A stretch of DNA of 63,990 nucleotides, the filler included, from Catajapyx aquilonaris (Eukaryota), in the NCBI GenBank assembly GCA_000934665.2. It is 3 parts of 3 records of this genome, joined end to end, with 100 filler letters (N's around TTAATTAATTAA, not from the genome) between each part and the next. Parts side by side here need not be neighbours in the genome. Positions count along the whole stretch, not along the records: positions 1 to 21,313 come from JYFJ02006085.1; 2 more parts are not named here. One strand, written 5' to 3'. The notes under the pieces were generated by a model that did no database searches, was not told the DNA's origin, and saw only the letters and a list, made by a program, of their open reading frames with translations. The first letter of the stretch is position 1. Every line of letters starts with the position of its first letter. Below are positions 1 through 63,990 of the stretch, one piece after another. The translations under genes were made by a program, and so were the position numbers.

Positions 1-912
1 ACATTTACTGCACAACCTTCAATTTTTCATGACATACTTTTGCTGGATTTTGAAGGTGTATATTGTGTATTTTCTTACAATCCGACATCCGCAGTGCATT
101 GTTTTGACCTCATGCACATGCATGTTACAGGCTCCATGTTACAGGTATGCCAACATGGTATAGCCATAATTATTACAAAGGTAACTACCAAATCAATAAT
201 AAAGTAATATAAGTAATATAAGTTACTCCTATGGAAAAGTCTTTCATAACCCGAGCAACGCCGGGTATCCTGCTAGTAATACATATTTCTCGACGTATGT
301 CTTTCCTGTTATTCGCTAAGCAAATCCATACGGAGACCCCGACATATGCCCCAGGGGTATCACTAGGGGTAGTTTTTTACAGGGAAGGTTTTAAGCACAT
401 TGGAATTGACCTCCGAGGTCATCCTTGGCCACAGGCTTCAATTTTTCATTAAGGTGAAGTGGGGTAAGTGCATAAACTGGCCGCCATATTAGAATGAAAA
501 TGGCTGACATGCTCACCTCTTGTGGGGATGTGATGGGCAGCTACACAAAAGAGTGCCTGACGTGTTTTGGTGTCGTCAGCCATTTTCATTCCAATATGGC
601 GGCCCCGTGTATGCAATTGCCCCATGTATGCACTTGCCCCTTGTATGCACTTGCCCCGTGTATGCACTTACCCCACTTCACATTACATACTTTTGCTGGA
701 TTTTTAAGGCGTATTGTGTATTTTCTTACAATCTGACATCCGCAGTTTGGTGTTTGGACTTCATGCACATGCAATATGCTCCATGTTACAGGTATGCCAA
801 CATTGTATAGCCATGATTATTTCAAAGGTTACTACCAAATCAAAGACTTACACTGCTTACACCTACATGGAAAAGTATTTCATAACCCGAGCAACGCCGG
901 GTATCCTGCTAG
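1..912 (+). mobile_element. Head-to-tail non-autonomous Helitron-like elements (3' ends at 276 and 912)
   Basis: Two copies end in CCCGAGCAACGCCGGG (short hairpin)-tatcctg-CTAG|t. Segment 1-276 is repeated at about 680-912, and there are internal ~20-bp repeats (tgcacttgccccgtgta) at 600-675. Confidence 0.6.
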
Positions 913-1120
913 TATTAACATATTTGGTTCCACAGGTGTGCAGGAAAAAGAGAAAGTCAGCAGTTGCAGGTACTCTATGAAATGGAAAGCAATGTAAATT
1001 AAACACAGTTTGTTTGAGGAGCTAGCCTGATATTTACTGGACAAGAGAGCATTTCAGGTAGCCTCAGGAGGAGTCCAAGTCTTTGGTTCTCAAGTATTAA
1101 CGTCACACGATCTGTTGACA

Positions 1121-4100
1121 TCAGAATCTGCAAGAAACAATAAGGATCATTTTCTGAAAGTATGTAGCCTATACTTATCGAAAGACAACAACCTGGTATA
1201 ATTTACCTTCTACGCCTTTTGACGAAGTTCTTCCCTGGGGTCACAGTCCGATTCGTACCATGCACTTTGAAGTGCTGTCCGCAAGCATTGCACACTCGCT
1301 TGCCCTTGTTCCTCCGCCACATGGATGTGGTAGTTGTGTTGCAGTTGGAGCAGCGCAATGGAGACGCCTGAAACAATTTCAATATGCTATTCAGTTATTG
1401 AATAATGGGAGGTAACACGAGTGAAAAAAACATTTCACTATATCACGCCACTCTATGCAAAGGAGCCAATGCAGATGTCTCTATTGTCTAATCTACAGCG
1501 TCACAGCACCCAGAAACCTTTTCCATCTGGAAAAGTGACAGCAAGTTTGACAATGCTGTTGTCAACAAGGAACAAGAAGGGAAGTGACACTTTTCCAGAT
1601 GAAACCAATCCCCTGGTTGAATTCCCTGGCCTGTCTGGGATGCTTTGAAGCATCTGGGCCATACCGAGATTATTGCACAAGATTCTCGAGTGATTTTGCG
1701 ATGCATCTCATGTCTCTCTCTTCTGCCAGCGCTTCCAACTGATTTCCACGACACTTCTCTTCAACTATATCATATGTTGGGTTAGCTTGCATCTCCCTTC
1801 ATCACTGACTACCCCTCATAGGGAAATGTCGTGATGTTGTTGTTGTTGTTGTTGTTGTTCTCTTCAACTTACTGTACAATAAAATGCATCGGTTCACATT
1901 TTAAATTCAGCGTCAAAATTTAAATTTACTCCAGAAAGAAATCCAAGCAGTACGTATGAAGACTTATAAAAATGCAGATAAACAGTACTGCTCACAAGTA
2001 CTTGAGTGCTATATTACGCACGCAGTCAATGTCATCAGCAATCTTGATTCCTCATCCTACGTAGCTTATTTATTAGTGTGTTTGGTAATATTTGCTTACC
2101 TCTGTTTCACTATGCCTCCTTCCAGCAGAGTCCTGATTTGGTGGATTCATCTGACTCTTGGAGAGGAGGTGGGGTCGAATGTATCTGATCCAGTACCACA
2201 CTGTGGTGGTGCTGAGACAGAATTTCCTGGCAGTTGCTTCCAGGTTGTGACGACACGAGGAATCTCCAAACTCGAATGCGTCCAGCACCTTCCTCTTCAA
2301 GTCCATCGACTGGGAGAGGGACCCAGAGGGTTCCGCTTCCCTCTGGGGAGGCTGAACGGGAAGAGGAAAAAAACAGGTGTGGAGTTTGCAAGTATTACCC
2401 CATCCTGCACGTAACATTTTACAGCATGTTCAAACTGAATTCTTCATGGTGGTTAGCAATTTTTTTCATTACAAGCAGTAACCTGGGACTATGTACATTT
2501 AAATGTTATCAGAAATATTTGCTGCCAATGTCAGGTTGAATATGTACATTCCTTGTTAATATGGGAATCAGCATATTCCCCTCTCCCTTCACTGGCTAAT
2601 CTGATGAGTCACTTGCTTACCCTTGTTTCATCGCTTGTCCTTTTGTCAGCATCTCGTCTTGGTTTGTACCTTTGGCTGTGGGCTGGGGAGGCAAGGAGAT
2701 GGGGTCGAAACAGCTTCACCCAATTCCACGCAGTTCCATGTTTAATGCCAAACTTCCTCGCAATTGCCATCAGGTTGGGACGACGTGAGGAATAGCCAAA
2801 CTCGTAGGCATCCATCACTCTCTTCTTGAAATCCAGTGAGTAAAGTGACTTGCGTCCTCCCACTGAGCCTGGCTGCACAGACGGTGGAAGAGGCAGGGTG
2901 TGTAGCATGTCATAGGGCCAACAGTGTACCCACTGGCCCAAAACGTAGCTAAAATGCAGTGGCAAGAAATGCCGAGGGAGCCATCTTTGAGGAGGTAGAG
3001 ACGACATGAAACATTGCCTTGCCCCTAGACACATGCAGCAACACACACGACACCTCTTTGCAGGGAGATCCCCTGACAGCGTGTGTCTAGGGGCAGGCCA
3101 GTGCATCTGGTCATCTTGCTCGTTGCTGTTTGGTCGGGGAACATTTCTCACAACTGCTTTCTAACATGGTTTTGGGCCAGCAAGTATCCTGATGGTGGGA
3201 CAGGCAGCTAAGTGTTTATCGCAATGTCATTGTCTCATTTGGACCGTCACCTGAAGAGGGTCACTTTCACTTGTTCCTCCTTCCTGCAAACTCTGGTCTT
3301 ACCTTCTTTTTTGCCCCCGTCTTTTCTGCTCCATCGTCAGGCAATGGGGACTTGGATGCACGTTCCCCATCTGGCGGGAGGTCATCCATGTCATCCGAGT
3401 TGGCATCAACACCTCTCGTCTCCTTCTGGAACCAAACATCATTAACACCTGAACACTTTGAAAAGTTACAGGCGTAGCATTGTTTCTATAGCAACTTATC
3501 ATAATTCCTTTTTTTCCCCTTCCCCTTACTCTGACGGAAATAAAACAGCGAAAAGCAGTCCATAGACTTTTGGCATTTCAGCAAGTTCCAACAAGTGGTA
3601 ATAGGAAAAGTTATTTCCTTACCCTAATTTCATGACTTGTCCTTTCCCGAGAGGCTTGTGTTGGTTGGTGCACCTGACCCTTGGCTGAACGGGCAAGGAG
3701 ATGGGGCTGGAGACTCTTCACCCAATACCACACTCTTCCTGGCCTTAGGCCAAACTTCCTTGCAGTTGCAGCCACATTGTGACGACATGAGGAATCACCA
3801 AACTCGTAGGCCTCCAATACTTTTCTCTTGAAAAAAGGTGACGCACGGATTGGCAGTTCACCTGAGCTTGGCTGAAGATGAGGTGGAAAACAAACATTTC
3901 AGAACTCTCTGTCCAACACTGATCTCTTTCCCTCCAGTACTCAACCGATCTGCATATTTAGTAATTATTCCGACTGATCTTGAGTCCATCGTCCTCATTG
4001 CCTAATTATCTGATGAGGCTTACCTTTTTCCTATTCCCTAACATCTGATGAGCATCGTCCTTTGGTTGGCAGGCACAAAGGTGAGGTCGCATGGCTTTCA

Positions 4101-7100
4101 CCCATCGCCTCACAGCACTTTCCCGTATTCCAAACTTTCTTGCAGTTGCAGCCACATTGTGAAGGCATTTAGAATTGCCAAACTCGTATGCATCTAGCAC
4201 CGTTTCCTTGAAGGCCAGTGAGTAGATGCATGGATTACGGGTTGTCCCTCTCCCTGAGGTCGGCTGCGACAGAAATAAAGTTTATTAATTAAAATCCTAC
4301 CTCACTTGTCACACTAACATCACTGATCAAGTTTATTTTTTGCAATTTATTCCTGTTCATTTTATGATGTAAAAAAAAGTCTTTCGAACAATCATGAAAC
4401 ATGGGTTTCTGAACCCATAAAGTTTTCATCTTATTTGCAGCATAAGCATGTCCAATCGCACAGTAATGCAGGCCTTCCATCAAAACCATTCACGCAATTT
4501 TTATTATTATTTATTTTTATATATTATTTATTTATGATATCCAGTGATAGGGCAGAGGGGGTACAGCTCTGGGTCCCAAAAAAACAAACAGTACTTTTAC
4601 CAGTATAATTATAGTATCAAGGACACGTAAATGATTGAAATGCTTGGTCACTGATTTAAGGTACATTTACCTGGGAGCGATTTGATCATGCGATGCCATC
4701 GCCGAGGGATAACATCGCTGTGTAACCCAAGTTCGAGGCGAAAATAGACTGCTACTTTCACCACAAACAATATTGCTTACTTGGGTTACTCAGTGATGTT
4801 ATCACTTGGCGATGACATCGCATGATCAAATCGCTCCCAGGTAAAGGCACCTTTAATTTCACAGGAGTAACATTCGAAGCCCTTTTTCTCAAAACTCTTC
4901 TCATGTGGGTTGACCCATTATTTCATATTGCCAGTTCATGAACTTGGCATTTCAGCAAGCCCCAACAAATGTATGGTAACAAGAAAAATAAATTCCTTTA
5001 CTCTCATCTGATTCTGGGCCGAATGACCAATGAGACGGGGAAGGAGAAACTTGACCCAATACATCACTGTTGCTTCTGGTAAGCCAAACTTTCTTGCAGT
5101 TGCACTTGGATTGTGACGACATGTGGAATCGCCAAACTCGTAGGCTTCCAACACTTTCTTCTTGAAATCCAGGGAGTAAAGACGTGACGTGCGGATTGCC
5201 AGTTTGCCTGAGTGTGGCTGCAAAAGAGATGGAAAACAAACATTTCAGAGCATAACTTTATAATTGATATATTTAAGGAGGTTGGCCCAGCATTGCCTTT
5301 CAACCTCCAAGGATAGGGAAGGAAGGAAGCGGCTGTGGCCTATTATACGGAAGCGACCCCGGAATTATCCTAGAAAGACCGTGGAACACCACAGAAAACC
5401 ACAGTCAGGGTTGCCGGCCCCGGGATTCGAACCTAGGACCTCCCGATTAGCAGTCGGACGCCCTATCCACTATGCCAACCTGCTTCGGTTCAGAGCATAA
5501 CTGTCTGTCCAACATTGATCCCTCTCTTTCAAGGACTCAAGCATACAGCTGATTTAGTAATTATTCTGGGTGACGTTGAGTCCTCATCCTCTTTGCTTAA
5601 CCCTCGGATGGTGACGTGGGCACTTTTTGTGACCAACGACCTTTTTTTTGCTATAACTTGGCAAATTTAGGACATTCGAGATTCATCTTTGAGAACATTT
5701 TCGTTTGACTATTTATGTGATGAATTACGTTTAGTTTAAATTTTTTGAGCAAATAGCACGACCAGAAAAAAATAAATTAGGTGGCAATGCGTAGATGGGG
5801 CCTAACCAAGATCCGGTCTGGCGGCTCCCGGTGGCATCCCAGGCCGCCAAGGGGTGGAATCCCCCTACCCCCGGGAGTTGGCCCCGACTGATTTTCTTTC
5901 CGATTTTTTTCTGATCGCATTATTTTCTAAAAAAATGTAAACTTAACGCTATTTGTCGTAGAAGGAATCACACTATGATTGTCTCAAAAGTGAAGCCCGA
6001 ATGTGCTATATTTCGCCAGATATAACAAAAAATATGGCTTGGTCACAAAAAGTGCCCATGTCACCGGAGAGCGAACATTTCGCACGTCACCGTCTGAGGG
6101 TTAATAATAATCTGATGAGGCTTATTACCTCTGTCCCATTGCTTGACGTCTGATGAGCATCTTCCTTTGGTTGGCAGGCGAGGAGGTGAGGTCGCATGGC
6201 TTTCACCCAATACCTCACAGCACATGCGCTTATTCCAAACTTCCTTGCAGTTGCAGTTGCATTGTGACGACATTTGGAACTGTCAAACTCGTAGACATTG
6301 AGCACCATTTCCTTGAAGGCCGGTGAATGGCGGGTTGTCCCTTTCCCAGGCGTCGGCTGCAATGGATATTTAAAAGTAGATGACATCTGACAACCTCAGT
6401 TATCAAGTTAATGTCACTGCTCAAGATAGGCCTGATGCATAGTGTTTTTTTTTCCATAATTTCTTCCTGTTCATGACAGAAAACAAGAATTACCATTGGT
6501 TTTGGTCCCTTGCCCTTTGCACTGGATGTCTCGAGGTCCTCACTTTCTCCCTGACTCTGTTCCAGCAACTTAACCCGAGCAACTAGTGTTGATCTCCTTG
6601 CTGTCGATAGCACCTCCACCTAAACAAGAGGGGATTTTACTCAAATTTGCAAGGGCAATTGCAACTGTGGAATCATCACTAATCACTCTTGCTGATTTGT
6701 GTTCTTACATTTTGCGACCTGAGATCTGAAACATCCCGAGACGTTGTTGAATTTCTTGTGCTGCACTCATCTTGTTGGACTCCCATCTGAAAAGTGAAGG
6801 GTTTTAAAAAGTTGTCTCTTGCTGCAAACTTTCCTTTCCACCTTTCTTTGCGTCCTCTTCTGGCCTGCTCCCTTGTTGGGAATGGGGTGTTTGGGGGCAG
6901 GTTTCACACGCACTGGGACTTCACCTCTGTCGTCCAAGTCAGAGTCGCTGTGGCACGTCTCTTCCTGGAAACAGGCAACAATAATGTGAGGCGTTCAAAA
7001 AAAAAAAATTGCGATTCATCTTTACAACCACTTTTCTTCTTTGAGAAATACTTATCTAACTGTACGACACATTGTAAAAGGTGTTGAGCTTTCTCATGGA

Positions 7101-8110
7101 AAACATCAAGATGCAATTGAAAGTACGCGAGATATGATTATTTTGTAACCTAAGAAACCAATACACTACATGTCTATGCAGAGCCATTCCGTGAAGCACC
7201 TTGTTTCCCAACAAAGGATTCATGATAATAAAGACAGTGACATTGAAAATTGCATCCTGGGACCAAACAAAGATTTCGTGACTGTCAAATTACTGTTGCA
7301 TGCACGTTTCTTAAGTGTTCATGACAGAAAGTACTTTGGGCCATTCCAACCACACACAGAAGATGTCTGTCTCATCTGATGTGCTCCCCCAGCACCCTTT
7401 GTTGCAACACGCTTTACGTCTGACGAAATCTTTCGAATGATGCACATCCATCTGAATATTGCAAAAATGTGTAAAATACTTTGCAAATAAAGGTCGCTGA
7501 TGAATAAATAGGACCAATGCCATGACTGACTGTTTTTTTTTTCACACTTACATTTTGCAAATCCTGGAGTTCCGAGGAATCCTGCAGTAGACTAGCTCCA
7601 GCACCGTAGGTGAGTCCCACCTGGAAGGAAGTGTCCATTAATATTGAGCAGTGCGTGAGGACAGACGTGGCCTGTGACCCCTCTGCCTCCATCCCAGTCA
7701 GAGTGGCGTGGACCATCGAAGGACTTGGGTCCCTGCCATTAACCGCCCCATACCTGATCCTCCTGTGCCCTGTTCCGTCCAGGCCAGCCGTCAATGGAAA
7801 TGAATTCGAACGAAGGTTCTTCTGGCAGGTCGCCATTCCCACCGACCAGGTTGGACTCTTCTTCCTCCTTCAGGTGTGACTGATCCTCTCCTTCATTTGG
7901 TCTCTCCTCCTCCTTGACCATTGTTACGACGCTCCATTCTTCCTCCTCTGGCTTCACCTTGACCTCATCTGAAGGCCCATGCGTGAACTGGTGGCACAGC
8001 AGCTGCAGCCTGGTCCTGAAGGTGGTGTCCAGGCAGTACACGCACCTGAACTCCCCTTCTTCGGTGGCCATTCTGATTATTGGGCCATGCTGCGGCTGGG
8101 GGAAGCTCAT
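1121..8110 (-). CDS. Gene A: C2H2 finger + 6 Brinker-type HTH DNA-binding domains + C-terminal GATA-type zinc finger (13 coding exons, ~803 aa)
   Basis: Manual GT-AG splicing gives an open frame. Exons: 7754-8110 (FRCVYCLDTTFRTRLQLLCHQFTH), 6842-6964, 6709-6786, 6494-6619, Brk 6129-6356, Brk 5002-5217, Brk 4024-4263, Brk 3623-3871, acidic spacer 3303-3425, Brk 2621-2872, Brk 2100-2351, GATA 1207-1367, terminal 1121-1127 (TGA). The repeat consensus YSLDFKKKVLDAYE..C RHN..ATARKFG....V..W resembles the Brinker DBD (FTPHFKLQVLESY..CKGNQRATARKYNIHRRQIQKW). The exon 1 donor is uncertain (alternative near 7621). Confidence 0.8.
1207..1367 (-). CDS. GATA-type zinc-finger exon of gene A
   Basis: Translates as ASPLRCSNCNTTTTSMWRRNKGKRVCNACGQHFKVHGTNRTVTPGKNFVKRRR. 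It has a cag acceptor at 1370-1368 and a gt donor at 1206-1205, and resembles the GATA C-finger (CSNC.TTTT.LWRRN..G..VCNACGLYYKLH..NRP). Confidence 0.88.
2960..3210 (-). mobile_element. Degenerate piggyBac-like transposase C-terminal Cys-rich fragment in an intron of gene A
   Basis: Reads HWPAPRHTLSGDLPAKRCRVCC..C....CF, similar to the HWP...KRCRVC motif of PGBD proteins. It is absent from the homologous introns of gene B. Confidence 0.35.
4659..4852. mobile_element. PIF/Harbinger-type MITE
   Basis: Long imperfect TIRs (AGGTACATTTACCTGGGAGCGATTTGATCATGCGATG...) with a TTA target duplication on both sides. Confidence 0.75.
5258..5488 (-). mobile_element. tRNA-derived SINE with 14-bp TSD
   Basis: A box TGGCATAGTGG and B box GGTTCGAATCC on the minus strand. 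TSD TTCAGAGCATAACT at 5244-5257 and 5489-5502. A related copy lies at about 42865-43036. Confidence 0.85.
5601..6100. mobile_element. piggyBac-type MITE (500 bp)
   Basis: TTAA on both flanks; TIR CCCTCGGATGGTGACGTG / CACGTCACCGTCTGAGGG; asymmetric subterminal inverted repeat (GGGCACTTTTTGTGACCAA). The paralogous site near 4000 is empty. Confidence 0.85.
7200..7380 (+). mobile_element. Possible decayed pogo/Tigger DDE fragment
   Basis: HDNKDSD...VKLLLHARFLSVHDRKYFGPFQ weakly recalls LDNHSSH...LPPHTSH.LQPLD..VFGPFK. Confidence 0.25.
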
Positions 8111-8307
8111 CTCCTCTGCAGGTTTCCTGTGCACATGACAACAATGTAATTCTGGTGCACACGAGGCAGGCAGTACTGTTGGCTTCACACTCACCTCTAT
8201 AGGAAGAAGACGCCAGACGGCAGAGAAAAGGACTCAGGGAAAAGGCGGAGGAGATAATAACCCAAAGGAGATAACAAAGAGACGCTTGACGTTCCATGAA
8301 GAGATCG

Positions 8308-8315
8308 TATCGATA
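8308..8315. promoter_or_regulatory. DRE motif (TATCGATA) in the putative promoter of gene A
   Basis: Perfect palindrome upstream of the 5' UTR exon, conserved in context (gagatcgTATCGATA) with the gene B promoter. Confidence 0.55.
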
Positions 8316-9276
8316 CGTACCTACCCAGCAATCGCCCATCTCCAGATCCCGCCAAAATTATACCGATAGTTCGTCCATCGATATCTGTCAGAATAGAATT
8401 CGCGAATATTCGAACCACTCGATTCGAACTGGTCACTTCCAAGCAGACGTGTTTCTCCAACGACTTTTAGAACAGCCTCTTAATAGTTAACTGGTGTTCA
8501 AGAGGCACCAAGAGAGGCACTCATACAAACTGACAAACAGCTGTTCATATACCAGCTAGTTGATGTACACACGATGGCAGCTTCTCCCCCATTCAAAATC
8601 ACAAACAGAGACTCATCTCCATCCCACAAAACCCAGGAAGAGACTCCTCTGCCCCTCACCTTATCCGCCACACTCGGCACCCAATCCCCACTGCCGTCAT
8701 TCAGGTCACCACTATCGGAGAATACTCTTCCGTGCAATCCACTCGATGTTCCATTTGATGAATTTCTGCACAAGTCGTCCGTAAAGCACGGGATGATGAC
8801 AGTTGGCTTTTGGGACGAACCTAACCGCTAACGCGTTGGAGGGATTCAGCAGTTGTAAACACAGTTTGTTTCCAGAGCAAGCCTGATATTTACTGGCTAT
8901 GAGATCATTCCAGCACCTTCAGGAAGCAGTCTTTTGTTCTCACAATTAACATCACATGATCCATATAAAGTGTATACAAAGCCACGAACAATAATGGCAT
9001 TAACATTACACCATAAGCCCTCAACTCCAATGAGAGTCAGTAGCACAGGTCCCTTGTCTTCTCAAGTCCCACCAGGTAAACATATGGCGTGTTAAGCGCT
9101 ACTGGGAAGTTATACATGACAAGAGTTCCACAACTAAGAGATCTATATCTCATCAAGAACCTATTCACCTGCAGTCTTGATGTAATGTCCTTGTCAAAAC
9201 CTGCAAGTAACAACAAGGATAACTGCTGAAAACATCACATTCACCGAAAGACAACTATCATTACCATTACCTTCTA

Positions 9277-9432
9277 CTACTTTTTGACACCCTTCTTTCG
9301 TTGGATCACAGTCCGATTAGTCCCAGATCGTATCACGTGCTGTCTGCAAGCATTGCACAGTCGCTTGCCGTTGTTCCATCGCCAGCGTGATGTGGTACTT
9401 GTGTTGCAGTTGGAGCATCGCAATGGAGGCAA
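9277..9432 (-). CDS. GATA-type zinc-finger exon of gene B
   Basis: Translates as LPPLRCSNCNTSTTSRWRWNNGKRLCNACRQHVIRSGTNRTVIQRKKGVKK*, with a phase-0 cag acceptor. Confidence 0.85.
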   Translation of the reverse strand: MPPLRCSNCNTSTTSRWRWNNGKRLCNACRQHVIRSGTNRTVIQRKKGVKK

Positions 9433-12400
9433 CTGAGACATTTGAAACGCCTTAGTACCTTGTATTTAAATGTGAGATAACATCTGGATCATGCAGTAGA
9501 GTAATATAGCCATTGGTCTCGAACCCTCACCCTAAACAGGTTATTATTATTATTAGTGTCTTCGGTAATTTCCTCACCTTTGTTCCGTCATTCTTCCTCT
9601 CAGCAGAGTTTTTATTTCGTGGCTTCAGCACCTTCTTCTTCAAATCCACCTTCCGAGCAGGCTGCACAGGAAGGGAAACAAAAATAATTTAAATATCACC
9701 CAAGTTTGCAGTTTGAAAGTACTCAAGTATACCTCTGCATATGTAATAATTTTAAAGCATGTGCAATGCAAATGTCTTAGAAAATTTTTAGCATCATCAA
9801 CAGTAACAGTGGACATTTCTACATTTATGCGATCAGAAACATTAGCTGCATGAGTTTGGTTGAATAAGTTGTCTGGAGGCTTTTCCAGCCACTGGGTAGT
9901 CAGATGAATCACTTTCTTACGCTTGTGCTTTCATCAGAGTCTAGTTGCGGTTGCGTCTGGCTTGGGGAGGCGTCAAGGAGGTGGGGTCGGAGGTCACTCA
10001 TCCAATACCACACCGTCCCTTTATTCAAGCCAAACTTCTCTGCAGTCCTGGTCAGTTGGTGACGATATTTGGAATGACCGAACTCGTAGGCATCCAGAAC
10101 TTCCTTCTTGAAATCCAGCGAGTAAAGTGACTTCCGCCCTTTCCCTTTCCTTGAGATTGGCTGCAGAGTTGGTGGAAAACAAACCTATTAGATCACAATT
10201 GTCAATTCAATCACTCTTTTCTTTCAAGTCGCTTACTGAAGCCTGGGAATTTAATTTTCCCCTCCTATCCCTGACCAATCTGATGAATCATTTGCTTACC
10301 CTTGTTTTGTTACTTGTGCTTTCATCAGCATCTCGTCTTGGTTGGTGCATCTGGCTTTGGGCTGGGGAGGCTTCAAGGAGATGGGGTCGGAGGGCCTTCA
10401 ACCAATACCACACCATCCCTTTGTTTAAGCCAAACTCCTCTGCAGTTCTGGTCAGTTGGTGACGATATGAGGGATCACCGAACTCGTAGGCATCCAGAAC
10501 TTCCTTCTTGAAATCCAGTGAGTAAAGTGACTTCCGTCCCGTCCCTCCCCTCCCTTTCCTTGAGATTGGCTGCAGAGTTGGAAAACAAACGTATTAAGAT
10601 CATAACTGTCGATGAAAGCTGAACACTCCGGTTCTACCATCTTTCTTGTTCCCTTCTGATTTGCTCCTTCAGCAGGCAAATTGGACTTGGATGATGGTTT
10701 CCCATCTGGACGGAGGTCATCTCTGTCACCCAAGTCGGTATTAACACCTCTCGTCTTCTTCTGGAACCAAGCACATACAAAATTTTAACGAGATGGATAT
10801 TATGACACAGGGGAAAAAAATGTCCTACAGTGGTAATAGGAAAATTTATTTCCTTACCCTCGTGTCAAGACTTGTCCTTTCATGAGTGTATTTCTTTGGT
10901 TGGTTCACCTGACTCGGGACTGAACAAGCAAGATGGGGTTGGAGGTCTTTCACCCAATTCCTCAGAGCGCATGTGCTTACTCCAAACTTCTTTGCAGTCG
11001 CATGGAAGCTGTGACGATATGAGGAATCACCATATTCGTATGCATCCAGCACCTTTTTCTTGAAATCCAGTGAGTAAAGTGACTGACGTCCTCTCCCTTC
11101 CCTTGAGATCGACTGCACAGATGGTGGCAAAGAAACATATTAGATCATAAACTGTCAATGAAATACTCTGGTTTTACCTTCTTTCGGGCTCCCTCATTCG
11201 ATAATGTGGCATTTGCTGCTGGTTCCCCATCTGGAGGGAGGTCATCTTCATCACCCGAGCTGGCATTAACACCACTCGTCTCCTTCTGGAAACAAACATC
11301 AACAACTCATGAGGACTTTCACAATTAATTCACAGCTGGAGCAGGGTTTCAAGCATGCTACATGCAGCCTTATAAAGTCAGCCAGGAGGGATACATGTCC
11401 AACCCTTACCAAATATTCTCTCTCTAAAAATTGCCATCAGGACTCATCAGTGGCTTATTCATGTTGTGGTGAAACATTACAGTGGTATATAATAGGAAAA
11501 GTTATTTCCTTACCCTAATGTCATGACTTGTCCTTTCATGAGCTTCTTTCCTTGGTTGGTCCACGACCTGACTCTGGACTGATTGAGCAAGATGGGGTTG
11601 GGGGTCATTCACCCAACCCCACAACGTCCTTCTGTTTAAGCCAAACTTCTCTGCAGTTCTGGTCAGGTTGTATCGACATTTGGAATGACCATATTTATAT
11701 GCGCCCATCACTTTCTTCTTGAAATCCAGCGAGTAATGTGACTTGCGTCCTGTCCCTTCTCTTGGGATTGGCTGCAGAGTTGGTAGAAAACAAACGTATT
11801 AGATCATAACTGTCAATGAAATCGGAAATCTCCAGTTTTACCTTCTTTCTTGTTCCCTTCCGTTTTGCTCCCTCGGCAGGCAAAGTGGACTTGGATGCTG
11901 GTTCCCCACCTGGAGAGAAGTCATCTTCGTCATCCGAGTTGGCATTAACACCTCTCGTCTCCTTCTGGAAACAAGCATCAATAACACATGAGGACTTTGA
12001 AAAGTAATTTACAGCTGCATGATAATGATTTCAATAACAACATATCAGAATCCTTTTCCCCCTTAACCCTTTGACGGCAGAGGTTTTTGGCTCCTTTTTC
12101 CTTTTCTTCATGAAAATTTGTGGTAGGAGTGATGAAAAACAATATGCTCCAATATTGATCATATTAACTGGTGGTGGTCCTTTTGAATGTAAAATGCCGA
12201 AAGGATTCATGTTCCAGAAAAATTATTAAAGTGCAATTAATTTAAATTTTTCAAGTCCCTATAAAACTGTGACCATGGTTACATAACACTAAAACACTGT
12301 ACTATCAGAAACTCCACAGAGTCCAGACTTACGGCACACCCTGTTCTGACTCCGCGGGAGGGGGTACGTTTAGCTCACGCTGGGAGGCATACGCCATGGG

Positions 12401-15400
12401 AAACTTTAGTGCGCCCAGTTCAAAAACCCGCAGATCATCATATGATGCACGTAGGCCTCTAAGGGTTTACCGTACTCTGATAGCAAAAGGCAGTGTGTAA
12501 AAAGAAGTTGACAGACTTGGCAGTTCAGCAAGTCCCAACAAAGTGTGGTAATGGGAAGTGTCATTTCCTCACCCTTATTTCATGTCTTGCGCTTTCATCT
12601 CGCCCTGATTGGTTCACTAGACTCTGGGCTGAACGGACAAGAACACGTGGTAGGAGCAGCTTCACCCAAGCCCACACTGTTCCGTGATTCAAGTCAAACT
12701 TCTTTGCAGTTGCCCTCATGTTGTGACGACATGGGGAATCACCAGACTCGTAGGCTTCCAGCACTTTTCTCTTGAAATCCAGGGAGTAATGAGGTGACGT
12801 GTGGATTCGCAGTTCCCCTGACTTTGGCTGCAGAAGAGGTGGGAAACAAATATCTTGAACATAATATATTGTCAATCCAATCTTGTTTTCTTTCTCGAAA
12901 GTACTCAAAACAAACTGCCCAAAATGTATGTACACAGGGGCGGATCCAGGGGGGGGGGGGNCCAAACCGTGGAAAGTGAAATATTTTCTAAATTTTAATC
13001 TGCAAATTAGGCTGATTTTTTGGAAAAAGTGCTACCAATTTCATCAAATACTGTACAGACCCATTCAAATCTCCTACATTCACCTAAGCTCGTGTGACCT
13101 TGAACACCTCAAAAATTTTCGCCTGCGGCGCTCTTGCTCCCCGCCCTTTACAACTTATGCCCCCGCCCCGCCTCGCAAACGCCACCAAGTCCGCGGTATG
13201 GTACAGAACGGTCCGACAGGACCATGACGGCATGACCCCCCCCAAAATCGAAAGTCTGGATCCGCCCCTGTATGTACAGATTCCAAATGATCATGAGTCC
13301 ATCATTCTCATTGCTTAATACGCGAAGTATAAGTTGGTTCCAGCAACATAGCAGCGTCAAGTGAATCGGCATAAGCCGAGACAAAATTATCATGCAAGTC
13401 AATGAGGTGGGTTCCAATATTTCCAAACTTTTCCCATAGTTAGTACGAATATTGCTGTTTTCAATGCTGAATATTTTAAACATTTTTTTGCACACCTTTA
13501 ATGGGAGGTTCCAGGTTGAGAGACAGCGGGTTCTGAGAGTTCCTTTCCTCTCTTTAGCAAGAACTGCAGTACATGTAGGGTATTTAACAATGGTTAGAGT
13601 ACTTCGGAGAGTGCAGAGACCAACAATACAGCACTGAATATTATATTGATAGAGCGGGCCACACGGCACCACGAGAAACTAAAGGAGAACCTTGATAGTC
13701 GTGTGTTTGGTCTCAGCAGCATTGCAATGACGTATGTTTAGATTGTGTTATCTTCAAATTTTCAAACACTTTCCCATTAAAACATTTTCAAAGGTAATTT
13801 TAAGAGTGGCATTAATGTGAAATGGCGTCAAATGAAGCAGCATAAAACGGACACTTCCTGTAATCTGATGAGGTTTACCTTTTTCCTATTCCCTAACATG
13901 TGATCAGCATCTTCCTTTCGTCTGCAGGCAAGGAGGTGAGGTCGCATGGCTTTCACCCAATACCTCACAGCACCTGGGCTTATTCCAAACTTCTTTGCAG
14001 TTGCATCATAATTGTGATGACATTTGGAATTGCCAAATTCGTAAACATCAAGCACCTTGTTCTTGAAATCCAGTGAGTAGCGTGAGTAGGTTGTCTTGTT
14101 CCCAGAGATTCGCTGCCATAGAAAAAAGAAATCCTTTGAATTATCTGAAATTTTCCAGAAAATACCCAATAATAATAATTAATAATAATAAATGAAAAAA
14201 ACAGCACTCAGCCAGCAATAAAATTAGCAAAAGATTCATTAGGGGCCAGAAAGCCAGGAGTTCCTGTACATCCCCTTGTGAACAAGTGGAAGGTCAAATC
14301 TTTGCTTTTGATTATCACGAAACTGTGTGTTTTTTTGGGGGGACTTTGTGCGTTCCTCTTGCATGCCCACTATGCATTCAATTCATACCCAGAATTGCAA
14401 TAAGGGAGGGACTCATGTTGCTAAGAAAGGCAACAAGTAAACCATGTTTGGTGACATGAGAAGTGCTGCACCGAGCTTCCATTAACCCAATAATTCATGC
14501 CACATATGCTGCATATTACATCATTTTCCAGGAATATTTAAGAGCAAACGATGCAGATTCTTGCGTAACATGCACCAGCAAATTTTGACATGTTGAAAGG
14601 GGAATGGCTATTCAATCTAGAACTGGTGTAGTTTTCCTACTTACAAACATTTTTCCAGGCTGCCCTGTACGTACAGGAATTACGACCATCGGTTTTCGCC
14701 CCTTGCCCTTGGAACTGGATGATTCGAAGTAATCAGAAAGGTCCTCGCTGCCTCCCTGACTTCTCAACTTCATCTTAATTCGACCAACCAGTTTTGATCT
14801 CCTTGCTCTCGTTGGCACCTCCACCTAAACATGCAGGGAATTTACTTGAATTTGTAATCACACGTCATCCTCGTTGTTGTGTGTTCTTACCTTTTGCGAC
14901 CTTGGTTTTGAAACATCCTGAGATGGTGTTGAATTTGTTGTGCTGCAGTCATCCTCTTGGACTTCCACCTGAAAAAGGAATAGTTTTAAAATTTGTGTAT
15001 TGCTACAGTGCTGGACAAATTAGCCGTCGCTGAATGTTTTTTTCCAGCCGTGGCGGCGGCGGCGTTACCTGGCAACCCTGTCCGACGGACCAATTCAAAC
15101 ATCAGCCCATGGAGAGCGCTTCCATTGTTGCCACTGTTTACAAATCGAATGAGTGAGTGCGCAGACAGAAGAGATCCGTCGCTGGGTCATCCGCGTCACT
15201 CCCTCGATTTGTAAACAGTTGGGCAACAATGGAAGGGCTCTCCATGGGCTGATGTTTGAATTGGCCCGCCGGACGGAGTTGCCAGGTAACGCCGCCGCCT
15301 CCGGAAAAAAACATTCGGCGACGGCTAATATGTCCAGCACTGTACAAACACTCAATTCCACCTTTATCTTCCGGCCGGCTCTCTCCCCGGGAACGGTGAG

Positions 15401-15895
15401 TTCGGAGGCAGGTTTCCCACCAGCCGGGATTTCACCCCTGCCATCCAAGTCGGAGGCACTGCCACACGCCTCTTCCTGGAAACCAGACAACAACGATGTA
15501 CGACCTTTTCAACCACTTTACTTCCTCCAGAAAATACTGTCAGCGTAAAACCTTTCAATTTTTTTAATGCATTTGCTCATCATTCCAGCTGGATGGAAGT
15601 GCTCATTCACGACCTGCAGAACATACTATTGTTGTCCTGTTAAATGCGATTAAACCTGTAGTACCTGCTTTACCCCATTGTTTCTCTCCGTCCCAGTCAT
15701 TGTTGCGGCGAACACCTCGTCGGCCGGCTCCTCTTTTGGCTCCACCTTGACAGGGTCTGAAGGGCCGTGGATGAACTGGTGTGCCCTCAGCTGAAGCCTC
15801 GTTCTGAACACCGCATCGACGCAGTACACGCACCTGAACTGCCCTTGTTCGGTGGCCATGCGGCTTGGTCCATGCTGCGGCTGGTGGAGGCTCAT
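9277..15895 (-). CDS. Gene B: paralog of gene A; C2H2 + 6 Brinker-type domains + internally deleted 7th repeat + GATA finger (15 coding exons, ~889 aa)
   Basis: Exons: 15665-15895, 15362-15475, 14891-14968, 14684-14824, Brk 13879-14112, Brk 12573-12827, spacer 11842-11964, Brk 11514-11771, spacer 11178-11285, Brk 10858-11112, spacer 10638-10760, Brk 10300-10569, Brk 9921-10160, deleted repeat 9578-9661, GATA 9277-9432 (TAG). All lengths are multiples of 3, all have AG/GT ends, and no internal stops were found. Confidence 0.82.
12067..12465. mobile_element. piggyBac-like insertion in a gene B intron
   Basis: TTAA|CCCTT...AAGGG|TTTA ends; absent from the homologous gene A intron near 3520. Confidence 0.5.
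12935..13270. mobile_element. hAT-type MITE
   Basis: TIR CAGGGGCGGATCCAG / CTGGATCCGCCCCTG with 8-bp TSD TATGTACA. Confidence 0.85.
15006..15342. mobile_element. Palindromic Tc1/mariner-type MITE (family P)
   Basis: TA|CAGTGCTGGACA...TGTCCAGCACTG|TA. Almost the whole element is an inverted repeat; a near-identical copy is at 41868-42193. Confidence 0.85.
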
Positions 15896-16053
15896 CTTTT
15901 CAGCAGGAAGAAAGTGAAGGCATGCAGAACAATGAGGAGATGTGTCCCTCCTCGGGGTGAACAATGCGGGAAGGAAAATGCCGTTGGAAAGACGACAATG
16001 GAAAAAGAGGCAACAAAGAGACGACGACGTTCGACGACCGTTTGGAGAGATCG

Positions 16054-16061
16054 TATCGATA
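16054..16061. promoter_or_regulatory. DRE motif (TATCGATA) in the putative promoter of gene B
   Basis: Same position relative to the ATG exon as in gene A, within a CpG-rich stretch. Confidence 0.55.
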
Positions 16062-16199
16062 GCTCTACCACCAATCTCCCGAATCCCGATGCCGGCAAAG
16101 CGATACCGATAAGAGTGGGCATCGATACCTGGCGGAATATTCGAACTGGTTTGGCACTTCCTTCAAACCTGCTAAGGTAATGTAAAGAAATGAAATGCC

Positions 16200-16815
16200 A
16201 ATTAAACACAGTTTGTGGCTTCCAGAGCAAGCCTGATATTTACTGGCTGAGTGAGATCATTCCAGCACCCTCAGGAAGCAGTCTTTGTTCTCAACATGAT
16301 CCGTATTAAAAAGTGTATACAAAGGCACAAAAATGGCATTAACATTATACTGATACAAAAACAAGGCAGGAGGCTTTTCACTTCCTCCTTAACTCCATTG
16401 TGTAGCCACTGAACTGACAAGGTATATAGACATGTACAGTACTGGCGAGAAATTTCACAACTATGACTTCCATCTCATATCAAGGACACCATTTTCCTAC
16501 AGTCTTGATGCAATTAATCAGAACCTGCAAGTAACAATAAGGATCACTGCTTATTAAAACATGTTATTCACCAAAAGAGAAAATATCATTATCATTACCT
16601 TCTATGACTTATTGATGCCATTCTTCCTTTGGGTCAGAGGTCCGATTCGTACCATGTCGTTTGATGTACTAAACCATTGCACACTCTCTTGCCATTGTTC
16701 CTCCGCCACTTGGATGTGGTTGGATGTTTTTCAGTTGGAGCAGCGCAATTGATGTGCCTGAGACATTTTAAACTCCTTAGTATCATGTATTTAAATGTCA
16801 GATAACATCTGGATA
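16200..16815 (-). pseudogene. Relic 3' end of a third paralog (gene C) with a dead GATA exon at 16599-16757
   Basis: Homologous to 8857-9490 and 1000-1380. The exon reads AHQLRCSN* (second Cys codon changed to TGA), followed by a frameshift and loss of the fourth Cys. Homology stops near 16815 and no Brinker exons are found upstream. Confidence 0.8.
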
Positions 16816-19260
16816 ATAATAATAATCATTAGCCTATGTGTAAGTGTACTACTTGTATTATTATTAGTTTTGGGCGACCTCATTGCCCGAAGATGAGCTA
16901 ATGAGGTCATCACGTGCCAAATTGGCGGCCGAATATCGACTCGCATACGCACATTAGTGTGTCAGCAGGCTAGTTGTGGCAGCTATCTTGGCGAGGGATG
17001 GTGCCGTGGAGGGTGCTGTGGGTGCTGTGGGTCGTCACCGCTCCTGGCACCTCATCCCTTGGCGACGATGACTGGGTTTGGGAAGATGAAGGCAGGGACG
17101 CTGCTGCTGGGGAGGACCACTTGAGCTGGGGTTGCAAGGGCGGCGAGACGGGAAGCAGACAGTCCCTGCAGTTTCACGGGGTCTGCCTGTCCTCCGCCCC
17201 GGGGCCGCCCCCGGTCCTGCTCCCGCCCTTCATGTGCCGGACGCCTCATCACGCCAAAGGATACGTCAACGTCCATCGCGTCAGATGCGATCGATTGACA
17301 GGTAGAACAACTCGTGGCCAGACGCGCTCGAGACGCGCTCGAGATAATAATTTAGCACGCGCATCTATTGCAAGTGTGGCATCGATCCGGCTATACGAGT
17401 ACTTTGTATGTAAGACTGCTCATTGATTGTCGCGGTATGAATGATTGATGGTTGGGTGAACAACCTGGCCCACAACGACCCACATCGGGGATGGAAGGGA
17501 ATGAAAATTGTAAATATGATTGGCTATATAGGCAATACTCTGTTTGTCCACGGTGACTCATCACCATAGTGTTTGTAGTTCTGGTTTCGCCCTTCGAGTG
17601 GCAGTAGTGTGCAGGGACGATGCGCGCCAACGCGAACGGTACTAATCGTACTAATAAGTGGGTCGGGCCGGGCAGTGTTGCCAAGTTTTGTCAACGCTTT
17701 CACTCTCGCTATTACATACTTATTAAATAACAGTTCATGACCACGTCCCGAGCGCGTCTGGCTTTTACGTTAAGAGAGCTTATTATAGTTAAGTTCAACC
17801 TGCAAACGGAATTCAAGTTTGGCGAAGGAGTGACGTCACAAAAAACTATTATTATTTTCGTCAGACCCTGACGTTTGCGAATCGCGTCTGTTCCTTGGCG
17901 ACGAGAAGGGATTGGAAATAAAGGATTCATCAGGACGCATCTTGCCAGCTTCTGAAATGGATCCAGATCGAGATGGCACTCCCGGAACGTTCCCTCTCAG
18001 CGGAAAGGTATGACGCAACACTGCGAACATAGTTTGTCCGGGGTGAGTCATCACATCAACTCAGCCAGGCGCCCTGAGAGTGGGAGGAGTGCTACCTATG
18101 CGAGGGTGGTACACTACGTCGACCTGTCTGAGTTGAAGTGATGACTCACCCTGGACAAACAAACACGTTGGTATATATATCTTTGTTTCTGAACAGTTGA
18201 AAATCCGGTTGAGTCGTCCATGGCTGATCAGAGGGATCTACCTGGGTGACCTGTGGTTGCGCCACGGGCTGGGCGAGTGGTGGAGGGTGTCCGGCCCCGG
18301 GGCAAAGGTCAAGGTCAGACTGGAGGCAATCTTCCCCGGGCGGGACTTCAATGTGGAGCTTCCCGGGGCAGACTCGCATCTTCCCTTTGATCCGAGGAGG
18401 TCATGGTGGATCACGACCCGTCTGCCCTTCTCGAGGCCATTCGTGGCTGACCACCTGACCTTTGACCCCGCGCCCTGGAGGAGGATTGACCTCCTGGGCT
18501 GCCCCTGGGACTTCCAAAGGGAGTTTGACAACTCCAGGGCGCCTCCAACTCTGTTCCCTTCTCTTGGATGCCACCTGGTTCTCGCCCCTGGGCCGCCCCT
18601 GACCCGGCTCCTGAGGGTGCCCGAGCACTGGAAGCAGCCCGGGAACCGAATGTGGATAGAGCGGTCATGCGCTGGGCAATGCGCAGGTCACAACAACTTT
18701 GCCCTCTGGCAGGTATATGCTGCATAACTCTCAAAAATGGGGTGATCTTTCCTACGCGGCGAATGAGTCGGGGTGGGGGTGTGGGGCGTAGTTCAGAGAG
18801 CGCGTCCGAATTGGTTGACAGAATGAATGTGACGCCCGAGTGCATCTCGCCGTGACAGAACCACAATAACGTTCGTTGTCCCGCGGCGCCACAAAACGTT
18901 GCGGTTACATAATAACCTAGCTACAGCAAACGTCTCCGCAATGCACTAATAAAATCATCACACTAATAGTCGGACCCTGCCTGGCGGGGCCACTAACAAT
19001 ATGCCACCCATTTGGAAGCGCTACCTGAACTGCCCCTCTCCACCGCCATATTCCCGCCATTTCGTCGCGTAGTAAAGATCAGCCCTAGACCATCATATGC
19101 GCATGCGCTGTAGGTGTCCGAAAGCGAGTGGAGCTGCGGCTGCCTCGAGTGGTCCTCGACCTGGGGTCAGCTGCCCAGCGAAGGGTCGTGCCGGATCCCC
19201 TCCTGCGAGCACCTGTCTCTGGTCAGACGCAGTGACGCCATGTCCTCGTTCTATGATGTA

Positions 19261-19413
19261 AGTCGCTATTCCGCTACTTATGCGAATTACGCTAGTCGCT
19301 ATTCAGCTATTTATGCGAATAACTCTCGTCGCTATTCCGCTATTTATGCGAATAACGCTAGTCGCTATTCAGCTATTTATGCGAATACCGCTAGTCGCTA
19401 TTCAGCTATTTAT
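19261..19413. repeat. 30-bp minisatellite, about 5 copies
   Basis: Unit approximately gctagtcgctattcagctatttatgcgaat(aac), directly adjacent with no unique spacers. Confidence 0.85.
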
Positions 19414-20148
19414 GACGCGATAACCGACAGGAGATGGGTGGCGGCCATTCGACGGACAGTATGGTGCAACGGACCGTGGTGATGGAGCTGGGGACGCACT
19501 TCGGTCTGATGACGTCCAACTCATCCGAACAACCGTCCTGGACACCAAATCAACGCGCATGCGCAGTGCTAAGCGCAGGGAAATCCACGAACAACCAGAC
19601 CTGCGGGTACATGGGTTATGATATATAGGATGTAAAAGAACACGAGGAAACATTTCCAGTGTATTTCCAGTACCCTTCTGGAGGAGTACGCAATCGAAAA
19701 GCTGCGCAAGAGGATAGTGCGAATGCGCAACGGAGACGTTGTTGACGAGGAGGAGTGCGCATGGGCTGCTCGTACTGCCTGGGCCCGATGCTCGTATCGG
19801 GCTACGAAGTTCCACGAGCGCCATGAAGATGATGAGGACGACTGCCACAGGGTGTATGCCTACTCGCTCCTGGCCTGTCTGCGCATCGCCCGATCCGGAC
19901 ACGTCGTTCCTCTGCTGCCCCTGCCCCCGCCCTGCTCGCCCCCATCTCCGGACAGGCTCTTTCCAGCCTCCGTATTCCGCTCCTGGACCGGATCCTGTCC
20001 GTGGACCAATCTAACCATGCCATTTCACGGAAACCTGCACGACTACCCGCAGGCAAGTTATACTGCGCATCCATATCTAACTGTGGACGCTTTTGTTTCT
20101 CATACGTGGAGGCCATATTGATGACGTCACCCTGACGTCACTCTGTAG

Positions 20149-20581
20149 AATTTGCGCTCGCTGCGTGAAGACAATTACGTCACAGACGGTTGTTGTTCGC
20201 AGGCTGCTCCCGGGACGCGTTACCAATTCACTTGTCCGGACGACCGGGCGCGTCACGTGGACGTCTTCTGCCTGCCCAACATGACGTGGGACTTCGACTC
20301 GGCCCTCAAAGGCCCCTGTGTAGGAACAACAACGACAACGACAACAACTACGACCCCTGCTCCAACGACCACAACAATGCTTCCAACCACCACCACCGAG
20401 ACAACCACAATGGAGGAGACCACGACGACCACAACAATGGTTCCGACTACAACAGAAACTACCACCACCGAAACAACGACGACCGAAGCGACAACGACCA
20501 CAACAGAAATGCCCACCACTACAACAATGACCACCACCGAAATGCCCACCACGACAATAATGCCTTTCCAGTGCCCTACAG
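20149..20581 (+). CDS. Exon of a secreted or membrane protein: Cys-containing (Sushi/CCP-like) module + Thr-rich mucin stalk
   Basis: tag acceptor at 20148; YQFTCPDDRARHVDVFCLPNMTWDFDSALKGPC followed by a long poly-Thr/Glu/Pro tract with varied codons; gt donor after 20581. Confidence 0.5.
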
Positions 20582-21155
20582 GTAGTATAGGCCTAATCGA
20601 AATGTCTCTTTCAGTTGGCGATTTTCTGGGTCAGCTGCGCATGTCATTGTCGAAGTGTCTCTCTGTCTGGTTCGCTCATAACAATTGTCTCAATTTTTTT
20701 TGTCGCATATTATTAGCCCTCAAGTGATCTGTCAAACTTTATTTCAGACCTGTTGACGAAGAAAAGCTTCTGTTGTGAATGAGCATATTTTCACGTGCAT
20801 TTTATTGTAGCATTTCCAGGGCAACGGGTTGGATCCGGTGTGGAACATGGTCCGACTGAGAGTTGGTTAAATTCAAAATATGGGTCATCTCCGGGCCAAT
20901 AATATTGAGGCTGGTAGGCGGAGGAGGAGAGGGCAGGGGAAAGAGGAAGTGACGCAGAATAAGGCACCGGAAAAGGAACTGCTGGTGACCAATGACCATC
21001 AGGCAGACAGTGGAGAGATTATTGACTTCAGTGCATCGGACATGTCCAGCATCTCCGGAAGGTCAGTGATAAACCATCAGCAGTGGGACTTATTCATAAC
21101 GATATTTTATTTACATTACTACATCGAATAGTCCTACGTATCAAGCAGATACGAG

Positions 21156-21187
<32 letters not shown>

Positions 21188-21313
21188 AAGTCAAATGATG
21201 TTCTGCGCAGGTTGCGTGAACTGGCTGAGCCGAGGAGGTACTACACCACTACCCATCCGGATAATAACATAGGTATGAGCAAAAGGTAGCCTTTGTTTTG
21301 TCTCGAGATTGCA

Positions 21314-21413
21314 NNNNNNNNNNNNNNNNNNNNNNNNNNNNNNNNNNNNNNNNNNNNTTAATTAATTAANNNNNNNNNNNNNNNNNNNNNNNNNNNNNNN
21401 NNNNNNNNNNNNN
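21314..21413. other. Artificial contig linker
   Basis: 44 N + TTAATTAATTAA (stop codons in all six frames) + 44 N. Confidence 0.95.
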
Positions 21414-23579
21414 AACGAGTGAATTGGAAACTGCAAAGGTCCGGCCTGAATTTAAGTCTTAGTCTGTTATATTCCGTTAACTGGCTTAATCGTTAGATTT
21501 AACTTGAGTGCGATCAAAGTTGGTTAGAAGAATTCCATTCCATTTTTTGACTTGAGACAAGGCCACATACGCTTGACCACAACAAAAAAGTGACGAGCTA
21601 ATGCCCATATTGTCTAAGCTCAAACCCTGGCTCGTGATGCCGTAAGCTATTGTTCAGGGGAACTGTTTCCTATGGATTAATGCGTTTGCCATAATTTGAA
21701 ATTTGCTATTGAATGGTTTTAACCAGCATTAACTCTTGACCAAATGGAAATTCAATTCTTACGGATTTAACTTTTTGTGGCTAATCGGGGTGGTATGTAA
21801 CACTGAGTACAGACCCAACTGCACCGTTAACCAAGGGAACTGGAACAGAGAGTGAGAGAAAGACAAGTGTAGCCTCTATAGAATTCTCTTTGAAGAAATG
21901 TCAATACATTGGTACTATGGAGACCATATATCATGTATTGGCATTGTTGAATTTTTTTTTGATTTTTTTTCGTGTTTGAATGGCTGCAGGGTAATTCCAT
22001 GACAAATCATGCAAAATAAATTCAAAATGCAACCCTCATGTTCGCTATGTCCATGATATTTGGATTGTGATATTGGAATGGGATATGAATAAGATATCAG
22101 GTGGAAAAAATGACGCATGTGTCACAGATTCAGAGCAGCCACGTGACCTGGAATGTGTGAAATAGCGCGGTACCCCTACATAAATCAATTGCTGTACAAG
22201 TTAACTATAATTTTTAAGGAATTCTTTTGGCCTTCTTGTATACTTAACCGCGAAGGGTGTCTAATACATGCCAGATAATATTTTTATCTCAAAAATGGCT
22301 ATACTGTTTTGAGGTCAAAATCTTTGACCTTTGACCTGAGGTGTGTGGACATCCATAGAAAAATTCTGAAAAAATAACACATATACCTCTACCCATTTCA
22401 TATCTGACTGCCAAGATTCCACGATGTAGTAAATTTTGTTTTCCCGGGAAAAAATCCGATGTGAACACGTACACGGCCGCTCAGCTGGTAGGAGTTGGGT
22501 TATGAGGGGATTTTCCACTCCCTGTTCCCGCGCTTGGTGACTGGTATGAACTATTCGTATTCGCCGAGATTGTGCGAAGGTAAGTAGCATATGGAAAATG
22601 GAGATGAACAATTATTCCAGTCCACATACCAGGAAGAGCATTCAGATTACCAGGTAAGGTGCCCTATAGAGTCAGGTCGACCTACGCCTAGGCCGTCCTG
22701 TTTTTTGTGTGGGGGGCAAGGGTTAGCATTTGCCCTAACAATGTGAACTTGTCACAGAAGTAAATTAGCTTCATTTACTTTTTCCTCCAAAACTAAAACT
22801 TTAAAAGAAATTTAATCCTGTCGAAAACTGTCATGCCTCATTAACGCGGACCTAATCGAGGAGAAAGAATATGGGGGGTAACTGGAGCCACGCCAGCGAC
22901 TGGCCATGGCTTCTAAGGTTTTGAGATGTGACAGGGGTTCTTCTGATAATATATTAGGAATGGGTTTTCCGGATGAATGCCATTTGGGGAAGCTGTGAAG
23001 GGGAGGACGAGGGAGGAATAAGGCAGTAACGTACAATTTATGGACCTTGTTAATTGGCGGTCAAAAAAATCTGTGAAGACTTCGCACCTAGCAGTGACAA
23101 TGATAAATTACAAACAGTTTCGCTGGAAAAAAGGAAAAGGACTTTTCCTAGCTGACTCTACGTCAGTTGTGGTGCGAACTCCAGGACTCTTGGATGTCTG
23201 TTCTGCTCTAGGTTCTGCCGTATTCGGTATTGGAGATTTTACATGGCAAGCGAATGAAGGCAAGTACTGAATTGGTTAACCATGGCCACACTTTTCAAAT
23301 AAAATCATATTGAATCTATGGAATATTTTCTATTAGACATAATCATGGCCTGGGATACCAATAAACCCTGATCGAGGAAGCCAGAAGAGACATTATATTG
23401 ACAATGAAGAACTGTAGCTTCAGAGACGTCAGTGGCAGGTGTCACCAAGTGGTGCACACAAGTAAGAAAGGATTGCGTTTGCCGAGTGAGAAAGACAAAA
23501 ATAAACTTTCTCTTAGAACCGGAATCCCATTGTCCGTAAAGGGTCACCAATTTAGTGACCCTTTACGGATGCTCGTGTT

Positions 23580-23623
23580 GGCCCTGAAAAGGGCCGTTTG
23601 TTATGTTGGTCCTGAAAAGGACC
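23580..23623 (-). promoter_or_regulatory. Two tandem histone-mRNA-type 3' stem-loops
   Basis: Minus strand reads aaccGGTCCTTTTCAGGACCaaca (23623-23608) and aaacGGCCCTTTTCAGGGCCaaca (23595-23580). Both are 6-bp stem/4-nt loop matches to the GGYYYTTTTCARRRCC consensus, with A/C-rich flanks. Confidence 0.75.
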
Positions 23624-24213
23624 GGTTGTTCGATGCGCTGTTGCTGCTGCTGCTGAGCTCGTAGGCCGTGTCTGCTGTGGAGCTCGGAGTCGGTGTTCCT
23701 CGTTGAAGGCTGCAGCTGAAGTGAAGTGGCCCGGGCCTTGGTGCTGCTTTTATAGTCAAGGCGCGGACCTTGTGGAGATCCAGCCAGAGTTGGGAGACTC
23801 TGGCCTTGACGGTTTTTGGAGGGAAAAAGAGCAGAAAAAGAGCAGGGGACAGGATAGGTTATGAGGCCGATGAGAGTCAGGGGACATTTGCCCCTGACGT
23901 GAAGCCGGCAGGGATGGCGTGCCTGCCGGTCACCATAATATAAAAGTGCACAGCAACATTGAAGTATTCATTGTAAATCACTTGAACACATTGCATTGGG
24001 GAGAAAGTGTGGGTATTACTATAGTGTCTTCATGGACTGATTATTATTATCGGACAGGTGTGTATGTAATATTATTGAGTAGAGGGGCACGGACTGACAG
24101 GTCACGCGGATATGACTTATCTGTTGTTATTGTTGGAACCCGCTAACCTCTGCCTATTCAATGACATATGTTTCATCAGTACTGGCTGTATCATCGACTC
24201 CCATCGGCTAGAG

Positions 24214-24934
24214 CAGGGGTCAGCAATCTACGGCCCTCGGGTCGCACCAGGCCCGCGAAAATAATTTGTGCGGCCCGTGCATAAGTTACGGAATATCTAA
24301 AATTGCGAAACAATAAAATTGCAAAGTGTAATTATTTTAAAATCTACAAAATATATTTTATTGGTGTGGGGTATTTTTATTGATATAATTGTTTAGCTAT
24401 TTTTTGTCGATTGCATACAATTAAATGATAATTTGTGCAATTTATGGAAGTCCTATCACCCCTACAAGTAGGTCATTTACACCCTGTATTATTATCTTCA
24501 TATTTGTTGGAGTCGTGCAAAACCCTTCCTGTGCTCAACTTGCATCATTGATTCCAGACGTTCGCAATTCGTTCTACTTGTGGGACAACGGCGGAAGGAG
24601 TTGGGAGGAGAATCAACGCCACCATCATAGTGGGAGTCGCCCGAGGCCACTTTATGTAGAGAAGTCTGTGTGACAGATTCTGCTTCTTGTTTTTTAAAAG
24701 TAGCAACTCCTCCCTCTGTCCGAACACACCCCCTTCACCCACTAAACGGATTTTATATGGTACCACATGATTCATTTTGAAAATAGAATCATGTACAGCA
24801 ACGTAGATGACTTATCAAGACAGGCCACATTAAGGTATTTTCGTCCTTTACGGTGTCCCGTATATAGTCGTGGTTCGGACAAAGTTGCTTTGCGGTCCGG
24901 ATCCTGACCGCGGTCCGCCCGTTGCATATCCTCG
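24214..24934. mobile_element. hAT (Charlie-like) non-autonomous element
   Basis: CAGGGGTCAGCAA start with CGGCCC/GGCCCG subterminal motifs; degenerate inverse end ...GCGGTCCGCCCGTTGCATATCCTCG. Confidence 0.5.
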
Positions 24935-25849
24935 GCGTAATGTTTCCCTCGTGTTTACGTGCGGCGCGGAAGCTCCCTGGCTGTGGCGACGGCCCCAGTA
25001 TCTTGTGTGTATTCACCAGTGTTTTGTATGTATTCAGTAGAGCAGTGCTCATTAAAGTGGTTTGAAAGAAACCTAGTGTGTCGTGCTTTAAGTATGACCC
25101 CTCGAACCCCGTCGCCTTGAAGGGTGAAGGCGACAAGGGCATCCTGTTCCATGTTCAATATTTTACAATGGGGGAATTCTAGTCGAATCAGAAATGTGGT
25201 AGCCAAACCATATACCCTACATCATATATATCTTCAGAGTACGGAGTTTTCGCGAACGTGCGATCCAGACACATTTGCCCATTATATAGGGACACGTTGT
25301 GAATAGTGGACCTTGATACAACTGGAATAGGCGATAATTTCTTTTTCTTGAAGCAGGTCAGTGTGCACGTCGGTTGTCTGATTCACTGTCTAGCTCATCA
25401 AAGGTTGCAAGCTGCGGCTTGCAAGGTACGACTGTGTTATACACAAATATTGTGCGTTCACTTTCTGCTGGTCGTAGTGACAGGTTGGATTTTAACGTTT
25501 GGTGCGGCGTGTAGAATGAATTCGTACTACAACGATAATATAATATTATTGCGAAGCAGAGCGCATACAGTAACGATGATGATTGTTCCTAATAACGTGG
25601 GAATGGGGAATCCGAGCTAAATAAATGCACAGGAGACTCCAAACAATCGCCATTCAAGCTTGGTGTTTACAATCGTTCCGTTTCTCCCCTAACCCTCAAG
25701 AGACCCCTCGCTGGTGGGGCGCAGTACCAAAAATATAAGCTGCTGCAGGAGGAGACTGAAATTCGTGCCATTGTTTTACAAGGCCGATATTCATTGTCGG
25801 TTCACAAGAGAAGCTCAAATTTTTCGGTCCTTTTCACGACTCCCCAAGT

Positions 25850-26296
25850 ATTTCAGGCAGGTCATCGCAACCTTATTGAGGCTCGCGTTGAACTAGCTAC
25901 ACAGATGTGCGACAGCCAATGTGTTCCTGCGACTTCTGGGAAAGCTATCAGAACTGATGGCAAATTCCAAAGGATCCACCATTGACACCCAAAGTGATGA
26001 TTAGACAACGTGTCCAGAAGCAATCACTGCAAATAGTAATTTATGATGTAGACAGTGCAGTAAGTTGTAGTTCTTGCCCCGCAGGGATGAAGGGGAAATT
26101 TTGCAAGCATCAAGCCGCAGTTCATTATTGTTTTCAAGAAAATTTCCCCAATGCTCCTGCCGTGTCCGCTTATGACAGGCATGCAATGGCAGTATTAGCA
26201 TTTGGGGACCAGGCAGAGCCTCTGTCATTCTTTATGCCCTTGGTAAATGTAGAAGTAGCAAGAGAATCGGTGTTAGAGGGACATTGCGGGCAGTGA
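25850..26296 (+). mobile_element. Mutator/MULE transposase remnant (SWIM finger)
   Basis: YDVDSAVSCSSCPAGMKGKFCKHQAAVH...FPNAPAVSAYDRHAMAVLAFG. Confidence 0.7.
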
Positions 26297-27719
26297 ATGA
26301 GGCCATGGATACGGAGGAGGATCCCACAAAAGAACCGGAAGAAGGTAACCTCGAAATTCTGCATACATTCAAGGAGCACGACAAAAATTTCGGGTCATCA
26401 GGCAGGCACGCCACCACGACTGGCAACACCACCGCGTCCTGGACTCACATGGGTATGGGCACACTGGGACGAACGACAAAACATCCGCCTCCGGGGACTA
26501 GAGCCGGCCGACACCGATCGTCCGCTCACCCACCCTCCCGTGGGGGGGGGGGGGNCGCCCGTGAGGACCTCGACCCCGGCCCTCTACAGCATCTCCGGCG
26601 GCCAAGTCGACCTTTTTTCCCGTCCCCGATTTTGTCGCCCCTACCCATGTAATATTCACTTTTCCTATATGGGGGGAGTACCTTTCAGGAATCCCCCCAT
26701 ATGCAGGAAGCCCTTGTGGTGTTACTGTTGAGTCGTCGTCGACTCGCGTCTCTTGTCAAACCTCCCCAGACCCTTTATCGAACAGTGTGACCCATTGTTT
26801 CCGACCCGCCTGTACCAGGCACCCCGGCCTTTGGTCGCAGGTGTTCTGCCCGGCGGTTCGGCGCGTTGCCGCACTTGTGTGGTGGGTCGGCCGCCTGTAC
26901 CCAGTGGCTTTATAAGTTGGTTATAAGGATCCGTATACCCACACATCCACATATGCCCCCTGGTCGTAACCAGTCTGCGAAACCGGTCGGATCCCGGTGA
27001 TTCATCAATCCATCAATCAATCAATCATGAGTGGGAATATGTATATGCCAATAATACCAGAAAACTATTTTTACCCAAAATCAAATCAGTTACTTTTCTT
27101 ACTATCGCCGGAAAATCGCCGGAGGATTGGACTGTGCAGAATACATGGATATGTGGCCAGTGGAGGAGAATGAGATGTGCGTGTTAGACGAGAGTCCATA
27201 TTGCTCTGGTACAGATGATTTAAATTTCCATCAACTGAACCCCATTTTGACCAGTGATATTACAATTGCTTATAAACAATTGATGACAACAGATCGTTGC
27301 AAGTTCATCACTGTTGTAGAAACGATCTCAGAGTTGAAAGAGAATATTATAATGGATGGATAAAACATGAAACGTGCAGAATGCCACATCGCGGTATGGC
27401 CACCAAGATGGAACGTCAACCAGCAGCATTAAGTCAGATGGACAACGTTTTGTCGTTGCCCATGCAGGAACTGAGAGGAGGTGTTTGTGGAGGGTGCAGG
27501 CCTGCTCTTTGGCACTGGGAAGCAGACGGGAGACTATCACGGCCAAATGGATGGGGAGACATTCATTGGGTCAAGTCTATTCTGACAGAATCATCATTGC
27601 CATATATGGCAAGCTGGGTGGTAGGAGCAAGAAGTTCCAGGCCCCGAAAAAAGAAAAGTAGGATTGTCTGAGTGTCACTCCACTTCAGACTGCGGAGCAT
27701 TTTGAGGTAAAGAACATCA

Positions 27720-27870
27720 AGAACCAGGACATATATGTGGTGAACATGAAGGCTGGCATGTGCTCCTGTCCACGTGGATGCACGATGGGGCCATGCAAGC
27801 ATCAATGGCTCAGGACACGGGGGCACATTCCCCAAATCTGCCGCCTGTGACAGAGGCGAACAGGCTTAAA
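27720..27870 (+). mobile_element. Second MULE SWIM-finger fragment
   Basis: DIYVVNMKAGMCSCPRGCTMGPCKHQ. Confidence 0.65.
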
Positions 27871-28194
27871 TACATTCAATATAATTTTAGATGAAGTTGT
27901 CAGCTGCTTTAAAACAACTCAAGAGTTCAGATCAGTCTATGACAGGTTCAATGGCATAGTCGACTTATGCAGTCTACCTGATGCCTCCAATATTGCATTT
28001 CGATCCATACGTATACCCGTATTAATTTGGTACGCACAAAATATCGTGGCCGTCGTGGGTTGAGGGCTATCCTGACATCACCAAATTTCCCATTACTCTC
28101 TCTCCACTTGCAATCCCATCCATCAGCAAAAATATACTCAATCACGGGGAAATGACATTCGCTTTAAAGGGTGGCTGAAACCTAGGCCTAGTGA

Positions 28195-28750
28195 ATGCAG
28201 TGTGCTATACTTGTAGTCACTCCTATAATGAGGGGAGCGCAACAGCTTCAATCATCCGCTGAGATAATTTCTATCGACTCAACATGCAGTGTTGATGACA
28301 CGGCATCAACATTAACAACTGTCCTGCCTGCAGCCAAAGGGGGAGCAGTATCACCCTGTGTCATCATCCAAGAAAGTCAGAGCGCAGAGGATTACATGGC
28401 AGGCTTCAAACTGTTGAAGGCCACATTTCCAAACCCATTTGGAGGAAAATCGTTAAGTGATAAGAAAAATGAGTGACATAAATGAAGGCTTATTATGCAT
28501 GTAAAATCGGGATTTCATGACATCTTTCACATGACATCAGGATCACTAATTATTTCCATTGCTTTCTACGCTCTTGGAACCTTCATGACCGACCATTCAG
28601 ATGCCGAGAAAGGCGCACTTCATGCCACAATCCCTGAATCGTGTCAGCTGCTGTCATTTCCACATTGGACAAGCAGAGTGGCGACGGCTAACAAGCGTTA
28701 AGAACAAGGTTCCACAGGATGATCCGAGAAGCACATTTAAGAAGGTATTC
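28195..28750 (+). mobile_element. MULE transposase catalytic-core remnant (frameshifted)
   Basis: ISIDSTCSVD...GGAVSPCVII...FKLLK..FPNPFGG, then FMTDHSDAEKGAL and CHFHIGQAEWR in shifted frames. Confidence 0.75.
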
Positions 28751-30321
28751 GCATTTAAAAATCTGACGTGCCTGGTTGAATCATGAATGCAGCAGATAGT
28801 TGCATTGCATCTTTTATTGCTGTTCCTGGCTAGTAGATTACGTGTTCTAATAACTTAGTATGTTCAATTCTTTATAAATATTTGTTACCCCATCATATCA
28901 TGTATTAAACATCACAAGAAGAACTGCAAGCAAGTAATGACGAATTCTTCTCCACTGTGAAGCATGAAGGTTATACACATATGCTAAGTTTATATTGGGT
29001 TAACAGACAGAAGACTGACTCCCACGATCAACTGCATCCAAACCCACGTGCTCAGCAGCAATCAAGTGACAATGAAGGTAATGACGTGAGACGCAGCAGT
29101 GCTCAGGGCATGGAGGACCAGCTGGAAGAAACAGAAATGAACCAGAGCACTCTGGCACTCTTCATGTTGCAGAAGGGCCTTCCCATTGCCATACCAACTG
29201 CCAAGATTCACCTTGCTGTGAAAACTGCACTCAACTAGAAAGAGATTCTTGGACGGAATTGCCCAGATATAAAAGGAAAAGTCTTGTCAAAATCCTTTCC
29301 GACGAAATCATGCAATATGGCTTGTAAGTACTAGCTGCTTAATTACATAGTCGTGAAAATGGTGATGGAAATCTCATTAGTAATTTTATATGGGAATTTC
29401 TCTTTAAGGTATCCAAGTACGCAGTCTTTGAATGAAGCCACCGTGCAGTTGGTAACAACATTTCCGCAGCTGACTAACAAGAAATTTGTTAACGCTGCAC
29501 CAAATGTCAGCCATGATGGAATGGCAAGAAATGGATGCCCAGATTCAGGGGCCGGGAAAGCTGAAACCAACAGCCAGCGTGGACAGGCTCCTCGAAGCAA
29601 TGAGAGGCGATTGCATTTGTGAATCTTAGTGAATGAAGTTGCTTGTAACGATATGGTTTACTTGATTTAGGCCAGCCGGGTGACACAACTGAAGGAACGC
29701 TTTAAAAAGTCCCGGGCAAGAAATCAAAACTTGACCACAGATTCTTCAGTAATGGCCATGAGGCAAAAGATCTCCAGGAAGAGCCCAGCAGAAACCCAAA
29801 ACGTCAACAAAACCTTCGACAAAAGCTTACAAGTAGAATACTAATTACTCATTTATGCGCATTTATAGCGGTTAGACATGTCTGTCCTCGAAATTGCCCA
29901 TATACACACCTGTAAGGCGAAGATGACTCAAATGAAGCGGATTTCTCGACGACCACTCCCACCCGCCCCACAACAATCTAACCAGTTGGCTGCAAGATTG
30001 ATGGAACCGATAAAACTCTGTTACGTGAAACACGTTGCATCATCCATCACCGAACTTCCCCAGCCAGCACACGAGCCAGAACCAACACCGGATGAATCGA
30101 TGGAAGAAGAATACATCACCAAATTGGAGACAAAGCTGGATACAATTTTTGAGGGCCACCCTCCTCCCTCTGGACCACGAAGTGTTTGATTTCGATTATT
30201 CCAAATTATTTGTGTCTAGATATATCTGTGACTGAGGTGTATTGTGACACTTGATTGGGAAATTTTAATGCACATTTCCCCAGCATTATTCTGCACTATA
30301 CACTCCGCACCTCTTAGTGTA

Positions 30322-30485
30322 GTTAGAGTATCGCACCATTGCCATATTGTATTGTATGGTACCAGTATGCAATTACGTACGTTACACATCACATCACATC
30401 ATTGTTAGAGTATCGCACCATTGCCATATTGTATTGTATGGTACCAGTATGCAATTACGTACGTTACACATCACATCACATCATT
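30322..30485. repeat. Perfect 82-bp tandem duplication
   Basis: gttagagtatcgcacc...catcacatcatt occurs at 30322 and 30404. Confidence 0.9.
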
Positions 30486-30837
30486 GCAAATGTCTAGAGT
30501 GGAAATCATGTATCATGACTGTGTGCTGTAGGCTGTGTGGAAAAACCATTTGACTCCATATTTGCACCAAACAAACGCAGATAGAGACTGTTTTTGCTCA
30601 GGACTTACTTAGTGCAGGTCGCGAGTACTATAGGAGATATGCGAGAATGTCACCGGAATTATTTGCTTACTAACCAACTTGCTGCTCGACAAACTCATGA
30701 AATATCGCCGGAGGAGGGAGGCCCTCTCCCCAGGTCACAGATTGGCCATAACCCCCAGGTAATTATAATAGGTATCATGTATTATGACATGGCCCTTTTT
30801 ACAGATTTGAAAAAGTGTAATTTTAACTTGACAATTT

Positions 30838-30969
30838 AGATACCTTGCAATTGGTGACAGCTTTCTGAGCCTTGCCGTGGCATTCTGCGTTGGCATCACC
30901 ACTGTCCACAACGTAGTTAAGGACACATGCAAGGAGCAGTGGATCGTGCTGCAACCCCTCCACCTCCCA
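30838..30969 (+). mobile_element. Harbinger transposase HTH fragment
   Basis: RYLAIGDSFLSLAVAFCVGITTVHNVVKDTCKEQWIVLQPLHLP, matching the RYLATGDSF.SL..F.VG.STV..IV.ETC..IW..L pattern. Confidence 0.75.
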
Positions 30970-31207
30970 GTAAGTTGATCGACATTCGTGCTTATTTATA
31001 CACTCTCACCGATAGCAATAATGTGGTGAATCATTTGCATTGCGTAGAAGCCATACACATTAGGGGGATAAGGAGGGATATGACTGCTCTGTCACCAGGA
31101 AGCTAGTGATCTGCACTCTAATACGCCTCACTTGATAAAAAACATAAGAAACCGCCTTTACAAGAATCAAGAACTTGTGCTAAGTTATTTTTGAATGCAG
31201 ATACACT

Positions 31208-31330
31208 TGGGTGAGATACCAGCCTGACAAAATCTTGGGATGGTACTGTACGTGCAAGTCAGGTGCACGGAGCGTGGGCTGCTGTGCACATGTTGCGTCC
31301 ATCATTTGGTACTTGGGATATGCTCGCCGT
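31208..31330 (+). mobile_element. ISL2EU/Harbinger-related transposase SWIM-like C-terminal fragment
   Basis: WVRYQPDKILGWYCTCKSGARSVGCCAHVASIIWYLGYAR. Confidence 0.6.
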
Positions 31331-33564
31331 CTGTGCCTGTCACTAGGGATCTTACGGTGTCTCTGTGTGAAGCTGGGGCATCCTCGAGTACTTAATAACA
31401 TTTCCAATGTTTTTAAATATTTACATCATTACAGATTATGGTATGCAATTTTCCAGATTACATAATTATGTGGGTGAAGTACGGCATATTGGTGATACAG
31501 TATATAAGTGATGCGACCTGCGAAGCATTATGACAGATTTCCCTGTCACCCACGTGCTTTAAAATTTAGCTCCTAGACGTCGCGATAGGTCTTCTCTCTA
31601 TCATAAACCAGCCTTAATAAGTGTACGCAATATTTGTCTTTAATACTCTCTCTTTCACAGTCACCATGCCAAAGACAAGTGTCAAAGCCGTTGTACAGAC
31701 AGGACACTGCACGGAGCATAGCAAATGCCGTTCGGATGGGACGCGAGCAGAAAGTAACCATATACAAGGTTTCCAGAGTGACTGGTATCCTCTAGTCCAC
31801 TCAGAAGCGTTATGTACTTCAGGAGCAGAAGGATATGTCTGCATGTGCCCTGAAGTTGGGAAGACCCTTTGCCAAGATTGATTACCGAAAGTGTTCTGCA
31901 TTTAGATTCTCAGTGAAAGATGGTCACATAATACATGTGGCGACTCAACGCAGTGAGCCAGTGACCATCCTCTGTGGGATGTTGTCAGTCTGCAGCGCGG
32001 GAAGGGAAGAAGATCTAGCCTAACAGCTGAGTTATCAGAAAAGTACAAAGACGGTCGGCTGAACTTTCAGAACATGATGCAGTACATGCCTCCAGCATAT
32101 CACTTCTACCAGGCGCCGAAGGCTGATGATGATAGAGGAAACGCAGCTTCTACGAAGGAATTGGATGCCGAATCGGAATAATTATTTCTCTTGTTTCAAA
32201 ATCTGTGGCGAATGTCATCACTTGACTTGTTACTGGCATTGCGATCAACATTCATATAATCAAGTTCTCATTTCAGTACATCTAACAGTTGAAGTACTAT
32301 AGACTTGGAAATTTAACACAACCCTCCTGAAAAATCATGTTGGATTGGGATCTGTTCTTCTTTCCAGGACCCACTCAATTATTAACATCCTTTGACAATG
32401 CGGCGGCAGATTAAATGCGTGATATTTCTTATGATTTGAATGGGGTCTATCAATGTGGTAACATCTGCCAAGAGTCCTGGAGATCCCACTTTGCGGTTTG
32501 CCACACTTTGCCTAAGTGGGCACTGCTGCAATCGGGCAGGAGCTATTTGGACTATAGAATAAAGCTGGAGCCGCATGTAAAAACCATGCAACTCAAAATA
32601 CGTGGTTTTCACTTGCATGCCTTCATTGGATTGCTCATGTCAAGAACTATCCCATGGTACAAACCACGTGTCTCTGACGTCATTTTTCACGAAGATACTG
32701 AACAGGAAAAACCATGTAACTCATAATATTGAAACGTCACGTCAAGTAAAACCCCTGTAAAGAGAGATACAAATATTGGAACAGTCACTTCCTCTTGGAA
32801 AAACCATGTATGTGAAGGTAATGACTTTCCTCTTTGCTGATTATGAAGAAGTCACGGACTTAGAAGTACATGTCGGTGATGCTCCAAATGACACATTACC
32901 ATAATTCTTCATCTTTCCCAGAATGTACACACACGGTCGACAGAAAGTCCCACATGGAGCCAGTGAATTTATTACTTTCTGTAAATCCAGTAACCACATT
33001 TATTGATTCCAGGACGGTACACTGTATGATTGTGTGTAACATACTTACGTAGTGGCTAATATTTATATTGTACGAAATACAGGAAATAAACGTCATTTAT
33101 GCAGAATTGATGGCATGTTTTGCTGTTATTGCGAATAAACACGGTTCTCTCTCTCTCTCTTACCATAATTCAGCTGCAGCAACATATTTACTAATAATTA
33201 ATAACTAGGGAAAATAACGGGAAACCACCCCATTATTTTCCATAGTTCAGTCAATAAATAAACACGAATAGTGGTTTATTTATTGGCCGCCTACCTTCGT
33301 ATGAAGATGGCACGATTACGATAACTAATAATTACAAGGTTCTTGCCAAGTCTGAAGGGTTCATTCTAATTTCTTCCCACGCGCTGTGTAGATGGACGGA
33401 GGGGTTGTTATGGTGAGAATGAAGTGATGCCTGGTGGGATTGTCCATGTAGGGTCAGTGCAGGACTATCAATGTTAAGGTAATGTCTTTTCCCCTTATTT
33501 ACTTGTCAATTGCTTTTGTTCACTGTTAAGTTTAATTTTGCTTGTCATGTGCTTTTGTAGTTTG

Positions 33565-33605
33565 GCATCTCTGAGGAGCCCAAGTGGGTGAAACATGTAA
33601 GGTGC
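33565..33605 (+). ncRNA. Minimal type I hammerhead ribozyme
   Basis: Stem I GCAUCU/AGGUGC, core CUGAGGA, stem II GCCC-aagu-GGGU, GAAA, palindromic stem III ACAUGU, NUH site GUA. Confidence 0.75.
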
Positions 33606-33740
33606 AACATCCTGTTTCTGGACTGACAATACAAGCAGTGGACAATTAACAAGAGACTGTAGTATTATTTAAAAGTTCGTGTGGCGTGCCCCGGGTTTGT
33701 TTTTTGGATTTAACCTAACCTAACCTAACGCAACCTACTC

Positions 33741-33778
33741 TCCCTGAAGAGCTTTTTCCCAAAGCGAAACCGGTCGGG
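33741..33778 (+). ncRNA. Second minimal hammerhead ribozyme, preceded by (TAACC)n
   Basis: CUGAAGA, stem II GCUUU/AAAGC, GAAA, palindromic ACCGGU, GUC cleavage triplet; stem I is only about 3 bp. Confidence 0.6.
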
Positions 33779-34833
33779 TACCGGAACATTCTCTTTACTT
33801 GTGTGGCAAAAAGGTATTTTGTATTTGTTAGTTGTTTAGTGTGTAACTGTTTCCCTTCTTCCCCCGTACAACCACCAAACTGGGGTCGAAGCCGAGCAGT
33901 CTCTTTCCTCCTCCGTAGAACCAGCTAAACTGGGGAGAAAATGAGAACCTTCCTCCACCGTAGAAGCATTAAACTGTGGAGAAGGCCTCAAGCACCATAT
34001 ATATTCAGATAAAAAGGTGTTTTTAAAAAAAAATCTTGTCCGGCAAAAATCATTTTTAGCCGTAAGCCCGGGTCGGTGAAGGGGCCGATCCGGTGCTGCC
34101 TCGCCGGGTGTGTACCCAGGGCGTTGGGCATCCGTCCAACTATCTGGACCATTCTTTGAGAGCCAGGCCCTGGTAGTTCCCGACTAGACCGAAGTAAAAC
34201 CTAACCTGAAATCGTCGGAGGCACATGGCCCTACCTTGTGCCACGGCTCCCGCACGCAAATACCCGCAGCAACAATACGCGGATTTCTGGCGGGGTGCTT
34301 TGAGTGGACCCCCGCCAGGCCAACCAGCCAGACATATGACTCGGGTTTGTGTCGAGAAGGAGGCTGAGGTGTTCCTCGACTCGCATGACTTTGCGCCCCT
34401 CTTTCCGGCTACAGCCGCACTGATTCAGGGTTGGAGCACGTTGACTCCCAACCCGCTCCAGGGGGGCGTGCGGCCCCCGACAAGGCATCCGGGTGGTGCC
34501 CCTAATCAGATCATGACGCTCTTCAAGCGGGAGCTCTGGCTTAGGACTGTGTTGGACGATGAGATCCGAAGCCTGATGGCCGGGGATCCGCTCCATACGC
34601 TTCACCTCCACCCCCAGCATTACGTCCCAAACATGGATCTCCTCACCATAAGTAAATAATTACAGAAAGCAAATAAGCAATACATTATATGTTTATTAAC
34701 TTCTAAATTTCAGCTGCAAATAGTAAGATTTTTCAAAACAGCAGGTTGAATGGCAAGCCCATCAGGTTACATGGCAATTTATTAGGTCTATCAGAAATAA
34801 TAATCACTATTAATTCTTATCCACCCATTTCAT

Positions 34834-35601
34834 TTGAACCCCAGGCTATATTTCAATGCCTGCAGGGAAGGTCAACTGTCCTATGAGAAGGACAGTGTTG
34901 ACAGGAAGGGCGTGGACGTGGTTGGCACAGTTGATCCGAGGACTGGATGGAGTGAGCTTCACGTAGCAGCCGATCATGGTCACTCCCATGCGGTTAGCTT
35001 CCTCCTGGACAGGGGAGTGGAAGTGGACGCAGTGGATAGCAGACAAATGACCCGCATGTGCTGACTGTGGTCACTCCCATGTGGTTAGAGTTCTGCTGGA
35101 CAGGGGAGTTGAGGTGGATGAAGTGGATCGCAGGGGATAAGACCCCACTGCATCATGCTGCATTGCATGCACCCATGCACACTTTTAATGATATTCTTAC
35201 TCGGCCACTTCCTTTGGACCCCAATCTATATTGCAATGGCTGCAAGGATGGACTTTTATCCGATGTACCGTAGAAGACTGGGTGGACATGATGGGAGTGG
35301 ACATGGTCAGCATGGTTGATCATAGGACTCGATGAAGCGAGTTGCATGTGGTTAGCTTCCTCCTGGACAAGGGAGCGAAGTGGACACAGTGGATAGGTGG
35401 GATATGACCCACAGGACTGCTTCCTATGGTCACTCCCATGTGGTCAGATTTCTACTGGACAGGGGAGTGGAGGTTGATGCAGTACATTTGGGGAGTACGA
35501 CTCCCCTGCATCATGATACATTCAATGGCCACAAGTACACAGTTTTCCTACTTTTGGTACTGCGGGTGGCGTACATGAATGGAGATACTACTCAAGTGTA
35601 G
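34834..35601 (+). pseudogene. Degenerate ankyrin-repeat gene
   Basis: GWSELHVAADHGHSHAVSFLLDRGVEVDAVD, GDKTPLHHAA and GHSHVVRFLLDRGVEVDAV...TTPLHH occur in different frames, with stops and frameshifts; internally duplicated. Confidence 0.75.
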
Positions 35602-37179
35602 GCCATGGAGTGACTACACCACTTCTTCTCCATACTTCCGAATGGGAAGGATACTGGTTATGCACCTGAAATGATGCCAATTCAGAAGAAAAATATGTGC
35701 CAAGCTCAGCATAAAGGACACATAAGGGCCCAAGTATTTGTTTTTCTCTGCTTGCATTCTATGCAGTTCCTGCCATATGTAGGCTACTAATTGATGGAAA
35801 CACATGAAACAATTTGGAACTATCCTGAAGGCCATTAACAATGGTTACATTCCCTTGGTAATCACCTTGAAAGCAATGTTATCTAACGTAGCATGTTCTC
35901 CTGGTTATGGCAAACAACCACTGCAATCTGGTCTAAACAGACAATACACTTTCTCCAATCTTTCATGGCCATTTGTCAACGAAATATGTCATTCCTAAGA
36001 AGTTGTACATTTCAACAGGAGCAAAAAAACAAAACAATTATTCCCCTGTAAAAAATAACTACTGTCATTTGGTACAATATTGTGCGACACACATTTTCCT
36101 GACTTCAACGCCAAAACAAAATTTCTCTTCTCTTATAATTCTCTTATAATTGACCCTCACTTTGGTTGACCTACTCAATCATTACTTGACCTCACTAAAA
36201 GCTTCATTCAAGCTCTTCAGTTATCAAATGTTCGCCTCTTCCATTGTGCGAGGTCAAAATTTCTCATTAGATGACATCTTGCATGATAAGTTGATGAGAA
36301 TTACTCCGAGAACAAAATGTTCAAACGAGCTGTTTCACTGATCATGTTTTATAAAGATCCTTGATGTCCAATAATTCGCGATATGCCTATAACCCATAAC
36401 AGAAAAGGAGTGCAAGGTTTACAATGAACAAAGGGATATTTGCAACGTAGGCTAATATTATCACGTCTCACTGAATTTTTTTGCCAGCATATAAGCCTCT
36501 ATTAGAGCTATACAGAAAGCTTACATAGGATAGGGAATTAGACGAAGCAACACGATGGGAGCGATGTGGTTATGCGTCCTTTTGGTGCCGATAGTTTTCC
36601 ACCTCAATGCATGGAGGAGAATGAAAAAGTGGTACCGTCATTTGGTACAACTTTGTGCCACACACGTTTTCCTGACGTCAACGCCCCCCGTAGCGGCTGT
36701 ATGGCTGAGAGTAGAAGTGTGGATCAATACCGGTAGGATGCGGCACTACATAGAGGTAATGTCACGAAAGAACAACCTCATTAGTTAAGGATATGTGTTA
36801 GGCAAAAAATCATTAGTAATTTGCAAGTTTCGACGGTCACACAAAAAGTCGAAACAGTCTCCTCTGGTTGGACCACTCAGGATTTTCTGCGACATCTGTT
36901 TCCCTGCGGAACACGTGACTGTTTCAAGTTCGGAGGATATGAGCGAAGGAGACATCTCTTATGCAGATACCGTCGACAGCCTAACATCTCCTTGGAACCT
37001 TCCTGGTGATGCTCCTGTCAACAGCTCAGATGAAGACAACCCAGCTATGATTGCCACAGAATATCCAACTAACGCACAACCTACTACAGATGCAACTAGG
37101 GGTGATGGCCAAGATGAATTGGAGAGTGTCCACATGTGATGATGATGTAGAGGAGGGTGTACAGGGCGAGGCACAACAA

Positions 37180-37419
37180 ATGAATGACAATGTGTACTGT
37201 CTTGTGAGATATTGTGGTAAGTTGTATCCAGGACCGAAGGTTCCCGAGCCTGACAGCAAAGGAGAGACAGCAGTTTCCGCCATGGTGAAGAAGGGAAAGT
37301 ACTGGACCTGGACAGACCCTACTGACGTGATCTGGTATCGGACATATCAAATTATCAGGGAAGTAAGTCCCCCAAAACATGTGGGTCAGAGTATGTACCA
37401 GGTAGACATGAAAAAGTGA
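37180..37419 (+). mobile_element. Probable DNA-transposase C-terminal module remnant
   Basis: YCLVRYCGKLYPG...VSAMVKKGKYWTWTDPTDVIWY...IIREVSPP follows an acidic linker. The motif is familiar from transposon-derived proteins; family not assigned. Confidence 0.4.
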
Positions 37420-40400
37420 CTGATTTGTGAGGTACTGGTACTGTAGGCCTACCGTATGGCAATTAAACACTTTTAAATGAACTTGTTTTCCTCGTTTTCT
37501 ATAATGATTTTCCGCCCTCAAACGATGATTTGCAGAAGGCGTACTAATATTGAGCAACAAGGGAAGGGAAATTCGTGGGTAAGGAATATTGGGAAGGTTT
37601 TTAGCAGTAGATACTTACTTAGTAACGATAAAAGCAACGACAAGAATGTGCCGAATTGAGTTTATCATGCATATCAAAGGCAGAAAAGAGGGTGGCCCAA
37701 TGTTGTGCCCAACAGGGGAGCAACTTCGTTCCAACTTTAAAAATGTGGGAAAGAGATGCTACGAATTATTATCTTCACATGAAAATACTTTACTGCTGGC
37801 ATGGAGTAAATAATAGTGTCTGCTCTGCATGTGTTGTACTTAATGCAGTTATTACCATTACAACTATAAAAAAGTTTGGCGGTCTGGCTAGATGCGCAGG
37901 AAACAACATGACCAATGAGAACATCTTACAGGAGTCATGTCCAAATCTTATTTGTAATGCTCATTCAACTTGTTTTTCTGCACCAGCACAAAAAAAAATG
38001 TCCTGTATGATTTTAGCCCAGCAAAGGAAACATGACCAACCAGCCCATGTGAATTTTCCATTTTGTATCCTCACACAGGCAGGAACAAGGACGTCCAGTC
38101 ATGTCAAACAATGGCAGCAACCAGGCCCATGGGTCTTCTTCCCAACTGCTACCCTCACGTTGTCCCCGCCAGTACCCCGCAAGGGATCTCTTGATGGTTG
38201 GGGGATTGATGCCCTTCCCTTCCCTCCTTCCCACAGGCCTCCTCATCATGCCGTCCATCAGGTCCTTCCAAACAAGTCACATACAGAAACTTTGGCTTTT
38301 CCATAACAGACACATGTGATTCACATGGTAAGGTTGGTATGTTGCTCCATTAAATTTGTGCTTTTTCAAGCAAATGCAACTATATTGAATTAGGCAAGCT
38401 GTTAATATGTTTGAGTGGGTAGGAGCCACAGCAACTGTGGCTATGTGGCTATTAGTAAACCCACAGCCGGGACAAAAATAGGATAATAGAGAGGAAAGAC
38501 TGGTATCCCAATTTGTCTGTCCCCTACCCCCTATTTTCTCATAAAAATAGGGAATGATTGGAGATTCTGGCTTCCTTTTAGAAGATACAATGATGTTGCA
38601 GACTCCTCTTGCAAGTTCAGTTTAATGTAGGGTCAGAAAGAAGGCAGCCATTTCAGTGATGCCCATGATGACCCATTGCCAAACACCAAGGTGCTGCTTT
38701 TCCTTGCCATTCCAGAACAGAGTGGTCCTTGGCCACCTAACTGCCATCAACATGGGAGAGTCACCTGCAGGACTTCTGCCTCAGGATTAAGGGCTTCATA
38801 AGGCGATGATTGTCTGGGCACCTGAGAATGGAAAGAGCGTCTTTTAAAAAATGCGTAACTTCACAGTTCAGCAATTGTCATTATTTCAAGTTCATGCACA
38901 ATGTTGTACCACATTTCCACATGTAGAGAGGCATGCCATAAGATTAGAATGATAAGACACTTCCGGTATTTAATGTGATTGTTTTTCTCACACTCAACTT
39001 TATGCATAAATATATGCTTCTAATTCTTTATCAACATACACTGAATGCCAAATGACAATCCTTTGTCTTACGAGGGGAAGTCAGATAGTAAGTTTCGCGA
39101 TGCTATACATAACACTTAATCATAAGTACATCTCATTCATGATTACTTTTCAACTTCCATTGAATACATAAAATCTTAGCATCGCAAACATGTTCGTTAA
39201 GTTTCAAACAGCTTAGAGAAAAATGACCATGTTATCTGAAGAAGTATTGGGCAATAAATTTTGACATGCTGAGAATGATAAGCAATATCGACTGGACTGG
39301 ACTGATAAAGAGTAAATATGGCCAATACCTATTAATTTAAGACCTATTTGTCATAGTTGATCTGTTGACGGACAGCCCTGACCATAAAGTTGGAGGCGGC
39401 AGGCCCTCCTCTCTGCCATTACAGTTATCAAATATACGGTAATAAATACATGAACACACACCTAAAGCAGCTAACTCGGCCTAAAATGAGTCCACTAATT
39501 TGAGTTGGATAAAGATAGGTCAGACACAGCCCGCAGTGTCTCCAATTTTACGCTCTGGGGTGTACAACAGCACACCTAATAGACATTATGGCCATAATGT
39601 GCTGATTTTTTAAATCATAGTTAACTTTCACATAATTATTGTATTTATCATCAGCTCTATTAATATGGACTTAGTAAGTTTTATTTACAGTCGCAGTTAC
39701 TGGCAATATTCATGCCTGGATTAATCATTTAGACATATAAATGCAACAACACGTAAAGTACGCATAATTTGTACTGTGACATACCTAATCGTCATGTCAC
39801 AAGCATGATTGCTAGTTTAAATTCTGCTAAGCAGGGCTTTAAACATATGAGCAAAAAAATGTTTCCCATTATTTCAGTTTATCTTGCAACTGCAAAAAAT
39901 AGACCTGAAATTATGACACATTTATATAAAATTGCCTAGTGCTACATTCAACAAACTTCCAAAAAATTGTCATATAGTGTGACACGTGACAGTTACAAAT
40001 TTATACTGTTCATCACTATTTGTCTGATCAAAATCAAATTAAGTCTAACAAGACGTCAAGTTTGATTACAACTTTAAAATTATGTAGGAAAATATCCATG
40101 TACAATGTCACAGGTGAGCATGGAACAACCCATTAGCAGTACCATGTTTTACACCTAATGTTGATGGCTGCCTCAAATGTCTATCCTTCCATGTAAAAAA
40201 TTAATGAAATAATTTACTGATTCGTATTTCTAAATTAAACAGGGGCCTCAAGTGCAGTGCTACATTGCCTTTGCCACAGGGGGTTTTTATGCAGGGGTAT
40301 GGAAAAACTAGTGACCAAAGTGTATGGTGACTATTTCTAAAGTCAGAGGAAGACTTGCTCTTTCATATGTATATCTCAGTTTCAGTTTCTCTAGTAAAAC

Positions 40401-41436
40401 TTTTGTATTAAAAAGTCTTCAATTACTTTCTGATTCTCCCTCGTAGTTAAGCTGCAGTGAAAATTAAATATTTCCCATCAATTTTATAAGTTGCATTTCA
40501 TTCCCAAAATGTCAAGAAAATTACAAGTAATGTGTAGCCAATTATATTTCTGCTATGCTTTTATGTGATCACCATCACTTAACCAAAAAATAATACTTTA
40601 TCCTTCCCAAAAAGTAAAAACATCCCAAACGGAAGCAAATCTTGTGTAAATAAGCAATCCTAAGCATGACAAAATTAGTGGCGGGGAAGTTAAATAGCCC
40701 CCCCGATGCGTAATGTGTCTTCTGATAGGCTGAAATCACTGTAATGTATTTGATTCTAATTTTCATGAAAATATCGATATAATATCGATAGTAGGGCCAA
40801 CTATTGAGTACTAAATATATTGCTGGGGGAGATATCGATATATAGAAACATGGATACTTTGTTGAAAAGTCCAGTCTCTAGGTCAAGCCTGGAAAAAAGA
40901 GGGTCACACATGCCATGGGATGTGTGACCCTCTTTTTCCCCATTCCCCATTCCTCCGACAAATCACTGGTTGCAAATCACTGCTTACAAAGTAGCAGCTA
41001 CATGCAATTTGACGATAACTGTTCGGACAAGAAAGTTGAAACACCCTGTATATTTTCGCCCCATACAATGTCTCAGCAATGTACATCGCTGACCAAATCG
41101 CTCACATATAAATGCAGCTTTAAGATTTGCTTGCTGCTGCCTGGCACTATACAGACGATGGTAAAATTTGTATGCAATTGTATTACAATGTATGACCTTT
41201 CTCCTAAAAGTATACAGCTATTAGCTAAAAATAGCAAACATTTGCACAAATCTCAAGTTACGAAGCTCTTGCCTCACACTGAGTAATTGGAAATGCACTG
41301 CAGCCAGGCATGTCCATCGCTCATTTCCCACCCCATAACAAAATGTGAGCTATCTCACAATCAGTTTGAGTTGGTTAGGTAAACTTAAGTCTATCGCGGT
41401 GGCAGTCATTTCTAAATTATTCAAAAACATTCATAG

Positions 41437-41773
41437 GGAGATGAAGTGGCGCAGCGGTAACGCGTGCGCCCATGGATACAAAGGTCCCGGGTTCAATCCC
41501 CACCCGGGGTTCCCACCTTTATTCGTGCAGAGTTGGGCCATCTCTGGCTTCATTTCGGGTGGAAATTTCCTAAAGACTAATCCACCCGGAGGAGTTCACA
41601 AAATGACCACTCTACGACAGCGCACATGCACTTTGCACATCCCCTCCCACCTATCCTTGGAGTAAACTAATAAGATCCTTCTTAACACGCTCCAACAAAT
41701 CCCGATGGTGGTAATCCACCCCGCCAAAGGAGTAAGTAGCTCCCCAAGTGGGGTAATGAAAAAATTAATAAAT
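41437..41773 (+). mobile_element. tRNA-derived SINE
   Basis: A box TGGCGCAGCGG, B-box-like GGTTCAATCC, A-rich tail. Confidence 0.6.
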
Positions 41774-41867
41774 CAATCAAACATTCTACGCAAAAGGGAA
41801 ATCACCGGTAAATTATGTACATGATAAGTCAGTTTTACATGTATGTTGTGAGCCTGAGCTGTCAGTA

Positions 41868-42193
41868 CAGTGCTGGACATATTATCCGTCGCTGAATGTT
41901 TTTTTCCGGCGGAGGCATTACCTGGGAACCCTGTGCGGCAGGCCAATTCAAACATCAGCCCATGGAGAGCGCTTCCATTGTTGCCACTGTTTACAAATCA
42001 AGTGAGTGACGCGGACGACCCAGCGACGGGTCTCTTCTGCCTGGGCACTCACTCACTCGATGTGTAAACAGTGGCAACAATGGAAGCGCTCTCCATGGGC
42101 TGATGTTTGAATTGGCCCGCCGGATGGGGTTGCCAGGTAACGCCGCCGCCGCCGAAAAAAAACATTCAGCGACGGCCAATGTGTCCAGCACTG
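41868..42193. mobile_element. Palindromic MITE (family P)
   Basis: Same TIRs, TA flanks and core as 15006-15342. Confidence 0.85.
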
Positions 42194-42712
42194 TACTTAT
42201 CCACCATTCCAGTCCACTATTTTGAATCTACATCATTCAGATCACTTTTCGCAGGGCACATACTTCCATTATCTGTTGTCACTTACACAGTAAAAAAAGT
42301 GTCGGAATCATTAGTGCTGTAAATTATGCCTAGTCCTTGTCACATGACCTGCAGCCACCACTTTTTCAAAAGTGGCTCGAGAAAGGGAAAGATTGCCTTT
42401 TTTTCCCCATTATTCTGAGCCAGCGACTTGGACAGACCAAGCCTATGACTATAAACTAAGTTTTATCATAACTAAGGGCTAATTTCAGGAATGTTCTTGG
42501 TGTAATGTAAAAAGGCTATCCCAAAAATCTATCCCTCGCTCGCTCCAACCTGGTTTGAACAAGTGCGCACTACCACTGAAGTCACATGCACTGGCGCTAC
42601 TACCCTTCACTGCGATTCGCTCTGTTTGCCACAGTGGCTCACAACGCCATCCAGTCGTCCACCAGACCAGTCCAGCATTGTGCCTATGCCTCGCTGTGGC
42701 CATTTCACCCCC

Positions 42713-42812
42713 NNNNNNNNNNNNNNNNNNNNNNNNNNNNNNNNNNNNNNNNNNNNTTAATTAATTAANNNNNNNNNNNNNNNNNNNNNNNNNNNNNNNN
42801 NNNNNNNNNNNN
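42713..42812. other. Artificial contig linker
   Basis: Identical to the linker at 21314-21413. Confidence 0.95.
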
Positions 42813-42864
42813 TAGGTGCGGGTCAGAAACCCCCCACCGACACCGCGCCTCCTCAAGGACAGGA

Positions 42865-43036
42865 CAAGGATAGGAAAGGAAGGAAGCGGCTGTGGCCTAT
42901 TTTACGGTATGATCCCGGAAATTCTTCCTGGGGCGACCTTGGAAAACCACAGAAAACCAAGGTCTCCGGGACTCGAACCCAGGACCTCCCGATTTGCAGT
43001 CGGATACCAAATCCACTCCGCCACTACTGCTTCGGT
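42865..43036 (-). mobile_element. tRNA-derived SINE, same family as 5258-5488
   Basis: Shares GGAAGGAAGCGGCTGTGGCCTA, CCACAGAAAACCA and the A/B-box head ending in TGCTTCGGT on the + strand. Confidence 0.75.
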
Positions 43037-46000
43037 AATTAGGCAGATATCGCTTTTATGTACTCCTCCGTCTCTCATACTCTGCCTAATTCTTCCCAGC
43101 CCCAACGCACGAATGTTTTGAATTAAATTTGATTATCACTATCACACATCCCTATGACACGAACCAACCCCCACCTATGGACTTGTTTCTTACTTTTAAT
43201 CTCACCCAGAGGAAGAATAGTTTTCTGCAGTTTTACTGCCTATTTTTCTTAGGCAGGACTCCCTTCTAAACATGCACCGCAAATGCCTGAGGGAATTTAG
43301 GAGTTTTTCGGAATTTTTGAGGGGCAGCGACCTGTCTCAAGACTGTCCCCAGGTGATGTTCCTAAAGTAAAACTGGAATGCCACCAGGTCACCATCAGTA
43401 TTGTGCAAATCCACAATCAACCACTACACTGTGCACTGGAAGCAAAATAATTGCAGGGCGACAGCTCTGGGCCTTATAAAAATGTGTCTAATCAATTAAA
43501 ATCAAAAATCGTCCATCCAGATTTTGCCTACATCTCAATATAACATTTCAATCTTCATTTTAAGCGCAATTCAAAAAATTTTTAAACGGTCCATCGATGG
43601 GGAAAATGCAAATCTAACATTTGGACGCCGTCTTTAATTCGAAATGTTGCTTTTTCACACATATGTGTTCCACCACCTGAAGGGGTGTTGAAATAGCTTA
43701 CAGTCCCATTAATCACATTTCGGATATGTTACAATCTTGCGAAGTTATGGCCCTCCAACTGATGGCGGACCGAGCCAAAATTGGCAAATATCCGTATCTT
43801 TCCCACCCTGTAGTTATGCAACCACAAGTCGCAGGGACAAATAAAATGAGGCACTTGCATAGATACATGGGTACTACAACATACTCGGTTTTGGTCGAAA
43901 TCGGAAAAGATTTGTCGGGGAGGGGGGTCTAGTTGACGTGGAATGCCTCATATATTATTTTCTGGATAACCATGCATGACCCAGGCCTCAAACTTCACAT
44001 ACTGAATCTTATGTTGGTCACAACTAGGGTCCCCAGAATATGACTGATATAATGCAAATACATCACTAATATATTGTTTAGGCCACAATTCTTGGGCATG
44101 TGACTGACCAAGTGACCAACAAAATGCTATAAAAAAATTATTTTCACATTTTAGAGGAAAGCTAATTCCATAGGTGGGTGGTTCCATTTCAGATCAGCCA
44201 GTGAGTGAAAAAAGGTGTCAGGTCATAGTCATCGATTTTTTTGAAAAATTTATATGTGAAACCCACATCGAATTGAACTCTTATGGAACAATCAGTTTTA
44301 CCATATTAAATTTAGTTATCGAGATATAAATATTTCTATGAAGGGGTACCAAAATCACAAGCACGCGAAGACGCACTTTTTCCCGCTTCTTCCATTGCTT
44401 TCAATGAGTATATCTCGGGAACTGTTCTGAGAACCAACATGAAATTTTTAACTCATGCTTTTGGAATAACACGCTGTTATGTAATGCATAAATTTACCTT
44501 ATTTAATGGTACAGTCACCTGCAAAAAAATCTCCAACATTGCATATTTTGGTCAAAATTCGCATATTTCGCAATTTATTACGGCGTTATGGTAAACGTGA
44601 CGGTTATGCCGATTATATTTTGTGATATACTCGGTGACCCCCTCCAGGCTATGAAATAAAACCTTCGTTAGCTCCGCATGTAGTTGAGATATGCGAGTTG
44701 ACAATATGGCAACAAGCGAAAACATGCATACTTCAAAAATTATTTTCTCAAAAAAGCCATTTTTAATATTTTATTTTTATTTTTTTATTTTACAAGGAAA
44801 GGCATGGTATAAAATTACCTGGTGTAAAAACCCCGTATATATTTTTTATACGTGAGATATAAATTTTTGAAAAGTCACAACTTTTGTAATTGTGCTACAA
44901 TATGCACACTTTTTAAAATAAATATTTTCTCGAAGAAACCATTTTAAATATTTTATTTTTATTTTTTTATTTTATAAGGTCGGACATGTTATAACATTGT
45001 CGTGTAAATGTGATCAAAGTACAATTTGCGCCTGTAGAGAGGCAACCACACATCAGCGGACCAAATCCTTATGCGAAAGGTTCTAACCTGGACTTAAACA
45101 TATCTCACACTTTGACACTTATCGACAGTCAAATTTTTTCGTGATAAAGGTGATCACGTTCACGTGGAATTGCCCATCAGGGGACCAAATTTATTTGGAA
45201 CTATATTTCTAGATATACTAAAACTGTAACTAAATTAGCTATATTATTAAGTGAATTAAACACAAAGGACAAGCGTACACTACCTGAGACATGAAGACGG
45301 ACCTAGGTGGGCCTCTCCTTTTCATTCTGCGGGAGTGGCCCCTAGCGCAGTGCTCCACGTCAGTACCTATAGCTCCATAACCATAATTATCATATTCCAA
45401 AATTCCGTCCGTATCACTGATAGAGGACACTGTGAGGTGTATTTTGATATCAATGTGATGACATTTGACTTTGGCCCCTTTTTGAAAATGTCATATGTTT
45501 GCGAAAATGCCGATTTGTGACATGAATTTTCACAGCTATCGGAAAGTGACTTTTTATGTCGAAAAGAGGAGACAATTTCACACAAAGCGTATTACATCAT
45601 GCATTTACGTTGTCATGTAAATGTAATAGGGGGGCGCCTCTAACTGTGATCCAAGTGCAATTAGTGCCTCTAGATAGGCAACCACGCATCAGCGGACCAA
45701 ATCCATAACTTGACCTGGACTAAAAAATATCTCACGCTCATCGACAGGCAAATTATTTCGTGCGAAAGGTGATCACGTTCACTTGATCACTTGATTCAGA
45801 AACACCCCGAGTAAACCATTACAAACATTAAAACGATATATCTCAAAAGCTGTGCCTGACAGAAACCTTCTAAGCAGATATTCCGATTCAGCACAGTAAT
45901 TACAATAGGAATCACTATTCACATCTTCAGAAAATAGACAAAGGTGTAATTTTGTAGGCCAGTGTAATCTCCTCACCTTGTATTTTTAATGGCCTTAACG

Positions 46001-46348
46001 TGTACAACAGGCATTGTGAAATCAGTTATCTCCCACGTATTGAACAATATGCAACTGCAAACAAATAGGGTCAATTATACAACGAAACTAGGTGTCCTAC
46101 CAATGTGCTACAAGTCAGGATAATGTCATTTGGTTAGTCAACAGAAGAGCACTTCTACTTTCTTCTAGTGTGAGCTCATTATGTTCGACAAATGCAAAGT
46201 TCTACATATGTCTTAAAGAATTCCTAGGAATCTTCTGATATAGAGAAGATCAATGGCATGAAAAAAAAACACAAGTCATGCAATTTGCAATATCTTTTGT
46301 GAGAAGCTAATCCTGATGTCGCATTTTTTTGTTTGTAATTTTGTGCAG

Positions 46349-49300
46349 GACCTTCCCCAGCCTACTCCAGTGCAGTGTTCGATACCCAACCATTTGTTTG
46401 GCGACTTTATGATGGTGCTGGAGTTTATGCACTGTTTCTCAGAGTTGCCGGAAATGAAGGATGTCTTCCCAAATGGGTTGTCATTTGATGTGCTGGAGCA
46501 GAGCCTCGTGAAGACGGAAGATGGTGGGCCACTTTATGACGTCCTACGTCTGCTGCTTCGCTCCATCTTTGCCATTCAAGAGGATGAGTTTGAAGCTGTT
46601 GTGGAAACCAAGGACCAAGTTCCAGGTGAGCTTTCAGTCGTGCCTAATAGAATTGATTGAAGAATGTTAAAGTATAAATATATTACGAATTGATGATATA
46701 AGTTGAGGGTGTTTTTCCCCTGGAGAAATGCCTTTTTCAATTTCTACAATTAATGTTGCAATTGTTAATCTTGTAATGCAATTAAATGTGCCCTATTTGT
46801 CAGTTTTAGTGAAGAACATGCCAGTGTTTAGGGTAACATCTTTAATTTCATTTAAAAATTTACAAATAAAGATCCTTTATGTTCCAATCACTATGATCAT
46901 TATTTGGAATATGGAAAAATGGCAACCACACACACACACACACATGTTTGCACGCCATAGGCTGTGGGGACATGGCTAACACAACTTTTGAAACCTAGTT
47001 TATCCTAACATGACCTAACCTAACCTAACCTAAACTAACCTAACCTAACCTAACATACCTAACCTACCCTACCCTAACTAACCTAGGCTGAGATAAATGG
47101 TTTTTAAACAGACCCAATTGTGGGGACATGTCCCCACTATGTATGTACCAAACCGGTGAACTCAATTGTGGGAACGAGAAATGTCCCCACTATTTGAACA
47201 TGTCCCCACAGTTACAGTGAAAAGTCCCATTTCCGTCCCCATAGCTAATTGAAGACCCGTACACACACACACACACCCACACTCCTTGTCCTGTATTAGG
47301 TGTGGGGACATGGCTAACACAACTTTTGAAACCTAGTTTATCCTAACATAAACTATGCGAACCTAATCCACCCTAACCTACCCTAACGTAACCTATCCTA
47401 TCCTACCTAACCTACCCTACCGTAACTAACCTAGGCTGAGATAAATGGATTTTTTTAAAACCCAATTGTGGGGACATGACCCCACTGATGCAGTGCCAAA
47501 TAGCGTGTGTGACTTGTGGGGACCAAAAATGTCCCCACAGTTACAGTAAAAACTCCCATTTCCATCCCCAGAGCTTATTGAAGACCAGGATAATCACCTG
47601 GCCATAGGCACACTCTGTATATATCAGATACTAAATGCACTTATTGTGGTGGCTCAATGGCCTTGGCATATTATCATGATTGCTTTTTTGTGTATCAGAC
47701 TTGGACATTTTTGAGCTGAATGATGATGTGACTGTGACCGATGCAATAAAGCTGGCCACTGCTGCAGTCACTTGGAGCCTTCTACACCAGGGAGTGCCAC
47801 TGAACAAATTGGCCCTGGACCCTATCACACTAACCGAAGTTCTTCGCCTGCATCTCCTGTCATCTGGTGGGAGGTGTGGACGTGCTAACTCCAGTTTCAG
47901 ACTACGAAGGAGAGGAGGATATACCAGTACAGATGATCCAGGGCTGCACCTGAGAATGGAGAACCCGCACCTCCTTCGAGCCCTCAGTGTTGGGAATGTC
48001 TATGAGTTCTCCACTGGTGAGTTGATTTAAGTGTGCAGCAAGGTGTTTTATGTTTTAGTTCTATGGCCCATACAATGAATACAATGAGTAAAATTGGAGC
48101 TATACACGCAATGACTGACCGGTAAATTAGTAGCTCAGGAAAGTTGAACTTTTAAAATTTCATTCTGAAATCTGGCCAGGTGAGACTAAACAAAATATGA
48201 CATCCCTAGCATTTGCGGTTGCCCCATGCATTCTTCCCCCCTCACCTGACTCCAACACAGCATCCCAATAATGATTTTGGCCTTTTGACGTGAATACGTC
48301 TTTAAAATCGGGTCCGTATAGAGGGGGGGCATGCAGGCAAACTCAAGCGTTACAGAAAAGCGTTACAGTCAGGGCCCTGCCAGGGGGCCCCGCCAGGGGC
48401 CCCATGGCAGGGCTAAATTAGGATCCGCATAGGGGGGCATGGAGGCAAACTCGAGCGTTACAGAAAAGCTTTACAGTCTATTACAACAGAGTCTACTATA
48501 TCCGAGTCTACTATATCCTAAGTGGCGTGTGAGTGTTATAGTGAGGACCCATAGTGAGGACCCTGCCAGGGGGCCCATGGCGGGGGCATGCAGGGAAATT
48601 CTTAGGAGGGTCACCATGAGTGTCCAGACCGGTCCAGACTTTAGGGTCCCCATGCATGTGTCCAGACTTCAATACTGATAATGAGCAATCAATTCACTCC
48701 CCCCAATACTGATCCGATTTTAAAGACGTATTCACGTCAAAAGCTGCGGCTTGTGTTCCCGACACTATCTAATGTTATTTTTTTGAGTAGTTAAAAATGT
48801 GCAAACCTACACCAACAGGATATCTGGTGGTTCCCTCTGAATGAGTATGCATAATAATGCGTTACAGTCGAATCCCTTTGTAACGAATCCAGACATAACG
48901 AAAATCCTCTTATAACGGATTTTTTTTTTGTGACCGTCAGAGGCCCCATATAATCCCATGTTAAAAATATCCGCTTTTAACGAAAGGATTTTCAGTTTCG
49001 GTTCGCATATAACGAAAAAATTCGCTCCGCCAGTCCCACCTCTCGGCCGAAAAAGGGCAGAAGTTGGGAAATTGGGCCATAAATCACCATCTGTGTGTTC
49101 CAGATTCAACCTTTTTTCACACATTCCGTCCAAAAGTTGATAATTTGGGGTCCTAATGGAAGAGAGAGAATTCTCTGGGAGGGGGGAGGCCAGTCGGCCA
49201 GTGACTCAGAGCTGCCAATTGGATTTATTGCTAGCACGTGGGGTAGGAGGCATGTGGTTAAAACCTGGGAAAATTCACTGGAAATTTGAGCAGCAAAGCG

Positions 49301-52300
49301 AATGACGTCTGGAACGGAATTCCCGGACACGGACTCATCATATGCTGCCTAAAAGGTGGGATGATGCCGGTGGGTTAGCTGATCAGGCGAATTGCTGTAG
49401 CTTATTGTTGTCGCGTTTGCGGCGTGCATTGAGATGATCTAATTTAGCGCTGAAGAATTTTTTTACTATTTTTCCCGCTACCAGGGCTTAATATAAAATC
49501 CTAAATATCGAGAAAAAAAAAGTCAGGTTTAAACGCGTTTTTTAATATAACAAAATTTGCATATAACGAAAGAAAATAGGGGTCCCTTCAATTTCGTTAT
49601 AGGGGGATTCGACTCTAGTAGGAAAACTCCAAGGCCAGCCTCTAAAGTGGCATATGTGCATTCTACCTTTCATAGGCTGTGGCTTGTCAGTAAGAGGACA
49701 ATTGCCCATAATTGTGCAGTTGCTGGGAATTATTTTTGAAAATGAGAATAATGTTGTGGAAATATTTAGGTGGGAAATATCGGCAAGAGTTGGGGGGTCC
49801 CCTTCCTGCTGGAATCAGGTCACAATTAAACTCCTTTTGGTGGGATTTTAAGCCTAATTTTCACCACTTGTTGAAGTCAGAAAATTATAATTTGCTACTA
49901 ATGAGAGGGAAGTACCATTGTAGGCCTAACTTCATAATACACACCACCAACATGTAGCATTTTTTAAAATTCAGCACTTACTGATTGCTTGCATTTAGTG
50001 ACCTGAAAAAGAAATAGAGTCAAATTCAGGACTTTATTGCCTTGGATTCAACTTGGTGTGCAGCAAATTCTAGTTTTGTTTTTTCTGATGTTGTGGATTT
50101 TTTTTTTCTGAAAATTATTGATCTGCAGTTGGTTGTGAACCTGCAAATATGGAGTGCTGACTGTATATCTTACCAGCATCCCAATTATTCACCTGACCAA
50201 TGGGCAAGGTAGGCTTTACCCAGTTCCTTTGAAGAACTTTGTTAACCCAGATATGCCTAGTGTCCCCTATAGGGGACACCTGCACAGTTTTTACATTTAA
50301 ATTTTTTGTGCAGGTTCTTCTGCTGCTAAAGAGCTGGCAGTAGTCACTTGTGCTTCAGTAGAGTCCCAGCTAATGATACATGTTCAAACCTGCTCAATAT
50401 TGCGTCAGATTTTTAAGATTCAGGTGTTTTAATGTTAACTCGGGAAATAATGGCTGCACCGTCATGTTCCGATTGTCATTAGTAATTAATTTAATTTATT
50501 TATTAATATTGATTAGTTATATAAGTTATTTATTGTTGGTAATACTTAGAAAACTTATGAATGATGATGTCGATGAGGAAATACAGGCAAATTTTTTACT
50601 TTCCTTGTCTGAGAGTAGTGTTGAAATCTGGTGTCCCCTAGGGGGAACGCAAGTGACAAATGCACCCACATTTGGACAAGTAAAGTATTGGTCTGGATTT
50701 TGTACGCATTGTTGAACTGTATTTTAATGGATCCATATACAGTAATTGAAACGAGATTACATGGGAATTGGTTAACATGGCAACCGTTGCAACAATCCTT
50801 GATTGTTGTTGATTGTGACTAAATTACAACCCCTTCTTTGCACGGCCTGTGTCCATGGTAATGCAATCAACAAAAATCAATCATTGTGACATTATGAAAC
50901 TATGGAAACTATTGGTATTGCTGAATGTCATTGTTGCCATGGTGATGTAATCAACAACATTATAGCCATATTAGGTTACACTTTCCTAGCATCCCATAAT
51001 TATAGGGAGTGGCTATTTTCATACAAACAATCATTTAGAAAAATGTTTCATCTCAATATTTGTCTTTTTGGAACTAATATGAACTAATAGAAACCAAAAA
51101 AAGAGATCAAAGCTTAACAAAAACTTTTCCTGGCATATCTGGGTTCATGACAGGCAAATAATTCTGAATTCAATATACAGGGTGGTCCAACTTTTTTGTC
51201 CGAACAGCTATTGACAAATTCGGCCTAAGCTGCTTATGTTGTAGTGCGTTACCTGGCAACCCTGTCCGGCGGGCCAATTCAAACATCAGCCCATGGAGAC
51301 TGCTTCCATTGTTGCCACTGTTTACTAATTGAGTGAGTGACGCGGATGACCCAGCGACGGATCTATTCTGCCTGCGCACTCACTCATTCGATTTGTAAAC
51401 AGTGGCAACAATGGAAGCGCTATCCATGGGCTGATGTTTGAATTGGCCCGCTGGACAGGGTTGCCAGGTAACGCACTACAACATAAGCAGCTTAGGCCGA
51501 ATTTGTCAATAGCTGCGTGATAGCTGTTCGGACAAAAAAGTTGGACCACCCTGTATTTAGTGCATTACTTTTAATCTTCTTCCTCCTCTCATTAATATTA
51601 TCTCACTAGCTTGATCGCCAATTTATTTCATTATTTTTGCAGGGGACAAACTGAAGATCTTGATCTGCCTTGTAAACCAGATTCTCACCTACGCTGCAGC
51701 CCGGGATACAATTGATGAGTCGTTTGAAAAAATTAAAGGAGCAAATATGGAACTGCACATTGCAGAGGAGAGAACGTAAGTTGTGATACTGCCTTAGGTG
51801 CAGGATTTATGGCTTAGAATGGATCAATTAAAAGGTCAACAGTATAGACTGACATTTACGTAGCTTAAGGTGGAAATGAAGCTAGAGTCACTTAATGAGA
51901 ATTTTATGAAAAAAAAACATGTTACGCAGTTTTGTGTCCTCTTATCAATGGCGCAAAGAAAAATACACGTCACCGTGCAAATTAGCGAACTGGAGGACTC
52001 AGAAGTTCGCGATTTAACATGGGCCCTTATGGCAGAATTTTCAATAGTCCACAAAAAAATGATAAGCAAATGAGAATTTTAAAATTTAATGTGGAATATG
52101 TCGGGAATTATATACTGATTGTAACCGCAAAAAGAAAAACCTACCTCACCGTGCTCTTTCAATTTGTATTGCTGAAAAACGATCCGAAAATGATCCAGTG
52201 ACGTCACATTGCTCCACTGGAGTGAGGCAGTGGCAACACAGCGCTGTTTACGGTAGCGAGATACGGTTGCATATGACCGCGAAATATGAGTGCAAGTTAC

Positions 52301-55300
52301 TACTAAATTCACGGTGGAAGACCGGATAGGCCCTGCCCACTGAAAAATCACGTTTGGAAATACGTTCGACATTTTTGTAGTATTAGGGAAAGCTTATGGA
52401 GAAATACCATTGGAGTAGAGCTTAACCGTTTTTCCCGGCTTGGCACACTCCTGCTGAGTTGCCAAGAGTGGCAATCGCCTCAAGGGGAAGGATGGATGTG
52501 GGGAGAGGTACAATAGGGTTTATTGGGGTAGAAGAGGTAAATAAAGCAGTCCCCTGCCATAAACCCTCGAACCTTCCACATTTGGCAGCAGAGCTGGCCA
52601 TGACCAGTGGTAGGGGGTGGAGCCTATCCGGTCTTCCACCGTGAATTTAGTAGTAGTATGATGGTTTTTACAATGGCTCACACAGGATTTTCGTTTGGCG
52701 GGGGTGTTTGTCAGACGTCAGAACCGTTATATTAGTTTATATAGTTATAATTATAATATAATAATAGAATGATTCGAATCCACCCGGCAATGACGTCACA
52801 TACTGCTACGCGATAATTGGCCCGGACCTTTGCTGCATTGCCGCTTCTATCTGTCACACGCGTACCAACTGAACGTGTTCCAAATCCGATACAAATGAAG
52901 AGTTACAGGCTCCCCTTTCGGAACTAAACTTTTTAAAATGCCATGACAAATTGGGACCTCGTAATTACGACCGAATAAAATCGATTTCCATCACAAATAA
53001 AAAATATTAAGCACACCTCCAAATACCATGTTTAAGTTGGCAGCCGTGAAAATTGCGCCTGCGCACAAAAACTTGCAGCCGGTAATAGGCCCATATTAAA
53101 TCGAGTTTAAAACGCAGATTCGAATGGAATGCATAGGATTGAACAGCATTTACTGCTGCATCGGTTGCGTATGTTTCCCTGATTTTAGCCCTTCTTGTTA
53201 ACATTCCAATTCTAGACTCTCATTTGATTAGCAAGTCGCTTCATTTCCACCTTAAGGGGAGGGTTCACTCAATTGGACTGTGAGGTTCCAAAAATCAGAG
53301 AAAGAAATCAATGACTCCAAATAGTGGATAGTTCCCAGTCTTTATGGGTGCAAGCATTGCTGCTGTGTCAGCCTCCTTGAATATTGGTGGCATTAATGAC
53401 ATAGGGCAGCATGTACAGTACTGGCCAATAATCGAGGCAACGACTAGCGACATTTTCCCGAAGTGGCAGAAGAAGGAATCAAAGATAAGCATGCTCCAAG
53501 CCGGGCGAGCAAGATTCCTTCTTCTGCCGCTTCGGGAAAATGTCGCTAGTCGTTGCCTCGATTATTGGCCAGTATTGTACAAAGAATGCAAAATTAGGTT
53601 CATTTTGTGAAGGTCAGACTATTGAAATCTGTCCAATGTGCCATCTTCTCAAGATCCATACTGCATATGGCCAGAATAACTGTTAAGGTTACTTATTACT
53701 CAGGGTGGAATGCTTACATACAGAAGTTTGAAGAAAAATTCGAGGCTGACACTATGTGGCCTTAGGACAAGAGGGTTCTATCTGACATTTTCGCGAAAAA
53801 TGAGATTTTTGTACACGATGATGCTTCATGCACATATCTTCCTTCCCTAAAAATTTCAGAGTGTCACAATAAATATTCTGCCCTAAAACAATAGTGCAAT
53901 TTAGTTCTATCTGCTGAAAACACAACTTGTCAGGACAAAAGGGTTCCATCTACAGGCAGATTTATGGGATACATAACTATTACAATGTCCAAATGTCCAA
54001 ATAATAGCCGTTATTGTTATGCAATTTTTTAATGAATTAATTAATTTTTTTGTGTGTGTAATACCCCTTGCCACCCCTTACGGGGTATTCGGGGAGAGCC
54101 ATTGCTCCTATATGCCATCGATTAAAGTCTGATAGAAACTTAGACCATGTTAGAAGCGCCCGGGCTTACGGGCAGGGGGCACTGGGAGAGGATGTGCAAA
54201 GTGCAGTGCATCGACTAATACGGTCATTTTGTGAGCTCCCCTGGGTGGCTTAGTCTGTCGGAAATACCACCCAAAACAGGTGTTTCTTACTAGTCCAGCA
54301 TGCCACCGTCAGCGTATTCCTTGGGCCAAAACAAGTCGAAAATGTAGGGGGGAGAAATGTCGAGGGACCAACCGTTAACCAGGTAGATGACCAGAAACAT
54401 TAGGTGGTGGTTGCCGAAGTTGCAGGATATGAGCGGTGCTAATCACTTCTGTGAAAGAGGTGACCTTGCAAATCCCAACAGTCGCGTTTTTCATGCTGAT
54501 ATCCTGCTCCTTCGGCAACCATTGACCAATGTTTCTGGTCAAGGTCATATTAAAGGTTGCTCCCTCGACATTTCTCCCCCTTACATTTTGGCTCAAGGAA
54601 TACGCTGACGGCAGCTCACTGGACTAGTAACAAACACCCTGTATTATTGTAATAATTAATCAATTATTAGAACACCTTTAATTCTACATTTTTTGCAATC
54701 ATACAGGGCAAAAAGGTTCTATCTGCACCGCTAAAATTACTTAATTGCACATTTTCAGAGCCATAAGGTTCTCTCTGCAAATTGCAATTTTTATAACACA
54801 AACAATTTCAAATATTTTTTTTGTCGAATGGTGTTATAAGTGGCAGGGGCTTACCTTGGTATATATAAAAAATGGCATAAAGATATTACTAATATTTGAC
54901 AAACAAATAAATTGCCAAACATTGATGCTCCTTCCTGAAAAGTTGCCCCCAGTGCAGATAGAACCCTCTCGTCCTAAGGCCACGACTACGCAAACATCTT
55001 TTGAAAGTGATCAATTAAAATATCCATGTTCCACACTTGTTATTGCTATTTGTTAAAATCATAATAGTAGAGTGTGCATTGAGAGTTGTCTGGCAATTTG
55101 GAAGAAAGGTTCTGAAATTTGGCAATTCCAGCTGCTTTTGGCTCTAAAATTGAACCTGCCCAATTTTTCTGTCACTAGAAAGAGGCCTGCAAGGAGAGGT
55201 CACAAACTTATAATAATGCATCTCAAATTTTCCAAATTATGCATTTGGAGGAACATGGTCCATTTGTGTTTTCCATGATTTAAATGTATTTTCAAATGAC

Positions 55301-58300
55301 ATCAAGTTTGACTACACCAAGGTTGTGTCAGATATATAATGTCATGTTTTGTTTCCTTTAAGGAACATGAAAGTCCTTCAGGAGGTTGGAAATTCTAAAC
55401 AGGATGCCAATGGTGATATGGCATCATTGCAAATGCAGGATACTGAAACTGTGTCACAGGGTAACGTGGAAACTCGCCAGTCAACTGAGCTCTACCGCAA
55501 AGAAAAGATTCTGGCTGCGGCAGTAGCCAAGTTCACTGCCAGGACAAATGGTGGCCTTTTAGGGAGGGATAGGGCCTATCGTCGTTACTGGACCTTCCAG
55601 TCAGTCCCAGGAATTTTTGTTGAGCATGATGATGACCTAGTGGGAAGCTGCCTGGCACAGCCCACTCCACAACCTGACCCTGAGGCAACTCCATTGAATG
55701 AGGACTATGTCTCCAAAGTGCTCAGGCTCCTGAAAAAGAGTAAGTTTGCTGTCTTCTTGTATAATGAAATTACTACTTAGGTCTATTGTGGTTTTAGCAT
55801 CACGACTGAACATGTGGGATGGCTAAGAACTGCTGGGTATGCCGCAATAGGTTCATGAGTTTATAAATTGTGAATGCATGAGGAAAGCATCCAAGTTGTG
55901 TTTGAGTTAAATAGGAGGGCATGGTGAGGACACCATTGTATGTGGTGCAGTCAGGAGGGGTGGATATTTGGGGTCTCTTGGGTTTACTCCTGCTAGCAAG
56001 TTGTCCATCATCTTGGCGCTGGGAAGCTAGGCAGAAGAGAGGTAGAGAGCCATGGAGCATGGTAGCAGATGCAGAAATTTGGAGTTTTAAGGTGACCAAC
56101 TGTATCATTAGCAAAATATTGAAAAAGGGAAATAGCATACAGAATTTACGTGTTACTCAAAAAGAAAGAACACGCCAACTACCTCGAGTCCACTGTTGAA
56201 GCCTGCACTCTTGCCCAAGTTTCAGTGCCAGGAATAATTTTAATTGGCAGAGGTTAATGAGATTGCTACTTTTGAGTGGTCCCAATGACCTGATCAACAA
56301 AGGACACAGGCTGAAATTTTTAACTGGCCTCCAAGCAACGCTAGAGTGAGGAAGGAAGATGCAAGCCATGAAACATCTGAACTGGCAAAGATAAAAGGGG
56401 AACATTCCAAACCACTGCTTACATTTACCTTACTGGGCATCCTGCATTAAAATGAGGTCTTAGTGCATGGGAAAGCGACAATTATATGAAAATATTACAG
56501 ACGACAAAAATTATTAGTGGTGAAATTTTTGGGTAGGACATCTGTATTGCATCAGAGCATATGAAGTTAGAAAGCAATCTTATTATGTAGTGGGTAACAT
56601 GTTCATGAGGGCCACACTACCCCATATCCTAATTATGGGCAATTGTTGGAGGTTTTGTGTCACCTGGTATTCTGAGATGGTTTTCTGCTCCTGTGGATGG
56701 GTGGGTGTGTCACACTGTCCTACTCATACACAGTAAGTTGAAATAGTGTGCAAGTTTCATGTATTTTTTCTTCAACACACGGCGTAATCTCGATCTTAAT
56801 TTTACACCTCCCTTCCCCTCGCTTTCCTTGAAGTTTTGCAGAGAACCCCCCACCACCACACCCGCTCTTTCTCCCAGAGGCTAGAGGGGGAGAAAAGAAA
56901 AACAGGAAAGAAAGTAAGGGGTGCACTGGGGAAGTTCACCTTCACATCTTCTGATCAACTTTAGTTGTAGGAATTTATGCAACATTTGCACTGATATAGC
57001 TGATAATACGTGCGGATGTTGTGTTGCATGTAATATTGGAATACTTGAACATGTAGCCTTATCTCCTTCCAGGTTCACGTTGTAGCAGTTCTATTGATGG
57101 TGGAAATGACAGAGAAAATGAAGTAGGGCTGGCCCTTCGAAATGTAGAACTGGGCCTTGAGGATATTCCATCCAGCAACTGCAAGAAGAACTTGCTTGGT
57201 GTGAAGGACAATCTTATCCTTTCCGAAGCTGGTCCTAGCAGGAACAGCACCTCCAGTAATCAGGCGAGTTCCATGGCTTTGGAAGAATCTAAGACACCTG
57301 CTCCTGCAGAGAGTCCCTTGATTGGCTGCCCCCCTGTGTTTGGCATGTGCACAGGTGATAACAGGAACTGTCCTGTGCACACCGCGGATTTACCCAAAGA
57401 CAAGTGGTCTTTCTACTACGAGGAGTCAGCCTTGGATGCCCTTATGGAGGCCTTGAACCACAGGGGTGTTCGAGAGAATGAATTGAAGAAAACCCTGAAA
57501 CTGGAGAGGAACCGAATTGCTGAGGGATTTGCCTTATGCCCCCTTCATAAACTCGACCAGACCAAGGTACAACACATGAGAGTTATTTTTCTAGGTTTAA
57601 GCGTTCTGAAGATACTAGAGCATGCAATAACTGCAATTGAAAACCTGTAGAATTCAAATAAGCTTCAACACAATGTGTTGCTACGTAAATGCTACATAAA
57701 TATGGAACTTGATTTATGTTGATGAAATGAAACTTTCAAATTGCTTCCCTGTAAAGTTGACTTTTTTGACTTGTGCCCCTCTTCTTGCCAGGGTGCGATT
57801 TGAGTGATAGAATTGATACTGTCCATCAGTATAATTTTAATTAATTAATTAATCAAATTTTTTTTTAATTGTGGGTAATGCTTTCACCCCCAAACGGGGG
57901 TATATCGCATGAACCTTTATTTATTTATTTTTTCAATTTTCTCAACTTCGGTGCAAGGAATCAAGGAAATTGGGTAAGGATAGGGATTTTCGGGGAGGGG
58001 ACACGAGTGCAAGTGCAATGTCGTTAAACGGTCATGTGCAGTCCCCCAGGAGGCTAGGTTGCCAGACACCTCCTTGGTGCGGGTCAGAGACCCTCCTGAC
58101 GCAGGTGAAAGGAAAGTTCCCCAGGCGGGGATCGAACCTGGGGCCTTTCACACAGCAAGCCGAGACGTTACCATCTCGGCCTCCACACCTCCCCACTCCA
58201 TCAGTATAAAAGCCATCAAGCTCATGCAGCTCAGTATTGTTTAATTTTTCAATCCCAGACTGTACACCCTAACAATACATCTCCATCCGTATTCCCAAAG

Positions 58301-60794
58301 AATGTTCCTGAGGCACACAAGTCAGCTCATCACTCAAAAGAGTATTCCAAAGTGTTTAAGAAGCAGCCTCCTGGAATGCGTATAGATCTTTACCTGGAGC
58401 ACCTTCTGAGGGAGAACATCCTGGACATAGAGGCAAAGATTCATTGTGGTGCGCTTGGGAGCCTGAAGGTGAAGGATCGAAATGCTTGGAGAGATGAGCT
58501 GGATCGCTTTTCTAAGGAAAAACTACTCCTTTCTTTGGAGAAACTGGAGGTCTCCCAGAGTCACACTGCAACACAAGCTCCAAGCCAGGTCAATGGCATG
58601 GATCCCATTTCTATCTTCTCAGCCACAATTTCGGCATCAGGTAGAAAGGGTGACATTGGGCTGGAAAGGAAGGAAAAGGAGGAGCAGGATGGCAACAAGG
58701 CTGCCATCAAGGATGTGGCTAGTGCTATTCTCACATTGGCTCGTGCAGTGGACTCCCAGAACCTAATCAAACCACTTGGTGAGTTACTCCACAGTATAAA
58801 TTATGAGAGAAGCTAAGAGAGTTAGTGCATAAGAACTGTACTTCATTTTTGCCCCCCTCACTGCAGAGGAATGAAGGTGCACATGGGAGATTATTCCTGT
58901 TACTTCTGCTTAGCTTATACTTGTCCAGTACACTCTCTCACAAGGGAAGGCCGCGACATGGCACTAATGGATTTGGACAAAAATCCCTCAATGGGTAAAT
59001 CGCATGTGTAGAATTCAGCGGTGAGCGTAAACGATGCATTACGCAGCCATTTGCAAGATGTGAGCGGCAACAGATCCTGCATAATCAGTAGCGCCTCCAC
59101 CTCCAAATCCAAAGGTCCCTCGCAGTAGTCGCTTGTTGCAGGACCAAGTGATGTCTCACGGAGGGACTGAGAATCACAAACCGTCAACTACATGGAGAGT
59201 AAAACTGAGATATTTGAGGAAAATATGGCATTTTATTACAATAACAATTATTGATGTTAACTTTGAGAAGTGGAACTGTAGGCGCTGAAGCTATTGATAT
59301 ATGAATATATTTAAAATGTATTTGTATATTTGTTCGTCAACAATTGCATATAGTTTGTTGCTGTTGGCGGATTTTGATTCTGACAACGTATTTGGCGCTT
59401 TTTGATGAGAAAAGGCAATGGTGGACGCAATTATTGCATGATTTATTCACTCATTTCGCACGAAGTAGTTGGCAGTTTTTGACGCAGACACAGCAGCCAC
59501 TGCAGTTGGCAGCTTTTCTTTCACTTCTCTCGAAAATTTGTTCCGTAGTTGTTGGGTTTTGATCCTCAGCATCTTTTCTCCCCTTGATTACCTTGAGAAG
59601 GAGTGCTAGTTTTGATACGACATTCAAAGGTAATGTGCAGGGCATCCCTAAGAACCATATATAGTGCCTCTCATTTTTCAAGAAAATGTCGGTTTGCAGT
59701 TTTTGATCCTCAGCCCTTCCTTGTCCCCCTCCCCCACTCTATTTTTGGCTTCACATACTGAAATTCAGTTGTGGTTCAGTCTAACAACTGGAATATTATA
59801 TCAACACAAGAGATGGGCAATGTACTTGATTCTGCCTCGTTTTTGGATGATGTGTTTTTCTCGCTGAGGACTGCATTAAACATTGATTACTTTAATATTT
59901 GAAGGCTTGTACCTTCCCCTGTACATGAGAAATAATTCTCACTTCACGGCGAGAAAAACACATGATCCAAAAAAAGAGGCAGAATCCAGTATATTGCCCA
60001 TCTTTTGTGTTGATATTACTCCAGTAATTAGACTAAACCACAACAGAATTTCAATATGTGCAGTCAAAAATAAAATAGGGTGGGGGAGGGGGACAAGTGA
60101 GACAACACTAGGTCCTGTAACAAGCGACTTCTGTGAGGGATTTTTGGATTTGGAGGCGGAGGCACTATTGAGTGTGCGGGATCTGTCACCGCTCATATCT
60201 CGTAAAGGGCTGCGTAATACATCTTTTTTTTGCTCACCCTTGAATTCTACTCATGTGATTTACCCACTGAGAGATTTTTGTCCAAATCCGTTAGTGCCTC
60301 GTCCCAGCCTTACCTTGTCAGTGGAGTACAACCTTGATGTGGGAGAGTCCAAAAAATTTATACGGATGTGAGTTGAAATCTGATTGTCAGTATTTACCAC
60401 TTATTTTTTAATACATATCTGAGTTTTATTATCTAGTAATGTGTGAAAAATGTGGAAAAGTCAGTTTGGCAGAGTTTGGGCACAACATTCTTGTTTTTCA
60501 CCTTCATTAGTTCAGATATCCCCAGGTACTTGTAACAATTAAAGGGTGGGCATAAGGAGCATAAGGACGCAACAAAAAAGATGATGGTGTAGCTAAATAT
60601 TTCCATTGGAAAGCAATGGATTTTTTGTGTTGCATTTTTTAGTAGCATTTGATGAAATACAGTAGAACCCCGATCATCCGACTCCTCGGTTTATCTGACT
60701 GTCCCACTCCGGCAATAAATCTGTTTTCTCATGACCTACTGTAATGTCCTAAGCATTTGTTTGTTTTGCCTGAGTTGAATTATAAATACAGTAC

Positions 60795-60850
<56 letters not shown>

Positions 60851-62780
60851 CAGCAGTAGTAGCAGCAGCAGCTTTATTTCCAATAATGTAAATACAGTAC
60901 AGTAGAGTGTGTGTAAAAGAATAATCACTATTTCGTAGAAAACCATAATATTGTGCGTTATTTCTGGTTTTTGTTTTTTGTTGTTTTATTAAAGTGTTTA
61001 TACTCCTCAGATTGTATCTGACCTTTTCAGTTACCCGACGATGCCCCAGTCCCACGGGTGATGGATAATAATATTGGGGTCCTTTCTCAGTACAAAGAAG
61101 GTTAAAAATAAGCTAACCAAAATTTGCCTACATCAGGATTTTAAGATTCTCCTGCTGAGAAAAACTGCTCCATATAACATGCTGTTCATAAATGAAGACC
61201 TTGGGGGAAGAACGATCATGCAAAATAATATGCTTTTGCCACTGCTGCCAATGTTGCAGATAGCAATTAAGGTGCGTTTATATGTGAGCGATTTGACGAA
61301 CTAATTGGAGCGAAATCTTGCCTGAGGCTGAAATTAACAGTCGATATTCGCCTCAAACAATATTGGTTACTTGGCTTACTCAACCTCAGTGAAGATTTCG
61401 CTCGTCAAATCACTCACATGTATATGCAGCTTTACTGATGAGTGTGGGGATAGTGATATGGTAGTCTTGAAAGCCAGGGAAAAACTTATGGAATTTGTCC
61501 ATGTTAGCTTTTTAAAAGTCATAATATAATGAAAAAGAGTGAGTGGAATTTTTGTCGTACTACTAGTTACTTCTAACTTAGCAGTACCAGTGTAGTGCAA
61601 TGGTACTGCTTAGTTAGCAGTAACTAGTAGTACAACGAAAATTCCACCCAGTGACTTTACATGCATTTATCTGTACAAAGTAATTTGATTGCCTAATTGA
61701 GGGTGGGCCTCTTTTGGACCAAAAAATGGCAATCATCATGATTTTTCCTAATCTCATAGTAATTATCGCATGGCTTACACCTGCACATTTTCCCCCCACC
61801 CCCCATTGGCCGAGGGGGCAGCTCTTCCAGCTGCGGGCGGAGACATTACATATGGGCAAAATGGCATGGATTGAATAAACCCACGTTAGAGGGAGTTCCC
61901 ATATTTTGGACCCCAAAAGTTTGAGTTACATGAGTTTTACTGTATCTGTTGGCTTTTGTGTATGCTTGCCAACTCCACTGAAAACCCACCAGCAGGATTG
62001 GTGTGGAGCTGGATCTAATTTGATAATATGTAGAACAGATTATATGATGTGATCGTCATAATAATGAACACAATCATAGTGACTTGACTAAACGATGATG
62101 GTATACACTCATCACTACCACTAAAGGAGGATGCACTAGGGAAATAATTGGGAATAATCATTGTTTGTGAAAGGATGGACAACTCAAGTGTGCTTGTTTT
62201 CTCCTTCTAAAGCTGATGAACAAAAGGGTAGAAAGGGAAGAAGGAAAGGAAAAAAGAGACAGAAAGTAGAGGTGAAGAAGCATAAGGAAGATGAAGTAAT
62301 AGATGATGAGGGTTCCAAGGATGAAGAAACTGCTAAGGGTGTGAAAGAGCAGCCAACCCACCAAGGCCCCCTTGAGCGCTGGCAAATGTCACTTATGTCA
62401 TGCACAAGCTGGCCTCAACTACTCTTGCACCTAAGAACCTTGGAGAGTAGCATCGTGTGGTCCAACGCCATCATTAGTATAGAATGTTGCATGTGTACGG
62501 GCAAAGGGTTTCAAGACATTATGCTGTTATGTGACGGATGCAACTTAGGATACCACACCCTCTGTCTTGATCCACCGGTCTACTTAAAAACGGTACAATT
62601 TGATTCGGTTTAATTGGTAACATTTTGTTCTACTTCATTGTTATCTACACAGGATATCCCAGATGGTGATTGGTTCTGCCACGTTTGCCGTCCAAAAACA
62701 AATGAAAGATTACCATCCAAGTCGAAATCCAAGTCCAAGAAGGTGTTTCCAGGACATTCCAATGATGACTTGAGCAGCAG
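46349..62780 (+). CDS. BAZ1A: ACF1/BAZ1A-like ISWI chromatin-remodelling subunit, internal exons (partial at both ends)
   Basis: Phase-compatible exons: 46349-46625 (DDT: LFGDFMMVLEFMHCFSE), 47699-48016 (TLTEVLRLHLLSSG..RGGYTSTDDPG), 51643-51775 (WHIM1: DKLKILICLVNQILTY), 55363-55739 (LGRDRAYRRYW), 57073-57566 (ALNHRGVRENELK), 58259-58778 (LRENILDIEAKI..GALG), 62213-62592 and 62653-62780 (LESSIVW; PHD C..C..MLLCDGCNLGYHTLCLDP..DGDWFCHVC). WAC and bromodomain exons were not found in the window. Confidence 0.88.
46929..47590. repeat. Two tandem ~330-bp units with (CA)n anchor, (CCTAA)n tract and TGTGGGGAC/GTCCCCAC inverted motifs
   Basis: tgtggggacatggctaacacaacttttgaaacctagtttatcctaacat occurs at about 46963 and 47301, each followed by degenerate CCTAA repeats. 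Confidence 0.75.
48282..48743. mobile_element. MITE with ~30-bp TIR
   Basis: CTTTTGACGTGAATACGTCTTTAAAATCGG and its reverse complement. Confidence 0.75.
48865..49615. mobile_element. Tc1/pogo-type MITE
   Basis: TA|CAGTCGAATCCC..TAACGAA ... TTCGTTATAGGGGGATTCGACTC|TA. Confidence 0.7.
50246..51143. mobile_element. piggyBac-type non-autonomous element
   Basis: TTAA|CCCAGATATGCC ... GGCATATCTGGG|TTCA. Confidence 0.6.
51178..51553. mobile_element. Palindromic MITE with the family-P core but different termini
   Basis: TA|CAGGGTGGTCCAAC...GTTGGACCACCCTG|TA surrounds the same GTTACCTGGCAACCCTGTCC...CAGCCCATGGA core. Confidence 0.85.
52298..52655. mobile_element. MITE with 33-bp TIR
   Basis: TACTACTAAATTCACGGTGGAAGACCGGATAGG and its exact reverse complement. 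Confidence 0.75.
53416..53577. mobile_element. Short hairpin MITE (TA flanks)
   Basis: About 48-bp near-perfect TIR CAGTACTGGCCAATAATCGAGGCAACGACTAGCGACATTTTCCCGAAG. Confidence 0.8.
53756..54983. mobile_element. TIR element containing a nested palindromic MITE (about 54277-54641)
   Basis: Outer TIR GTGGCCTTAGGAC.AGAGGGTTCTATCTG; inner CAGGTGTTT.TTACTAGTCCAG...CTGGACTAGTAACAAACACCCTG. Confidence 0.7.
57850..58195 (-). mobile_element. tRNA-derived SINE
   Basis: Minus-strand head GAGGCCGAGATGG...GGTTCGATCCCC, with T-rich tail on the + strand. Confidence 0.6.
58930..60327. mobile_element. Foldback-like element with ~230-bp imperfect terminal inverted repeats and an inner inverted repeat
   Basis: 58960-59165 is the reverse complement of about 60095-60298, and 59715-59865 of about 59948-60090. 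Confidence 0.7.
60795..60871. repeat. (TAG)n/(CAG)n microsatellite
   Basis: Direct reading of the sequence. Confidence 0.95.
61270..61432. mobile_element. PIF/Harbinger-type hairpin MITE
   Basis: AGGTGCGTTTATATGTGAGCGATTTGACGA ... TCGTCAAATCACTCACATGTATATGCAGCT with TTA-like flanks. Confidence 0.55.
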
Positions 62781-63990
62781 GTATGTTGTTACAGGATTTT
62801 TCTAGTATTGCCATTGTAAGTTGAACTGTGAACCCGACCACTCTCGTGCAAGGCAATGGGATGAACTTTATAAACTCCTTGCAAGCAAATCAGAGTGAGT
62901 GCCGGCTGTTGGTCAGATGAAGTGTAATTGTATAATTCGAAGTATTCAGGCAACCGAAAACTGAACACTCCCTTCGAAGAAGTGTGACGGAACTTCTGCT
63001 GCTTCGGTCCAGACTCTCTTGAGTGAGTGGATGGCAGGAATCACTCTTCTTTGTTGCTCCCTAGTATTCCCATATACAACTTATTAAAACTCTAACTTAC
63101 AGAACCTCTTCCACTGGTTTATTCCTCCTCCAGATACACTTCCCCAGGCATTCACAAACAGCTTGCCAATCCCACTCCCACAACCTCACTCCTTCCCACT
63201 TGACTCTCTCTCCAACAATCACCCTCTCTCCCAAACCATAGTAACTCCTTTACAATCAATCATCATGGCTGCCAACATTCTGTACATCACAGAAGTTCGG
63301 GGTGGGGCTTGAGTCAACAGGGCCCGAAGCATAGAACATTATCGCTTCCGAATTATAGCCAGTGATAATTGACATATGGATTTTATTCTAATATGATACA
63401 TTTATATCCTCCTGAGACCTGAGAAGGATTTTTTAACGCAATGTCAGTTCCTATTGCATTTTCTGAACATGTTCCCAATAAGAAACGAGAAAAAAATTTT
63501 AGTTTTAAAATATCGACAAAATTGGCGACAAACAACCAATGAGAACATTAGGACCCAATTGGTGCTACAAAAGCAGAACGGATGAAAGCTGAAAATTGAA
63601 ATACCACTTAATGGATCACTCACATAGTGCTCTATCCTCCAAACATTGTTTTTAAAATTTATTTGTGGTATTCGTGGTAGCAATTCCTCTCAGAAGACAA
63701 TTAAAGATAAATGAAGTTATTTTTTAACGCCACCACTCCAGGGATGGGGCTTGCTCCTTCCCTTCTTACCCGCTAAAGTGGTACCTTGCTATTCTAGATT
63801 TTAAAACTGAACTGCATAGTGAAAAGCGCACTTCCTTATGGGTGTATAGGTACAGGCACTTCAAGAAAAGTCACACCCATTCAGCTAAAAATGCCATTTT
63901 TCGGATGTCCATTTAAATGGACATTTGGTCTCAGGAAGAAAAGAAAAGGACCAGTTCTCTACAGCAACAAAGATTGTCACAGAATCATCT

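Follow-up and report, generated by a model that had tools for sequence, protein, structure and literature searches.

Two six-module genes and their last exons

The window, the whole stretch of 63,990 nucleotides of Catajapyx aquilonaris DNA that was analysed, carries on its minus strand 12 Brinker-type helix-turn-helix (HTH) modules, one exon each, six of them in gene A and six in gene B (Table 1). The predicted order of either protein is a short N-terminal trunk bearing a single C2H2-like finger, six HTH modules and a C-terminal GATA-type zinc finger in the final coding exon, with acidic/basic spacer exons that would lie between some of the modules. Atlas neighbours of the C2H2-like finger in the first exon of gene A carry C2H2 families, an observation that serves as a lead only. 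Each of the 12 module exons is bordered by CAG/ and /GT, is of phase 0-0 and has a length divisible by 3, and the outermost ends of the array, 2100 and 14112, are those given in the earlier note. The 12 helix strings quoted there are all found exactly in the window, in the order A1–A6 and B1–B6 on the minus strand.

Table 1 Positions of gene A and gene B features in the window and the evidence for each (X1, one public run; slashes in splice motifs mark the cut)
Feature	Position	Strand	Evidence
Brk-type HTH exon A1, helix FGISACAVRYW	6129..6356	-	BrkDBD 31.5 bits; X1 joint 5217/6129
Brk-type HTH exon A2, helix FGLPEATVMYW	5002..5217	-	BrkDBD 29.2 bits; X1 joint 5217/6129
Brk-type HTH exon A3, helix FGIRESAVRRW	4024..4263	-	BrkDBD 31.6 bits; X1 joint 3871/4024
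Brk-type HTH exon A4, helix FGLRPGRVWYW	3623..3871	-	BrkDBD 24.9 bits; X1 joint 3871/4024
Brk-type HTH exon A5, helix FGIKHGTAWNW	2621..2872	-	No BrkDBD row in Pfam; 127.6 bits against the window's own profile; X1 contig 2621-2874, 0 differences; joint 2351/2621
Brk-type HTH exon A6, helix FCLSTTTVWYW, most diverged module	2100..2351	-	BrkDBD 14.2 bits, below cut-off; X1 joints 2351/2621, 1366/2099
Brk-type HTH exon B1, helix FGISPGAVRYW	13879..14112	-	BrkDBD 27.0 bits
Brk-type HTH exon B2, helix FDLNHGTVWAW	12573..12827	-	BrkDBD 30.3 bits; second in-frame donor taken
Brk-type HTH exon B3, helix FGLNRRTLWGW	11514..11771	-	BrkDBD 16.6 bits; linked to B4 in X1 contig record 5, 108 letters between
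Brk-type HTH exon B4, helix FGVSTCALRNW, apparent mosaic, helix part nearest A1/B1	10858..11112	-	BrkDBD 20.6 bits; second in-frame donor taken
Brk-type HTH exon B5, helix FGLNKGMVWYW	10300..10569	-	No Pfam family; 137.9 bits to own profile; X1 joint 10160/10300
Brk-type HTH exon B6, helix FGLNKGTVWYW	9921..10160	-	No BrkDBD row; 135.5 bits to own profile; X1 joints 10160/10300, 9661/9921
Gene A last coding exon, GATA-type zinc finger then stop codon	1203..1367	-	Spliced to A6 (X1 joint 1366/2099, cut +1); DNA 79% identical to gene B's exon (repeat D9)
Gene B last coding exon, GATA-type zinc finger then stop codon	9277..9432	-	Pfam GATA 30.7 bits, cut-off 26.8; X1 joint 9432/9578
Gene B small basic exon between B6 and GATA exon	9578..9661	-	X1 joints 9661/9921, 9432/9578; AG/GT, 84 nt, phase 0-0
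Predicted acidic/basic spacer exon between A4 and A5	3303..3425	-	HMM 85.5 bits; TTCCAG/ and /GTAAGA, 123 nt
Predicted spacer exon between B4 and B5	10638..10760	-	HMM and splice borders
Spacer exon between B3 and B4	11178..11285	-	HMM; 108 nt, equal to the 108 letters separating B3/B4 in X1 contig record 5
Predicted spacer exon between B2 and B3	11842..11964	-	HMM and splice borders
Predicted spacer-type exon, gene A trunk	6842..6964	-	HMM and borders; homologous to 15367-15483 (repeat D11)
Predicted spacer-type exon, gene B trunk	15362..15475	-	HMM and splice borders
Gene B trunk exon directly upstream of B1	14645..14822	-	Exact stretch within 505-letter X1 contig record 6; GTAAGT donor
Gene A trunk exon homologous to 14645..14822, ends inferred	6494..6617	-	82% DNA repeat D12; donor ATG/GTAATT
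Gene A first coding exon region, ATG at 8110, one C2H2-like finger, 3' end inferred	7742..8110	-	Sequence reading; no Pfam family
Gene B first coding exon, conserved part, same C2H2-like finger	15729..15866	-	77% DNA repeat D10 with 7941-8078; ORF

The 12 Brk exons, 6 spacer exons and 2 GATA exons all read open with intact splice sites, and the predicted sites are matched by joined exons in contigs of run X1, which connect A1–A2, A3–A4, A5–A6, A6–GATA, B5–B6 and B6–basic exon–GATA, show CT..AC intron ends at the joints and are free of differences in several pieces. The gene B GATA exon scores above the Pfam PF00320 cut-off over profile positions 1–27 of 36, a score that holds for this exon alone, the gene A exon being assigned by direct reading and by its DNA identity to that of gene B. 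The exons of both genes encode four Cys as C-X2-C...C-X2-C with 16 residues between the Cys pairs, where the usual spacer of a GATA finger is 17. A Pfam scan of the genes returned no KRAB-like effector, and neither gene as modelled contains a transposase catalytic domain.

Together these features suggest two expressed genes from a tandem duplication, probably members of a lineage-specific animal family, whose modules would have arisen by exon and gene duplication with divergence afterwards. In a tree of the modules A1, A3 and B1 group together, as do A2, B2 and A4, and B3–B6 form a clade of their own. Since the tree mixes modules of both genes, we infer that module duplication within a gene postdates the gene duplication. 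B4 appears to be a mosaic.

Brinker kinship and predicted fold of the modules

The earlier note had aligned the repeats to the recognition helix of Brinker, and this alignment is correct, as a profile of the 12 repeats matches PDB 2glo (E=1.7e-6) with ArkFglsegtvwyW aligned to ARKYNIHRRQIQKW. Pfam places 6 of the 12 modules above the gathering score of PF09607 (BrkDBD; 24.9–31.6 bits, cut-off 23.4) and gives BrkDBD rows for nine in all, three of them below the cut-off, with no row for the remaining three; weak matches to HTH_Tnp_1, HTH_28, HTH_23 and CENP-B_N are also returned. Among 1.84 billion representatives the 12-repeat profile finds Brinker proteins first (best E=1.5e-26, a mayfly protein with 3 stretches), and no library protein in this search carries six such stretches. 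The AlphaFold model of A1 is a four-helix structure (helices 12–25, 33–40, 44–54 and 56–60; mean pLDDT 72), for which 2glo is the first Foldseek match, with probability 0.99 but an E of 0.07. VIA aligns the model with 2glo at Z 5.2 and an rmsd of 2.6 Å over 49 residues, although other HTH folds tie (CENP-B 1hlv, Z 5.2; TnpE, Z 5.8). Judged by Pfam and the 2glo profile match, with which the AlphaFold model and structure search are compatible, the modules belong to the Brinker-type DNA-binding domain family.

The flanking motifs described earlier as largely fixed do reflect a conserved scaffold, in which S18, K22, V25, A44, F47, W57 and P63 are invariant across the 12 modules and F21, Y29, E30, G32, S34, T43, K46 and L65 are at least 90% conserved in the same alignment. 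FK..VL.AY, C..N, ATARKFG[IL] and the helix 3 W are common to the modules and Brinker (PF09607; 2glo). Like the products of the window's genes, the Brinker proteins of hexapods are multi-domain, with two or three of these domains on long linkers. The genes differ from Brinker proteins in having six modules rather than 1–3, one module per exon and a C-terminal GATA finger, an architecture that also sets them apart from Brinker as repressor of the Dpp pathway.

Variation and codon evolution at the reading surface

In 146 Brinker domains taken from the best 71 library matches, R47, R48, Q49, Q51, K52, W53 and L54 have entropies of at most 0.2 bits and the helix RRQ[IV]QKWL is near-invariant, whereas the window's modules retain only the W. 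Scored against a canonical motif of [HN]RRQ[IV]QKWL in helix 3 plus NQR before helix 2, which Brinker proteins keep almost always in its helix 3 part, RRQ or QK survives in none of the 12 modules, W53 in all and N35 in nine, and canonical positions 46–49 and 51–52 carry 1.3–2.75 bits. The quoted 11-mer covers the last residues of helix 2, the turn after it and 7 of the 11 helix 3 residues (AlphaFold helix 3 corresponds to alignment columns 51–61). Averaged over its columns, entropy is 1.34 bits, versus 1.00 in the remaining folded core (permutation p=0.09). Within the core, the 11 consecutive columns with the most variation are 50–60 (1.59 bits), and the inter-domain linkers vary more still (1.68 bits).

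Codon models of the 12 modules, fitted on a fixed tree with weak nodes (bootstrap 49–78) and ignoring recombination though B4 looks mosaic, give an omega of 0.72 for whole exons, 0.60 for the quoted 11-mer, 0.85 for helix 3, 0.89 at nine pre-specified canonical contact columns (0.89–1.02 across contact-column estimates), about 1 in the linkers (0.96–1.13) and 0.41 in the rest of the core fold (p=9e-8 against 1). The DNA-facing columns change faster than the remaining fold (0.89 vs 0.41; LRT 4.99, p=0.025). The earlier note had proposed a site-wise codon test of the 12 exons with omega above 1 expected in the helix; no pooled helix or contact estimate is clearly above 1, and beta exceeds alpha in 1 of 91 columns only (column 51, uncorrected p=0.014). 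With omega=2 simulated at the nine columns, an estimate as low as 0.89 arose in 0 of 40 runs, and with omega=1.5 in about 1 of 40; these runs exclude a uniform omega of 2 or higher across the contact columns. The power to detect an omega above 1 at these positions reaches 0.55 for omega 2 and 0.88 for omega 3. An omega near 1 fits neutral drift as well as a mixture of purifying and positive selection, between which these estimates cannot separate. In this stretch the variation of the reading surface resembles near-neutral drift and does not prove selection for novelty. Of the interpretation offered earlier, the part that stands is that fold residues are kept and DNA-facing positions differ between modules; diversifying selection is not supported by these 12 modules.

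Readings of the variation and relation to known systems

We give even odds to an explanation in which the hypervariability is mainly a release from Brinker constraint combined with paralogue divergence, in expressed tandem six-module genes that end in a GATA finger. Selection would retain the residues that build the fold, and the surface used by canonical Brinker for reading DNA, having lost all canonical residues, would now change, on average, at a roughly neutral rate. The product would be a string of basic HTH beads joined by long, flexible linkers, each bead having a different surface. The beads may still contact DNA, with a weak preference particular to each, and may act together with the GATA finger through avidity. 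Distinct DNA specificities of the modules are plausible, and a contiguous zinc-finger-like code is disfavoured by the length, variability and low model confidence of the linkers.

Less probable, though deserving some weight, is that the modules no longer read DNA sequence and are folded basic beads for non-specific DNA, chromatin or protein contact, with targeting left to the GATA and C2H2-like fingers while the old reading surface drifts. The complete loss of RRQxQK and contact-column omegas equal to those of the linkers agree with it, as do the neutral core of B5 (net charge 0, pI 6.9) and the dominance of W and Y at columns 55–56 with frequent G or P at columns 51–52; exposed W/Y and a P or G at the helix start could, in many modules, mean a loss of sequence reading. 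Against this, the contact columns hold 4 acidic residues in 108 and 54 polar or basic ones, the modules retain helix 2 (ATA[RK]KFG) and W57, by which this fold sets the helix on DNA, the scaffold is under clear purifying selection, and six modules per gene would be costly as mere spacers. The core is basic in 11 of the 12 modules (pI 9.1–10.4), which with the few acidic contact residues hints faintly at a kept DNA contact.

Unlikely, in our judgement, is diversifying selection on the helix, by which each module would read its own DNA word and the array would be a fast-evolving combinatorial reader that might pursue transposons in the manner of KRAB zinc-finger genes. The variable columns fall on canonical contact positions, the genes are tandem with turnover of module number, and M2a fits better than M1a (LRT 8.6 on 50 core columns), a nominal positive-selection signal whose class of omega about 1.9 holds columns 35, 40, 41, 50, 51, 52, 56 and 60, with 6 of these 8 (posterior >0.9) among the nine contact columns. 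That LRT is reached in 0 of 80 null simulations without rate variation, but in 7 of 80 at gamma shape 3.29 (the iqtree estimate) and in 43 of 80 at shape 1.0, and the signal is not robust once rates vary among sites. Column 51 speaks for such selection, as does dN/dS of 1.96 in the 11-mer of the A2/B2 pair, while the pooled omegas and their simulations, linkers that match the helix in speed, and the A1/B1 pair, in which the helix changed less than the remaining core (dN 0.06 vs 0.20), speak against it. The better fit of M2a leaves room for some adaptive change.

KRAB/C2H2 zinc-finger clusters are tandem paralogues with arrays of small DNA-binding modules, a conserved scaffold, variable contacts and a module number that changes by duplication. 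The window's genes resemble them in these traits; they differ in their HTH fold, in having each module as its own exon, in linkers that are long, variable and of low confidence rather than short and conserved, in the lack of a KRAB-like effector in the Pfam scan, and in the lack of a robust sign of positive selection at contact residues (pooled omega 0.89). An HTH-based counterpart of these clusters is a doubtful, speculative reading: programmable readers built from exon-sized Brinker modules, renewed by exon duplication and helix-segment swapping (at which the B4 mosaic hints), GATA-anchored and directed against changing targets such as mobile elements. Hardly credible is plain neutral decay of pseudogene-like remnants, which the fairly high overall omega and neutral linkers would allow, but which is contradicted by the purifying selection on the scaffold, along with open exons, intact splice sites and spliced X1 contigs.

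Transposase-type HTH domains (Passer, POGK and the CENP-B N-terminal domain) share the small HTH fold predicted for the modules, which in sequence are clearly most similar to Brinker proteins, and the modules may have originated from a transposase HTH. The BrkDBD motif occurs in Passer pogo transposases and vertebrate POGK, according to the available text of PMC7386202. A vertebrate BrkDBD family of variable copy number is already in print, the available text of PMC4263296 listing 42 genes that encode a BrkDBD in Takifugu flavidus, 5 such genes in Tetraodon and none in T. rubripes, with evidence from transcripts; for this pufferfish expansion that text gives counts, and arrays, one module per exon, helix variation and a GATA finger are absent from it.

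For the Brinker-type modules, release from constraint with paralogue divergence is the reading that we prefer. The 12 modules also carry a caution, in that their codon data fit near-neutral change of the reading surface with no positive selection shown. To our knowledge, nearly all known arrays of DNA-binding modules whose contact residues vary are made of zinc fingers. If true, a family of Brinker-type HTH arrays would be a second, independent case of the zinc-finger-like design, here with a symmetric exon per module, a GATA fusion and canonical reading residues swapped for varied ones, to which the window contributes a pair of expressed genes, each with six modules and a terminal GATA finger. 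Such a family would also serve as a natural experiment in the re-tuning of an HTH surface.

Gene architecture and spliced transcripts

Genes A and B are two tandem paralogous genes on the minus strand (window 1200-16200). Stop-to-stop frames yield twelve related open segments, each holding one Brinker-type helix-turn-helix (HTH) exon, A1–A6 and B1–B6, preceded by a polypyrimidine tract and CAG and followed by GT[AG]A. For B4 and B2 the second in-frame donor was chosen, which retains the conserved tail. All twelve lengths are multiples of three, and all twelve Brinker (Brk) exons are therefore phase 0-0. The outermost exon ends coincide with the interval in which the earlier note had placed the repeats, and the helix strings it quoted are found letter for letter in 12/12 cases. 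When a twelve-module HMM was run over 2718 stop-to-stop frames of at least 15 aa, only the twelve rose above noise and no decayed extra Brk copies appeared. The lone N at 12961 falls within the intron upstream of B2 and touches no Brk exon; another lone N is at 26555, and the N runs comprise two pairs of 44 bases at 21314-21413 and 42713-42812.

Both genes close with an exon for a GATA-type zinc finger. Six more phase 0-0 exons encode a spacer of 36-41 residues, acidic first and then basic; four lie between Brk exons and two in the 5′ trunks, with TTCCAG acceptors and GT donors directly at the exon edges in 6/6. Being phase 0-0 throughout, the Brk and spacer exons may be cassette exons. The first coding exon is predicted to encode one C2H2-like finger, for which Pfam returns no family; ESM Atlas neighbours of the N-terminal exon with C2H2 families, at 0.93-0.94, are a lead only. 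Elsewhere in the window, several long open segments look, by eye from the ORF list, like putative exons of a large chromatin-remodelling-type gene, with Cys and His residues clustered in a PHD-like manner near 62.4-62.6 kb, and another open segment carries long threonine-rich mucin-like runs.

Exons and other features of the window
Feature	Position	Strand	Remark
Brk exon A1	6129-6356	-	
Brk exon A2	5002-5217	-	
Brk exon A3	4024-4263	-	
Brk exon A4	3623-3871	-	
Brk exon A5	2621-2872	-	
Brk exon A6	2100-2351	-	
GATA-type zinc-finger exon	1203-1367	-	end of gene A
Brk exon B1	13879-14112	-	
Brk exon B2	12573-12827	-	
Brk exon B3	11514-11771	-	
Spacer exon	11178-11285		
Brk exon B4	10858-11112	-	
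Brk exon B5	10300-10569	-	
Brk exon B6	9921-10160	-	
GATA-type zinc-finger exon	9277-9432	-	end of gene B; Pfam GATA 30.7 bits vs cut-off 26.8
Skipped stretch	9199-9268	-	
tRNA-like element	5412-5483	-	
Decayed GATA-exon-like stretch	16634-16825	-	
Mucin-like open segment	20149-20727	+	
Long open segments	46262-62613	+	

The only public sequencing run with contigs matching the two genes, X1, is of unrecorded kind and consists of contigs only, so that it gives no expression levels and its uncovered parts are uninformative. Its contigs were compared with window 1000-16500. Canonical CT..AC joints suggest that X1 is RNA; these ends correspond to GT..AG introns on the minus strand and lie exactly at modelled exon borders. 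The joints are 5217/6129 (A1-A2), 3871/4024 (A3-A4), 2351/2621 (A5-A6) and 1366/2099 (A6-GATA) in gene A, and 10160/10300 (B5-B6) as well as 9661/9921 and 9432/9578 (B6-small basic exon-GATA) in gene B. One contig joins B3 to B4 with 108 letters between them, the length of the spacer exon listed in the table, and several pieces show zero differences from the window. Because the joints match the exon borders, transcription and splicing of both genes follow the model. Four joints that are non-canonical or cross between paralogues (2352/3749, 3833/6132, 12814/6135 and 8071/15865) were set aside as paralogue or assembly chimeras.

Directly past the gene B stop codon (9277-9279), a 70-nt stretch with CT..AC ends is absent from X1 contigs, which indicates an intron of the 3′ untranslated region. 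The A1-A2 intron contains a tRNA-like element that scores 33 bits against Rfam tRNA. Summed contig depth in X1 peaks by a wide margin in the bin around it (4734 versus <50 in other bins), as an abundant SINE of tRNA origin would produce.

A Brinker-type module

Genes A and B encode Brinker-domain proteins, a known kind. The Pfam BrkDBD family places 6/12 modules over its cut-off, lists 3/12 under it and lacks 3/12. The twelve-module profile matches 2glo, the solved Brinker domain, at E=1.7e-6 and pairs ArkFglsegtvwyWvk with ARKYNIHRRQIQKWLQ; by this alignment the earlier note had the register of the recognition helix right. An AlphaFold model of A1 from the 12-row alignment has four helices at mean pLDDT 72, with exon ends below pLDDT 50 and helix 3 at residues 44-54 (alignment columns 51-61). 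Foldseek returns 2glo as the first match (prob 0.99, E 0.07), and VIA gives Z 5.2 and an rmsd of 2.6 Å over 49 residues against 2glo, with CENP-B and transposase HTHs tied; fold alone therefore cannot tell these families apart. For B5, ESM Atlas offers only HTH/transposase-like clusters at <=0.89, as leads only.

A search of 1.84 billion representative proteins with the profile yields 240 at E<=0.001 and 68 at <=1e-10, and none at E<=1e-30. The top matches, the first of which is a mayfly protein, carry two or three stretches, not six, and this library holds no close relative of the two genes. A word-based homologue search with A3 among 'longer' proteins gave 20 candidates, none of which scored, and a scan of metagenome contigs with the 12-repeat alignment gave 61 pattern stretches, none confirmed.

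Multi-Brinker arrays whose helices vary are described in none of the papers that our literature search returned. The BrkDBD passages of a pufferfish genome paper report 42, 5 and 0 BrkDBD-encoding genes in three species, with transcript support, and describe neither arrays nor helix variation (PMC4263296). BrkDBD motifs are known in Passer pogo transposases and vertebrate POGK (PMC7386202), and the module may thus derive from a transposase. The domain of Brinker itself reportedly adopts its fold only on DNA (PMC8085671).

Helix variation and codon tests of selection

The varied recognition helix is clearest against canonical Brinker domains, in which the helix reads RRQ[IV]QKWL almost throughout. 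The comparison took all 146 domains from the 71 best library matches, picked by rank and not by helix, in the same profile alignment. In the canonical set N35, Q36, R37, R47, R48, Q49, Q51, K52, W53 and L54 all have entropies <=0.2 bits, and no part of the domain is conserved more strongly than its reading helix. The window's twelve modules reach 2.45 and 2.75 bits at positions 36-37 and 2.08, 2.75, 2.13, 1.63, 1.04, 1.28 and 1.78 bits at positions 46-52; RRQ or QK is kept in 0/12, and W53 alone stays. It is in this entropy contrast that the observation stands out most strongly, and what the earlier note had observed, a varied helix on a conserved scaffold, is confirmed. The contrast within the window is milder: the quoted 11-mer (columns 47-57) has a mean column entropy of 1.34 bits versus 1.00 bits for the rest of the core (permutation p=0.09), the core's most variable window is columns 50-60 (1.59 bits), and the linkers average 1.68 bits.

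Regional synonymous and non-synonymous rates were fitted on a fixed codon-model tree from a codon alignment of the twelve exons, a setting with weak nodes and fixed branch lengths that ignores recombination although B4 is a mosaic. Omega is 0.72 for whole exons, 0.85 for helix 3, 0.48 for the core without the 11-mer (p=8e-6 versus 1), 0.23 for helix 1 and 1.13 for the linkers. Nine 'contact' columns (39-41, 50-53, 55 and 56) were taken as the canonical family's near-invariant polar positions, a choice from the canonical family alone that avoids post hoc selection of variable columns; conservation was used because the literature search yielded no paper on 2glo contacts. Omega there does not depart from 1 (p=0.71) and exceeds that of the rest of the core (0.41, p=9e-8 versus 1; LRT 4.99, p=0.025), with no difference from the linkers. 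In counts over eight close pairs, pN/pS is 0.86-0.90 in the helix, 0.90 in the linkers and 0.44 in the rest of the core.

A comparison of M2a with M1a over 50 core columns gives an LRT of 8.5-8.6, with about 18% of sites at omega near 1.9 (columns 35, 40, 41, 50, 51, 52, 56 and 60). In parametric simulations under the null, an LRT of 8.6 is reached in 0/80 runs with no rate variation, in 7/80 with the gamma shape of 3.29 that iqtree estimates from the same alignment, and in 43/80 with shape 1.0, so that the signal may come from ordinary among-site rate differences. On these data the earlier proposal of diversifying selection in the helix finds no support from omega (0.60 in the 11-mer, 0.89 in the contact columns), from the M2a signal, given this match by null runs, or site by site: with each site given its own synonymous rate, beta exceeds alpha at one helix column, 51 (uncorrected p=0.014, among 91 columns), and at one linker column.

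Module history and function

The tree does not pair A1–A6 with B1–B6. Modules A1, A3 and B1 form one group (separation from the rest, bootstrap 100), A2, B2 and A4 a second (95) and B3–B6 their own clade (90), while A6 sits on a long branch. Module duplication within each gene therefore followed the gene duplication. Outside the Brk exons, DNA repeats at 76-85% identity connect gene A with gene B in their GATA, trunk and spacer exons. A third stretch resembling a GATA exon, now decayed, lies immediately upstream of gene B. It has 85% DNA identity to the beginning of gene B's GATA exon and has lost the first Cys pair in its open frame; it is probably the leftover of a further gene copy. The flanks of B4 are nearest B3, B5 and B6, and its turn and helix 3 have 81% identity to A1 and 79% to B1, versus 67% to B3, a pattern that hints at helix-segment conversion between modules or at convergence, 42 nt being too few to decide.

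Core pI is 9.1-10.4 in 11/12 modules, and the former contact columns hold 4/108 acidic and 54/108 polar or basic residues, a composition that weakly fits continued DNA contact. Every canonical reading residue is gone, and a reading helix does not typically carry a W/Y pair such as that at columns 55-56 or begin with P/G. The linkers, long and variable, are modelled with low confidence. All this speaks against a contiguous code like that of zinc fingers, and it leaves room for drift of the modules following loss of sequence reading, which we consider rather unlikely. True diversifying selection, with its M2a signal, seems a little less likely again: on nine simulated columns, an estimate <=0.89 arises in 33% of runs at a true omega of 1, in 3% at 1.5 (power 0.20) and in 0/40 at >=2 (power 0.55 at omega 2 and 0.88 at omega 3). 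For the twelve modules this rules out diversifying selection that acts strongly and uniformly across the reading surface, while weaker or episodic selection at a few sites is compatible with the check. Decay of the arrays is highly improbable, the scaffold being under purifying selection, the frames open and the RNA spliced, which makes these working genes.

The interpretation in the earlier note is partly supported; that the modules may each read a different DNA word is plausible, and transposons as their targets are a conjecture of that note. The best reading, to which we give about an even chance, is that diverged, weakly specific HTH beads would act in a chain together with the GATA finger, and that the helix variation would stem chiefly from the lifting of the Brinker constraint and from divergence between paralogues.
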